Assembly (NCBI GenBank): GCA_002633005.1
Contig: NMRA01000091.1
Location: 953,820-1,017,819, forward strand
Reading direction: 5' to 3'
Length of the DNA stretch: 64,000 nucleotides
Origin: Phoronis australis
Taxonomy: Eukaryota > Animalia > Phoronida
Positions 1-64,000 of this stretch are shown here, piece after piece (position 1 is the first letter of the stretch; each line of letters opens with the position of its first letter). The notes under the pieces are model-generated. The model saw only the letters and a program-made list of their open reading frames with translations, did not search any database and was not told the DNA's origin. The position numbers and the translations under genes are program-made.

Positions 1-1044
1 TTTCAATGAAATTTCCAAAGAACTGGGAGTGAAAAATTGAAAAAAAGGGTCAACGACCCACAGTTTATCTATAGTGCAGACTACTTTCTCCAACTGTGGT
101 ACATGTATTCATGCATAAAGTGCATGCATTTAACATTAACTACGTTCACTCAACTCCTATGCTGGAAGACCGTAGATTTGNCCACAGTTTATCTATAGTG
201 CAGACTACTTTCTCCAACTGTGGTATTCATGCATAAAGTGCATGCATTTAACATTAAGTACGTTCACTCAACTCCTATGCTGGAAGACCGTAGATTTGAG
301 CGTTTGCACAGGAAGCAGTTATTGATTTGACCACGGTGATAATACCCGTGCACCTTTTGCATTTTGGTCTCAAATTTTGTTTGTTCACCATATTTCCGGA
401 TAGCATTCAACAGTGGCTGTAGTACAATGACAAAATAGAATGTGTTAACTACTTTAGTATGTCCCATAGTGTCGCATTATAACGGGGAAATCAGAAACGT
501 ATTTCACTTTCTTATGAAACGCGAGTAGTAGCTTAGTGAAACATAAGAATATGAAACACAGAATTCCTTCTTTCATACCCAAAAAGTAAAAGAAATACAT
601 GTACGTTAGAAAAATATGTTATAGGCTTTGCTATACTACTAAATGTCAAATGAACCAAAGTTCAATTTGGAGAAGCAAAATGACGCCCATTAGCGGAGTG
701 CGTGTTTAACTGAAACTACGAAGTAAATAGCCTATGCAAATTATCACAAAAGCCTAAAAATACAAAATTAGTTTTTACATTAACACATCGCGCCTTACTA
801 AGGTTATGTAGCACCTTCTCGTTACGCCTGTATATTTAGCCAAATACATATATACTAAATTGTATACGACTTAGACCAGCAACAGTATATTTTTGGAAAG
901 TAGTAATTCCGTAGAATTTGATTTTTGATTTCATACCAGTCCGCAACTAAATAGGTTGCTNTTGCTTTGTGAGGCGATAATCAAAGATGCAAAAAAGCCT
1001 ATTCCAGAGCCGTAATATTATTTCCGGAGAACTTAGTTGACATC

Positions 1045-1949
1045 TTCATTTTTGGTGGATTCGGGACATCAAATATTGCTCGGGCACTGCATTCAATACC
1101 AGCTTGTTCTTCAATCATGAACATGGACTCCTCGATGTGATGAGAGCATAACTTGCACTTCTTGGACAATTAGGCTGCATCTCTATTCATAAAGACTGCT
1201 CCCAGCACTTGCACCTGAACAGAAATCAATGAGAGACTCAGGAACAAACCTCATACTCACTAGGTTCACAGAAGACTGGTAGCCTACACTAAACTACACT
1301 ACACTACAGAATTCGTGTCGCACTGTGATTGTGGTTTAGGCAAAAGTGTGTTGGTGTCAACTGAAAAACTAGAGTCAAATGTCGATCCACGGACATTTTA
1401 AGGGCCGCGCCCCCACATCATTGGCACATAGAATTAATTTTAAATGACGAACTGCTTAACTTAATTGGTCCAACTGGCCAATTAAAATTATGTCACAGAG
1501 ACCCACAGATTCTCTAACTTGACTCATGACAGACTTGAGGCCCTGTGGCTGTGATTGTGCCATGGCCGTGTAACCAGTCATACACTGTATTACCAATGGC
1601 CATGGGTATGTTTTCCTGCGATCGCTCGGTGACATTTTGATTTGGAATTCATGGACGGCAAGTATCCAAAAAGCAGACGATCACATCGTATGTTAATCAT
1701 AGTCCTTTCGCCGGCAGCCGGCTGCACGGTAGGCCTAGCATACACTGCAGACAACTGACAACAGTGGTAACGGGACTGCGATCGACTTGTCTAACAATTG
1801 TGAACAGAACACACAAAATGAAAGACAATGTGTCATATTATTGAATAACACATAACCTTACCTTTCCTGATCCTTAGGAAACCTAAAAAATGGATCTTCG
1901 TGGATGAATTCATGCAATTTATCGCACTGCGAAATGCGTCCTTCCCCAT
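1045..1949 (-). pseudogene. Degenerate two-exon THAP-domain gene, probably a transposon relic
   Basis: Exon 1949-1862 reads MG..SAINCMNS../FFRFPKDQER|gtaagg with a frameshift. The exon from 1214 (ttctgttcag|) reads RCKCW..CKLCSHHIEESMF../KNKLVLNAVP/IFDVPNPPK with frameshifts. Confidence 0.65.
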
Positions 1950-1956
1950 TGTTTCG

Positions 1957-2390
1957 GCGCTTCCACAGGCGCTTGGGTTTATCGCAAATGACGTCACTTA
2001 ATAATATATATAAGAAAACATAAAGGTTGGACACTTAAACTTTGCGAAGCCGAGGCTCCCAACTTCAACCGTCCAAAATCCAAATAAAATCTGCGTGCAC
2101 CTCCCTCAGACTGGTGTTGCATAAACCTTCGAAGCCTTATCTTTCCTAGATCCCATTAACTGCCTCGTGAGTGGTGAATTGGCGATGGAATTTCAGAAAC
2201 AATCTCAAAACTCTGAATTCAAGGACCAGAAATAGTAAACATGGCGGATTTCGATGCTAGTTTCTTGGAGTTCCATGTACATTTGAGTAGACAATTCTGA
2301 GCAAACAGATTTCGAGTGTCCAACCTTTATGTTTTCTTTTGTATTATGAGTGACGTCATTTGCTATAAACCCAAGCGCCTGTGGGCGCTT
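1957..2390. repeat. Inverted repeat pair (~75-bp arms, ~280-bp spacer)
   Basis: ccacaggcgcttgggtttatcgcaaatgacgtcact...aagaaaacataaaggttggacact (~1963-2034) matches the reverse complement at ~2315-2383. Confidence 0.85.
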
Positions 2391-3484
2391 CCTGGTTGAC
2401 ATTTGCTTAGTCACCACTTGGCGGCGCTAGTAGTAGCGGCAACAGCGAACTCACAAGTGAACTATCCTATATGTATACTACTACACTCCTTGGTTCTATC
2501 ATGTATTGGGTTGGCATTGGAACCCAAATGGTGCTTACTCGAATGGGCTTCATTTTACCAACTATTTCAAATTGAGGTGAAGTAAATAAAAAAGTGGGTG
2601 ATTATCATTACCGGAATTTCTTCATTAGTATCTTTTGCCTGGTGCTCAATTTTTCTATGACTAGGGATTGCCAGAATTGTAATGTAGAAGTGTTTCGCTG
2701 GGTTTCCAGGTCTGTGGCGTTAATTATGCCGGACCAAAATTAAAAACAAGACCTTTGTTTAAATCCGAAGCCTCATAATACACGTTTTACCAGACGTGCG
2801 CAGGCAGCACATGAGGGCCTATCTCACTGATCACTTGGACATATTATGGTTGATTAATATATAGTTAAACCAATCTGAGGAGCTTGAAACCTGATTCACG
2901 GGAATTTTTGGCAGTGGGATTTTCTGAAAAATGCTCGTAAGTTAAGAACTAAGTTTGATAGCAATGCATTGCAGTTTTGTAGAAACTCTGTCATAGGTTA
3001 CAGATGCGTCCTAGAGCGCAAATTTGATGAATTCTAGCTAACGATTTCACCTGTTTCGGATACCGGGTTTCAACCACTTTTGGGCTTTATAAGCACACCC
3101 TTCCTGAAGCGGATTTTTTCTAAGCGCCCTGGCCGCTTACTAGGGCGAATACGGTAATATTTCAGAAGGCAATACATAGTATCCTTTATGAACGGTACCC
3201 TTCTGTTACGTTAGGAGTTGGATTGGCTCATTATGTACCCTACAGGTGGCATAGGTCTTTACAAAATCGGTTGAAGAATTTTGTTTTCGTCATAAACGTT
3301 CGTTTGAAAGGCTTAAGTTTGGAAATGGTAGGACTTAAGGCGGAAATTTAAAAACCATTTAACCGCTTACAAAATATTAACATTGTGGAATTAAAACAAC
3401 CTTCACACCCCTAGCGGACAATTTTCGTCAAAAAGTATACCAGATACTTTTCATCAAAACGGAGAAAAGAAAAATAGCTTTGTG

Positions 3485-3862
3485 ATGACAGGCTTAAGTA
3501 GTAGGCCTACCAGAGCCTCTTAAAACACAATCATCTTCGAAGTGCCTTGAACAAATGTACAAAGTCGTCTTGGTGAAACAACTGTCATTCACGTCGACAC
3601 AAGAAGTTCACCTTTCTTCCCACAGCCTATTATGGGATCTTCGGATGATATGGAAGCTAATTCCTTTGTATTTCGCGTGTGTGGCCGAACAACCGGCCAC
3701 ACAACAGCCGACCATGATTAGCAGAGGACGTACTTGCCGGAAATTGCACCAGACAATTTAGCCAGGTTTCGCCAATGAATAACGACGTAAGGGCTTATGC
3801 GTAAGGTCACAGATTTCGTCCATTTAAAGTATGCGGAGTTGGCGGTCCATGTACTATAGTCT
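3485..3862. repeat. Dispersed repeat; inverted copy at ~12706-13070
   Basis: Shared blocks such as gcgtgtgtggccg, acttgccggaaattgcaccaga and taaggtcacagatttc match the reverse complement. Confidence 0.8.
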
Positions 3863-6451
3863 ATGGATTTACAATCTTCGACTAAGGACGCTGATATTCG
3901 GACGAAGCGTTGGTTCATTGCCATAGGCTGCGACGTGTAAACTTTATCAATGCTTTCGAAAGTTTAGATCATAGTTTTTTGATGTCGCATCTCGGTTGCC
4001 GAGCACCAGAGCAACGACCGCAGAGTCGTCGACCAGCCAGGCTGTGTTTTCATTACTACGGGTTGAAACATGATGCATTTTTCTTTCCAAACAGCACGGG
4101 GCCCTCAATCCCTCGATTTTGGGGCCGAACATTGGCTCTATTACCCTCTCAAAAATATTAAAAACTTACGCAAAATTCCCCCACGATTGAGGGCTAAAAA
4201 TTCCCTAGTGATTGAAAATTTCTCTGCGAAGTTCAAATCACCTGTAACCACACAGGTGACTCTTTGAGAGAGCTCAAAATGCTGCTTGAGACATAGCCTA
4301 TGAGAGCTTGCAACAGGACGGGGTCCTATTGATGGTGATCGGAAGCTAGATTTTATCCCTCACTCGGCGAAAAATTTCCCCTCTCTCAGAAGGCACAGCA
4401 CCTTTCCCCTCGACCAATGAACGAGGCCACTGAAGAAACATGATAACTATGCTTTGCTCTGCCAAGTTAACTGAAACTGAGCTCTAAAACGAAGTTATGC
4501 TTCAGACAAACGAATACGGTGTTTTAATTTTAAACTTCAACTTGGTCCAGAATGATATTTGAAACCTAACACATGCAAAACAAGAAAGAATTATTAAAAC
4601 CAACAAAGTAGAATTGATGGTCAATTAATTTTGTTTTCAATTACGAACCAAGTTTTTTTATTTTAATAAAAATGTATTTAATAACATCAATTATTCTTTC
4701 ACATAAATGACAAATCATCTACTACTCCCAGGACCTAGGCTATTCTTGATGTAAATAATCTCGATTAACAAATTTAACCAGATAGTAAACATGAAAGCAA
4801 AATGCGATGCTGTCGAATATATCTTCAACTCGTTAACAATAAGAGCAGCTGAACTGGTTCGTGTAGAAAGCATTTTTATCAACAATTCACAAGAAGAAAC
4901 GTAACCCTGCATTCAACATTATACCTGATACGTAACCACCGATCGCCGTAATTTGGTCATATTTACTTTTCTTGTTTCGAACCTTGTTTTCCGAAAACGT
5001 ATACACTTTCGTCAGACAACTCTTTTGTGCATTGACTTGTTCTCTAATGTATTTTTCTAAGTCTCTGTGGTTACTTATCGACACATGTTTAAGATTTAAT
5101 TTTCGGTTTGGACTCGAAAGACCGGTCACTTGACTCATGCAATGTCAAATTCCGCTTTGTTTTTCGCAGTGATCCTCGCTTTGGATTTTAATGTCTGCCG
5201 CGCGAATTAGGTCTATGAGGTCGTGAACTGTCAGTGGCATGCATTCGTCGCATCGGTTGTTGATTAGTTTTTGATTATGGTGAACTGTAGTTTGCCATGA
5301 AAACGTAAATATTACAATTAATTCAAGGCGTGAGAACATATCGTGTTATATATAACCTGCTTGATGTTTTCGCCAGTTCTTTTTCTCAGCCAGCCTCTGT
5401 TTAAATGCGGTACAAAACCAGAACGGCCTGTGAGACACATCTGCGCTTCTCCAAGAAGGCGTTTCCTTGCGGAATTTCGTGGCAGCAAACGCAAGCGTCA
5501 GTCGTTTCCATTATCGTGCAGTTAGCTCACTGAAACCCTGACAAGTCATTCAAATGTTTATAGGAACTATCCATACATTCTGTAGTTCAGTAACTTTTCC
5601 AGACGTGAGGGGTCATGCTGAACGTGCGATAATATCTCGCTCTTTTGTTAGCTGCCCATCTCAGTCTTTTGTTCCGTATGATAACAAGCAGGCCAATTAT
5701 CTCCCAGGCTTCAAAGGAAACGTATGGTGGTTGCACGCTATTACGAACGCGTATTCAGAACACAGTCAAACCCAGTGCGTTGGTAATCCGTTTGGACAGC
5801 ATAAATTGTCTTAAATTCTGTTGTAGTTAAGTGATTTTGGTGATTCAAAAACTTAACATGATCGGCATTTGACAAGGTATTCAGAAAAGCTATTGGTTTA
5901 AGCTCAAATATGTTACAACTTAACTTTCATTTTTATCAGTCAAGCCCAGTCAGGCTAGATCTGATCTGATCGGAGATAAGAGCAATTATCGAACAAAAGA
6001 GCACAGGCCCTCAAACTATAAATGCCAGAATGGAGTTAATCAGTCGTGTAAGATATTGGCTACGGGGGTAAACTTCCCAAATTGTTGTTGGGCTATAGAA
6101 TCGAACAAGTTGGGAGCAACGCGATGTCGCCGTCATGTAGGTTCCGTTGTCTGTGCACGTTCACGTAGCTCTCTGTTATTTCTTCTTGATCAGTGTATTC
6201 CTGTGAAACCTAACGATCGACCTGTGAAGTGTTCGTCGGACGAGCACTCGTCTAAGTCAGGATTGCGAGTTGTCACGTTGACGTTCAACATGTGTGTTCT
6301 ATTTCAAAATGTTTTGACAAGTCAGCAATGAATAAATCACTGCGTTACCGGCTTTAGATGCAATAAACTAATCAACCGGGCACCGATTCCGTGCGAGCCC
6401 ATGCAATTTCAGTGTTTTCTGACAGAACGTTCTTGTGAAACAATAACTAGA

Positions 6452-7369
6452 TTTTTATGCGCCCACATATTTATATGTGGACGCATTATGCCGTCATCTC
6501 TGTCCGTCCGTCCGTCCGTCCGTCCGTCCAGGCGGCGTCCGTCCGGCGTACGGCGTCCGGCGTCCGGCGTCTGGCGTCCGGCGTCCGCTGCTCTATCTCC
6601 AAAACCCTTTGACATACGTTCATGAAATTTGGCACATATGTTCCATTCATGAATGGGACGGCATGTGCGAACTGTCGGACGGATCCGACTACCAGTGTGC
6701 CCCCTAGTGGCAATTTTAGTTTTTTACGCTTACCATTGTATCTTCAAAAGTCCTGAATGGATTTTCATGAAATTTGATATGTAGGCACCTAGTAGTGAGA
6801 TGACGCTATCCTGCCGTTTTCAGATGGATTCGACATAGTTTGCGCCACCTAGTGGCCATTTTTAGTGTTTTCGAGTCTGTTTTTGTGCGTCCACCCCTCT
6901 GTCAACCAAACCGCTGAAAGGATGATTGTGAAAATTGGCATGTATATGTTTACTATGTAGAGGACGGTTGACGATGATTTTCCGACGATTTCGACTACTG
7001 TGGCACCTCCTAGTGGCAGTTTTGTTTTTTGCGCCTATGGTTGTATCTCCTAAACCGTTCGCAGGATCTTTACGAAATTGTGTAAGTATATTTATATGAT
7101 GTTAACAACGGAAGATGACGACTTTTGGACGGATCCGACTACCGGTGTGCCCCCTGATGGCAATTTTAGTTTTTTACGCTTACCTTTGTATCTTCAAAAG
7201 TCCTTAACGGATTTTCATGAAATTTGGTATGTAGGAACCTATTAGTGAGATGACGCTATCCTCCTGTTTTCAGATTGATTCGACAAAGTTTGCGCCACCT
7301 AGTGGCCATTTTTACTGTTTTCGAGTCTGTATTTTTGCGTCCACCCCTCTATCAACCAAACCGCTCAAA
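6452..7369 (+). mobile_element. DINE-1/Helentron-like non-autonomous element (truncated at gap)
   Basis: T-rich start, hairpin ccacatatttatatgtgg, (GTCC)n/(GGCGTCC)n microsatellite, then ~450-bp internal tandem repeats (6676 and 7126). Confidence 0.7.
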
Positions 7370-9531
7370 NNNNNNNNNNNNNNNNNNNNNNNNNNNNNNN
7401 NNNNNNNNNNNNNNNNNNNNNNNNNNACTCATTGCCTATGAAAGGGCATCCTCACCAACAAGGCTTATTTGTGTAGCAGTCAGATATAGTTCGTCTGGAT
7501 ACACAGACACTCCACTGGCACATTGTCTCATGGTAACTTAGTACTGCGATTCACATTTCTCCAGGGCCACTGACTTGCACATTGTGCCATGCAGCACTGC
7601 TGGTGTGTGGAAGTGCTGTGGGAAGAGAACGGAGTAACAAAGCTTGTCTATGATACAGCTTGAAGTGGCATTAAAATGTCACTGAACGTGGAACAAATAT
7701 TGAAATATGAATAATTAAGTACTCCATATTGGATCAAAAATGTTATCCCTGTTTTTCAAAAATATATGGTGATTGGTCTACATTTTCACATAAAAGTAAA
7801 TAATTACTATTTTCAGAAACCAAGGGTGTATATAATGAGTATTGCATAAAACTGTGTCTTTATTTTTTATCTCTAGCCATAACAATTCTTTAAACGCATC
7901 ACTTGTCTGTAAAATATACCAGTTTTTTGAGACAACTTCAAACCTTTTTTGCCCATTTTCAAGCCTTTTTTAATTTTGATACTTTCAGCAATTTTAAACT
8001 CAGATTACAGGTTCATGGATCTGTCAAGCATACTTGAAGACTTGGGTCATTTAAAAATGGATAATCTTTATGTTGTTTAATAGTAATTGCAAATCGTAAG
8101 GCACCATCAAAAATGCAATTTTCACAAAAATGGCAGTCATTTGAATTTATAACGACTTGCAACATTTCAAGGCATGAGTTAAGACTATTTAGTCACTGTG
8201 AATTCGCAAAATGTAATATATTTTCGTGGTTTTACAATTGATACAAGTAGCAAAACAGTTTCATGAAATCAACTTGAAGGGACTTCGTGAAGGTTAAGAA
8301 TTTTATCTCACTATGCTCTGTTCCCCAAACATGTACTACCTGTTATTTCCACACATTCAGTTGTACCAAATATTACAGTCCCCATGCCAATCCCCCCTCG
8401 GGACCTGAATAAGTAATTTAACAAAATGACTTTAAAAATAGCTGTTACTTTTCAAAGGCTTTGTTCGTTGTCTCCAATATTGAAAGTAGGCTTTGACAAC
8501 AGGTCTGCACTGGATGGGAAGATCTTGTTGGATAGCTGCAGTCAAATGCTAAAAACCAATTTTTGTCCATTCAGGGACGGTGCAGAAGCGATGGATATCT
8601 CCTCTGCACGGTACAAGCCTTCAAACCTAAAAACCAAAGGTTACGTGAAAACTGACGTGATAGATTTCCATTTCAACGTGTAATAGATTTCTAGAAGACA
8701 TATGATAGGGAGTAAACAAATAGTCTGACTGCCCCGAAGTCGACATCGGCGAGTGCCTCAGTTAACAGGCATCGGTAGAATAGTCATGAAATAATCGTTA
8801 AAATAATCACAAACCTAACATTTGTATGAGGTCGTGCTTACTTCCTCTCATAGAAGCACCCTTTTTACGCAATCCCAGATTCAGTTGGCACGGCTGCAAG
8901 TTATTTCACCATGTATTCAAAGGGCTCGCGAAATCGAGGCTGCTAATCTATCACCACTAGTACACGCACGCCCGCTAGCTATTGTAGATTTTCCGAATAG
9001 CCCGAAAGTCTAAAATTACAACACACAGCTATGTTCTCCTGTCTAATTCACGGACGAATTTGAATTGATCACCGAACAGACCCCACTGAAACACCCGTGA
9101 CTGACCTTTGTAAATTCAGTGACTTACCGAAATTTTTAGGCTACGGTACGCTGCAATACCTAATAATCCATAACAGCAAAATAAAATAACACGTTCGTTC
9201 GATAAGTCGATGTATTTGTAAAGATTTTACATCGAATTTTGATGATCTATTGGTGTAAAACGATGATTTCAAGCTATAACCAGACTCCAGTAAGCGTATT
9301 GTGAACTGGTGAACAGACGGCATTCGAACCCCTGACGCCATTGGTTAACTTCAGTTCCTCCGTCTGCCGTCAGGTGTCAGGTAAAAGACCTGTATATGCT
9401 GTTATCGAGTGGAACTACTCGATCTAAATTGATACTAAAAGGTCCGCTGTAGGCAGGCCCCGGTTCACTGTTAATTGCATGCTGTCGTAAACATGAATTC
9501 TTTGACTTGCCTCTGTGAGTAACTTTGAGTT

Positions 9532-12024
9532 TGAAATTTCGGGGCGGACTGAGAAATGGTCTTTCATTTGATTGCACGATTACTACGTTCATGATTGACA
9601 ATAAAACTATTCAGATGAAAAACCACCCCCATCGATTTATCCCTCGGATGCTGTGTTTCGAAGTGGTTAACTATCATGGCCATCGATTACTTAGCCCAGG
9701 TCAATTTATTTTTTTTTCTCTTGGCCTATTTTAATTGGTAAAAGTTAATGCTTGGAAAATGCCAACATATGATATATTGAAGAAGTGGTGAATGACAAAA
9801 TTCCATTCCAATATTGTTTGGCATGAGAGATTCGTGCGTCGAGCATGCTACAAACACCCGTCTGTGTCCACAACGCCAAAGGCCATCTGTAGCTCGCATT
9901 GTACACGGCGGTTTTGGGGAACTGTGGGCGGCATTATCCAAGTGGTTCCTGAATTTGAGAGCAGGCTGTCTAATTGTTTCATATATACACCTCCTGATGG
10001 AAAATTCCACGGGCTATCTTGGCGGCTAAGAACATTTACCGAGTTCCGGAGAGTGACCAATTATCCAGAGTTGATAAAAATATTGCTGCTGTTGCTGTAA
10101 GAACTAATTAAAGACAAACATAGGCTAAACGGGCAACGGGACACTCCTGCTTTACACAACGAGGCTTGTGTCTTCTTTCATTGCCGACATATCCGTCACA
10201 CACTTTTACAGCTGCCTCGTTTGTGCGCCACTGGGGGTATTCTGTACAGTGTTTCTCAGATGCTTTATTCTATTTGTCCGTCCAGTATCAACGAGCTACT
10301 ACCAATGTGCTGTGGATTACAACTCCGATAGTTGAACGCTGGATAAACTTGACAAATATCCGTTACTGCCATAACAACGTTGTTCGCCTTACTGACATAA
10401 GTCAAAGACGAAAAAACGCGTGTGTTAGGATAAACTAAGTAAAATTGGGCGGTCCGGTGCCTGAAACGCGTCAAATGTGTGCATGCCACAGACACTCGGT
10501 TTAAACTCATAAGAACTCTCTGACAGGTATTGTAAGAGAGAAGTTGTAGAAGTCTGTAACCAAGTAAGCTTCAGCTATTAAGGCTTGGTCGGATTAATAC
10601 TGCACCGATTAGAACTCGCTTATCATTAAGTTACTTTCTCAATTTCTTATGATTAAACGATTAACTTTGGGACATTCCATGGTCACATTCCTTAACGGCT
10701 TTCCATACAGATGTGAAAATGTTCTTGTCGTTCCTAAAATAGCCAGTGGAAACTAATCGCTTTCTNTGAAATTTCGGGGCGGACTGAGAAATGGTCTTTC
10801 ACTTGATTGCACGATTACTACGTTCATGATTGACAATAAAACTGTTCAGATGAAAAACCACCCCCATCGATTTATCCCTCGGATGCTGTGTTTCGAAGTG
10901 GTTAACTATGGCCATCGATTACTTAGCCCAGGTCAATTTAAAATTGTTTTCTCTTGGCCTATTTTTAATCGGTAAAAGTTAATGCTTGGAAAATGCCAAC
11001 ATATGATACATGTATATTGAAGAAGTGGTGAATGACAAAATTCCATTCCAATATTGTTTGGCATGAGAGATTTGTGCGTGGAGCATGCTACAAACACCCG
11101 TCTGTGATTCCCCCGTTGCTCTTGTGTCCACAACACCAAAGGCCATCTGTAGCTCTCATTGTACACGGCGGTTTTGGGGAACTGTGGGCGGCATTATCCA
11201 AGTGGTTCCTGAATTTGAGAGCAGGCTGTCTAATTATTTCATATATACACCTCCTGATGGAAAATTCCACGGGCTATCTTGGCGGTTAAGAACATTTACC
11301 GAGTTCCGGAGAGTGACCAATTATCCAGAGTTGATAAAAATATTGCTGCTGTTGCTGTAAGAGCTAATTAAAGACAAACATAGGCTAAACGGGCAACGGG
11401 ACACTCCTGCTTTACGCAACGAGGCTTGTGTCTTCTTTCATTGCCGACATATCCGTCACACACTTTTACAGCTGCATCGTTTTTGCGCCACTGGGGGTAT
11501 TCTGTACAGTGTTTCTCAGATGCTTTATTCTATTTGTCCTTCCAATATCAACGAGCTACTACCAATGTGCTGTGGATTACAACTCCGATAGTTGAACGCT
11601 GGATAAACTTGACAAATATCCGTTACTGCCATAACAACGTTGTTCGCCTTACTGACATAAGTCAAAGACGAGAAAACGCGTGTGTTAGGATAAACTAAGT
11701 AAAATTGGGCGGTCCGGTGCCTGAAAAGCGTCAAATGTGTGCATGCCACAGACACTCGGTTTAAACTCATAAGAACTCTCTGACAGGTATTGTAGAGAGA
11801 GGTTGTAGAAGTCTGTAACCAAGTAAGCTTCAGCTATTAAGGCTTGGTCGGGTTAATACTGCACCGATTAGAACTCGCTTATCATTAAGTTACTTTCTCA
11901 ATTTCTTATGATTAAACGATTAACTTTGGGACACTCTATGGTCATATACCTTAACGGCTTTCCATACAGATGTGAAAATGTTCTTGTCGTTCCTAAAATA
12001 GCCAGTGGAAACTAATCGCTTTCT
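9532..12024. repeat. 1.24-kb near-identical direct duplication joined by single N (10766); likely allelic overlap
   Basis: 9532-10765 and 10767-12024 differ only by SNPs and small indels. Confidence 0.9.
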
Positions 12025-12259
12025 AAAATCCGGGCGAAAGTAGGGTTATATTGCCGGGTAATTCGGGGTTGTCCTAATGAAAATATAGCTGTTAAAAAGA
12101 TTTTAGAACGGCAAAAAAATGATGTTGAAAAATTGAAACTATTGTTCAAACGGTTGTATCTCATGGCATATCAGTAAATTTCGTGATAGTCGAATTATAC
12201 ACAACGAACAAATTAAAATACTTGAACACATCGAAGGATTTCTTTCATTTGTGTTACAG

Positions 12260-12405
12260 AATGTCATGATGACCCCGAATGGGGGTCATCGACTTGCAAA
12301 CAGAAGAAGAAATCTTGGTGCGAGGACAGACGCTATGAGCCATTGCGGACGGCGTACGAGATGTGTCCCGTGACGTGTGGCTTCTGCATCCCATGTCCTG
12401 CGTAG
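12260..12405 (+). CDS. Terminal coding exon of an upstream gene: one ShKT domain then stop
   Basis: Acceptor tttgtgttacag, phase 1. Translates xCHDDPEWGSSTCKQKKKSWCEDRRYEPLRTAYEMCPVTCGFCIPCPA*, with the ShKT C..C..C..CxxxCxxC pattern. AATAAA at ~12660. No upstream exons identified in the window. Confidence 0.8.
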
Positions 12406-14806
12406 AGAGATGTGAATGGCTGACACATTACAAACTTTATGAAGCTCATGGTTTAGCTTCTGCACTGCTAATAAGTAATCACGAAAAAACCTACGCCATT
12501 CGTTATTGTTTACCGCCCCTGTCCCTTACGCGGTTGAGCAAAACTTTGACCAATGGTATGCGACGTATAATCGGTGTGTGTTGTTTATCTACAAAACGTC
12601 TCTGTGCATACGAAATGGAGAAATTGTGTTGTAATATATCTCATATCCGGTACCTATTTAATAAACAATGTACGCGATTATCATTTTTTCGCTCTGAAAC
12701 CATACACTATAGTATATGGACCGCCAAATCCGTATACTTTCAATGGATGAAATTTGTGACCTTACACAGAAGCCCTTAGGTCATTCTTCACTGGCGACAC
12801 CTGGCTAAATTTTCTGGTGCAATTTCCGGCAAGTACGCCGTCTGCTATTCGGTCGGCTGCTTCGTGGCCGAACAACCGGCCACACACGCGAAATGCAAAG
12901 GGATGATTAGCTTCCATACCATTCGAAGACCCCATAATCGAATGTGGGTAGAAAATCTAACTTCTTGTGTCAACGTGAATGGCAGTTATTTCACAAATAT
13001 GACTTTGAACATGCACTTTGATGATGAACGTTTTTTGTGAGGCTCTTTTAAGCCTACTACTTAATCCTGTCTTCGCAAATCCAAACAGTTTGACAAAGTC
13101 CGTTCAATCACACGAAATGAATATTTAAGAACTTAAATTAAAGGCAATACAGCTAATAGAATACCATTCACAACTATGTTCAATCCATGTTGAAACGGAA
13201 TTAGCCACGTCTTCAGAAAACATCTTTCCACGCTGCATATTTCCCTCACCCACCTATAATTTCTTGGAGAAAATGTAAAAGTCTAAAAAATTATTTAGTT
13301 AAAGCTAATGTCGACAATATACACCAAACTGACAAACCTATTGGCACGACACAATGTAACAAAACTAGGTGTAAAATGTGTAACTTTATCAACGATAGCA
13401 CTTTTTTCCAGTCTTCCCAAACCAATGAAAACTTTGAAATAAAACATTATTCTGATTGCACCACCAACAATATTATTTACCTTATATCTTGTAAAAATAT
13501 TATATCCAATACGTAGGACAAACTCATCATAATCTGCAAACTCAATTTCGTTATCATAGATTTAACATAATATATAAAAACTTTTCTGATACTACAGGTA
13601 AACATTTCAATTCCAAAAACCCTAATGTTCAAGATCTTTATGCACAAATAATAGAAAAACCGCAACACCCCGGTACCCCTCACAGACTCAAAAGAGAACA
13701 ATATTGGATGGACAAGCTCAATACACTAGAAACATATGCATTAAACATAAAAACTTCCTAAATCATTGAATTTTTTTCGCAACAATTTAACATATTCATT
13801 ACGCCACATCTTAAATATCAATTGTCATACAGTGTTTGATTTTACTTTATTGCTGTTTCTGTTGACGAAGGACATCATTATATCCGAAAATTTCAGTTGA
13901 TCCATCCTGGTTGTTTTATTTACCTATTTATATTCTACATTTCGTGAAACAAAAGATCCTTGGGGGGATTGGATCGCCTTATTTAGTTTCAGATTTATTT
14001 TCTACGTTAAGATGTATTGGTGTTTTTGGGACACCGGGGTCATGTTGGGAACTAATTAGAAATGGTGGACGAAGATTTTTGGATGACTTAAAAACCGCCG
14101 CGTAATAAATTCTCAAAAGAAAATATAAACTCACACTTTTCTGAGATCGTGCCGTCAAATTTCTACCCAATCAAGGTGTTTATCATTTTTTTCAAAGTTC
14201 GGGAATGTTGATTGAGATAATTACTCAACAGTAAAACTGACTTTTCATGAGATACGTCTTAAAGGCTACAATTCAGATCGTATTGCTTTAATGGATTTCA
14301 TATTGATGCAACACTACTTATTCTCAGTCGAAGGTATTTTTTCTTAACGGCTATAGTATCATGATCTCTTTAAATTGTATAAAATCAGCAAAATCACCAA
14401 AATTTGCCACATTTATACAATGCCATAATCACCTTGTACATTTTGAATCCTATTTTAATCCGTTCCAAAGTGAGCCGCACTGCCATTATACACGACCAAT
14501 CGCTCCGCTAGAACAGTATTTCTATTATTCCCCAACTGACGTTTCTTGGGGTCCGAAGCATTTTTCGGCAGTTTTCATTTGCAAGACGGGCTGGAAAAAA
14601 TCCTGTGCGTCGAAAGGTTATTCAGTACTGATTCTCACAACATTTTATTCCACGAGACATTTGGTTTTACTTAAAGTTCAAACATGATACTGAAATAAGG
14701 TAAATAAAAATGTCACGTCGCACAACGCAATGCTGACATTTCGTGATTGACCTTGGACAGGCCTTTCACATGTCGACATTCACGCATTTGGCCAAAACCA
14801 TCCAAG

Positions 14807-14896
14807 ATGGCACATCCTCAGTTCGCAAGACAAGCTACGAAAACAACCACATGTAGGAGCATTGTGTATTCGTGGTGTATTTTGACCTTGATTTCG
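14807..14896 (+). CDS. Exon 1: start and most of signal peptide
   Basis: aagATGG context. MAHPQFARQATKTTTCRSIVYSWCILTLIS, then gtaagt donor, phase 0, matching exon 2. Confidence 0.7.
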
Positions 14897-17800
14897 GTAA
14901 GTTTAAATTTGTCTAACTCAGCATCGACGTATCTTAGATAAACAAGTGTACCATGTTTGTTGAATGTGCACTGATACGCTACACCGTAACTTCATTTTTA
15001 CATAGGTTTTCGGTATCTATAAATGACTAAACGATGGGAGCAAATTTTAGTGTTAAACTGACATGAGCTAGATCCTTGAGCACTGACTACCATTCAAAGC
15101 GGAGCTCCCAAGATACTTGTGTTCTGTATACAAAACATTACGCAGTTGAAAAATTTAGGCAAACCTTGTATTTTTGAGAAACCTAATCAGTTTCATATTC
15201 GGGGTAGTAAAGTTTCGTTTCAATGTAGAAATACTAGAATTTGTTGTCGGCATGAATAGTGACTACATGGATTTTCACACAGTTTTGCATTACATTCGAT
15301 ATCAGATTGCCTGCTTTGCAAATAACAGTGTTTGACACGTTGAGAAAAACTGTCAAGAAATACGCTTGGTTTACCAAATCCTTATTAATCCATACATCTG
15401 AAAATCCAAACACTGACAGACGCTTCCTTATAAATTTTGCCCGATCAGGTCTGACTGAAAAAGCATATCATATGCAGCCTTTACCCCACGAATATAAGGC
15501 ATCTCCAGTATTTTTAACCAGTATTTTATACTTGATACAAAATGTTTAGTAAACAATGGGAATCGAAACCATGCAACAACTGCCTACTCCTAAAATGAGT
15601 TAACAAAACTTGATTTGTACATTATCCAATTGTTCATATGCCACGTGTTCCGCCGTATTGGTGGCCAGCAAAATCACACTGTACTTATGGAACCTGGAAA
15701 ATTTTCAAAATAGAACTCGAAAGTTTAAGTACAAACAATGTTTTAAAATATTAGTGACATAAATATAATTTATTCCACATATATAGGAATACTGCTGTCA
15801 TATCCTATCGAAAAATCATTTCATCTGGGAATTTCCCAACGAGACCCTATATGGACTTAATTGCACCATCGCCGCAAAATCGAGTTCCCGTGTGCTCCGG
15901 CTTGTTGTTATACGAAATTAAAAAATAATTGCAGGTGGTCTGATACACGTTTTACCAGAAGTGCGCAGTCCTTGCATGTGGGCCCATTGCACTGATAACC
16001 TGGAAATATTTTTAATATGCTTTATTAATATATAGTTAAAACGGAGCTGCGGAGCTAGAAACCTGGCTCAACGGTTTAGCAGTGTGACCTGGTGGGACTC
16101 GAACCTGCGAACTCGAGTAAAGAAAGCGTGAACTTATCAACCAGGCCCCATTGCTTCCTCTGTTGTTACATGTATTAATTCGTAGAAACGGCGCCCAACT
16201 AGTGACCGGTTTAACATGACAAATACACATACGCGGACTTAAAATAGTGAAATTCAGACACCTATTACCAAGCCTGCCTTAAGGGCTGACAAAGTTTTTA
16301 TTGTATTAATTTCAAGGGCATGGAGTCTTCAACATGTCCATGTTATTATTTTTAGTTTTCTCGCGGGGGCAGCTTCGCCATTAGGGTACAACTTACTGCT
16401 GTTTTTTGACAAGAAGGAAATGTACCTCCACGGAAACAGTTACAGTGTTACCACGGTAACCGATATTTTAGTGTCAGTGCCGTTTTTTACTGACATTGGT
16501 CATAAACCTATCATGTTATATCAAAATTGTTCAGGAACGATTCTGTTTGAAGCAGAAACTGGAGTAGAAAATTTCGTAAAAATGACTCATTCCACATCAA
16601 GAAATTGCCTCATTTTGCCCCCCAGAACACTTCCCTTGTATCTCCTAATCCACCAAACTTTGTGGTGTCATACTTCACCCAATTTCTCTCATCCGTAATG
16701 TGATTTATCAGACTAAACACTAATCTGAATGACTGACCCCCACGTTGCCGCTTGTTGGCTGTACAGTGGTCGGTGGTTTCGTGGACTGATACTTAACACG
16801 AATAGAATGTCTTGATAAGTTTAGTCTGAACCTTCTTTAACTTCAACGATGAAGTACGTTTTATCAATTTTCCGTATGGTATGACAGCATACGTTTCCTT
16901 AAGACAAGCACACTTGTGGACAACACTGATAAATGGTTATATCACCCGCTTCTTTGAACTCATTTCTTTGTAATATACTTGGCAACACGTAGTAATTAGT
17001 GGCAATTAAAATGGTCAACAAAGAGCACGTACTTTGGACTGCTATTTTATCGTCAAACAAACGAAACCAATCTAGTCTGTCTTTAGGCATATGCTATGAA
17101 CACTTTTAAAATTTGTTGTTCTTGTTAAAGGTCATTTAAACTTAGGAATACCCGGCATTTTATTTAGTATAATCTTCTGCAGGGGAACTGTGTGTCAGGG
17201 CTTTGGTTCGAAAAGGACCCTAAAGTGATGGAGGTGATTAGACAAGAATTCATATACGTCGACAAGCCAAGTCTAGACCAAGTGTTTCAGGAAGAGCTTG
17301 TGTCGGCGTCAGGTAAATGCTAGTACAGAATATACATGTAGAAATGGACGAAATGGAAACAACTCAAGTCGAACTTCTTGTCAATTCCTCAGAAACATAC
17401 GGCATGCCAATCCAATGTTTGTACTTTAGAATTTTTGATACAACTCTAGACACTAGGTCACAAGCTCGTCGCATAGAAATTAGTAAAAACGTATAAATTG
17501 TTCAATTTGTTTTACTTTCTCATAAAAAATAATAATAATACCTCCGTCCCACCGGGGGTGTCATGTCCATGCGGTGCTTGTATGGCATAAACCGCAGTGG
17601 CACCGCCATAATCGTCGTGGTTCTCCAGGGATTCCCCCATTCATCGCTGCAGCACCGCGGAAAACTGTCAAAAACGCAGACCTTCGCGGTGGCACGGCGG
17701 CAACTTTGAACATGTTCAAAACTTCTGCAGTGCCACCGAGGTTGGGCCAATCCGCTGTGGAATCGCCGCGACACCGTCGTGACCGCCGCGACACCGTATG

Positions 17801-20800
17801 AAGGACCACATTAGCACCTCCATCACCGCCGTGCTTCCGCAGCACTACCAGAGTGCAATCGTCGAAAACGTAGACTGGCGATCTTACGGCGATCACGTGG
17901 GGCGAAGACAAATGTACACATGTATGCGTGACGGCTATGGAAAACTATGAAACACTACTGGCGGTGTCATTACGGTACAAGCGTTTTGACCAAAACCGTA
18001 GTGGCACCGCGCCTCTGGTTTAACCCGCCGATGTGTGCCCAAGGTATGGCTTCCGTGCGATCTATATTGTTATATCTAATTAGATACAACCAGTGGCTAA
18101 TCTATAATATCACAAGGGTGGCTCAACATTTTGTCTGTTAACATTTGCTCAAAGCACGATTGTAGATGCGCACAGCACCGAATAGGGGGAGATCGGGAGG
18201 GGATTTTTCTAATTTTTCCTCTAAAGATCAAGCATTGTCCTTGATTCCCGAAGTATTATCCAAGAAAACTAGGCAAAAAAACGAAGAAGGTGACAGCCAG
18301 GAAAAACTACAAAGACCCCAGACTCGAACTCACGAGGTAGCGGACATATCGCGCGTGCTTTACCACTGCACCACCACGATTCAACTCCTAACTTGTTACT
18401 AAGAGACCTACTTGTTTATGGTTCACAGCTTATTACATGTTTTGTATTTTGTGCAATCAGTTCGTAACAAGTTTGTTGTGTTCAAAATAGTCTTCAATTG
18501 CACAAAACACCAAATCCGTTTTTTGTGTTGGCAATAATGACGCGATTTCTTTGGAAATCGTCTTAAGTAAAGGTTTGACAAAGAGAGAATTATGAGTTTC
18601 TGAGTGATTCACACAGGCTTCGATTAAAATTGACATCTTACTTGCAGCTTCTGTTTTTTCACCATCACTTGGATTCCATTTTCTTTAAAAATGATGTAAT
18701 TTTCTTCATTGCACAGTGGAGGAGATGACGGAAACGGAGTCGTGGTGCCCATCGCCACTGCCTGTCGCCTGAGATATCGCGGGAGAGCCTAAACTTACCC
18801 ATTGTTCCGTTACGATTGCGCCGTGTTCCGAACTTGACACTCGAAATTGGATCTGAGCTCCCCCCCCAAAAAAAACACTAAAACTACACACATCTAAATC
18901 TTGTTTCATCCGTATAATTTTAATTACCGGGGTTAATTAGTATCCTAAACATTTCCCTACGCTTTTGCTGTTTTATTTTTTTGCGGTAGCCAACGGGGGG
19001 GGGGAGGCGGGCGCCTGCCCCCCCTAAATCAGCCTATGGCAACAAAGAGAAACAACGTTAGCTTCCCTCAGGCGATAACCATGTGACGCGTAATACGTCC
19101 GTCGCATGGATCGCGCAAGTTATACAATGGCCTGTGACTTCCGCACGACGTCATTTGGCATGGGTGTGACTGTCAGTGAGACGTGAAGTGCGCAAGAGAT
19201 TTACGGCCTGTTTCATACCTCCGCTCAATGACCTTTCTGTGATGAAAATATAAAAAACTGACCAGTAGTCAGAATTCCAGTTTTGAATGAAATCATGAGT
19301 AACTGTAGGTCTCAAACGCTCCACAATAACGTCTCTCCGTATATTGAATATTTTTATTGGTTACAGAGAATTCATCGAAACAGGGCAAATCGTTGGGTAA
19401 CGCGGAAAAGGCTGACCTGGTGATACTGGAGCTTGACATATTCGCGACAGTAGAGCAGTACCTACGCAAATTCATCCAATCAATTTCAAAGTAAGCACAC
19501 ATGTAAATTTGTGCATGGACAAGCAGCAGTCATAAAATAAGGCTTAGAATGTCACAAGTTTCCTAAGAAGGGCACTTCCGTTATAAACTGAGGCCTAAGT
19601 AACCACAGATATGAACATGGATATGTACCTTAGGTAAGCATAAAAGTGTACATGGACAGATACCTTCGCCATAAACCGAGACCTAGGCAAACACAAATGG
19701 TTATGGGTGGTTATTACAGTCATGAATCGAAAGCAAGTATTGGTAAGAATAAATGAGTGCATGGACAGTTGAGTGAATTAAATCTCAAGTCACTTTACAT
19801 AAAACGGATCCGTGTACTATTTTGCATTTAAACCTCCAACTTGTTATTTATATCTTGAAAGTACAATCAACGCCTTATAGCACAATTCAGCAAAACTTCC
19901 AAATTTCAAGTTCACATCTTTTCTTGGAAGGTGTCTACGAACATGTGGTTAAAATGATAAAAGAAACTGGAGCGAGGTAAATATTATCTGGTACGTCAAT
20001 TTGCTAACTGAGCACGGCTTCATGGTGGCAACACGAGTCTCAATAGAGTTAACCAAATTCCTAAAAAGGGTATCATTGGTGTTTTGACTGTGCAATATCT
20101 TCAGGTAATGGTTTACTGCACATACTGTAGATCGCATCCTTTCAGGTCAATAAGGAAAAAGCGAACCTATTCTTATGGTTACGGTCGTCTCTTATGGCCC
20201 AACGCGACAATACCATATAAAATATACCCGATGCAGTTTAGTAAGTATTTTTACACCACTTGCGTATTGATACATGTACGAACGTGTAAAAAGCATGTAA
20301 CGTGTCCGTGCAATGACCCAAGACATTAATGCACGGCTACGTGACCATAAATTAACAAAACCATCGTCACGTGACCAAAGCAGACCTACGTTCTACAGCT
20401 GGAATTCTATAGTTTCGGCCTTATCAAGCGGAGTTTAAGATGAATAAATTACACGAATTCACGTTGCAAAGACTGGGAGGGCTGTAGCCCTCTCCCCAAT
20501 CATCTGAGTTCTGTCTGTCCCTTGGTCACACAGGTGGCCCAGCATAGGGGGCTGGGGGACTGTACCAGCCACTTATTTCAGTACTGCACCGCCCCTGCAT
20601 TTATTATACATTTAAAAATTAAACAAATGTATTAAACTGGGTATCATTTGGTAATTGAAATCGCAAATTCTACTTATAATAAACGTGTACTGTTTCCTAA
20701 TTGGCCATTATTGTTGCTCCTGTCACAAACCCGCCCGTTCACGACAGCTTGTAAACTAAGCCGGTGTAACTGATCAATGAAAACTCCAGTGGTAACCACA

Positions 20801-23800
20801 GTAGCATTTTATTTTTATCACCTCGTGGTTACTAAATAGCAGTTGTAACATCCAAGTAAACTCAACCAAAAATTTATTTAAATGACACATTATCGATAAA
20901 TTTGCATGATTAGTCTACCTCCAATCCGGAACCGAAACAAAACCGATGGCAAAAACGCACAAAAGGAGGTCAAAATAGCCATCACTATCGTTCGAATAGT
21001 AGTCCCTACCTCACAGTGAAACAGGGATAAACAGAAAACTGGTGACTCTACATAAAAATAAAAAATGTACGAAAAAAAAAAACGGAAAAATGGTGTTTAG
21101 AATACAATGTCAAATATCGTGTACTCACATCACCAGAATGAATTGTCAGTGTCATTGAGGGAATTTAAGACTCAGTGGAGAAATTGAGGTTTGATCTTTG
21201 TTTAGTCGTGCAATCTGATTTGCACTCCATTCACCCCCCTTCCGGTCTCATTTGATAAGAACTGCGTCATGAACTCCGGTGAGCAATCCCTAAAATTACG
21301 TCATCATAAAGGTATGAGATGTCACCATAGGAATGGAAATTTGCCTTCTAAATACTCAAACATGAACCAGCTTTTGAACGAAGCTTCAAGAGAATGAAAG
21401 CAAATATCTTACAGTTACAATTTTATATTAACTAAAACACATGATTTCGTTCTTGTTTGATTGCAAACGTGTTGTACTCGACATTTTACTCGCACCCAAA
21501 TTTTTAGTACGTCGAACGACGTTAAAGAATAACTTTATCAGCGTTATGGTTTGGACTTAGTTAGTTTTGCTTATTCGCCGCTTCGGGTGCTAGTTTTCCT
21601 ACCGATAAATTTAGAGGCGAGTGGTAAGCTACTCTCTGACACAACGCCAACTTTACTGAAAAATGACCCTGTGGAAAGATGATGAAAGACACGTAATTCC
21701 GTCTGTGGGCAACAATGTGCATGGTTTTTTGGAAGCTTACCGGTCACATTGCCACCACTTGAACACGCCATCTATGCAACGAGCTTGTTTGGAATTAAGC
21801 CATTGGATCGGGGTTGCCTTGATTTTGTTTAAGTTGATTACTGCCAGTTTAAATGAATTACAACTATTCAAGTCAACGTAACAGAGAACCGGAAGGGGTT
21901 CCCACAGTTCAACCAATGGGATTGAGTGAATGTTATGACATCGTTTTCTTTTCTTTAACCAATGATAATCCATGTAATGGGAAGATGACGGAGTGAGACA
22001 ATTCCTACATATGGTACCACACTTCTTGCTAGTATGAGTGTTTTACTCATGCTAAATGCTTACTAGGCACCTTTGCAGCAGGGGATCACTTAAAAGTACC
22101 ATTAGAGGGTTCTTCATCAGGATTGAGTAATTATGGCCTTTTACCAAATTCAATCATCTTGTGGTGTCCTTATGCTCCCGTGAGTACATGTATGTCCGTG
22201 ACGTCAAATTACACCATTTCTTCACATTTTGCGATTTTCACTGTAACGAATTCGTTTACCATCAACGTTATGACTTTTTTTCAAACAGACCAAAAGGAGC
22301 TTCAGCTATTAAGGATAGCAATGAGTCAATGGGAACACTTTACTTGTATCAAGTTCAAGAAAGAAGAGGGCACAGGCCACTTTGTAGAATTTCAAGGCAA
22401 AATCGGAGGATGCTTGTCTCAAATAGGATACTCTCAAACAATTTCACCCCAGATCGTTCGATTGCACAGTCCTGGGTGCAGCAATGTAAGTAAAACAGTA
22501 GGTCATGGAAACAAATTGAGACTGTCTAGCTTGTACAATGACAGACAATGATGAAAAACAGAATTGCATGCTCTTCCCATATATAGCGATCAATAGACGT
22601 GTCCATTGCTCACTTTGTTTTTCTTTCTTATTATCAATGTAATGTCAGTCATTTATTGGTAAGTGGCCCAAGTTCCATGTACATGTACGACATCCATGCC
22701 ACCCGTGTGTTGATGTCCAACAAAGACGCAACAAACGAAATAATGGGAGTGTCGCATAGGCGATAACCATGCAAGGTGCTTAGGCCCCTCGTATGAATCT
22801 CGCAAATTGAACAATACCTTGCAACCACCATTTGACGTCATGTGGCATGGGTTAGGAAAGCCTTTTGGAAGTCAGGAAAGCTTTTTGGAAGTTCGAAAAG
22901 AGTATGTAACATGTCGACATGCTGGCTTGATTTTTGCAACACTCTGTTTAGTGCTTATTTTTGTGCAGTTAAGCTGGGAACTGGAACGTGCGACCTAACA
23001 ATGCAAGAGTTAAAGGACGAGAATGAAATGAGAGAATACATTTGTATTTGTAGCTTCATATTGTCTTTGAAAGCTAATGGGGAGTTTCCTTATCATGCAT
23101 TAACATGTATTGCAAACACTTCAACAAGCTTCACAATTTAGTTTTTAAAGTTCCTTTGCTTTCATTGTATATGCAACAATCATTGATAAAACTTAGCATT
23201 TTTACGGGGAGTGTTTTTGAACATAGTGGTAACCCATATTAATTCAATTCGACAACGTCAAAAACGCCATGAGTTCCGAGTCAAAGTTTCTTGCGGGTAA
23301 AGCGTGATCCGGTGCACAAGTCCGTGAGATATCGCCTTATGCGTTTAAGGTCATCTGATTTTGCTAGATTTCTCCTGCCACGCATGCTATTGAACACAGC
23401 CATGGTCTACAACTTTGTGTCTTTTGACGAATTTCACGCAAGNCCATCTTCGGAATTCGACAAATTCTTACACGAGCTTCAAGGTTTTTATTTTTGCTGT
23501 TAATAAATTTACTTTGTTTATATTTTACTTTTTTTGGTCATAATGCATTGCCCCAGAAGGTGCAATAACTCCTGACGACGCAATGTCAAAGTTCATGCCA
23601 AAATTCTCCAATAATTAGCATGATCGTTAGTAAAGGTTTTGGCGTACATGTTATTGCCAGTAGAATATAGACTTGCTTATTACTCTGCTTTAGCTTCCGT
23701 TTCCAATCAGGTTACAATAACAGTACCACACCTTCCGCTAAATCAAGACTAGAGAGATCCGTTTATTTTTTCAAACAATGTCAAACGTCTAAGATTCTGT

Positions 23801-26800
23801 TGAAAGCATCCCCTTCTTCTCTGGAGAATGAAGCAATGGAATGCATTTCCCAGCAAGCCATTTCATTTGGGATGCTTGATCAACCAGTGGCAGATCTACG
23901 ATTTCAGTAAGGGGGGGGGGTTAGGATTCGAGAGAATCCGAGGCGCGTAGCGCCGAGGAGAAGGAAGGTCGCGAGAGGGTTTCCCTCCTCCCGTGTAAGA
24001 TTTTTTGGGATTTTTAGTAACTAATTTCGTTTTTCTGGCGATTTTTTTCCAGTTTTTATTTTTTATCCTGTCCCGAGGGGGGGTTTAAACCCCCTGAACC
24101 CCCCCTGTAGATCCGCCTCTGTCTACAATACCTAAATTATTGCCTCTTCAGGTTTGAGTTTGGTGTGCCCATTTCTCCGGCTACTTAATACGAGACCCAG
24201 CTTACAAGCACTGATAAATACAAATATGTGGGTGTTATGATTGATAATAATTTGTGGCACATGCTTAGTATGGGTGCACAGATGTTTTTCAGCGGATTGG
24301 CGTTTGTACAGAGTCAGGAGCTATGTCGGTCAGGCTACTCTTCAGACTCTGTACAAAAGTCTAATTGTAACAAACCTTGAAAACGGTGATGTTGTGTGAG
24401 GTAGCTGTGCGTCTTACCTTCAGGTTAGATTTCAAAAACTACAAAGCATGGCTGGAACGCTGATACTCAACTATAGTGGCCGTTGTAACGAAGCTCTTAT
24501 TTCTGACCTCCTCAATACAGTTTGTGTGTGGGGCCTGGTTAGCAGGTGTGCCTTTCATTTAAACTTGATGGTGAACAAAGTCACACATAGACTTACATAT
24601 AATTACCTCACCACTAAATTCAGATCACTCACAGATTTTCAAAGTATCAATGCCAGAGCGGGTATTTCTGGCTGCCTGGTACCAAATAAACTAAGAGGTT
24701 TTGCCTACAGAAGTGATGTCGCTTACAACGGGCCGAGGAGTGAGGACTGCCGTCGTGAATGCGCCCAATGTCCACCTCTTCAAACAGAAATACTGATAAT
24801 TTGTGCGTGGTTCGGGACTGTTGGTCTCAGCTCACCATCGTATTACTCTATTTTATCTTATTCGTTTTCCCCGAGTAATTTCCAGTTATATCGCCATATT
24901 CCTGAAAAGAGAAGGAACTCTTTCCACTTATACCTCCTTAGCATAAACGGTTACGTCACAAAAAGGTATCAGTTGCCACTTTGCGCGAAACTATGCGAAT
25001 AGGACCGAAAATTGAAACACTTTGGTTATTAACAGGGATACTATAGAACCTTAGTTAAAATTATAACGCTGTATACAGACTAAAATGAAATTACAATTCT
25101 CAGCTTTACTGGAGTGCGGATTGAAGGAATACGGAAAGCTACTTTTATTCAAATTGTATCCAAGGATTAATCTATTAAGCTACGCGTTGAACCGTAATGT
25201 ATACAGTATATTAAATAGGTTTCCACATAGCAGAAATACATTTTCATTCAAACTAGACGCTGCTAGTTTTTGCAGAGATCTGTAGTGATTGGTGTTGCCA
25301 TTTTACCCCACTCCTTAATTTTTTCTATCAGGTGTACTTCCTACTATTAGTGTGACTGTCCCTTAAGCCGGTACACAAATCTAAATGATTTTATTACAAC
25401 TTACATGTATATCAGTTCACTTTTACAACGAGGGTTATTTGACAATGCCGCTTTTGACCTGTTTCAATATCGATAAAGTTGCAAACTCGCAGTTCCTGTC
25501 GTTTCAGCTACCGACTTATCTACACACGCTGGGACACATCATCGGTCTTTCTCACGAATTTAACAGCCCGGATAGAGATAATTATATCACCATCAACTTT
25601 AATAAAACAACTTCTTCAGAAAATTTCCGCAAGCGACGCTACGACGAGGATGTTTACAACGTGGAATATGATTTCACTAGTCTCATGCACTTCGGGTTAA
25701 AGGTACTATATTTCTGGAGGTCAATTCTTTTCTAAGGCTCGGAGCTTCGGTTTCAAATTCTTGTACTCAAAATGGATATCGAAATATTCTTTTGCATTTT
25801 CTATGTTGTTTAATTTTGTGGTCAATTATTCTGTGCTTGAGTGAATTATGGTTTATCTTTTTTCTAACTCATGTTTTCATTCCATTACTCCTAGATTCGA
25901 TTAAGAGAGTGAAGTAAAACTCGAAATGTCAAGTCCAAGCTCTAAATTTCGGGGCGAGAATCTAGCCTTTACATGTAATTATAGATCTATACACAATAAG
26001 TGGAAATTGGGACCAGGCAGTTAGTCCTACCATCCAATGTGTACTACTCGAGCAAAGAAAAATGGACACATAGATTGAGTTCAGACCGAAGTAGAATGAA
26101 GAAAATGAAAAAAATCAAAGATTCAAATTTGATGCCTACGGTCTAATATTTTACTGAAATTGAAATCGAATCCTTTTTAATATTCTGTTTTCTTTCAGTT
26201 TAGAAAAAAATCAAGACAAGTGTCTGTTGACTTGGTACTTGAAATCTCGTGTCCGGTGTTGAGTTTGTAGCTCAAATATAGGCGTCATCCAGTGTGAGGG
26301 TGAACTAAACACATATTTCATGCCTAAACTTAAGCGAACAAATGCAAAGCAACCATCATTTCATATCGAAGTAGACAGGCAATTACTGGCATAATTTCTG
26401 TATTTGGAGTCCGGGGATAAGACTCCCGGGTCTACTCAAGCGATGTAAAGTTCACCATGACTCGCACAATGCGTGGTGGGGTTACAGCTTCCAACCTACA
26501 TGTATTTGGGTACACTCATGATCCCTGTGCTAATATTGCTGAGGGAACTCTATTTTTTCCGTAACAAACACAAGCATGGTCACGTTTAAATCATCAAAGA
26601 GATACGTATATTTTGCACGAATGGTGACTCAGACTAGGTGGTCTACCTTTGTCCAACCATACTGCAAAAGTGGAAACATGATTGATGAATTGACATCTAA
26701 GATACTCAGTTGTTTATTTCGTTTACGATAAAATGAAAAGAAAATACACCTTCTGATGTGTGCAAGCTGTCTTGGATTTCATGCAAAACTTGCACTGATA

Positions 26801-29800
26801 TCGGTTCACATAATGTGCAAGCTGTCTTGGATTTCATGCAAAACTTGCACTGATATCGGTTCACACAATGTGCAAGCTGTCTTGGATTTCATGCAAAACT
26901 TGCACTGATATCGCTTCACACAATACTCAAGCAGTGCCACAAACAGAATATCACTAAATCATACAACAACAAACATGATCAAATCTCAAATTATCAGGAG
27001 AATAAAATGTTAAAACATTGCGCCGGTAATTACTAGGAAAGCCAGGTGTTTTTTTTCTGTGCCAAAACAATGGATTAGTAAACATCTTCAACAGGGAACG
27101 GAGAACATTTGAGGACCTTATGGCGTGCAGGCTGTGACAGGTAGACCTACGTAGTTCCCCATACGTGACCAGGAATTAATTAAAAGTAGCACATCGGCAA
27201 AAACAATGATTACCGATCTCAAATGTATACTCGCCTTCGTTGACCTAGACTGAATCTAAAACGATATATTAAACAGTTTTTAAACGGCGTTTCGTGGTAA
27301 CTCGGGCAGAAACACTTCTCAAAGAGGAAAATGCTTGTATTGGTTGGGCTTTGATCCATGACCCAGTTAACCATTTATTGTCCGGGCATGACAAAGTCAA
27401 AAATGTAAAGTGTTGTTGGGTAATATTAGGAAACCAAGACATCGTCTTGCTCTGTGCCAATCATCCTGCGATGCTGTGTGATCTAGTACCAGAAACAGGT
27501 TGGCTGGTCGCGAATAGACACACCGGTATCAGTCTCAAATCCATTTCCCCTAGGCCTTTTCCATAGACGGCTCCCAGACAATTTTTGCCAAGGACAAAAG
27601 GAATGAAGAACTGATAAGTACTCAGGCAGGAAAAGAGATACGTTTCAAGGACATAAAATTAGTCAATTTGATGTATAAGTGTAACGGTATGTATACATAT
27701 TTTGCATATGGGCTATTTCACGCAGTGTAATGGACGTTGCTAGTGTTACGCAAGGCATACTTAGATCGTGGTATTGTGGACTCGGTGAAAATGGTCACCT
27801 GCTCTGTAAGAAGTACACGCAGCCTATTTACTTTTATAAAACATGTTTTAAAATTAAATCTGGTTAAAAGTGTGGTTGAATCAGGTTGGACTATAATGTC
27901 GATTTCAAAAATGCTTTTTATACCTTTTAAACGACTGGTTTAGTAAAACTTGGTTTAATTTTGAGCACTGCCTAAACCCGTTTTGATTCCATAGACAACA
28001 ACATAATCGTCAATTCTTTTCCTCGAATATGCTCTATTCCAAAACGAAACAGTCATTCTTTCTCAACCAAGAATCAAATGTGCAGTTGCTGTGAATGATT
28101 TTCAACGAAGCTTTTTAAAACGATGGCAAAGCACACGGGAGAATCAAAACTCAAGAAACGTGTTTCTTATTGCTTTTATTCAAACCGCAATGTAACTCCA
28201 AGGTGTCGTAATAATACCTTCACTTGTTGATTTCAATCATAATAAAATAAAACCAAGTAGCCATATTATCAGTTGTGAATATTGTTACACACTAATTAGC
28301 TGGGCTAGAGAGAATGTTTTAGAAGCTATTTGCTAAGTCTCAAATGTGGTGTCAACACATATTTTCGAAAATTCCTTGTACGCAAAACGAGATTATTACG
28401 GCAACTAAGACTCATCGAAAACATTTTCAGCAGTGTTTGATTAAAAATGTTTTAGGGAATAAGAAAACACAATTCAAGTAAAGAGTTCCATAACATCAAG
28501 TTTATTTGGGGTCGCATGGAACCTGAAAAGCAAAGGTCTTGGGGATGTCTAAAATCATGAACACACAAATCTTTGGACAAATAGATAGGATCCCGTTTGG
28601 TTGTTACTTTCGAGAATTGACACAGTTGGCTAAGTTCTCTAAAAGCGGAATCTCGCGAATAAACCTAGTGTAATCACGTCATGTTCGATGGTATTTTACG
28701 AAGTTATTGTGATGTTGCGTTTTTCCGTGTGTGCTCAAGGCTACACATCCCATAAAAAGTCATGCAACGTAATAATTCCGTTATTTTTCAAATAGCCAAG
28801 TGCACAGCAGACATTCGGTGCAGTGACGGTGGTTTTGTAAACAAAGACTGTAAGTGCTTCTGTAAAGACGGCACCAACAGCTGCCAAGAGGGTGGACTGA
28901 AACTCCCTACAACAGGAACAGGTCTGTAATCGGGACCACGTGATGTCTGATTAGTTGTATCCTGGCAATGTTTAACAAATACACAAAATGTGGAACTAAT
29001 ATGAACTTTTTCATTTGTGCGTCGATTGTCCGTTTTTGATTCTAATCTGGCCGTAATTAAAAGTGCAAGCTGCTGTTAACGTCACTCCGCTCTTTTTACG
29101 TGTACATGTCATCACAGGGGTCAAACAATTTTAATGCTGATAAATAGTTCTTACAAAGATGACAAAATCCAGTTCTTAAACAAATATTCTGTTATATGGC
29201 TACTTCATGGTCGCACTGAATCCGTAAAAGACTTAGTAAATGATGAGGCAAATGTGACAAAATTCCTTGACCATGATCTGCAATTGCTGGATTATTATAT
29301 GGACAAGCCTATCATGTATCACATATCTCGAGACGTGGGCTTGAGTTGTTGTCTCTATGTAGAAAATGTAAAATGCGGATTTTAATTAACCGAATTGGTG
29401 AACTCACAGGTTTGGGCAATTTTGCATGTGAAACATACATGTACAGTGGAAGTATTGTAGTGGATTATATTTTACCGAGTGGAAACTCTTTATCATCAAT
29501 TAAGCGTTTTGAAGTTGGCGACCAGGTTGACTTGCAGCATTTCCCGCTTTATTGTATTTTCAATTATAACTTGAAAGTGGAAACCAACATCTTAACAGTA
29601 TGCAACAAAGTATACAGAAAAATGAATTGGAACAAACCTACTAAAAACACGAAATGCATGTCGATGAATAGCACTAACTGTTTAAAGTCATCAGAGATAT
29701 CACCCCAGGGTTACTTGTTATATGATGCGTGTCCGATTTAGTTGAGAGCTCAGCTTTGAGGTCTGGTATGAAGTTTGTCATTGTACACATGGATTGGTGT

Positions 29801-32800
29801 TGTGGAAACTGGTTTGAAATAGGGTGTCAAAAAGGTGGTGCGTTGTGGTCATAGAATTTATAGGAGAAACACAACTACCGGATACCCAAACAAGCATAGA
29901 AACACAAACACAAACACACACAGATTTAATAAATTGTCAGAAAAAATGTATGAAGGATATTACAGTGACGCTGATAAAATTACACCAAACAGTAAAATAA
30001 AGTTGGCGCCACTTGAAAGCCAGTGAAAATTTTACTTTTCTTGCAATTAAAGGCTCTCCCCCCGACATAGAGTGTAAGAGCGGCATTGGCAATTTCATGA
30101 ACATTATTCCGCGATCTTCAGTCTCAATCGATATGTGGTACATGTATGTCTCGTGGGGTATCACACCATCTAGGCCACATACCGGTATTAATGAAACACG
30201 CCAACAATATTTTTATTTCATGTAATTGCTTAGTTTTAAAAACACACATCGTAGTGGTAACACGTGAAAACATTGCACATTTTTGTTATGAGATTGCTTG
30301 TTTTGTTCTTCACTTCTTTTTAAGAAATGGTTTGGATTCTCATGAACTCTGTTCAGGTCTGTATATATTTAGATCAAGGTCACAGAGTGACAGGTCACTA
30401 GGTCAGTTCAGCCTGAAGAAATACACATTTCTATTTCTTTCCAACCCCAGAAAGCATACATATTGGGAGCGATTTCAGACAAAACGCCACAAGTAGCTTC
30501 ACTCAAAATACGTATTTTTGACAACAACAACGGCTTTGGTGGCGCTTGAGTTACTATTCATAGTCTTGATCACACTAGCTTTCTGGATATTTCGCCAAAT
30601 GAGCGGCAATGGAGTACTTACCCACCAAGCAACAGAAGAGTCAGTCACATACAAATATGCAATCTGTTTCGGGTTTATATTGTTAAATTCATCATCGTAA
30701 TTTAGACAAACGTGGGCGCGGTGTGTGTACATATGTATGTAAGTATGTATGTATGTATGTGTGTGTGTGTATGTATGTATGTATGTATGTATGTATGTGT
30801 GTCTGTGTGTCTATGTATGTATGTATGTATGTATGTNNNNNNNNNNNNNNNNNNNNNNNNNNNNNNNNNNNNNNNNNNNNNNNNNNNNNNNNNNNNNNNN
30901 NNNNNNNNNNNNNNNNNNNNNNNNNNNNNNNNNNNNNNNNNNNNNNNNNNNNNNNNNNNNNNCACCCGTTCCCAACACCGTAACTCTACTCAACAGTCTT
31001 GAAATTCAAGCTGTTACATGCTAGAAACTAAGTAGTAATAAATTATTACAACGCGTTATACACCTTAACACTCGTCAACAAGCCCGCAATGAGACAGCCT
31101 TTTATTTGAACAACGAGAACCTCTCTGAAGTCGTGAGACCTGAGATCTCCGGCATAGGTGTACTTTCATTTAAGGCTACCATTTTGCAAATTTGGAGTAA
31201 AATACAGGGGCAGAATATAAGCGAAAAGCTTTCGAGCAGGAGTATAAACATCGACTTGATCGTGGGATGTACTGTAACATGTATGTACATGGCACTTGTT
31301 GATCGAGTGTTACGTGTATAATGAATTGAAGTAACATATTACAGTGAGCTGAAAGCTTGTAACGGCTTGCATTTTATTAGACTTTTGAACAGAATTACGG
31401 TGTTGGGAACATGTGGGTACACATGTGTACGACCGGTACACGCCAAATTCAAGCGTGTACATACATGTTCACCTACATGTAGGTTAGTGAACCGATATTA
31501 TACATGCTGGAGGGTGGGGGTGGGTGTGAAGACCCACTCATAAACGGGCGGCATCCGTACTACACACTTTAAAAGCCTTGCCACACACACGGACACCATT
31601 TTAAAGGAGTATGACACTCAAAAAACAACCCGTTCAGTCTCAATTTAGATTGAATAATTCTATTCAATAACGTCACGTTCGGTTGCGTTACTTGACACCT
31701 GACGGCAGACGGAGGTGTTGAAATTATCCAATGATGTAATTGGTTTCACACGCAGTCTGCTCAGCAGTTCANGTACTACACACTTTAAAAGCCTTGCCAC
31801 ACACACGGACACCATTTTAAAGGAGTATGACACTCAAAAAACAACCCATTCAGTCTCAATTGAGATTGAATAATTCTACTCAATAACGTCACGTTCGGTT
31901 GCGTTACTTGACACCTGACGGCAGACTTAGGTGTTGAAATTATCCAATGATGTAATTGGTTTCACACGCAGTCTGCTCAGCAGTTCACAACACGGGTTAC
32001 TGGTGTCAGGTTATCGCTTGAATTCATCCTTTATCACCAATAAATAATCGAATTTCGATGTAAAGCCCTTACAAATACACCGAGTTCTTATAGAAACGTG
32101 TTGTTATATTTCACTGTTACTAATTTTTTTATTTGGACATGTACCGTAGCCTACAGAGTTCGGCAGGCCAATTTACCAAGGTCCATACCAGGAGTTTGGA
32201 GTCTGTTGGGAGATAAATTCGAAGTACAGGAAAACCTAGAACTGTGTTATTTAGCCTTATGATTTTTTGAGTTCTAAACAAACAAAACGCTTGTTATCCC
32301 TACCAGGGCTCAGAACTCAAGCAGGCCCGTCGCGGCCGCCGGGACTGGCACGAACATAAACCAGCTTGAGTTGGAAAATAAACCGACAGTCGTGAAAAGA
32401 CTATAATACAGCAGTGAGCCAAAGAAATAATGGGACTTAGTCACAAAATTGAAATCTTCTTACAAATTGTCGGGGACCGCAAAGTCGGATTCTCCTTCCA
32501 CAGACAGCCAGGGCAAATGTTGTACAGTAACATGGATTTAAATAATGTATTTGTATTTCTGAATAAAGATTCCCCTAACACATGACCATAGATATAAAAT
32601 CGAGTAATTGTTTCACAACAGCTCTCTGTCAGCAAGCACTGAATTATCATGCGCTCACACGGCTTTGGTGCGCGGTCGTTGCCGGCATCAAAACCCGGTA
32701 ACGCAGAGATTAATTCATTACTGGCTTATCAACATTTGCACTCGCAAATACTGCAAGGCATTACAAATTGCATCTAATGAGACATGCTTTGTTTCAGCTT

Positions 32801-35800
32801 TATATAAGCATTAATTAGGATGACAATAATTCATTTTGAAGCACAACTCAGAATAATAAACGTCTACATGGCAACTCGCCCGGTGCCAATTCCGGCTTAG
32901 TTAGTCAAGAGCTCAACTGACGAAGACTTCACGGATCGGATCATTACGTTTCACAGCTATCAATTCAAACCGGAATACACTGATCAAGAAAAAAAGAGAG
33001 GCGCCGTGAACATGCTCAGGCAAGGGAACCTATGGATAGTTCTTTGGTAAGCCGGAATTCTTCAGAGAAAACACTGTCGACGATTAGCCGGCCACAGATA
33101 CTCAGATGTTTTACGACCTCATACGTGCTATTAACAGCGTAACGTTCATTCTTCACTATCATGAGCCACTTCCTAAGCATTTTGGGCTCTCGGGGAAGTC
33201 GGGAAAACGATATACCCGCTTTATTCAAAGCTTCACTGTTCGGACAAGCGGGAACCGATGCACCGGGACATTCACTCTGCATACGAACCGCTGACATCAC
33301 TGCGCCATTTCTCACCTTCCTCATAGATTAACGCGACACCTCTCGGCAAGGTGAGGTCGACCGTATGAGAAGCGATGTGTATATATACCGATTAAGAGGG
33401 TAAAAAAGACTAATTAAATCGGGTGGCATTCTCCCTTAAGATGGAATCAGAATTCCAACAACAGACACTTTTCAATGGAAGTGACCGCAGTTTACGAGGT
33501 TTCGTCGATTGATGATCTGTTGTAACGCTAACTTATTACTCTGCGCGTGCAAGCGCAGAGAACTGTTCTTCCTAGGTTTTCTTCAATTTTATTCTCATTC
33601 TTATGCTTCTTATTACTATGCGCGTGTAAGCGCAGGGTGTCGTTGTTCCGGGGTTTTCTTCAATTTTATTCTTATTCTTCTTGTTCTTCTTTTTATTATT
33701 ATTCTCCTTCCGACCAAGTTTGAGGCTTAATAACTCCAAATTGGGTGCAGGTACATTCTTTTAATTCAGCATATGATTTTTGACAGTACATAAATTTTGA
33801 TTGGTTATATAATCATATTCTATATTTCACCGGAAGAGCTCGTTTGATGTAAAGGCCATGTAATTTTCAAAACTCTACTACTTCTTCAGTTTTAAAGCTA
33901 TACTTTTCAAATTCGGTGGATAGGTATAAGTCAAGAAGACAATTGAAAAATACTTTTTAAGTAATCGAATATACCAATCTGATAAAACAGGTCAAAGGTC
34001 ATGAAAATTTGTCTTTTTCATTCACCAATAATTCTGATGTGTCAACCGTTAGACAACTTTGATTCTCAGCATTAAATATAATTTTCGCAGACTTTGCAAC
34101 AGTTTTACTAAAAGGGCTTGTAATGCACTGGATAGGGTCAATTACTGCAAAGGTCATCTACTTTTGAAAAGGTTATTTCTTCTACATTTTCAAGGAATAC
34201 TCATCAATTCCAGCACATTGATGTAAACCTACATGTAGGTGCCAATGAAATACCCTACTTTACTAAGCAATAAGGACATCCAATCAGAGAAAATAGGTCA
34301 AAGTTCATTGGGTGCAAAATAAAATTTTGAGATAGACACTTTAAATTCACAAGTCCGATTGGTACGTCTAATTCAATTCGAAACATAAAGTTTCAGGTCA
34401 TTTAGTGCAAGCATTGGGTCATTAGGTGCAATTTTCTTCTGAAAATTTGTCGTTTTCATTCACCAAGTATTCTGATGTGTCAACCGTTAGACAAGTGTGA
34501 TTCTCAGCATTAAACACACTTTTCACGGGCTTTGCAATGATTCTCTTAAAAACGCTTATAATGCACCGGATAGGGTCAAATATTGCAAAGGTCATCTAAA
34601 CTTCAAACTGTTATATCCCCTACATTTTTAAAAAAGAATTATTTTCAATTTCAGAAAACTGGTGTTAACCAACATGACAATCGAACACCCAACTTTTCTA
34701 AAAAATAGGCCCATCCAATCATAAAAACGTCAAAGNTTTGCAATGATTCTCTTAAAAACGCTTATAATGCACCGGATAGGGTCAAATATTGCAAAGGTCA
34801 TCTAAACTTCAATATATATATATATAATTGCAGGCGGTCTGATACACGTTGTACCAGACGTGCGCAGGCCTCGCATGTGGGCCCATTGCACTGATCACCT
34901 GGAAATATTTTTATGCTTTATTAATATATGGTTAAAAAACGAGCTGAGGAGCTAGAAACCTGGCTCAAGGGTTTAGCTATGTGACCTGGTGGGACTTGAA
35001 CCCACGACCTGGAGTAAAGAAAGCGGGCACTTATCAACCAGGCCACACTGCCTCCTCTAAACTTCAAAGTGTTATATCCCCTACATTTTGAAAAAAGAAT
35101 TATTTTCAATTTCAGAAAACTGGTGTTAACCAACATGACAATCGAACACCCAACTTTTCTAAAAAATAGGCCCATCCAATCATAAAAACGTCAAAGGTCA
35201 TAGAGTGCAAACTAAACTTTTGAACTAAACACTTAAAATTACATATCTGTTTAGTAAATTCAATTGAATTTCAATTCTAAAGATTCAGGTCATTTGGTAC
35301 ATCCATGGGGTCATTAGGTGCATTTTACTGTGAAAGTTTGACCAACTCCTTCATCTTGTATTCTAAAGTGCTTAAAGTAAGACCTGTGTGATTCTTAGCA
35401 TTGACCACACTTTTAATCGAGTTTACAACTATTCCTCTCATCGGGGCTTATAGTGCAGCGAAAGAGGTCAATTAGTGAAAAGGTCATCAAAATATTGACA
35501 TGTAATTTCTCCTACAGTTGTAAAGAATTCCTTTTCATTTTTGTAAACGGGTTGTTGTCAATAACTTTCCATAACATTAACAGTAATAGGCACGCGCAGA
35601 GTCCATTATTGTCACACCGTGACAATAATCTTTCTAGTTCTTATTACGCTGCGCATGTAAGCGTAGAATACTGTTGTTCCTGGGTTTTCTTGAATTTTAT
35701 TACTCTGAGCGTGTAATGACAGAGTGCTGTTGTTCCTGGGTTTTCTTCAATTTTATTCGTATTACTCTGAGCGTGCTAGCGCAGAGTACTGCTGTTCCTG

Positions 35801-38800
35801 GGTTTTCTTCAATTTTATTCTTCTTATTTTCATTCTTCTTCCGACCAACTTTAAGGCTTAATAACTCCAAATTGGGTGCAGGCACGGTCTTTAAATTCAG
35901 CATAATTGATTTTTGTCAGTACATAAATTTTGATTCGTTATATAATCATATTCCACATTGCACCGGAAGAGGTAATTCGGTGCAAAGATAATGTGATTTC
36001 AAAATGGTTCTCTTTCTTCATTTTTAAAGCTATTCTTTTCAAATTCGGTGAACAGGTATAAGTCAATTTTTCTAAGTAATCGAGTCATCCAATCAGTTGA
36101 AATACGTCAATGATCATTAGGTGCAAACTAACATTTTAAACTAGATACATCAAATTGACAGGTCTGATTGGCACAGTTAATTCAATTTGAGATCAAAAGT
36201 TTCAGATCATTTAGTGCAACCATGGGGTCATTAGGTACATTTTTCTTCTGAAAATTTGACCTTTTCAATCGTGAACTATTGTGATGTGTCAACCGTTAGA
36301 CAACTGTGATTCTCAGCATTAAACACATTTTTGATAGGCTTTGCAATAATTCTCCTAAAGACGCTTACGATGTATAATGCACCGGATAGGGTCAATTAGT
36401 GCAAAGGTCATGAAACGTTGAAAATATTGTATGTCTTACGTTTTTCAAGGAATTCTTTTGAATTTCAGCACACTGGTGTAAGTCAACATGCCAATTGAAT
36501 ACCCTACTTTATTCGCAGTAGATCTAACCAATCAGAAAAAATGGTCAAAGGTCATTGAGTGCAAACTAGATTTACTAAATGCGATTGAGTTTAAATTCCA
36601 AATTTTCAGGTCATTTGGTGCACCCATAGGGCCATTAGGTGCATTTTTCTTGTGAAATTTAGACCCTTTCATGCATCTTGTATTCTGAAGCGCTTAAAGT
36701 AAAACATCTGTGATTCTTAGCATTAACCTCACTTAAAGTCGAGTTTACAATTATTTCCTTACTGGGGTTCACAGTGTACCGGAAGAGGTCAAATAGTGGA
36801 AAGGTCATCAAATTATTAACATGTAATTTCTCTATATAATTTTAAAGAATTCCTTTTCATATTGGTTAACGGGTTGCTGTCAGTAACTTCCCAAAACAAT
36901 TCCAGTAATACGCACGCGCAGAGTCCATTATTGCCACTATTGTCACGGCGTGACAACAATCAATCTAGTTTGTTTGTGGTATTAGTGCCGAGTGGTCTGT
37001 GATTTGGGTTCAAGTTTTAGGTAAGCGTCTTTCTTGTGTGGTAAGAATTTCTTGGTTTGTGTGGTGTGGTTGCGGCAATAATGTTGTTTCTATGACTGAA
37101 CTAGCTGCCTTGCATTGAAACGTGCTGTTGTAAAGAACATTGGCTGAAATTTTGGTAGCAGAACATGCGAAAAACAAATGTCTAGGGCAACATGACGGCT
37201 TATTACCAGCACGTACTGCCTTAAACCGTCTGCGACATTTTCAGGCAACTAACTTCAATGCAATTTTTGTGGCTAATAAGGACATGCTCCCGAATGTGAC
37301 AGAAAATTCCTTTTATAGTACCAAAATACTTACTTTTTGTGGAGTACTTTAATGTACTTCATCAATGCAAACTTGTCGTAGCATCTTACCTATGGGATTT
37401 GCTTATCTTTTTTGGTCATTGTCAAGTGATACATTCGCTGGGTTTTTGTTATCATTTTCTCTGGTGATGGTAGAGCGCTGCACACATTGATGAATTCGTT
37501 ATGTTGTTGCCCTACGAACCTTGTCTTACAAACGGGACGAAAACGCTCGAAATCATGAGATGTACACATGACAGAGTACAGGTATATGTAGATAGATCCA
37601 AATTTTAAAAGCACCTTGGTGACGTGCAATGGTAGGTGAAGTGGTCAATGCCTTGTTTATGTACACTTTTATTCCAAACATAACTTGATTAAACGATCAT
37701 GAAATTTCGCTTAGAACAATTTCACCCTCGTTGATGCCGTTGTTTATGGAACTGATCGCCACTTGTTTTCGCCAACGACTGTTTGTCTACCCTTAACTTG
37801 CCCGCGTTACCCAAGGGTATTCAGAAAAGTTCAGCGTAAAATCCCAACCACGGCGCCGGCATATGATGTTAAACGATTTGTTTTTAATTTTTTGTCTCCG
37901 TTTCAGGATATTGTGAAAATCGTCACGGTGACGAAACATGTTCTATTTTGGCGTTTGCGTGGTTTTGTGACCATTTTCCGGCATACATGATGTCGGAGTG
38001 TACTCAAGCTTGCGGTTTCTGCGACCAAAAAGACAAAGGTAAGTGATAAGTACCTCAATCTACAATTGAGACGTGTTTAACGAATATAATTAGCAATTGA
38101 AAAACTAAACTATTGCTATGGCCTTATTTGTCTTACACATCTCAAGGACGTACATGAACCCAGAGTTGATTTTACGTAAGAGCACGTCATGTATTTTGCA
38201 TTCCTCACAGATGCCTGTGTTTGCATCTGTTTCGTTTATTTGTTCTTCCAATTTCAAGACTCATACAGCGATTTTATAATAGTTTCCAAATATAATAATT
38301 ATTTCATCTAGCAGAGAGTTATTTCACTCTTTTTCCCCGTTGCGTTGGGGGAAAACAATACATTGCCATTTTGCCAAATTATTTAGATTTCGCCAGTCCA
38401 TGAAACTTGTAAAGTACACGACAAGTCTGTTTAAATATATGGCTGTTGCACGGTCTTACGAATTGCGTTAATCTCGAATTGTCTTCCATGTCAAATTTTG
38501 CAATCTACAACAAATCGACGCAGGTTTGTTCGTTACAGCAGTATGCAAGAATTTGTGGAATTCAACTGAGTGCGATGTGTACGCCAATTTCGGTTACTGT
38601 CGAACGTCCAAAGAATGGATGGTTGCCCATTGTCGCCAAAGTTGTGGTATTTGTGATCGCACAGACTCGTCCTGCACCAACCAGTACAAAGACGATGCTA
38701 AATGTTACGCGTACGCTCTGGGTGGGGAGTGCCTGGGTAATATCAANCACAGACTCTTCCTGCACCAACCAGTACAAAGACGATGCTAAATGTTACGCGT

Positions 38801-41800
38801 ACGCTCTGGGTGGGGAGTGCCTGAGTAATATCAAGTGGATGTACAAAAACTGTAGACGGGCTTGTGGCATATGTCAGGGTCTTCCTGGAGGTATGAATAT
38901 TGTACATGCAGCATTATTTTGCATTTGTATCACTGTTGCTTCTGAGATTTCATAATAGTGAGTGTTGATGGTTGTCAGTGAAGTGGAATTTGCTTCTTAT
39001 TGGCTTATGTGATCGTGGTGCTGCAACCAGGGGTAGATACATGTACGACTCATGTCTGATCTCTTCACGCGGCACAAACGTTACACTAATGTTTTGACGA
39101 AAAACATATATTTCCTTTTCATCATTCCTGGATATCTAATGTTCCACAACTGGTCATTATTTCATCTGTTCCTCATCACCACTGACACAACTTAGAGTAA
39201 AAACAAAAAAATGGAGACGAACGTGCTCAGCATGTTCTTCTCATGCTTGGAAATCAGCACCGAATACTTTACCTTCTCTAAATCAAGTCACGCCTTTGAG
39301 TAGTGGCTTAAAGACAAGAAGTTAAATACCACCAAAGTCACAAGTTCAAGGAGGGCTTTTTAGCAGCCTGCCTCGTACACATCCGGGTAATTCGAGGATG
39401 TTCCCTAACCAATAACGAAAGTTCGTGTTCGAGCGGCCACATTTTGCGTGCCCCTAAACTTACGTGAGTGTGAATTTTAAGGTACATGTACTTGAACCCT
39501 GAAATCCGCCATATTAACTATCTAACTTCCTTGAATTGGTAGTTTTCTGATTGTTGTGGAAATTTTTTCTCCATTTCACCAGTCGGAATAGCAGTTTAAA
39601 AGGCTTATGGGAAGATGACTTTTGAGGGCTTGGTTTTGGCAATTCCAGGCTGACGGAAGTACATCGTGATTGTACATTTAGTTGAATTTGAGACAATTGA
39701 ATTTGCACTCATACATGTAAGAACTTCACTGCAAGAATAACATAGATTAAAGTTTATTGAAAAGTTGGAGTCGACGAAATTTAAAGCCGTTTGGTAGAGT
39801 AACGGTAATTAAAACATTAACTATTTCTAAACTTAATTTTTTGTTGTCAAGTTTACCAAATCCACCAGTAAAAGTCTTGAATGAATTGAATACGACATTT
39901 TTCAAAATTGTGTGGCAGGCTCGTAGTGCTACAATTGAACGAACCACGGCCTGTTTAGCACTTGATCGTCGGGGTCTTCATATGATTAATATGCATACTT
40001 TCAGCAAAGCTTTAAAATTCGCTATGGCCCGTAGATATCTTGAAAGCCTTGCGTCTAAAAGTGGTGAATTAGTGTACTCACTCTACCCGTTCTTAAAGAA
40101 TTTTGCTTCATTTGGAAATGACTTTGTTGAGTCGAAGTTAGCTCTAATTGGTAATTCCTACTGGCGCGAAGTATTTGGAAGTAAGATATCTTTCTAAGTC
40201 AAGAAAATAATTGTTGCAAGTAAGGAGGAATTTTTGAATCAACCTTTGTGGTTTAATAGTTAACTTGGCTATCGGATGGACAAGTGTTTTTTATAAGCCT
40301 TGGTTTGTAAAAGGCTTAAGATTTATTAGAGGTGTGTATACCTCTGATGCTGATTTCGTTAGTTTGAACCATATGAAAAATAAGTTCGATGTAAACACCA
40401 ACTTTGCAGAATATAATGGTGAGTAGTATAGTAAGTCATTTAGGACGCCTTACTATACTACTATGGTGATGTTTCTGTTCTAAGAAGGTTTCAAAAAAGT
40501 CTATTTTAAAGTAAATTTATAAGTGTTAAGAGTGACTCCATATAAAAACCAACAGGTAGAGTCTATACCCAAAATCACCGATTTTTTTGAAACTTAGCAC
40601 ATGAGTTTGGTTTGTTGAGATGTAGAAAGGCCTCACTTTTTAAGAATTTTCATTCATTATTTTTCTTTTTATGACCTGTACCTCCATTTTGCAACAAAAT
40701 TGGGCGTCGAAGTAGGCATGTTTGAATGCATTTTACTAGCATGTGTGGTAAGGACAAAACAAATGAATAATACCAATTGAAAGGGCAATGGCTGAATAAT
40801 TTAATGGCATAACTTTCAAAATTCATTTTTAAATTTGTACTTTTTGAATTTGTGAGGCAAAAACGGCTATTTTTTAGGTTTTCACTGAAGCCATTTTCGG
40901 CCAAATTTGGCACTCTGTAGCAGCCAAAACGCACCTTTCCTGAAATTGACTTTATAATAATTTGTTTAGTCATTCCTATCCTGTTCATAATCTAAAATAA
41001 AAAATCTTGCCTCTAATGTAGTTTTTGCGTACGAAGCATTACACGAACTGCTCTTCNGTATACCTCTGATGCTGATTTCGTTAGTTTGAACCATATGAAA
41101 AATAAGTTCGATGTAAACACCAACTTTGCAGAAAATAATGGTGAGTAGTATAGTAAGTCATTTAGGACGCCCTACTATACTACTATGGCGATGTTTCTGT
41201 TCTAAGAAGGTTTCAAAAAAGTCTATTTTAAAGTAAATTTAAAAGTGTTAATGTCTCCGCTCCTGGCAGGACTCTAGTAATCACTCACTTACGGAAAGAT
41301 TTGAAGGGTTGTAGACATAGTTGTTCAGTCTTTAATGACGTTAAGAAACCTCCTACATGTAAGTCAGAGTGTATATGGGAAATAGGGTTAGGAGATAATT
41401 TAGATTGGAAGAAAATATACGCATTGCCTTATGAAATTACAAAGGATCCTAACATCATATGGTTCCAATTTAAAATACTACTTAGGATTATTGCAACAAA
41501 CACCTTTTTAGTCAAAATCCGTGTTCGGGAATCTAATTTATGTCCCTTTTGTACTGAAGGTCCAGAGACGCTGTCACACCTTTTTTGGGATCGCGTGTAT
41601 TTTAAAAGTGCGCATTTGACGATATCGTTTGCGTAATAAAATAGCATAGCTCAATTTCTCGCTGCATATGGTTATCTTACTTGGTGACTCCATGGCCGCA
41701 AATTCTTGAAGCCTACACAACATGTTGGCAAAAAAAAAACACGGAGAACGTGTTAAACAGGAAAAACTGTAAGTAACACAGACTCGAACTCTCGACCTGG

Positions 41801-44800
41801 CGGATAGAACGCGCGTGCTTTAGCACTACACCACCTCGATTTAACTCCCAATGTGATACTATGAGACCTACTAGTTTATGGTCCAATGCGTTTGCGCGTG
41901 AAACCTACTTCTTTCTGCAATGCTTATTACACGTTTTATATTTCGTGCAATCGGTTCCTAACAAATTCTTTGTATTTACAATAGTCTTCAAATGCCCAAA
42001 AGACCAAATCCGTTTTTCGTGTTGGCAATAGTGACGGGATTGCTTTGGAAATTGTCTTAAGTTAAGGTTTGGCAAAGAGAGAATTTTGAGTTTCTGAGGG
42101 ATTCATTAAGGCTTCGATTAAAAATCACATCTTACCAGCAGCTTTTGCTTTTGATCGTCACTCAGGTTCAATTTTCTTTAAAAAATGAAGTAATTTGTTT
42201 TCATTCCACAGTGGAGCAGACGACGGAAACGGAGTGGTAGCGCGCAGCGCCACTGCCGGTCGCCTGGGAAATCGCGGGAGAGCCTATACTTAGCCATAGA
42301 TCCGTTAAGATTGCGCCGTGTTCCGATATTGACACTTGAAATTGGATCTGACCCCCTCCCCCCAACTTTAAAACTGCACACATTTAAATCTTGTTTCATC
42401 CTTATAGTTTTAATTACTGGGATTAATTAATAAACTCAACATTTCCCTACGCCCTTGCTGTTTTAATTTTTTGCGGCGGCCGAGGGGGGCCCTAATTCCG
42501 CATATGACTGCACAGATATCGAGCAGTTCGGAGAACGTATATGGTACTTGAAGACTCAAAATTTTAAAATTCGCTTCCCAGTTGCTTTTTTAACCTACCA
42601 TTCGATGCCATTGTTCATGATGCATTATGTCGGTCTCCGATTAGGCGCCTATCTATTTTCAGCTGGTGGCTCGACCAGCAACATGCATACCGCCACTCGG
42701 AGCAGAACCTAGCAGTTCGATTGGTCAAACATGATGCCTATCATATCGTGTGGGCAATTACATGTACATTTACTACAGACGCTACTAATCTCCTACATAT
42801 CACATTGTGTTTCATGGCTGAATAATTGGCGCTTCCAAAGTTTCCAGTGGCGTAGGATAATCGATGCCTCCATTGATTTCGGGTGGATTTTTAATATTGC
42901 TCGCGAGACGAGAGAGAGAATAATGTCATTAGAGAAACGCAATAGGTAAAGGAGGCACACTACCTACAACGCTGCTATTCCACTACTTCAAAATTTACTG
43001 GAATTTACTATCATATGCTCCATTACTTCCCGATGCCAAAATCCCGAAAAATGCGCATTGATTAAAATAGGAAGTACACCAAGTAAACAGGTGTTCAGTC
43101 CACTTTCCGAAAATTTCAGAATTATGGTCCTCTACCAACCCTCTAGATTCAAGTGTATTGCATACCAATTCCAGTGCTGTGTAAAAACGTCCACTCTTCT
43201 GAAGACGAATGTGTCCAAGACGCGCATTATGGATTGTGTGGATCAAACAACAGATGGATGGTCATGAAATGCATGAAAGCTTGCCACCACTTCCTGTGTC
43301 ATGATGGACCGGAAGGATGTGACAACAAATATGGTGACCAATGCACCGCGTGGGCACAATCGGGGCAATGTACTGTGAACCCGTTTTTTATGTTCTATTA
43401 CTGTGAGAAAGCTTGTTCAGAGTATTTGTGTTCAGGTGAGTTTCAACGTTTGACATTTAACTTCTGGTTAAATCTCTCTTGGGCAAGCGAATGTGTTTAT
43501 TTATAACTTCAAGGTGTTGATCAATTGATCATCGCGTATTATAATAACGTCAACGATAGCGTATTGTTTTTTGGGTTGGCGAGTTTATCGAAAACTAGTG
43601 TAAGTTGGCGAGGTCCTTGAGGTCTCCACGTAACCTATATCTCTATTCATCCACAAACTATGAAACATTTGACTGTACTAGAATTTTATGAGAGAAATTA
43701 CCTTACGCGATGATAATCAATCTTGGAAAAAACTCATTCTGTAATTACTCTGCGCGTGTAAGCGCAGAGTACTGTTGTTCCTGGGTTTTCTTAAATNCGA
43801 TAGCGTATTGTTTTTTGGGTTGGCGAGTTTATCGAAAACTAGTGTAAGTTGGCGAGGTCCTTGAGGTCTCCACCTAACCTATATCTCTATTCATCCACAA
43901 ACTATGAAACATTTGACTGTACTAGAATTTTATGAGAGAAATTACCTTACGCGAAAAAACTCATTCTGTAATTACTCTGCGCGTGTAAGCGCAGAGTACT
44001 GTTGTTCCTGGGATTTCTTAAATTGTATTCTTATTCTTATTCTTATTATTATTACTCTGCGCGTGTAAGCGCAGAGTACTGTTGTTCCTGGGTTTTCTTC
44101 AATTTTATTCTTATTCTTGTTCTGCTTCTTATTCTTCTTCCGACCAGCTTTGAGGCTTAGTATCTGCAAATTGGGTGCAGGTACGTTCTTTAACTTCAGC
44201 ATATGATTTTTGACAGTACATAAATTTTGATTCCTTATATAATCATATTCCATATTGCACCGGAAGAGGTCGTTTGGTGCAAAGGTCATAAAAAATTCAA
44301 AATGCTACTCCTCCTTCAGTTTTAATGCTATCTTTTTCAAATTCGGTGCATAGGAATAAGTCAATCGGACAATTTAAAAAAAATAGTTTTCTGATTAATC
44401 AGGTCATCCAATCAGGTTAAACAGGTCAAAGGTGATTAGGTGCAAACTCAAATTTTGAGCTAGACACTTCAAATTCACAGGTCTGATTGGCACAAGTAAT
44501 TCAATTCGGAATCCAAAGTTTCGGGTCATTTAGTACTAACTTGGGGTCATTAGGTGCATTTTTCTTCTAAAATTTGACCTTTTCATTAACCAAGTATTCT
44601 AATGAGTCAACTGTGATTCTCATCATTGAACGCATTCTTCATGGTCTTTTCAATAATTCACGTAAAGACTTTTATAATGCACCAGATAGGGTCAATTAGT
44701 GCAAAGGTCATGTAACCTTCAAAATGTTATATCTCTTACGTTTTCCAAGGAATTCTTTTCAATTTGAGCACACTTGGGTACGTCAACATGCCTATTGAAT

Positions 44801-47800
44801 ACCCTACTTTACTTCGCAATAGGCTTAACCAATCAGAAAAAAGGACAAAGGTCATTGAGTGCAAACTAAAATTTAGAGCTAGAGGCTTCAAAATTACATA
44901 TCTTTTTACTAAGTGCGATTGAGATTGAATTCTAAATTTTCAGGTCATTTGGTGCACCCATGGGGTCATTAGGTGCATTTTTCTTCTGAAAGTTTGACCA
45001 CTTCATTCATCTTGTATTCTAAAGTGCATAAAGTGAAACATCTGTGATTATTAGCATTAACTACACTTTTAATCGAGTTAACAATTATTCCCTCATCGGG
45101 GCTCATAATGCACCGGAAGAGGTCAGTTAGTGGAAAGGTCATCAAAAATTACTATGTAATTTCTCCTACAATTTTAAAGAATTCCTTTTCATATTGGTAA
45201 ACGGGTTGCTGTCAGTAACTTCCCATAATAATTCCAGTAATACGCACGCGCAGAGTCCGTTATTGTCACCCCGTGACAATTATCATTCTAGTTTACCAAT
45301 GTATTTCCGATGTTAGACTCAGATGGTTTCAATTCCGTATCAACCACAGGCTTATTGGTACAAACTCTTATTTTAAGAAAATAGGTGTTAATGGATCGTC
45401 TTTATGTTCTTTCTGTGAGCAACATGAAGAAACAATTCTACATTTGTATTGGAAATGTTCACATATTCAGAAGTTTTGGGGCTGTTTAAAAACTGGATGA
45501 TAAATCAGTGCAATTTTCCTCTGCATTTAAATATGTCTTCCGCCTTGTTTGGAAACCCAGCCTGTAGATTAGAAAATTTAAATTTAATTCTTTTCTTAGC
45601 GAAAATTCATTCATATAGACAAAGACTACAAAAGGCTAATCCCAATTTCCAGTCTTGTTTATCTGAGTTATGTGAGTACTAACTTGGAAAACATTATTTA
45701 CAATGATAAATTGGATTTTGAGAGATTCCAGGAAACGTGGTCTTCTTTTTTGCATAACTAGCTTTTATAGGGTCCCATAATGTAATTTGTTTGATGTACA
45801 GCACACATCACGCATTTTTATGCGACCGGTCGGCTACAAATTAGCCGACCGGCAGCCGGCCGCAGTGCCGACTCATAAGGCGACCCACCAGAGGACTCTA
45901 CAGCCGACCTTAAATGCCGACAGGCCATCAGCCGACCCTCTAGTCGGCTGCTATTTTTAGGCTAGAGTAACAGTTGTGTTAAAGGGTGTCAGGCTGATAC
46001 CGCTTTGCGTGCAGATGTATATTCGTCTCGGCACATGCAGGGTCAAATAAATTAACCTAGCTATATGATGTTTCCATTACATAAGTTCACATCGGTTGTG
46101 CTCATTGACACCACTAATTCGAAGGTTGGAGGCAAGCGGTCATATTGTACATTGGATTATGAACAATGCAACACGTTTTGGATAACAAAACGTTAAAGTT
46201 TTCTTTACATTTGATCTTTTGGCTCAAGAAGTTAATAAGTTGCTTTAGATTAGCTGCTTCCCAGTCAATACAACGTCGTTGTCATTTTGTAAACGCAGCT
46301 ACTTTTTACAGTCTTCGCCAACACTTGTTTTTGTTTGTGTTACGCCGAACTGCATCTTTTTGCGCTTTCAAAATTCCTCACGCGATATGATTATGTGTGC
46401 TAAGCGCATTTTGTGAACAGGAAATATTATTGATGCATCTCCAAAAGTGTTATTTTCAGTGTCAGCAAAAAGTGTCACAGGAGATCATGGGATGAAGTTA
46501 AATGGTTACAGGGAGTCGTATTAACTGCTAGTGTTTAGCGACAAGAACGGTTGATTGCAAATTGTTGTGGCAAGATGTATAACCTAGTCTGGCCGAATTC
46601 TGTAGATTCCTGGCTTGTTTGATTAATTTATTGAAGCTACTTTACAGAAAATGTGGCGTTCGCAGAATAAACCTTCAGGCAGTCATGTATTTTGATCAAA
46701 CACATCTAAATAAACCGTCTGTGCAACCTTCTTCTTACAGAAACGGCTCCATATGATCCATGTGTTAATAAACTATCAGACAAAGAATGTAACGAGGAAA
46801 TGGTTGCAACTTGTGGAAGTAAAATTTCGACCAATGCTCAATGTTACCGAACTTGCAGCGGATGTGGTAGAGATGAAATAGGTACTATAACTAGAGACAT
46901 TGTAACCCCACTGGTACTAAGGCACTCTAAAAGTTTTCAGTTCTTTCGGACCTTCGACAAATCCTAGATTATTATGTAGGGGTGGATGATCGGTTGCAAT
47001 TGCGGCCAACACTTTGCTAATCGTAAGTGTAACTTTCAATTTATTCCCTCCAGCAAATTACATACAAGCGTATTAGCCTCTGATTAAGTACAATGCCTCC
47101 AATCGGAACGAAGACTTTTGAAACTCCTGTGTTAATCAGACGAATTATTATTACAACTGAATTGAAATTCCATGAGGTGAAATTCTGAACTTTGTAGCGG
47201 ACAAGACACATGATGATTGCATCAACCTAGATGCCGATGACATATGCTGGGACCTGGCAGTGAAGGGTCGGTGTGAGCTTTCAGTAGAAGCAAAGAGGCG
47301 TTGTCGACGATCCTGTACTGGATGTGGTGGTGATCAGGATACAGGTAACAACAGACTATTGGATTTGTATGTTTTGTGACCAGCACAATTAACTTGGGAA
47401 AGTAGACCTTTTGTTGGGAGTGTCGTTCACCATAATGCAGTTTAAATATGTGCATTGCAATTCAAGTATAAAGCAAAGTACAAAGGAAGATAATAATGAC
47501 CGCCCATATTAGAACAACGCCCCTCTTCATTTGCGCATAAGTGTAAGTTTGATGTTGTTAATGACGATGGTAAGATAATGATGGCTATGTTAGTGGAGGT
47601 GATGATGGCCATGGTGAAAGCGATGGGTACATCTGCCTTTGGTGACGACGTAGCTGCTGTTGCAGATGCTGACGTCAGTGGCTATGTTGTTGACGTAGTT
47701 GATTTTTTGTGATATGATGGTGACCCTGATATAACCATCGTGGTGACAACGATGGTCCCGGTAATGATGGTGACACTGATATGGCCATCGTGGTGACAGC

Positions 47801-50800
47801 GATGGCCCTGGTTATGATGTTGACTCTGACATGGCTATCGTGGTGACAGCGATGGTCCTGATTATGATGGTGACACTGATATGGCCATCGAGGTGACAGC
47901 GACGGTCCTGGTTACGACGGTGACCATGATATGGCCATCGTGGTGGCAGCGATGGTCCTGATTATGATGGTGACACTGATATGGCCATCGAGGTGACAGC
48001 GACGGTCCTGGTTATGACGGTGACCATGATATGGTCGTCGTGGTGACAGCGATTGTCCTGGTTATGATGTAGACTCTGACATGGCTATCGTTGTGACAGC
48101 CATGGTCCTGGTTATCTTGGTTACCCTGATAGGGTCATAGTGGTGACAGTAATGGTCCTGGTTATGATGGTGACACTGATACGACCATAGTGAAGACAGC
48201 GATGGTCCTGGTGAAAATGAAAAATCCGGCGGACATGATGTTGATGATGACGATGGAAGTGGTAGCATTGTGGATACTGTGGCAGTGACCATGGTTATCA
48301 TGTTACTGATTATGGTGGTAGATGTAGTGGTGATGATGGCGTCTAAAGTAGTGGTGTTACTATTGATGGCGATGGTTAGGGTGATGGTGGTGATAGATAC
48401 GGTGGCAACTAAAGTAGTGTTGTTAGTGTTGATGGTGATGATGATGGTGGTGGNNNNNNNNNNNNNNNNNNNNNNNNNNNNNNNNNNNNNNNNNNNNNNN
48501 NNNNNNNNNNNNNNNNNNACAACAGCAACACAGAGCGTTGAAATGCACCCAACTGGGTGTTTATTAGCATTGAAAATGGCGCAAAATATGTCGAATGCCA
48601 GTGGAGAAAACCATGAAATCTGACCTTCCCCCGTGGAAAGGCATGCTTAGAACAGCATGTCGAGCATGTTTAAGCATTTTATCTTAAATTACCTCGATGC
48701 TTGTCAACTGAAAAAAAAAACTCTTAACAATCACATAAACATATTTATTTTCCCATGTTCATCTAAAATACTTCGAAACTGTCGAATACTTCATCGATTA
48801 CTATTTTTGCTTCCCAATATGGTTTCATGATACATCAGTCTTCTGAATGGGCTATCATTGAACTTGTAGGCCTTTGTTGAAATTTGCAATATTTCGACTA
48901 TAGCGAGCGATATCATCCAATAACATCATTCATTTAGCTAAGGCATGAACCATAAATGATACCTTTCTATTCTACAATGTTACCACGGTGTTGAAAAGAA
49001 CAACTACAGAGGTTATATCCAGTTATTACCATACTAGTGGACGTTCTAAACACATTCTACTCCAGACTAATCTGCATTACAGCAATCGGAGGTGTTCCAT
49101 AGGGTTTATATGGGATGACTTCTAGTGTTTTCATCCATGTTTGTTCGACCCAAGCATGAGATGCTGTGTACGCCACTTGTTCCGGTGTTTTCAAATCAAA
49201 CTTGTTGCCTCGCAACCTCTGCAGTGTCTCTGGCTTTCATCAAGGACATTGTGTCACTCAATATTCACAAACCTAAAATATGAATGCCATTTCACTTTCC
49301 ACAAAAAGGCATTTGCGATAGCATTATTAGAATCTCAGTTACGTTTTAAGTCGAACTTTTGCTCTTCTGCTCATGTATGAACAGACAGTTAAACTTGTGT
49401 TCAATAGTTTGACTGCAGACTGAGAACTGCGTAGGACTGAAGGTGATGGCAGTTAAAACACCTACCAGTAGTTAAATATACAATATGCTAATTTTGTTTT
49501 GTGCCCAATAGTTACCATGCATTTAACCAAAAAAAACATTTGTTGTTCCTATCGTGAATCAAACAGTCAGAGAGCGATGTGAAAATTGACACAAACTTAA
49601 GTTTTACAGTCTCAATTAAGTGATTATGTTGAAGGACTGGTTACATGTAACTTGACAATGTTTTGGAAACTAGTTGATTCTGGATTCAACTCCAGTTAAC
49701 TCATTTGAAATCTGTGCTGTACTTTTCCCTAACCATTGTAACCTCCAATTTGGCTGAATCAGTAAGAAAACCAACTTACTTTTGTTTGCAAGACCAAAAC
49801 TACTGATTCATGAATGAAGTCTAAGTAATTTACTTAACAACCACATCAATATAAATACAAGTTTAAATTCAAAACTCACATCCTTACAGTTCTTCAGTTA
49901 TCCATGTGGAGTCTAGGCTGTACCAAAACCGTTTGAATTTGGTTCGAATGAAAGCTTATACTGTAGGTCACTTCCTAGGCATGTAACCTTGACAACCACA
50001 TGCTTTCCTTGATAACAGTCTTCCAGATCAACATGTGGCTGGGCTAGCATAATTTAAATAAACAATCAACAGACCTAGATGCAATAAACATTAATGTATT
50101 CCAAGAGGCCTTCCTTGAAAACTGGCCTAACAGTCTAAAATGTATCTGGGCTAGTATGATTAAAGTGAACAATAACCCTAGAAGCATAAAACAATAATAT
50201 AAGGACACTAGTGAAATTAAATATCTTATTTTTTCATAAATAATGTGGCAGTACCACAAGAATCCCGAGTCATGTCCAAGTCCGTACCATATCTGCTGAC
50301 AGACAATATTTTGAAAAATTTTGAGTCTTCACAGCAACGATAAATGTCCTTGAAAAATCAAAATGAGTAATTTTTGGCAATTATTTTTGTCCGAAATAGA
50401 CAAAATTTTACTGTAGCTACAGACTGGCAGCTACCACCTGATTATGACATAATTTCAAATGTTGGAAATGCTAATACTTGCACATTTGGTAAAACTGGAT
50501 CATATATTTGTGTATGGTTTGTATTGATATTTATTGTGCTTGTTTACACAACATGCAGGTAACACTGCCTTTGTTGTTTTTAAACAATTGCATTTAATAT
50601 TTTGCTGTACTGACTTTGAAAGCAGTATGAAAGGAAACTGAGCACTTGTTAAGTGTAGTGACTGAATAAAAAACAAAGAACATAACAGATGCAGTTATTT
50701 TCTCTAGTGTTTTAGGTCGCATTTGGTCATCTTTGAGCATTTGCTGTTTTAACAATGTAACTTACCCAACAATAGGTCACATTTAGGTAAGTAATCTAAA

Positions 50801-53800
50801 ATAAGTAACTGCCCTGCTTAGGTTCTGGGATTTGAGATTTCTTTGAAATTTAGAGAATAAAAAACAATTTTACAATTTCTAACATTGTCACAATATTAAT
50901 GCTAACACTTTAAGAGTGACTCCATATAAAAACCAACAGGTAGAGTCTATACCCAAAATCACCGATTTTTTTAAACTTAGCACATGAGTTTGGTTTGTTG
51001 AGATGTAGAAAAACCTAACTTTTTAAGAATTTACATTCATTATTTTTCTTTTTATGACTTGTACCTCCATTTTGCACCAAAATTGGGCGTCGAAATAGGC
51101 ATGTTTGAATGCATTTTACTAGCATGTGTGGTAAGGTCAAAACAAATGAATAATGCGAATGGAAAGGCCAATGGCTGAATAATTTAATGGCATAACTTTC
51201 AAAATCCATTTTTAAATTTGTACGTTTTGAATTTGTGAGGCAAAAACGGCTATTTTTCAGGTTTTCACTGAGGCCATTTTCGGCCAAATTTGTCATTCTG
51301 TAGCAGCCGTAACGCACCTTTCCTGAAAATGACTTTATAATAATTTGTTCAGTCATTCTTAACCTGTTCATAATCTAAAATAAAAAATCTTGCCTCTGAT
51401 GTAGTTTTTGCGTACGAAGCATTACACGAACTGCACTGCGTCCTTTTGCATGTTCTCAGTTGCCTCTGCTGCCAATAGGGGGCTCTTGGAACATATAATT
51501 AGCTTGCGAAACACGACATAAAAACCTTGTATTTTGGAGAAAAGGCAGACAGCATTATTAAGTGCAATTCTCTGAAAACGGCATTGAGGATTATTGCTTA
51601 TTACAAAATAAATGTACGTAAATCAACTGGCAAGCGTGCTTATAAATGATATATGGCGCTGCTTTTGTTTACGTGGAGACTGAAGAGCATCTAGAATAAG
51701 AGCAGTAACACGAGGACCTTGCTATATTTCATGACTTCGCGAGATATTGCCCTGCATTTTAAATGAGAATATGTGGTTTTGGATAGGTTTTAGAGAGGTT
51801 CTAGTGTTACTGAACTCACCCCTGCCTTGTTTTCTATCTGCCTTGTTCGTGCCACAGGCAAAGGAAAGCACCCAAGGTGGATATGGCCCCCTAGTGTTCA
51901 ATGCAAAAAATCCTTCAACTTGTCAATAGTCATTGTAACTTTGGGTTCATATCGAAATGTCCCTGCTGGTTGCTACAAATTTTAGTCGCCACCAGTCGCC
52001 AAAAATCTGATGTTCCCCCTCCCACACATCGAGCACCTTAACGCTGAATATTTCTGCCAGTGTGATCATCAGTGGTATAAAAAGGTACACATTCACATTC
52101 TCAGTCAATAGAAAATAATTCACGAGAGACAATTTTATTAATGACTCATTTATGACAGACATGAAGTAAACAGATGTAACGGTCTTGACTTCATATATCA
52201 CACATCGTGGTATGCTACAAAACTAGGCTAAACGTTGAGCTCATTTACCACTTCACTCAATAAATCTGACGACATAACAGCATCTTCAGCAGAAATAGCA
52301 TCGTAATAAACATTGCTGCAGACAACCTCGAAAAAATCCACCAATCTGCGATTCACTTAACATCACAGGTAAACAGTTTCCCAGTGGGTTCTCGTAAAGT
52401 TTTCTCCATTTTGGCACTTCCGAGGGTTAACGTTTTTACCTGAATTATCTTCTTCATCGAATATGTTTGTCAGAAAGTTCTTAACCTTTGCTGAAAATCT
52501 TGTTGACATTTTATCTTTTTTCAATGCCTAACCTATTGCTTCAGCATTCGTCTCATCCACACTGTACTCTGAGGCTGCCTCAAATGACGCTCCGGTTCTT
52601 GCATCTGAGAGCATTTCTGACCACTTTCGTGCGATATGGTCATACGTGGTTTCCCTCAGTAAATGTTCAGTGTGGTTACCCACATCCAAATGCTGACCTA
52701 GTTCTGCGTCTGTAGCAAAAATTTCGAGTAACCTTGCTGGGTACAAGGGAACTTTTGGTGAGGCTCTTCACTAGATCCAATGCCAACCTTAACTCCTGGT
52801 GTTGAAAATCCGCCATGTCTAGAGATATTAGTGTATTTTAGAGAAATAGGTTTCCCATTTTCTCAGTATTTGTAAGAACTTACCGTCACCTACATGAAAT
52901 GATCTCCACACGCGAATTCCTTGGGTGGAATAGTGGGAATTTGGGAATGTGCTTATACCAGGAACTGAGTACTTTGGAAAAGACTTTGTTGCATCAACTG
53001 AACATGCATACACATAACATCCCTTCACACGGCCACTGGAAAGTAGTGCTTCTTTCAAATCCAGAAAGTTTATGATATTATTACTTTCGGCTACAAAGTA
53101 CTTTGCATGTTGTTTGAGTGGAGCGATCTTGCGATCACAGAGATCCTTTCCATTCTGACTTTCACTTAAGTCATATCTCTAAACAGAAATGCCGGTAGAA
53201 TTTGACAAGGCTGCTACGTTCAGGAGGAGAGGAGCAGAGTGGTAACATCCAGCATTACCTGACTCTTCCATGACTGGTCCTGTTCAGTCAGAAATTCACC
53301 GACTCTGGGTAGTACGAGTCCGTACTCTGGCACAGGTCTTGCTTTGTGAGGTACTTTCCTGTATCTCAAATGTTCAGTGGTGTCTTTGACATAACTCACT
53401 AAAGCACAAAGCTTTTGTGATCGGATTTTATGCAGAATAAACTCTAAAGGAACATGAAGACCCATCGTCCGCCATTTTGTCTTTTTAAAATGCACTTGCT
53501 TCTCTCAAAACCAGTCATTACAAATGTCAATTCTTACTCCCTTAATCTTAAAGGCATTTATTTCCATTTAAAAGTTCTACAGTGTGTTTAAATTAACCTC
53601 ATAATATAAAAGAAATGAAAGAATACAAGAGGGTTACACGTACATTTTTATATATCCTCATGCTTAACCTCAACTGAATCCCTCAGTGGGCAAAGGTCAT
53701 CGGGTTCAGTTTTGATACTAGCCGCGTAATAAACCCGAAAACATCTTGTTTTCATTTGAAAGAGTTTAGGCTTGGTTTCTATAACTATTTAAAGCAGACT

Positions 53801-56800
53801 TCTTGCCTAAAAGTTTGTTCAAATGGCCGGTCTGTAAACTCTGCTCGTCATTTCCAAACTAAGAAAATAGACAGTTTTGCAAGACAATTTTCACTTAAGT
53901 GCAAAGTTGAGGCAAGATTTTTTATTGCTTAGTCATCAAGACTAACTCTTTAACTTTATGTTCAAAACGTCACATAAGTCTACAAGGTGTTTTATGGCAG
54001 TAAGAAGGTCACAAAAATGGCCACAAAATTAGCCCCAAAACGTGGTCTGTGGATTATCTCCCCTGTCTAGCACAAAACTGTTAGATTTTAATAAATGACA
54101 CAGAATTATGCACAGCATACGTTGGTTATTTCAGCCACAAAAATATAGCTTTTGGTCTATTTTGTATGTTACTCATTTTTGTTGCTGAAAACATGCGATT
54201 TTTGAGACGGCTAATATGCCCAATTGCGCCAATTTGTATTATCATGCTCCAGCGGCGAAATTAGGGGTCATTGAGTGCACAAAATTTGGCATTTGGGTTT
54301 TTGTTAGGATACCTACCCATGTACAAAAAATGAAGTTGTTTTAAATTTTGACGTATAGACTGATTTTTGAAAATCTACTGGTTATTATATGGACTGCCTC
54401 TTAAACATTGAAGTTTACTGCAAATTTTGTGCAAGCAATTTTTCACCTATTCTTGAGAACACTTTTCACCAAAAAAAATTCCTGCAACTTTCCTGCAAAC
54501 ACTTTTTCACCAATGAATAAAGTTTCCTGCAACTTTCCCGCAAACACTTTTTCACTAATAAAGTTTCCTGCAACTTTTCCCCAAACAATTTTTCACCAAT
54601 AAAGTTTCCTGCAACTTTCCCGAAAACACTTTTTAACCAATAAAGTTTCATTCAACTTTCCCGCAGTTTTTCACCAATGTTTCCTGCAACTTTACCTCTA
54701 ACACTTTTTTATCAGTAAAGTTTCCTGCAACTTTCCTGCAAAAATTTTTCAATCACCAAGTTTGCCGCAACATTCCTGCAAACTTCAGTGTTTGCAGCAA
54801 GGTTGCCGCAATGTGTGCGGCTGAGTTGCGGGTAGTGGCAAACTCCTGCAAACTTTGCAGCTGGTTTGCTGCAAACAAAATTGTTTGCCGCAAGCTTGCG
54901 ACATGTTTGCTGCAAGCTTGCGGCAAACATGGTCTTTTGGTATGGGAGTTGTTCTGCTGATGGTGTATGTGGGAATAGTGGTGGTGATTCTTATGGCTCG
55001 GTGAGATGGCGATGCTTATTATGGTTGTAATGGTCATGACAGTGGTGACGGAGTTGGCGACAGTGAATATAGTGGTGTTGTTCTTAATGAGGTTGATGAC
55101 AACTGTTTTGTCACTTCCTTTGCTTACATCGACAACAATCCCACCTAATATCTAATAAATGGTTCTTGGACATAGGAATCTTTCAAAAGCATGATTGTCA
55201 TCTTGTTCTTTCCAGATAAGTAATTATCAAAGGTATTCGTTGTGGAACTGTTATGCGAACTCAATTAACAGCTCTGACAATCCAACTCTCAGAGCCTGCA
55301 AGAACGGTGTTCTTGAGAGTTAGCTCTTCACCATTCGGCAAAGCAAACAAATTGAGGTCTACTCAATTCAAACGGTTTTTGTGATGTGATGTGGACCTAT
55401 GGCCGAATCAATTATTCACCGTCATTCTCTAATCTACACTCCGCATGTTTTGAACTAGTCTGGTGTCCTGGTAGGTAAAGATTGCCTAGATACTTCACCG
55501 GCATGTGGTGCCAATCATATGCTCGGACTGTGTGGACTAGAGCCCGAGTCGATGAAAAAGGATTGTAAGAAGACATGTGGATTTTGCACGCCAACCAAAT
55601 ACAAACAAGCTTTACATGATGCAAATACAAGGTTTGTTAATATTTTCATGGAAAGCATTTCTCGGCACAGTAGGCTGCTTATCCAAGACCTGTAATGATT
55701 GCTTTGGCAACCTGCACCTCGCCAATGCGACTACGAAAAAAAAAAAACAAGTCGCCGCTGCCAGTATCAAAGGAAATACATGTAAGGCATTAATTGAGTC
55801 GCAATCAACCTCAAAATTTGTGGTGATTTCAAATCATTCATTCAGCCGCAACTTATCATGTCTTCCGCATCTGTGGAGGAATAACACTTAAGTAACCATG
55901 AGGTTAAGATGAATTTGCCACTGTATTAAAAATGGCGGTGTATCCATTATTTACAGTCCGTTGTTACCTGCCTTCGTGTGCTAGTAACTAATGTTAATAT
56001 ATCTCCTTATGTCAAATGGGTGTTGTATTGATTATCGACAAAGCTCGAACGCAATGCATCTTAAAGTGGTCTGGGGCACGAACCACGGACTAAATTACAA
56101 TCCTTAAAGTGATACTGTGCAACAGAAAAAACATTCAACGACTTTACCTGATATTTTTACTGTTTGCTGGTAATGTAAAACTTTTGAATTTCTGTTGAAG
56201 TCAAAGCATTTAGTTATAAATTTCAAGACAATCGTTTGTCAGCTGTTCGTCCCTTCATTGACTTTTGTCTCACAAGGCAAAGCTCGTCTCTTAATTTGAA
56301 ATTGCTAGACAAAGATTTAGCACATTTCCCGTATATAGAAAATGCCACGCTCTGACATTTGACTTAAAAAAACACGACGGCGACTTCTAGCAGCCGCCTG
56401 ATTAAGAGTCAATTGCTTTTCAAAATAAGTTACAAATGTGTAGTGAATGGATAGCGTGTAATGGCGCCTGACTTTGTTTCCTTCCTGATACAGATTCTGC
56501 AAAGATGACATCGACGTTTCCCTCTATGGTGAGAGAACTTGTCAAAAGTATTTTGATCAGGGGGAGTGTGCTAAAAACGAATGGGTACGCAACAACTGCA
56601 AAAGAACGTGCGGGAGATGTCTGGACATAGGTAAGTGCATGTATGGTCTCAGCAAAGAGAGAGCATACATGTACATGTACATGTAGTTTTCTTTAAAAAT
56701 ACCTTAGGTGCCTATTACCTCATCAAGTATCCAAATACCAGGATGTTAGTGGTCCAAATGCTACATCAGTTTCTGCAATAGAGATACTTGTCAAAGCGAA

Positions 56801-59800
56801 TGTGAATCATAACGCATACGTTATTTCGCGTGTCGTTTCATGTTGCATTAACAAAAATGGGCTTTGCAACAGCCAAGTTAATGTGAAAGTAAACGAACAT
56901 TTCGGGAACTGAATAAATGAGCTCAGGACATGTCCAGTTATCGTTGTACACATCCGCTAGATAGAAATATATGTTGAATGTGAAAAGTCGTTTCTACGAT
57001 CTCCTGCGACAAATGCTCTTCGAAAGCGAAATATATCTTGGATTTAACATAAATAGATGGATGTAACTTAAGCATGTCAAAATGAGCAACACAGAATCAT
57101 ATCTGTTAAAAATTCATTCTAGTTAAACGATATCCAGCTCAACTTAGCATTTTAGAACAAGTGCTTTCTTGTAACAAAATCTAAAGAATATTTATGGACC
57201 AAAGAATTGTTTTTTATTTTATACTACAGCAAAGTAGAAAAATTGAGAACACTATCTCTAAAAAATCTTTTCGTTATCTTACCAGATCAGAATTACAAAG
57301 GGGCCACTGGCTTCTCGTTTAAACAGAAGCGAATAGAGAGGTTCGGTAAAAAGACATGAATGTGAATTTCGACGAAAACTTAATTGCGCGCGTCGATTCA
57401 CGTGAACAATGGGCTACGCAACAGCTAAATGTTTAAGTGAATATGAAAGTAAGCGTGAACTGAATAATGAGCACAGGGTGTCCAGTTATTGTGGGCCTAT
57501 TACATGTAAGCTAATTTACTGCTAATGCAACTTCTTTCACGTGAAGAAAGTCATTTCCAGTAACTCCTGCGAGAAAGCTGGTTAACTCTTAAAATGCGAT
57601 CTCAATTTCAATTACAGTTTAAAATTACTGGATGCATGTACATTAACCATATAAAAATAACACAGGGTATAATCTGTTAAAAATCCATTCCAGTTCAATG
57701 ATATTCAGGGAATCTCAGCAGAATAAAGCTTTTGAAAAAGTGCTTTCCTACAACTTAAGTTAAGTACATTTATAGATAAAACAATCGTGTTCGTTTCGTA
57801 GTGAAGCAAAGGAGAAGGACTGAGAACCCTATCAAAAATAAGTCTTTTCGATATCTTACCAAATAAGAATTGAAAAGGCAGTGGCGGATGTAGAGGGGGG
57901 CCAGGGGGACATGGCCCCCCTGAAATATCCCAGATTCCATTCGGCAGTACGGGGTTGCGAATGCCTAAGGGGCAAAATCCTAATAGTATGCCCTGGTCCT
58001 CCCTAACCCAAAATCCTGGATCCGCCCATGAAAGGGTCACAGGTTTCGTGTTTAAATGACGTGAATATCCCTGTTTTCGCGTGAAATACTCCAACACTAT
58101 CTGGTTTATGTCACAGCCAACAATGGCAATCGCTACGCGGAATTATACATGCGTAAAAATTCACATCCACGTCGCTTTGCAAAACTTCTCGTATATCAGA
58201 GAGCTTTTGCAAAACCACGTGGACGTGAATTATGACTCATATAAAATACCGCATCATTCACGCCAATTATCAATTACTAATACTTTTTCTAAAACGTGGA
58301 TGCTATATTTCGGTTCACACGTCAACAGAATTGTTATCTTATAGCACCTCCCGCGCTAGCCAGGAGTCCAGTAATGTACTCGGCTGTTACATGCAGTAAT
58401 GTTGAAAATATTCACGTGACGAATGAGGGTGACGATCCGCACTTCGAGTGTCGCTTGTGGGCATCGAGCGGGCATTGCACAGGTGCTGTTGCAGGCCTTT
58501 GTAGAAGAACGTGCGAATGTGAAAAATGTAAGTGTCCGCTGGCTGGTGTCCGTGCACATGTTATCATTATTTCGATCAGACAGAACCCACCACAAGATCT
58601 TTTCCAACATCGCTTAACTTAGCGAGAAAATTAATATTCTGATAGTCTCATAACTAACTTTGAGTGTTAGTTAAATACATACAAGTTTCCTAGTAAAGAT
58701 CTTTGTTGAAAAAGGATACTATTCTAATAGTACTATGGCGACTAGTATCGGCGTGTTATCGTTATAAGGCCGTTGTGTATATTATTTTTGTATTATTATT
58801 CACAGATAACGCCGTCTTAAGATCAAACGCCGTCCTTTTAATGAAGGTCTATCATATTTATTTTGTCGATAGAACCATTCTTTGTTGATTGGCCCGAATC
58901 CCTTGATACTGATGTCAATTCAGAATCTTGTCTTATTTCCTTTGTGAATAGTTTATACTTCAAATTTTATGGAGATGCAACGATACAATTGCCTTGCTCC
59001 TCCCAAACGAGGGAAGACCATGTCTAAAAGGGGCCTGACCCCTTAATATCAAAAGGCTAAATGTCATTAACAACCACGTTTGACGCTCGGCAAGGATAAT
59101 TTTACAGGAGGTTTTATCTAAATGTATTGATCCACTGTAGGCCATATTGAAAGACCTTTGAATCTCGCTTTACTAATGTCTGCCCTTTTTTCGAACCGAG
59201 TTCTCTTCATGGTAACTGTTGCAGAATCTGAATGCATTGCGCATTATTGAAGAGAAAGCCAGTCATAATTGTGACAGCATTTGAGCAGCCGATGGGCAGT
59301 GCAATGTAAATCACTTTGCGTCAAAAATTGTTGGCTCGCTAAGGGCGCATTGCGCGGTCCTAAGTAAGCTGTGTACTTAAATAAGATACATTCGATTGTG
59401 AGATCCCGCAGGTAATCAACTCCGTGATTAGGCCCTCTGATCATGACCGGCCCCTTAAAAGTTATCTGTAAAAATATTAAAGGTGAATCCAAGGATGCAT
59501 TTAAGGGGACCACCCCAAGGTCTGGTAACTGACAGTTATTTTTTTCCCATGTTTCTCTGTGGGTCTTCTCCCAACAGTCCAGTCCCCACGTTTATTCAAG
59601 TTGCCACCGTGTTATCCCGTCGCCTGAATATTTTCGAGGAAATGGTGGCCACGTGCCTCACGGCTACCGCTTCCTATGAACCTGGCACTTCTTGAAGCAT
59701 ACCATAGAGTCGATCACGCGTGACTGAAATTGCAAAGTGCACGCTTGTGAGTTGTTTGGATTCAATTTTCCGGTTTCTTACTGTGAACCATAGGTCTTAG

Positions 59801-61275
59801 TGTACATCATAGGCATTTTGTTTAATGCAAACGAACGAAAGTTCAGCACTTTATTCACCAAACAGGTTTCAAAGGTTTGCCGTCAAATCGCCCTTAAGGT
59901 TGTCAAAATGTATTTTTGGTCATACATGCATTTTGTGCGGATATGTAACACAATAAATATTGCAGCACTGTTCATTTGGGCAATTGTGACACACAGATCA
60001 AAAAAGTACGGCCCTAAAAGGCACCCATCCCTTGGCGATGGTGAACAATTTGGTTTCCCAGAAGAAAATGGTTGTTTTCACATAATCGAATAATTTTTAA
60101 AGTCAAATGTAGATTGTCAAAGGCATGGCACACTTCACACATTTATCAGGTTGTGTGGACTACAATATTTTTTTCCATATAAATCAAAACGTACATGCAG
60201 CGCTAAAGATCTTTTGGGCTGTGGAACTATTATGATTATTTACATACAAAATGGGTCAACATCCACCTAATGGCTAGACTCTACCCACATTCTGTATGCT
60301 GTGGGCCTCAATGCAATTGATGCGATCTCAAAAAGTGCTTTGTGTTTGCTTAGTAGTTAACCCGTTTCAATGTCAGGCTACGACGTCGACGAAAGACATT
60401 GTCGTGCCAAAGCTGAGAAGGGAGGTTGTTCCCCAAAGTCACAGGATGATAAGACCTGGATGAATGTTCACTGCCGAAAGACGTGTGGACTTTGCAGAAG
60501 TAATGGAGGTTCGTTAATAAAAACATTTGTTTCTACTGTCACCTACCAACCTAAATAATTTCCCACTATCATGGCACAAAGTTTGGCAAACCCGTATACT
60601 TCGAAATTCTTCTATGCATCCCTAAGGCGGTATACTCCACCAAATCGATCTAACTGGGGTTTTGTAGATTATCTGGTTGGTTTGACAACCACTTTACGCT
60701 TAAAAGGTAGACAATTTTTGTTTAGCAGGCGCATTTGGTAGAGTTTGACACCATCTTGCAATTTGAGAGGGGTCCGAGTGTAACAAACTGGACAAGCTTC
60801 GTCAAAACCGTGCCAACGACTAACATATGCTCAACAAATATAATTGTCTGTTTTATTCAAATTTTAAGGCAATGAAATATAATTTTGATGAAATTTCAGT
60901 AGCAGCCTGGTTTGACTGTTTTAAGTTGATGTTAACTATTCATTTGAGAACGTTGGCCCAGGTGGTGAAAAAATACAGTCACAATGGGGCTTCGTTGTCT
61001 GTAAACAGGACGGATTGAATCACGTAGTCTTACATACGATAAGTAGCTGGCTCTTATTTACAATGATCTTCTCACAGTTCCCCAGTATGCCCCAGCCAGA
61101 GCTCCAGTAAAGATCAATACTTCATCACCGGGTACCGATTGCAGCACTGCTACAAATAATCATGTCTCGAAAGGACTAGATCCCGACTCTGAGTGCAAAA
61201 TTTGGGCCGCAGATGGACATTGTTCGACATCTTACGTTAAGGAAGAATGCAAGAAAACCTGTGAATGCTGCAAAT
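14807..61275 (+). CDS. Multi-exon gene (3'-incomplete): secreted astacin-like pseudo-protease with EGF-like domain and >=12 ShKT domains
   Basis: 18 exons with canonical splice sites and matching phases give ~952 codons with no stop once the assembly duplication in exon 10 is removed. The last exon seen ends at a GT donor. Confidence 0.9.
15925..16158 (-). mobile_element. tRNA-derived SINE
   Basis: The minus strand has A-box-like GGGCCTGGTTGA and B-box GGTTCGAGTCCC. Homologous to 34813-35055 and to a partial copy at ~2778-2895. Confidence 0.8.
17183..17312 (+). CDS. Exon 2: end of signal peptide and start of propeptide
   Basis: ttctgcag|GNCVSGLWFEKDPKVMEVIRQEFIYVDKPSLDQVFQEELVSAS|gtaaat, phase 0 to 1. 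Confidence 0.8.
17540..18046. mobile_element. GC-rich MITE-like non-autonomous element
   Basis: Sharp GC island of caccgc/gcggtg sub-repeats bounded by tacc...ggta in an AT-rich intron. Confidence 0.45.
18180..19038. mobile_element. Interspersed repeat with internal tRNA-like segment; second copy at ~41690-42506
   Basis: Long colinear similarity between the two copies. The minus strand has GGTGGTGCAGTGGTAAAGC...GAGTTCGAGTC at ~18319-18376. Confidence 0.75.
19367..19490 (+). CDS. Exon 3: astacin propeptide
   Basis: ttacag|ENSSKQGKSLGNAEKADLVILELDIFATVEQYLRKFIQSIS|gtaagc. ELDI resembles the FEGDI aspartate-switch motif. Phase 1 to 2. Confidence 0.85.
20131..20240 (+). CDS. Exon 4: furin site and start of astacin domain
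   Basis: KSHPFRSIRKKR/TYSYGYGRLLWPNATIPYKIYPMQF|gtaagt. WPxxxIPY is an astacin signature. An alternative in-frame acceptor at 20146 is possible. Confidence 0.9.
22289..22485 (+). CDS. Exon 5: astacin domain
   Basis: NQKELQLLRIAMSQWEHFTCIKF...GGCLSQIGY...VRLHSPGCSN|gtaagt. The WExxTCIxF and GCxSxxG motifs are present. Confidence 0.95.
23885..24121. mobile_element. MITE with CAGTGGC(G/A)GAT termini
   Basis: cagtggcagatctac...gtagatccgcctctg TIRs. Flanks are tcaac/tctac (imperfect 5-bp TSD). Confidence 0.75.
24215..24730 (+). mobile_element. Degenerate LINE (CR1/L2-like) reverse transcriptase 3' fragment
   Basis: KYVGVMIDNNL and LYKSLIVTNLENGDVV*GSC...LQVRFQKLQ remnants. Confidence 0.65.
25508..25702 (+). 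CDS. Exon 6: zinc-binding motif and Met-turn (both variant)
   Basis: tttcag|LPTYLHTLGHIIGLSHEFNSPDRDNYITIN...VEYDFTSLMHFGLK|gtacta, phase 0 to 0. Confidence 0.95.
26759..26923. repeat. 55-bp tandem repeat x3
   Basis: tgtgcaagctgtcttggatttcatgcaaaacttgcactgatatcggttcaca at 26759, 26814 and 26869. Confidence 0.95.
27554..27686 (+). CDS. Exon 7: astacin domain C-terminus
   Basis: cccctag|AFSIDGSQTIFAKDKRNEELISTQAGKEIRFKDIKLVNLMYKCN|gtatgt. AFSxxGxxTI and DIxxxNxxYxC motifs. Confidence 0.93.
28796..28921 (+). CDS. Exon 8: EGF-like domain
   Basis: aatag|AKCTADIRCSDGGFVNKDCKCFCKDGTNSCQEGGLKLPTTGT|gtctgt. Six Cys, typical of the post-astacin EGF-like module. Confidence 0.9.
30721..30836. repeat. 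(TATG)n/(TG)n microsatellite running into a gap
   Basis: Direct reading. Confidence 0.95.
31690..32180. repeat. Dispersed repeat; inverted copy at ~9100-9376
   Basis: cacctgacggcagacggagg, aatttcgatgtaaa and gtaccgtagccta match the reverse complement. Confidence 0.7.
32590..33439 (-). mobile_element. THAP-domain DNA transposon relic (possibly Kolobok-like); related non-coding copy at ~6150-6452
   Basis: ORF 33016-33324 SVPACPNS...ISFSRLPREPKMLRKWLMIVKN...ICG is a decayed THAP domain. The end reads ttaa|GGGAGAATGCCACCC on the minus strand. Confidence 0.6.
33533..35639 (+). mobile_element. Helentron-associated (HINE/DINE-like) element, copy 1
   Basis: 5' ctctgcgcgtg and 3' cacgcgcagag subterminal IRs, (TTCTTA)n tract, internal tandem repeats, 3' hairpin attgtcac..gtgacaat and CTAGTT end. 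Confidence 0.8.
34813..35055 (-). mobile_element. Full-length tRNA-derived SINE with 12-bp TSD
   Basis: TSD tctaaacttcaa at 34801-34812 and 35056-35067. B-box GGTTCAAGTCCC and a (TA)n tail. Confidence 0.9.
35641..36970 (+). mobile_element. Helentron-associated element, copy 2 (head-to-tail with copy 1)
   Basis: Same termini and internal structure. Confidence 0.8.
37907..38038 (+). CDS. Exon 9: ShKT 1
   Basis: GYCENRHGDETCSILAFAWFCDHFPAYMMSECTQACGFCDQKDK|gtaagt, phase 1-1. Confidence 0.9.
38539..38890 (+). CDS. Exon 10: ShKT 2 and 3 (contains an artefactual 87-bp duplication around N38747)
   Basis: VCKNLWNSTECDVYANFGYCRTSKEWMVAHCRQSCGIC...CTNQYKDDAKCYAYALGGECL(G/S)NIKWMYKNCRRACGICQGLPG|gtatga. 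Confidence 0.9.
39740..41640 (+). mobile_element. Degenerate LINE (L1/Tx1-like) ORF2 3' region
   Basis: SWSRRNLKPFGRVTVIKTLTISKLNFL and the zf-RVT-like WFQFKILLRIIATN...CPFC...ETLSHLFW. Confidence 0.85.
40530..41056. mobile_element. Left end of Sola3-like element inserted at TTAA in the LINE
   Basis: Near-identical to 50914-51432. Starts ttaa|GAGTGACTCC and is cut by N41057. Confidence 0.85.
43175..43435 (+). CDS. Exon 11: ShKT 4 and 5
   Basis: LCKNVHSSEDECVQDAHYGLCGSNNRWMVMKCMKACHHFLC...GCDNKYGDQCTAWAQSGQCTVNPFFMFYYCEKACSEYLCS|gtgagt. Confidence 0.92.
43971..45293 (+). mobile_element. Helentron-associated element, copy 3
   Basis: Same termini and hairpin. The 5' end is also duplicated at 43744-43796 by the N join. 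Confidence 0.8.
45294..45760 (+). mobile_element. LINE 3' fragment (zf-RVT-like)
   Basis: LRWFQFRINHRLIGTN...LCSFCEQHEETILHLYWKC...FW. Confidence 0.8.
46741..46881 (+). CDS. Exon 12: ShKT 6
   Basis: ttcttacag|ETAPYDPCVNKLSDKECNEEMVATCGSKISTNAQCYRTCSGCGRDEI|gtacta. Confidence 0.88.
   Translation, partial: KRLHMIHVLINYQTKNVTRKWLQLVEVKFRPMLNVTELAADVVEMK
47198..47344 (+). CDS. Exon 13: ShKT 7
   Basis: tttgtag|ADKTHDDCINLDADDICWDLAVKGRCELSVEAKRRCRRSCTGCGGDQDT|gtaaca. Confidence 0.88.
47711..48210. repeat. 50-bp minisatellite (~10 copies) within GAT/GGT-rich low-complexity DNA
   Basis: Unit gttatgatggtgacactgatatggccatcgtggtgacagcgatggtcctg, period 50. Confidence 0.95.
50914..54400 (-). mobile_element. 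Sola3-like DNA transposon, internally deleted and decayed
   Basis: TTAA flanks (50910-13 and 54401-04) and GAG...CTC termini with imperfect TIRs (TCCATATAA.AACCA, AGTCTATAC). Minus-strand transposase remnants SGNAGCYH (53239-62) and YDLSESQNGKDLCDRKIAP. The superfamily call is from recalled terminus rules. Confidence 0.7.
54465..54945. repeat. ~37-41-bp tandem array plus palindromic end of a repeat element
   Basis: aaagtttcctgcaactttcccgcaaacacttttt units, followed by ttgccgcaagcttgc...gcaagcttgcggcaa. Confidence 0.85.
55475..55631 (+). CDS. Exon 14: ShKT 8
   Basis: GKDCLDTSPACGANHMLGLCGLEPESMKKDCKKTCGFCTPTKYKQALHDANT|gtttgt, phase 1 to 2. The acceptor is weak and could be 55481. Confidence 0.85.
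56494..56630 (+). CDS. Exon 15: ShKT 9
   Basis: gatacag|RFCKDDIDVSLYGERTCQKYFDQGECAKNEWVRNNCKRTCGRCLDI|gtaagt. Phase 2 to 1, complementing exon 14. Confidence 0.9.
56797..58057. repeat. Old intronic tandem duplication (~530-bp unit x2)
   Basis: Colinear blocks gaatgtgaat, tgtccagttat, atctgttaaaaat, aagtgctttc and atcttacca occur in both copies. Confidence 0.75.
57879..58030. mobile_element. MITE with CAGTGGCGGAT termini and 5-bp TSD
   Basis: aaagg|cagtggcggatg...gatccgcccatg|aaagg. Absent from the paralogous site at ~57298. Confidence 0.8.
58345..58527 (+). CDS. Exon 16: linker and variant ShKT 10
   Basis: APPALARSPVMYSAVTCSNVENIHVTNEGDDPHFECRLWASSGHCTGAVAGLCRRTCECEK|gtaagt. Confidence 0.88.
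60377..60508 (+). CDS. Exon 17: ShKT 11
   Basis: The first Cys codon is split T|GC across the intron. CYDVDERHCRAKAEKGGCSPKSQDDKTWMNVHCRKTCGLCRSNG|gttcgt. Confidence 0.9.
61078..61275 (+). CDS. Exon 18: linker and variant ShKT 12
   Basis: VPQYAPARAPVKINTSSPGTDCSTATNNHVSKGLDPDSECKIWAADGHCSTSYVKEECKKTCECCK|gtaaga. Paralogous to exon 16. Confidence 0.9.
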
Positions 61276-63399
61276 GTAAGATATGTTATTGCTTAGTCAT
61301 GTAAACATGATGGCGGAGACTCAATTGGGAAAAAGGTCAGGGCCATCAATTGCGAAATGTCGAAACTACTTCCAGATTCTTCAACTGTCGTTGATTCACG
61401 TCTACTTCATGTATGTGTGTGTGTACATGTATATATTTGTTTACCGCGGTGGACTCATTATAAACTCTACTTAAATACAACACGGTTGTTAACAATAACT
61501 ACATAACGTTTTTGCTTCACTATATTGAAATAGCTGTATGACAACTGATATACATGTACTTTTAGCTGAATGGCGTTTGTTTTCTAACTTCTATATCGAG
61601 TTGTGCACTTTACATTTATGGTCGCTTCTGTCTTTAGATAAAATATTTTCATTTATTAGGGTCTTCTTAAGTTGTAACTGCCCGGGGGATGGTAGAAATT
61701 CAACATTTTAACATAAGAGAGGTATTACTTTGGTGGTCTGTATTTTACATGAAAAAATGATAATTCATTTTTTCTGCTATATGGTTTTGCTTGCCTCAGA
61801 CAAAATGGCCTCAAGCAACTTCAAGGTGGGAAGTAAAATTTTAGAAGACCATGAGATTGTTCAATTTTGTTGATATGCTACCAGGTTGTATATACTTCTA
61901 AACCCAATTTAAACGTTTCTTGAAATGTATTTTCTTGGAAGCCATTGCAATGTTGGAATAAATTGAATTTTTTGCACTTTGGAAAGAATAATTGTCTATT
62001 AACAGAAATATACAAATATTGGATTTCTCGCAAGTATAAATAGTAGTTGACAATGTTTCCAAAATATCTACTAGTTAATATTGAACACCTCTTTTCATAA
62101 ACCTATAAACTTTAAATCGAATTGGGCTGCAATTTAAAATTAATCGTCATTTTCTTGCTATGAATCTCTCAAACAGTAAGTAAACCACTTGTCTTTCAAG
62201 TCAAATTTTCAGCAAATTAACAATTACGAACATTATTCTTACACGTTGATGACAAGTTAGAATAATTCCTCAGATGTTTTGTCTTGTGTTGTGTGGACAC
62301 GATTTCATGAACATTTTAGTCAAAATACGGAGGTCAGGGAAGTTGGTTCCGATTTCAGAAACAACTCTTATGTTTTAAAAGGTCAGACGCTTGTTTTATT
62401 TCATTGAACATGCTCTTCTTTATATCATGTTTAGGCAACATCAAACTGAACGTGGTTTATTCAATGATAAGCAATAAGACTTATCTTTATGGGGTCATAA
62501 TCATGTTAATTTCTAAACATGTAGACCAGGGCGCCAATAGTCATAAGCTTGTAGTTTAAAATGGCCCCATGTTTGTCGAGGTGCTAATTAGTGCCAAATC
62601 ATAATAATCGGACAGCTTCAGGGAAACGCTCTTAAGTGCAAGTGCGTTGGCCACCAGAGGTCACGCTTCCATGCTATCGTGAAAATGCAGGCGGCGACTG
62701 GGGAGGAGGAACGTAAGTAGCGGCCAGGCAAATGGATGGCACCCATTCAGGGTGGCAACTAGTAAATGGAAACGGGGAAGACATGGTTGGAGATTGAAGT
62801 TGGGTGTATAAAAAACCCACGCTACACTCGCATGTAATTGTAGGAAAACGCACTAAAACTCTTTGTCGTTCCAGTTTGCTTTTAGCAATTCTAATCAAAG
62901 CATTCCTGTCGTTTACCTTCAAAAATGTAATTAAATGTTGCCGAAATATTTTGAAAAAGTAAAATATAATGTTTACAATGTAGCCAATTTCTGAAAACAT
63001 AAGCAACGTTACCAGGTCCATGGAACAAAGAACATAAAAACGTTCATCGGAAAATGATACGTGCGACAACCTACCAATTCTTGGATGGTTGAATTGCCAT
63101 ATGTTAACGACATGCTAAGCTACGCAAGCATTTCAAGGCGAAGACAACCTTGTCCATGTCATTTTGAGCTAAAATAGGGTTGCTTGGTTATCCTAGACAT
63201 ATTTTCCACTTAATTACAGCTTTTCGTAATTGTATTAATTACTCGTCCGCTACTCCAGAAGTGACGTTTTAGGAGGCAAGCATTTCGCGCCAATTTCTTT
63301 TCATATAGTCTGACTGTGAGAGCTGCCGAGTCAGTCATTGTTCTACCTCGGTTGTGTTAAGTTCCGTCGTCGTTTGCTTTCATTTACTATTCAGTCAAC

Positions 63400-63850
63400 A
63401 TGTCACACTGTTGATGCGTACCAGGATGTACTATTTATCGGCTCACGCGCGCTTTGGGAGTACCTTTGCATCGCTTTCCGATGGATGACACACTTCGCCG
63501 TACTTGGCTCGTTCGTGTGAAGAACGCAGCGTTACCCGTCCACGCAACGTACAAAACAGTGGAAAATTAACCGTGTGTGTGGCAAGCACTTTCTGCCGTC
63601 CGATTACGAAAGGGATTTGTACGCTGTACTGATGAAGGTCCCTGCGAAACAACGTCTGAAGAAGGATGCCATTCCGTCTGTGTTGATTCCCGGCAGTGCC
63701 CCGTCGCCACCCCCAAAAAGTGCGTTTTTGAAGCGAGAAGCCTCGCGAGCTGTGGCCAGTACAGTGACTGGAGCCAGTGGAGGCACTCCATCTACTGTCA
63801 CCCGTGCCTCCGAACGTACCCCCAGAGCGTGCAATTCCTGGAACCAGTAG
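63400..63850 (+). pseudogene. THAP-domain ORF relic (transposon) in intron 18
   Basis: MSHC*CVPGC...LHRFPMDDTLRRTWLVRVKN.../RVCGKHFLPSDYER...LKKDAIPSV, with an in-frame stop and a frameshift. Similar to the THAP relic at 33016-33324. Confidence 0.8.
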
Positions 63851-64000
63851 TGATTCGCCCTGTTCTGTTTTCTCCAGCCCAGAGCCTCTAGGCAGCCCTG
63901 CAGCGATGTTGAATAGTGGGAGTGATTACAGGCTCAGTTCGACACCCACTGAAGAGGACAGTTCGTCGTCCAGTGAACAGATCGGTGAGCCAAACTTTGA

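What the first reader, a model, noticed from the sequence alone, without database searches (positions are those of the whole stretch)
25508..25702. Astacin pseudo-protease: catalytic Glu replaced by Thr and switch Tyr by Phe in an otherwise intact gene
Seen: the motif is HTLGHIIGLSHEFNSPDRD (Thr codon ACG, 25526-28, two changes from GAG, so unlikely a single base error) and the Met-turn is SLMHF (TTC, 25691-93). Established: astacins use HExxHxxGxxHExxRxDRD and SxMHY, where the Glu is the general base and the Tyr is the switch residue. Three consensus positions are changed (E>T, R>S, Y>F). The three Zn histidines, four domain Cys, signal peptide, propeptide, RKKR site and all splice phases are retained. 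Inference: a selectively maintained non-catalytic secreted astacin acting as a binding protein, decoy or scaffold.
Basis: partly seen in the sequence, partly recalled or inferred. Interest (0 to 1): 0.82.

Follow-up and report, generated by a model that had tools for sequence, protein, structure and literature searches.

The report
Expressed astacin protease lacking catalytic residues
A marine-invertebrate gene for a secreted zinc protease is strongly expressed and correctly spliced although two residues needed for cutting are replaced, so it likely makes a non-cutting binding protein, a kind known in related protease families and recurring in astacin sequences.

Summary
ACG (Thr) at 25526-28 and TTC (Phe) at 25691-93 carry no variant in about 285 and 210 RNA reads from two runs. 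Seven GT-AG joints give an open 363-codon frame: signal-like segment, propeptide with switch Asp, RKKR, astacin domain, EGF-like module. A third run has no reads on the catalytic exon.

The gene belongs to a lophotrochozoan astacin-EGF-multi-ShKT family, and about 12 ShK-like modules lie downstream (link inferred). Exon variants run 5 synonymous to 3 non-synonymous (pN/pS 0.17, p 0.016, only 8 sites), favouring a maintained pseudoprotease.

Corrections: R>S is not diagnostic, because 21 of 29 closest relatives have Leu there. Glu loss is not rare: 19 of 316 other astacin domains lack it, about 9 separate changes, including a chiton duplicate in this family. Phe at the switch occurs in 7 of those 19 against 1 of 297 Glu-bearing domains, but a tree-based test is underpowered. 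The scan noted Glu-less astacins on other DNA before (sea squirt, phage). No partner, orthologue or activity was tested. New member of a known kind.

The parts
14807..14896 (+). First coding exon: ATG and hydrophobic signal-peptide-like segment. An alternative 5' exon, also hydrophobic, joins 17183 in more reads but is not in the window.
   Evidence: Joint to 17183 in 81 and 70 reads; loose ends in 115 and 103 reads; not found in the window; hydropathy
17183..17312 (+). Exon 2: end of signal segment, start of propeptide
   Evidence: RNA joints; open frame
19367..19490 (+). Exon 3: propeptide with ELDI, the aspartate-switch motif (ELDM in 82 of 88 relatives matched)
20146..20240 (+). Exon 4: RKKR convertase site and mature N-terminus, one residue longer than in most relatives and with Ser where they have Ala
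22289..22485 (+). Exon 5: N-terminal subdomain of the astacin domain, three Cys
   Evidence: Pfam Astacin E 1.6e-7; joints
25508..25702 (+). Exon 6: zinc-binding helix HTLGHIIGLSHE and Met-turn SLMHF
25526..25528 (+). ACG, Thr in place of the general-base Glu
   Evidence: no variant in RNA
25691..25693 (+). TTC, Phe in place of the switch Tyr
   Evidence: no variant in RNA
27554..27686 (+). Exon 7: C-terminal subdomain and helix, fourth Cys; a conserved Gly is Ser
   Evidence: Pfam Astacin E 0.0037; joints
28796..28921 (+). Exon 8: Cys-rich EGF-like module as in relatives (EGF label from my own knowledge; no Pfam EGF hit). Reads run on into a ShK-like exon missing from the window.
   Evidence: 42-61% identity to relatives; loose ends in 257 and 219 reads; absent from window
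37907..38038 (+). ShK-like exon, phase 1-1 (link to the gene inferred)
   Evidence: Pfam ShK E 0.001
38539..38890 (+). Two ShK-like modules; a single N at 38747 separates near-identical flanks (link inferred)
   Evidence: Pfam ShK above cut-off twice
43175..43435 (+). Two ShK-like modules, 12 Cys, phase 1-1 (link inferred)
   Evidence: own HMM E 7e-6 and 3.5e-9; no Pfam hit
46741..47344 (+). Two candidate six-Cys exons, 46741-46881 and 47198-47344 (weak or no HMM support; link inferred)
55475..56630 (+). Two ShK exons, 55475-55631 and 56494-56630, matching phases 1-2 and 2-1 (link inferred)
   Evidence: Pfam ShK above cut-off
58345..61275 (+). Three ShK-like exons, 58345-58527, 60377-60508, 61078-61275; no stop reached (link inferred)

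Best explanation
This is an expressed, correctly spliced astacin-family gene whose general-base Glu is Thr and whose switch Tyr is Phe, and it likely encodes a secreted, non-cutting protein that works by binding, mainly through a likely array of about 13 ShKT modules. Shown: codons, splicing, open frame, expression in 2 of 3 raw RNA runs, family membership, and one ShK-like exon spliced on after the EGF-like module. Inferred steps: the signal segment sends it into the secretory pathway; the propeptide, with its Asp on the zinc, helps it fold; a furin-type convertase cuts at RKKR, so no self-cleavage is needed; three His hold zinc as a structural ion, but no base activates the water, so peptide bonds are not cut; once catalysis was lost the Tyr hydroxyl became dispensable while the ring was kept. 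The dead domain would serve as a folded platform and interaction surface, as in ADAM22/23, and the ShKT array would give multivalent binding at an epithelial surface or matrix. The partner is unknown.
For: No Glu or Tyr allele in about 285 and 210 reads. Seven GT-AG joints and no stop in 363 codons. High, sample-dependent expression: exon depth in X5 and X6, none on the catalytic exon in X7; about 155 and 128 RPKM by my arithmetic. Variants in exons 3-8: 5 synonymous, 3 non-synonymous, pN/pS 0.17, p 0.016; all 3 in the catalytic exon are synonymous. 27 of 32 family-conserved columns kept. 45 of 58 clade-invariant columns kept against 15 of 68 variable ones, within the 39-50 range of the 14 Glu-bearing outgroup domains listed. 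Substrate-side features have drifted: conserved Gly to Pro before the helix, Gly to Ser in the C-terminal subdomain, altered mature N-terminus. Glu is the general base, and its replacement by Ala is used to impair catalysis; Tyr stabilises the intermediate (PMC9629494; PMC9848320). ADAM pseudopeptidases act through surfaces or other domains, and ADAM11 has Thr at the same position (PMC11266112).
Against: No binding, zinc or activity data. The link of the window's ShK exons to the gene rests on strand, splice phase and the architecture of relatives, not on reads; the exon that RNA shows next is missing from the window. The selection test has only 8 sites. One of them (25531) is a fixed RNA-versus-assembly difference; those at 7-32% could come from a near-identical second copy; and two more variants in the signal exon are non-synonymous, giving 5:5 (the table was truncated). 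The branch is long: 1.52 against a median of 0.32, which also fits relaxed constraint. No orthologue was found to date the loss.
Confidence: 0.55

Rival explanations
1. Cleft-based substrate trap or decoy. After the propeptide is removed, the zinc site, uncapped by Tyr>Phe, would bind the substrates or inhibitors of an active paralogue without cutting, and so tune its activity.
For: Three His, family Glu, Met-turn, switch Asp and RKKR are all kept. Phe at the switch occurs in 7 of 19 other Glu-less domains against 1 of 297 Glu-bearing ones. A chiton has a Glu-less duplicate on a contig of the same length as an active copy (P0264, P0246). A terminal ShK-like exon 2.4 kb upstream may end a related gene.
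Against: No second astacin domain in the 64 kb and no genome to search. Conserved cleft-side positions have changed. The co-change is not significant on independent pairs: 5 pairs, median p 0.5. Tyr>Phe is also the expected drift once the hydroxyl is unused.
Confidence: 0.2
2. The astacin domain is a passenger under relaxed constraint, or the whole gene is a young, still transcribed copy in decay.
For: Long branch. No relative with Thr at the site among 316 domains. In simulation an open frame survives 2% neutral divergence 38% of the time and 5% divergence 8% of the time. An in-frame skip of the catalytic exon is seen in 6 reads against 231.
Against: At least three base changes fell in the two catalytic codons while 15 structural residues and the frame stayed; at 10% neutral divergence that survival has probability 0.001. 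Synonymous excess. Strong, sample-dependent expression.
Confidence: 0.15
3. It is still a slow or substrate-assisted protease that uses zinc-bound water without the Glu.
For: Zinc ligands, latency Asp and activation site are kept. The engineered Glu>Ala variant is called 'catalytically impaired', not dead (PMC9629494).
Against: Both the base and the residue that stabilises the intermediate are gone. All 29 members of the sister clade keep Glu and Tyr, as do 53 of 54 further relatives. Thr cannot act as a base (established chemistry).
Confidence: 0.08
4. The changed codons are assembly or base-call errors.
For: The assembly has gaps and lacks at least two exons that RNA shows.
Against: RNA reads of two other samples show the same codons.
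Confidence: 0.01

Closest known systems
Lophotrochozoan astacin-EGF-multi-ShKT proteins ('nas-15-like'): Pecten P0155, Saccostrea P0122, Octopus P0179, Liolophura P0246, Owenia P0241, Lineus P0274-P0277
   Same: ELDM-type propeptide, RKKR, YLH before the zinc helix, EGF-like module, up to 16 ShK-like modules; best hits 33-40% identical over the model; sister position at 83/77 support.
   Different: They keep Glu and Tyr (29 of 29; 53 of 54). This copy has Thr and Phe, a longer N-terminus and a long branch. Placement is unresolved once annelid and nemertean rows are added (quick tree).
Other Glu-less astacin domains in databases: chiton P0264 (HMLGH, Tyr kept), P0119 (HLLGH, Phe), jellyfish P0011, tardigrade P0010/P0043, moth P0007/P0079, Trichuris P0008
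   Same: General base lost with three His usually kept (12 of 14); often Phe at the switch. The moth domain is shared by Chilo and Manduca.
   Different: Separate origins, about 9 changes on the tree; none has Thr; P0119 groups with another subfamily in the careful tree. None has a function in the papers I saw.
M12 ADAM pseudopeptidases (ADAM11, ADAM22, ADAM23, ADAM7, UNC-71)
   Same: Metzincin fold and Met-turn kept, general base lost (Thr in ADAM11, Ser in ADAM22/23), work by binding (PMC11266112).
   Different: Membrane proteins of subfamily M12B, most of which also lose zinc ligands. This one keeps all three His and is likely secreted.
Crayfish astacin (1AST), BMP-1/TLL-1, meprins, hatching enzymes
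   Same: Aligned zinc helix, family Glu, PDRD and Met-turn.
   Different: Active enzymes with Glu and Tyr; other accessory domains.

Membership tests
Astacin family (M12A, PF01400), by homology | Profile match above the curated cut-off | tested here: met
   46.7 bits against 22.5; exon 5 at 31.7 bits
Astacin family (M12A, PF01400), by homology | Three zinc His, Gly turn, family-specific Glu, Met-turn Met | tested here: met
Astacin family (M12A, PF01400), by homology | Four Cys for two disulfides; propeptide with switch Asp; activation site | tested here: met
   Cys 166, 188, 210, 320; ELDI; RKKR; bonds themselves not tested
Astacin family (M12A, PF01400), by homology | Signal peptide | tested here: inconclusive
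   hydrophobic stretch only; second 5' exon seen for 30 bases
Active astacin peptidase | General-base Glu after the first His | tested here: not met
   Thr in DNA and RNA
Active astacin peptidase | Tyr of SxMHY | tested here: not met
   Phe in DNA and RNA
Active astacin peptidase | Arg of ExxRxDRD | tested here: inconclusive
   Ser here, but Leu in 21 of 29 relatives that keep Glu and Tyr
Active astacin peptidase | Zinc-dependent proteolysis | not testable with these tools
   needs protein
Lophotrochozoan astacin-EGF-multi-ShKT subfamily | Groups with it in a tree | tested here: inconclusive
   sister at 83/77 on a long branch; unresolved
Lophotrochozoan astacin-EGF-multi-ShKT subfamily | EGF-like module followed by ShKT modules on one transcript | tested here: inconclusive
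   EGF-like exon spliced on, next exon ShK-like; the window's ShK exons not linked by reads
Metzincin pseudopeptidase | Intact, expressed gene without the general base | tested here: met
Metzincin pseudopeptidase | Maintained by purifying selection | tested here: inconclusive
   pN/pS 0.17, p 0.016 on 8 sites; no orthologue for dN/dS
Metzincin pseudopeptidase | Shown inactivity and a binding partner | not testable with these tools
   needs protein

The most novel reading that the evidence does not exclude
Astacins have repeatedly been converted, in at least five lineages (cnidarian, tardigrade, P0119, P0118, this gene), by the same two-step switch, Glu out and Tyr to Phe, into zinc-keeping, open-cleft binding proteins that trap substrates or inhibitors of active astacins. 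This highly expressed multi-ShKT gene would be a testable first example of an astacin pseudoprotease class with no functional description in the papers I searched.
Probability: 0.15. Interest if true: 0.65.

Novelty: new member of a known kind. Interest (0 to 1): 0.36.

Why it matters
Pseudopeptidases with known roles in family M12 are ADAMs; the 2024 review's tables list no astacin (PMC11266112). Databases still label the named Glu-less astacins found here as metalloendopeptidases or uncharacterised. This gene is a clean case, with RNA-confirmed codons, high sample-dependent expression and some sign of selection, so it is a usable test of what a dead astacin does. The Glu/Tyr co-change could help annotate such proteins. 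A specialist would find it neat, not surprising: about 6% of the sampled astacin domains lack the Glu, the loss here is seen in one species only, and no partner is known.

Tried and rejected
No whole genome is held, so paralogues outside the window were not searched. The word search with the catalytic exon gave 7 candidates and 0 hits. No close orthologue: best 55% on the exon among the 150 listed of 1992 hits; none above about 40% over the model among 79 and 104 hits. No RNA holder was listed by the run index; RNA came from runs with the same species label. Run X8 covers only part of exons 4-5. P0119 as orthologue: joined at 0.83 in FastTree, but it moved to another subfamily in IQ-TREE; rejected as long-branch attraction. 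The next exon and the alternative 5' exon were not found in the window. AlphaFold of the single exon was unusable, pLDDT 48; the spliced protein was not folded and no fold search or complex prediction was run. The ESM Atlas returned only astacin clusters. PDB search with exon 7 gave only designed 'Pizza' repeats, taken as chance. The independent-pairs test of Glu/Tyr co-change was underpowered: 5 pairs, median p 0.5 for Phe and 0.125 for any non-Tyr. My recollection of a Glu-less pipefish patristacin was not borne out by passages of PMC8012361, PMC5168715 and PMC3853555. No Glu-less astacin was described in passages of PMC2824743, PMC8191133, PMC9382459, PMC10828956, PMC4231235 or PMC9932164. 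Scan look-ups by place and sequence were empty.

Full report
Observation. The exon 25508-25702 encodes HTLGHIIGLSHE and SLMHF at the stated places: Thr ACG at 25526-28, Ser AGC at 25565-67, Phe TTC at 25691-93. It matches Pfam Astacin at E 3.7e-12 and 17 solved astacin sequences, with Thr opposite the general-base Glu and Phe opposite the Met-turn Tyr. RNA runs X5 and X6 show no other letter in those codons at a 5% floor, with depth 285 and 210 five bases from the Thr codon. A DNA contig of X1 spans the exon with 3 unplaced differences in 2322 bases; X1 may be the assembly's own sample.

Gene structure. Reads give seven GT-AG joints linking 14807-14896, 17183-17312, 19367-19490, 20146-20240, 22289-22485, 25508-25702, 27554-27686 and 28796-28921. 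The frame is open for 363 codons: hydrophobic leader, propeptide with ELDI, RKKR, catalytic domain with four Cys, and a Cys-rich EGF-like module. X5 and X6 cover the exons deeply, about 155 and 128 RPKM by my arithmetic. X7 has no reads on the catalytic exon although its repeat coverage is similar. Two exons shown by RNA are missing from the window: an alternative hydrophobic 5' exon (115 and 103 reads) and the exon after 28921 (257 and 219 reads), whose first 30 bases translate like the start of a ShK module. About 12 ShK-like modules lie at 37907-61275 on the same strand, with compatible splice phases. Six of the segments scanned pass the Pfam cut-off, three score below it, the two at 43175 are found only by my own HMM, and 46741 by neither. 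The window holds only one astacin domain.

Family. The closest relatives are mollusc, annelid and nemertean astacin-EGF-multi-ShKT proteins, the best 33-40% identical. In a 59-row IQ-TREE the model is sister to a 29-row molluscan clade at 83/77, on a branch of 1.52 against a median of 0.32. With annelid and nemertean rows added, only the quick tree finished and placement is unresolved. All 29 clade members keep Glu and Tyr, and 21 have Leu at the 'Arg' position, so R>S is no lesion. The mature N-terminus is one residue longer than in most relatives and has Ser for Ala. In astacins this end must bury and bind the family Glu (PMC9848320), so this may be a further departure (inference).

Selection. 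Exons 3-8 carry 8 variants: 5 synonymous and 3 non-synonymous over 181 and 641 sites, pN/pS 0.17, binomial p 0.016. Against this: the count is small; one site is fixed in RNA; the 7-32% variants could come from a near-identical copy; and two signal-exon variants from the truncated table are non-synonymous. The model keeps 27 of 32 family-conserved columns, where the median of 162 Glu-bearing domains is 30 and 31 of them keep 27 or fewer. It keeps 45 of 58 clade-invariant columns against 15 of 68 variable ones. Under simulated neutral change an open frame survives 38% of the time at 2% divergence, 8% at 5% and 1% at 10%. So a very young pseudogene is not excluded by intactness alone, but three base changes in two catalytic codons are unlikely within so little drift.

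How common. Of 316 other astacin domains that could be scored at all five columns, 19 lack the Glu and none has Thr (isoforms included). On a 174-row tree (237 near-full domains thinned at 80% identity) the Glu state changes 9 times. Named cases are a jellyfish, a tardigrade, two moths, nematodes, a mite and a chiton duplicate in this very family. Phe at the switch occurs in 7 of 19 against 1 of 297. On the earlier 253-domain set, collapsing by hand to 10 events gave 4 of 10 against 1 of 239, p 7e-6. The stricter independent-pairs test had 5 pairs, nearly always in the same direction, with median p 0.5, and cannot reach significance. The sample came partly from a query that itself has Phe. The co-change is a lead, most simply read as loss of an unused hydroxyl with the ring kept.

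Mechanism. The Glu is the general base, Glu>Ala is used to impair catalysis, and the Tyr swings out to stabilise the intermediate (PMC9629494; PMC9848320; PMC3268031). With both gone, cutting is unlikely. Mutant activities for astacin E93 and Y149 I only recall; the search for them gave no usable listing. The kept Asp switch, RKKR, His ligands and disulfide Cys suggest normal folding, processing and zinc binding (inferred). I rate a secreted binder that uses its ShKT array and the domain surface at 0.55, a cleft-based trap at 0.2, decay or passenger status at 0.15 and residual activity at 0.08. ShKT-astacins are mostly expressed in barrier or gut epithelia (PMC9848320), and the ShK domains of an oyster astacin were needed for its effect on cells (cited in PMC10828956).

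Literature. I saw keyword passages, not whole texts or supplements, of 13 papers: PMC9848320, PMC11266112, PMC8012361, PMC9629494, PMC5168715, PMC9382459, PMC10828956, PMC2824743, PMC8191133, PMC4231235, PMC9932164, PMC3853555 and PMC3268031. Ten searches turned up no Glu-less astacin with a described function and no mention of the Glu/Tyr co-change; subscription journals and supplements were not covered. The pseudopeptidase review lists only ADAMs for M12, with Thr at this position in ADAM11. That MEROPS keeps a non-peptidase-homologue category for M12A is recalled, not checked. The scan earlier noted a Glu>Gln sea-squirt astacin and a Glu>Met phage astacin; I did not check them.

Verdict. 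A real, expressed astacin homologue that is likely a maintained pseudoprotease. It is an astacin by homology but fails the test for an active one. Pseudopeptidases are known in M12 and Glu-less astacins recur in databases, so this is a new member of a known kind, interest 0.36.

Noticed in passing
window 12260-12405 (+): Terminal ShK-like exon ending in a stop (Pfam ShK E 0.0015), 2.4 kb upstream of the ATG; probably the end of another ShK gene, possibly a tandem relative.
   Followed up: partly
5' of window 17183: Alternative first exon, in about 60% of reads, with a hydrophobic translation; not in the window.
   Followed up: partly
3' of window 28921: All run-on reads enter a ShK-like exon absent from the window; it may lie in an assembly gap (Ns at 30837-30962, 31772, 34736).
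   Followed up: partly
window 22485 to 27554 and 19490 to 22289: Rare exon skips: the catalytic exon in frame (6 reads, X5) and exon 4 out of frame (3 reads, X6).
   Followed up: no
window 181, 10766, 31772, 34736, 38747, 43797: Single-N gaps with near-identical sequence on both sides (about 1.2 kb at 10766), probably two haplotypes joined by the assembler.
   Followed up: no
P0264 and P0246 (Liolophura): Glu>Met duplicate with a long branch (1.5 against 0.2) beside an active copy in the same family, a parallel case.
   Followed up: partly
P0007, P0235 (Chilo) and P0079 (Manduca): Two-domain moth astacins whose second domain lacks both the general base and the family Glu in two species.
   Followed up: no
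P0011 (Sanderia): Astacin-TSP1-MAM protein in which both astacin domains lack Glu and have Phe.
   Followed up: no
window 13205-13758, 39751-41633, 45219-45679, 52831-53504, 63446-63933: Open stretches that look by eye like decayed mobile elements (GIY-YIG or LINE-like, THAP-like; labels recalled, no scan run).
   Followed up: no
window 26750-26925 and 47690-48200: Intronic tandem repeats: about 58 bases three times, and a GT-rich array.
   Followed up: no
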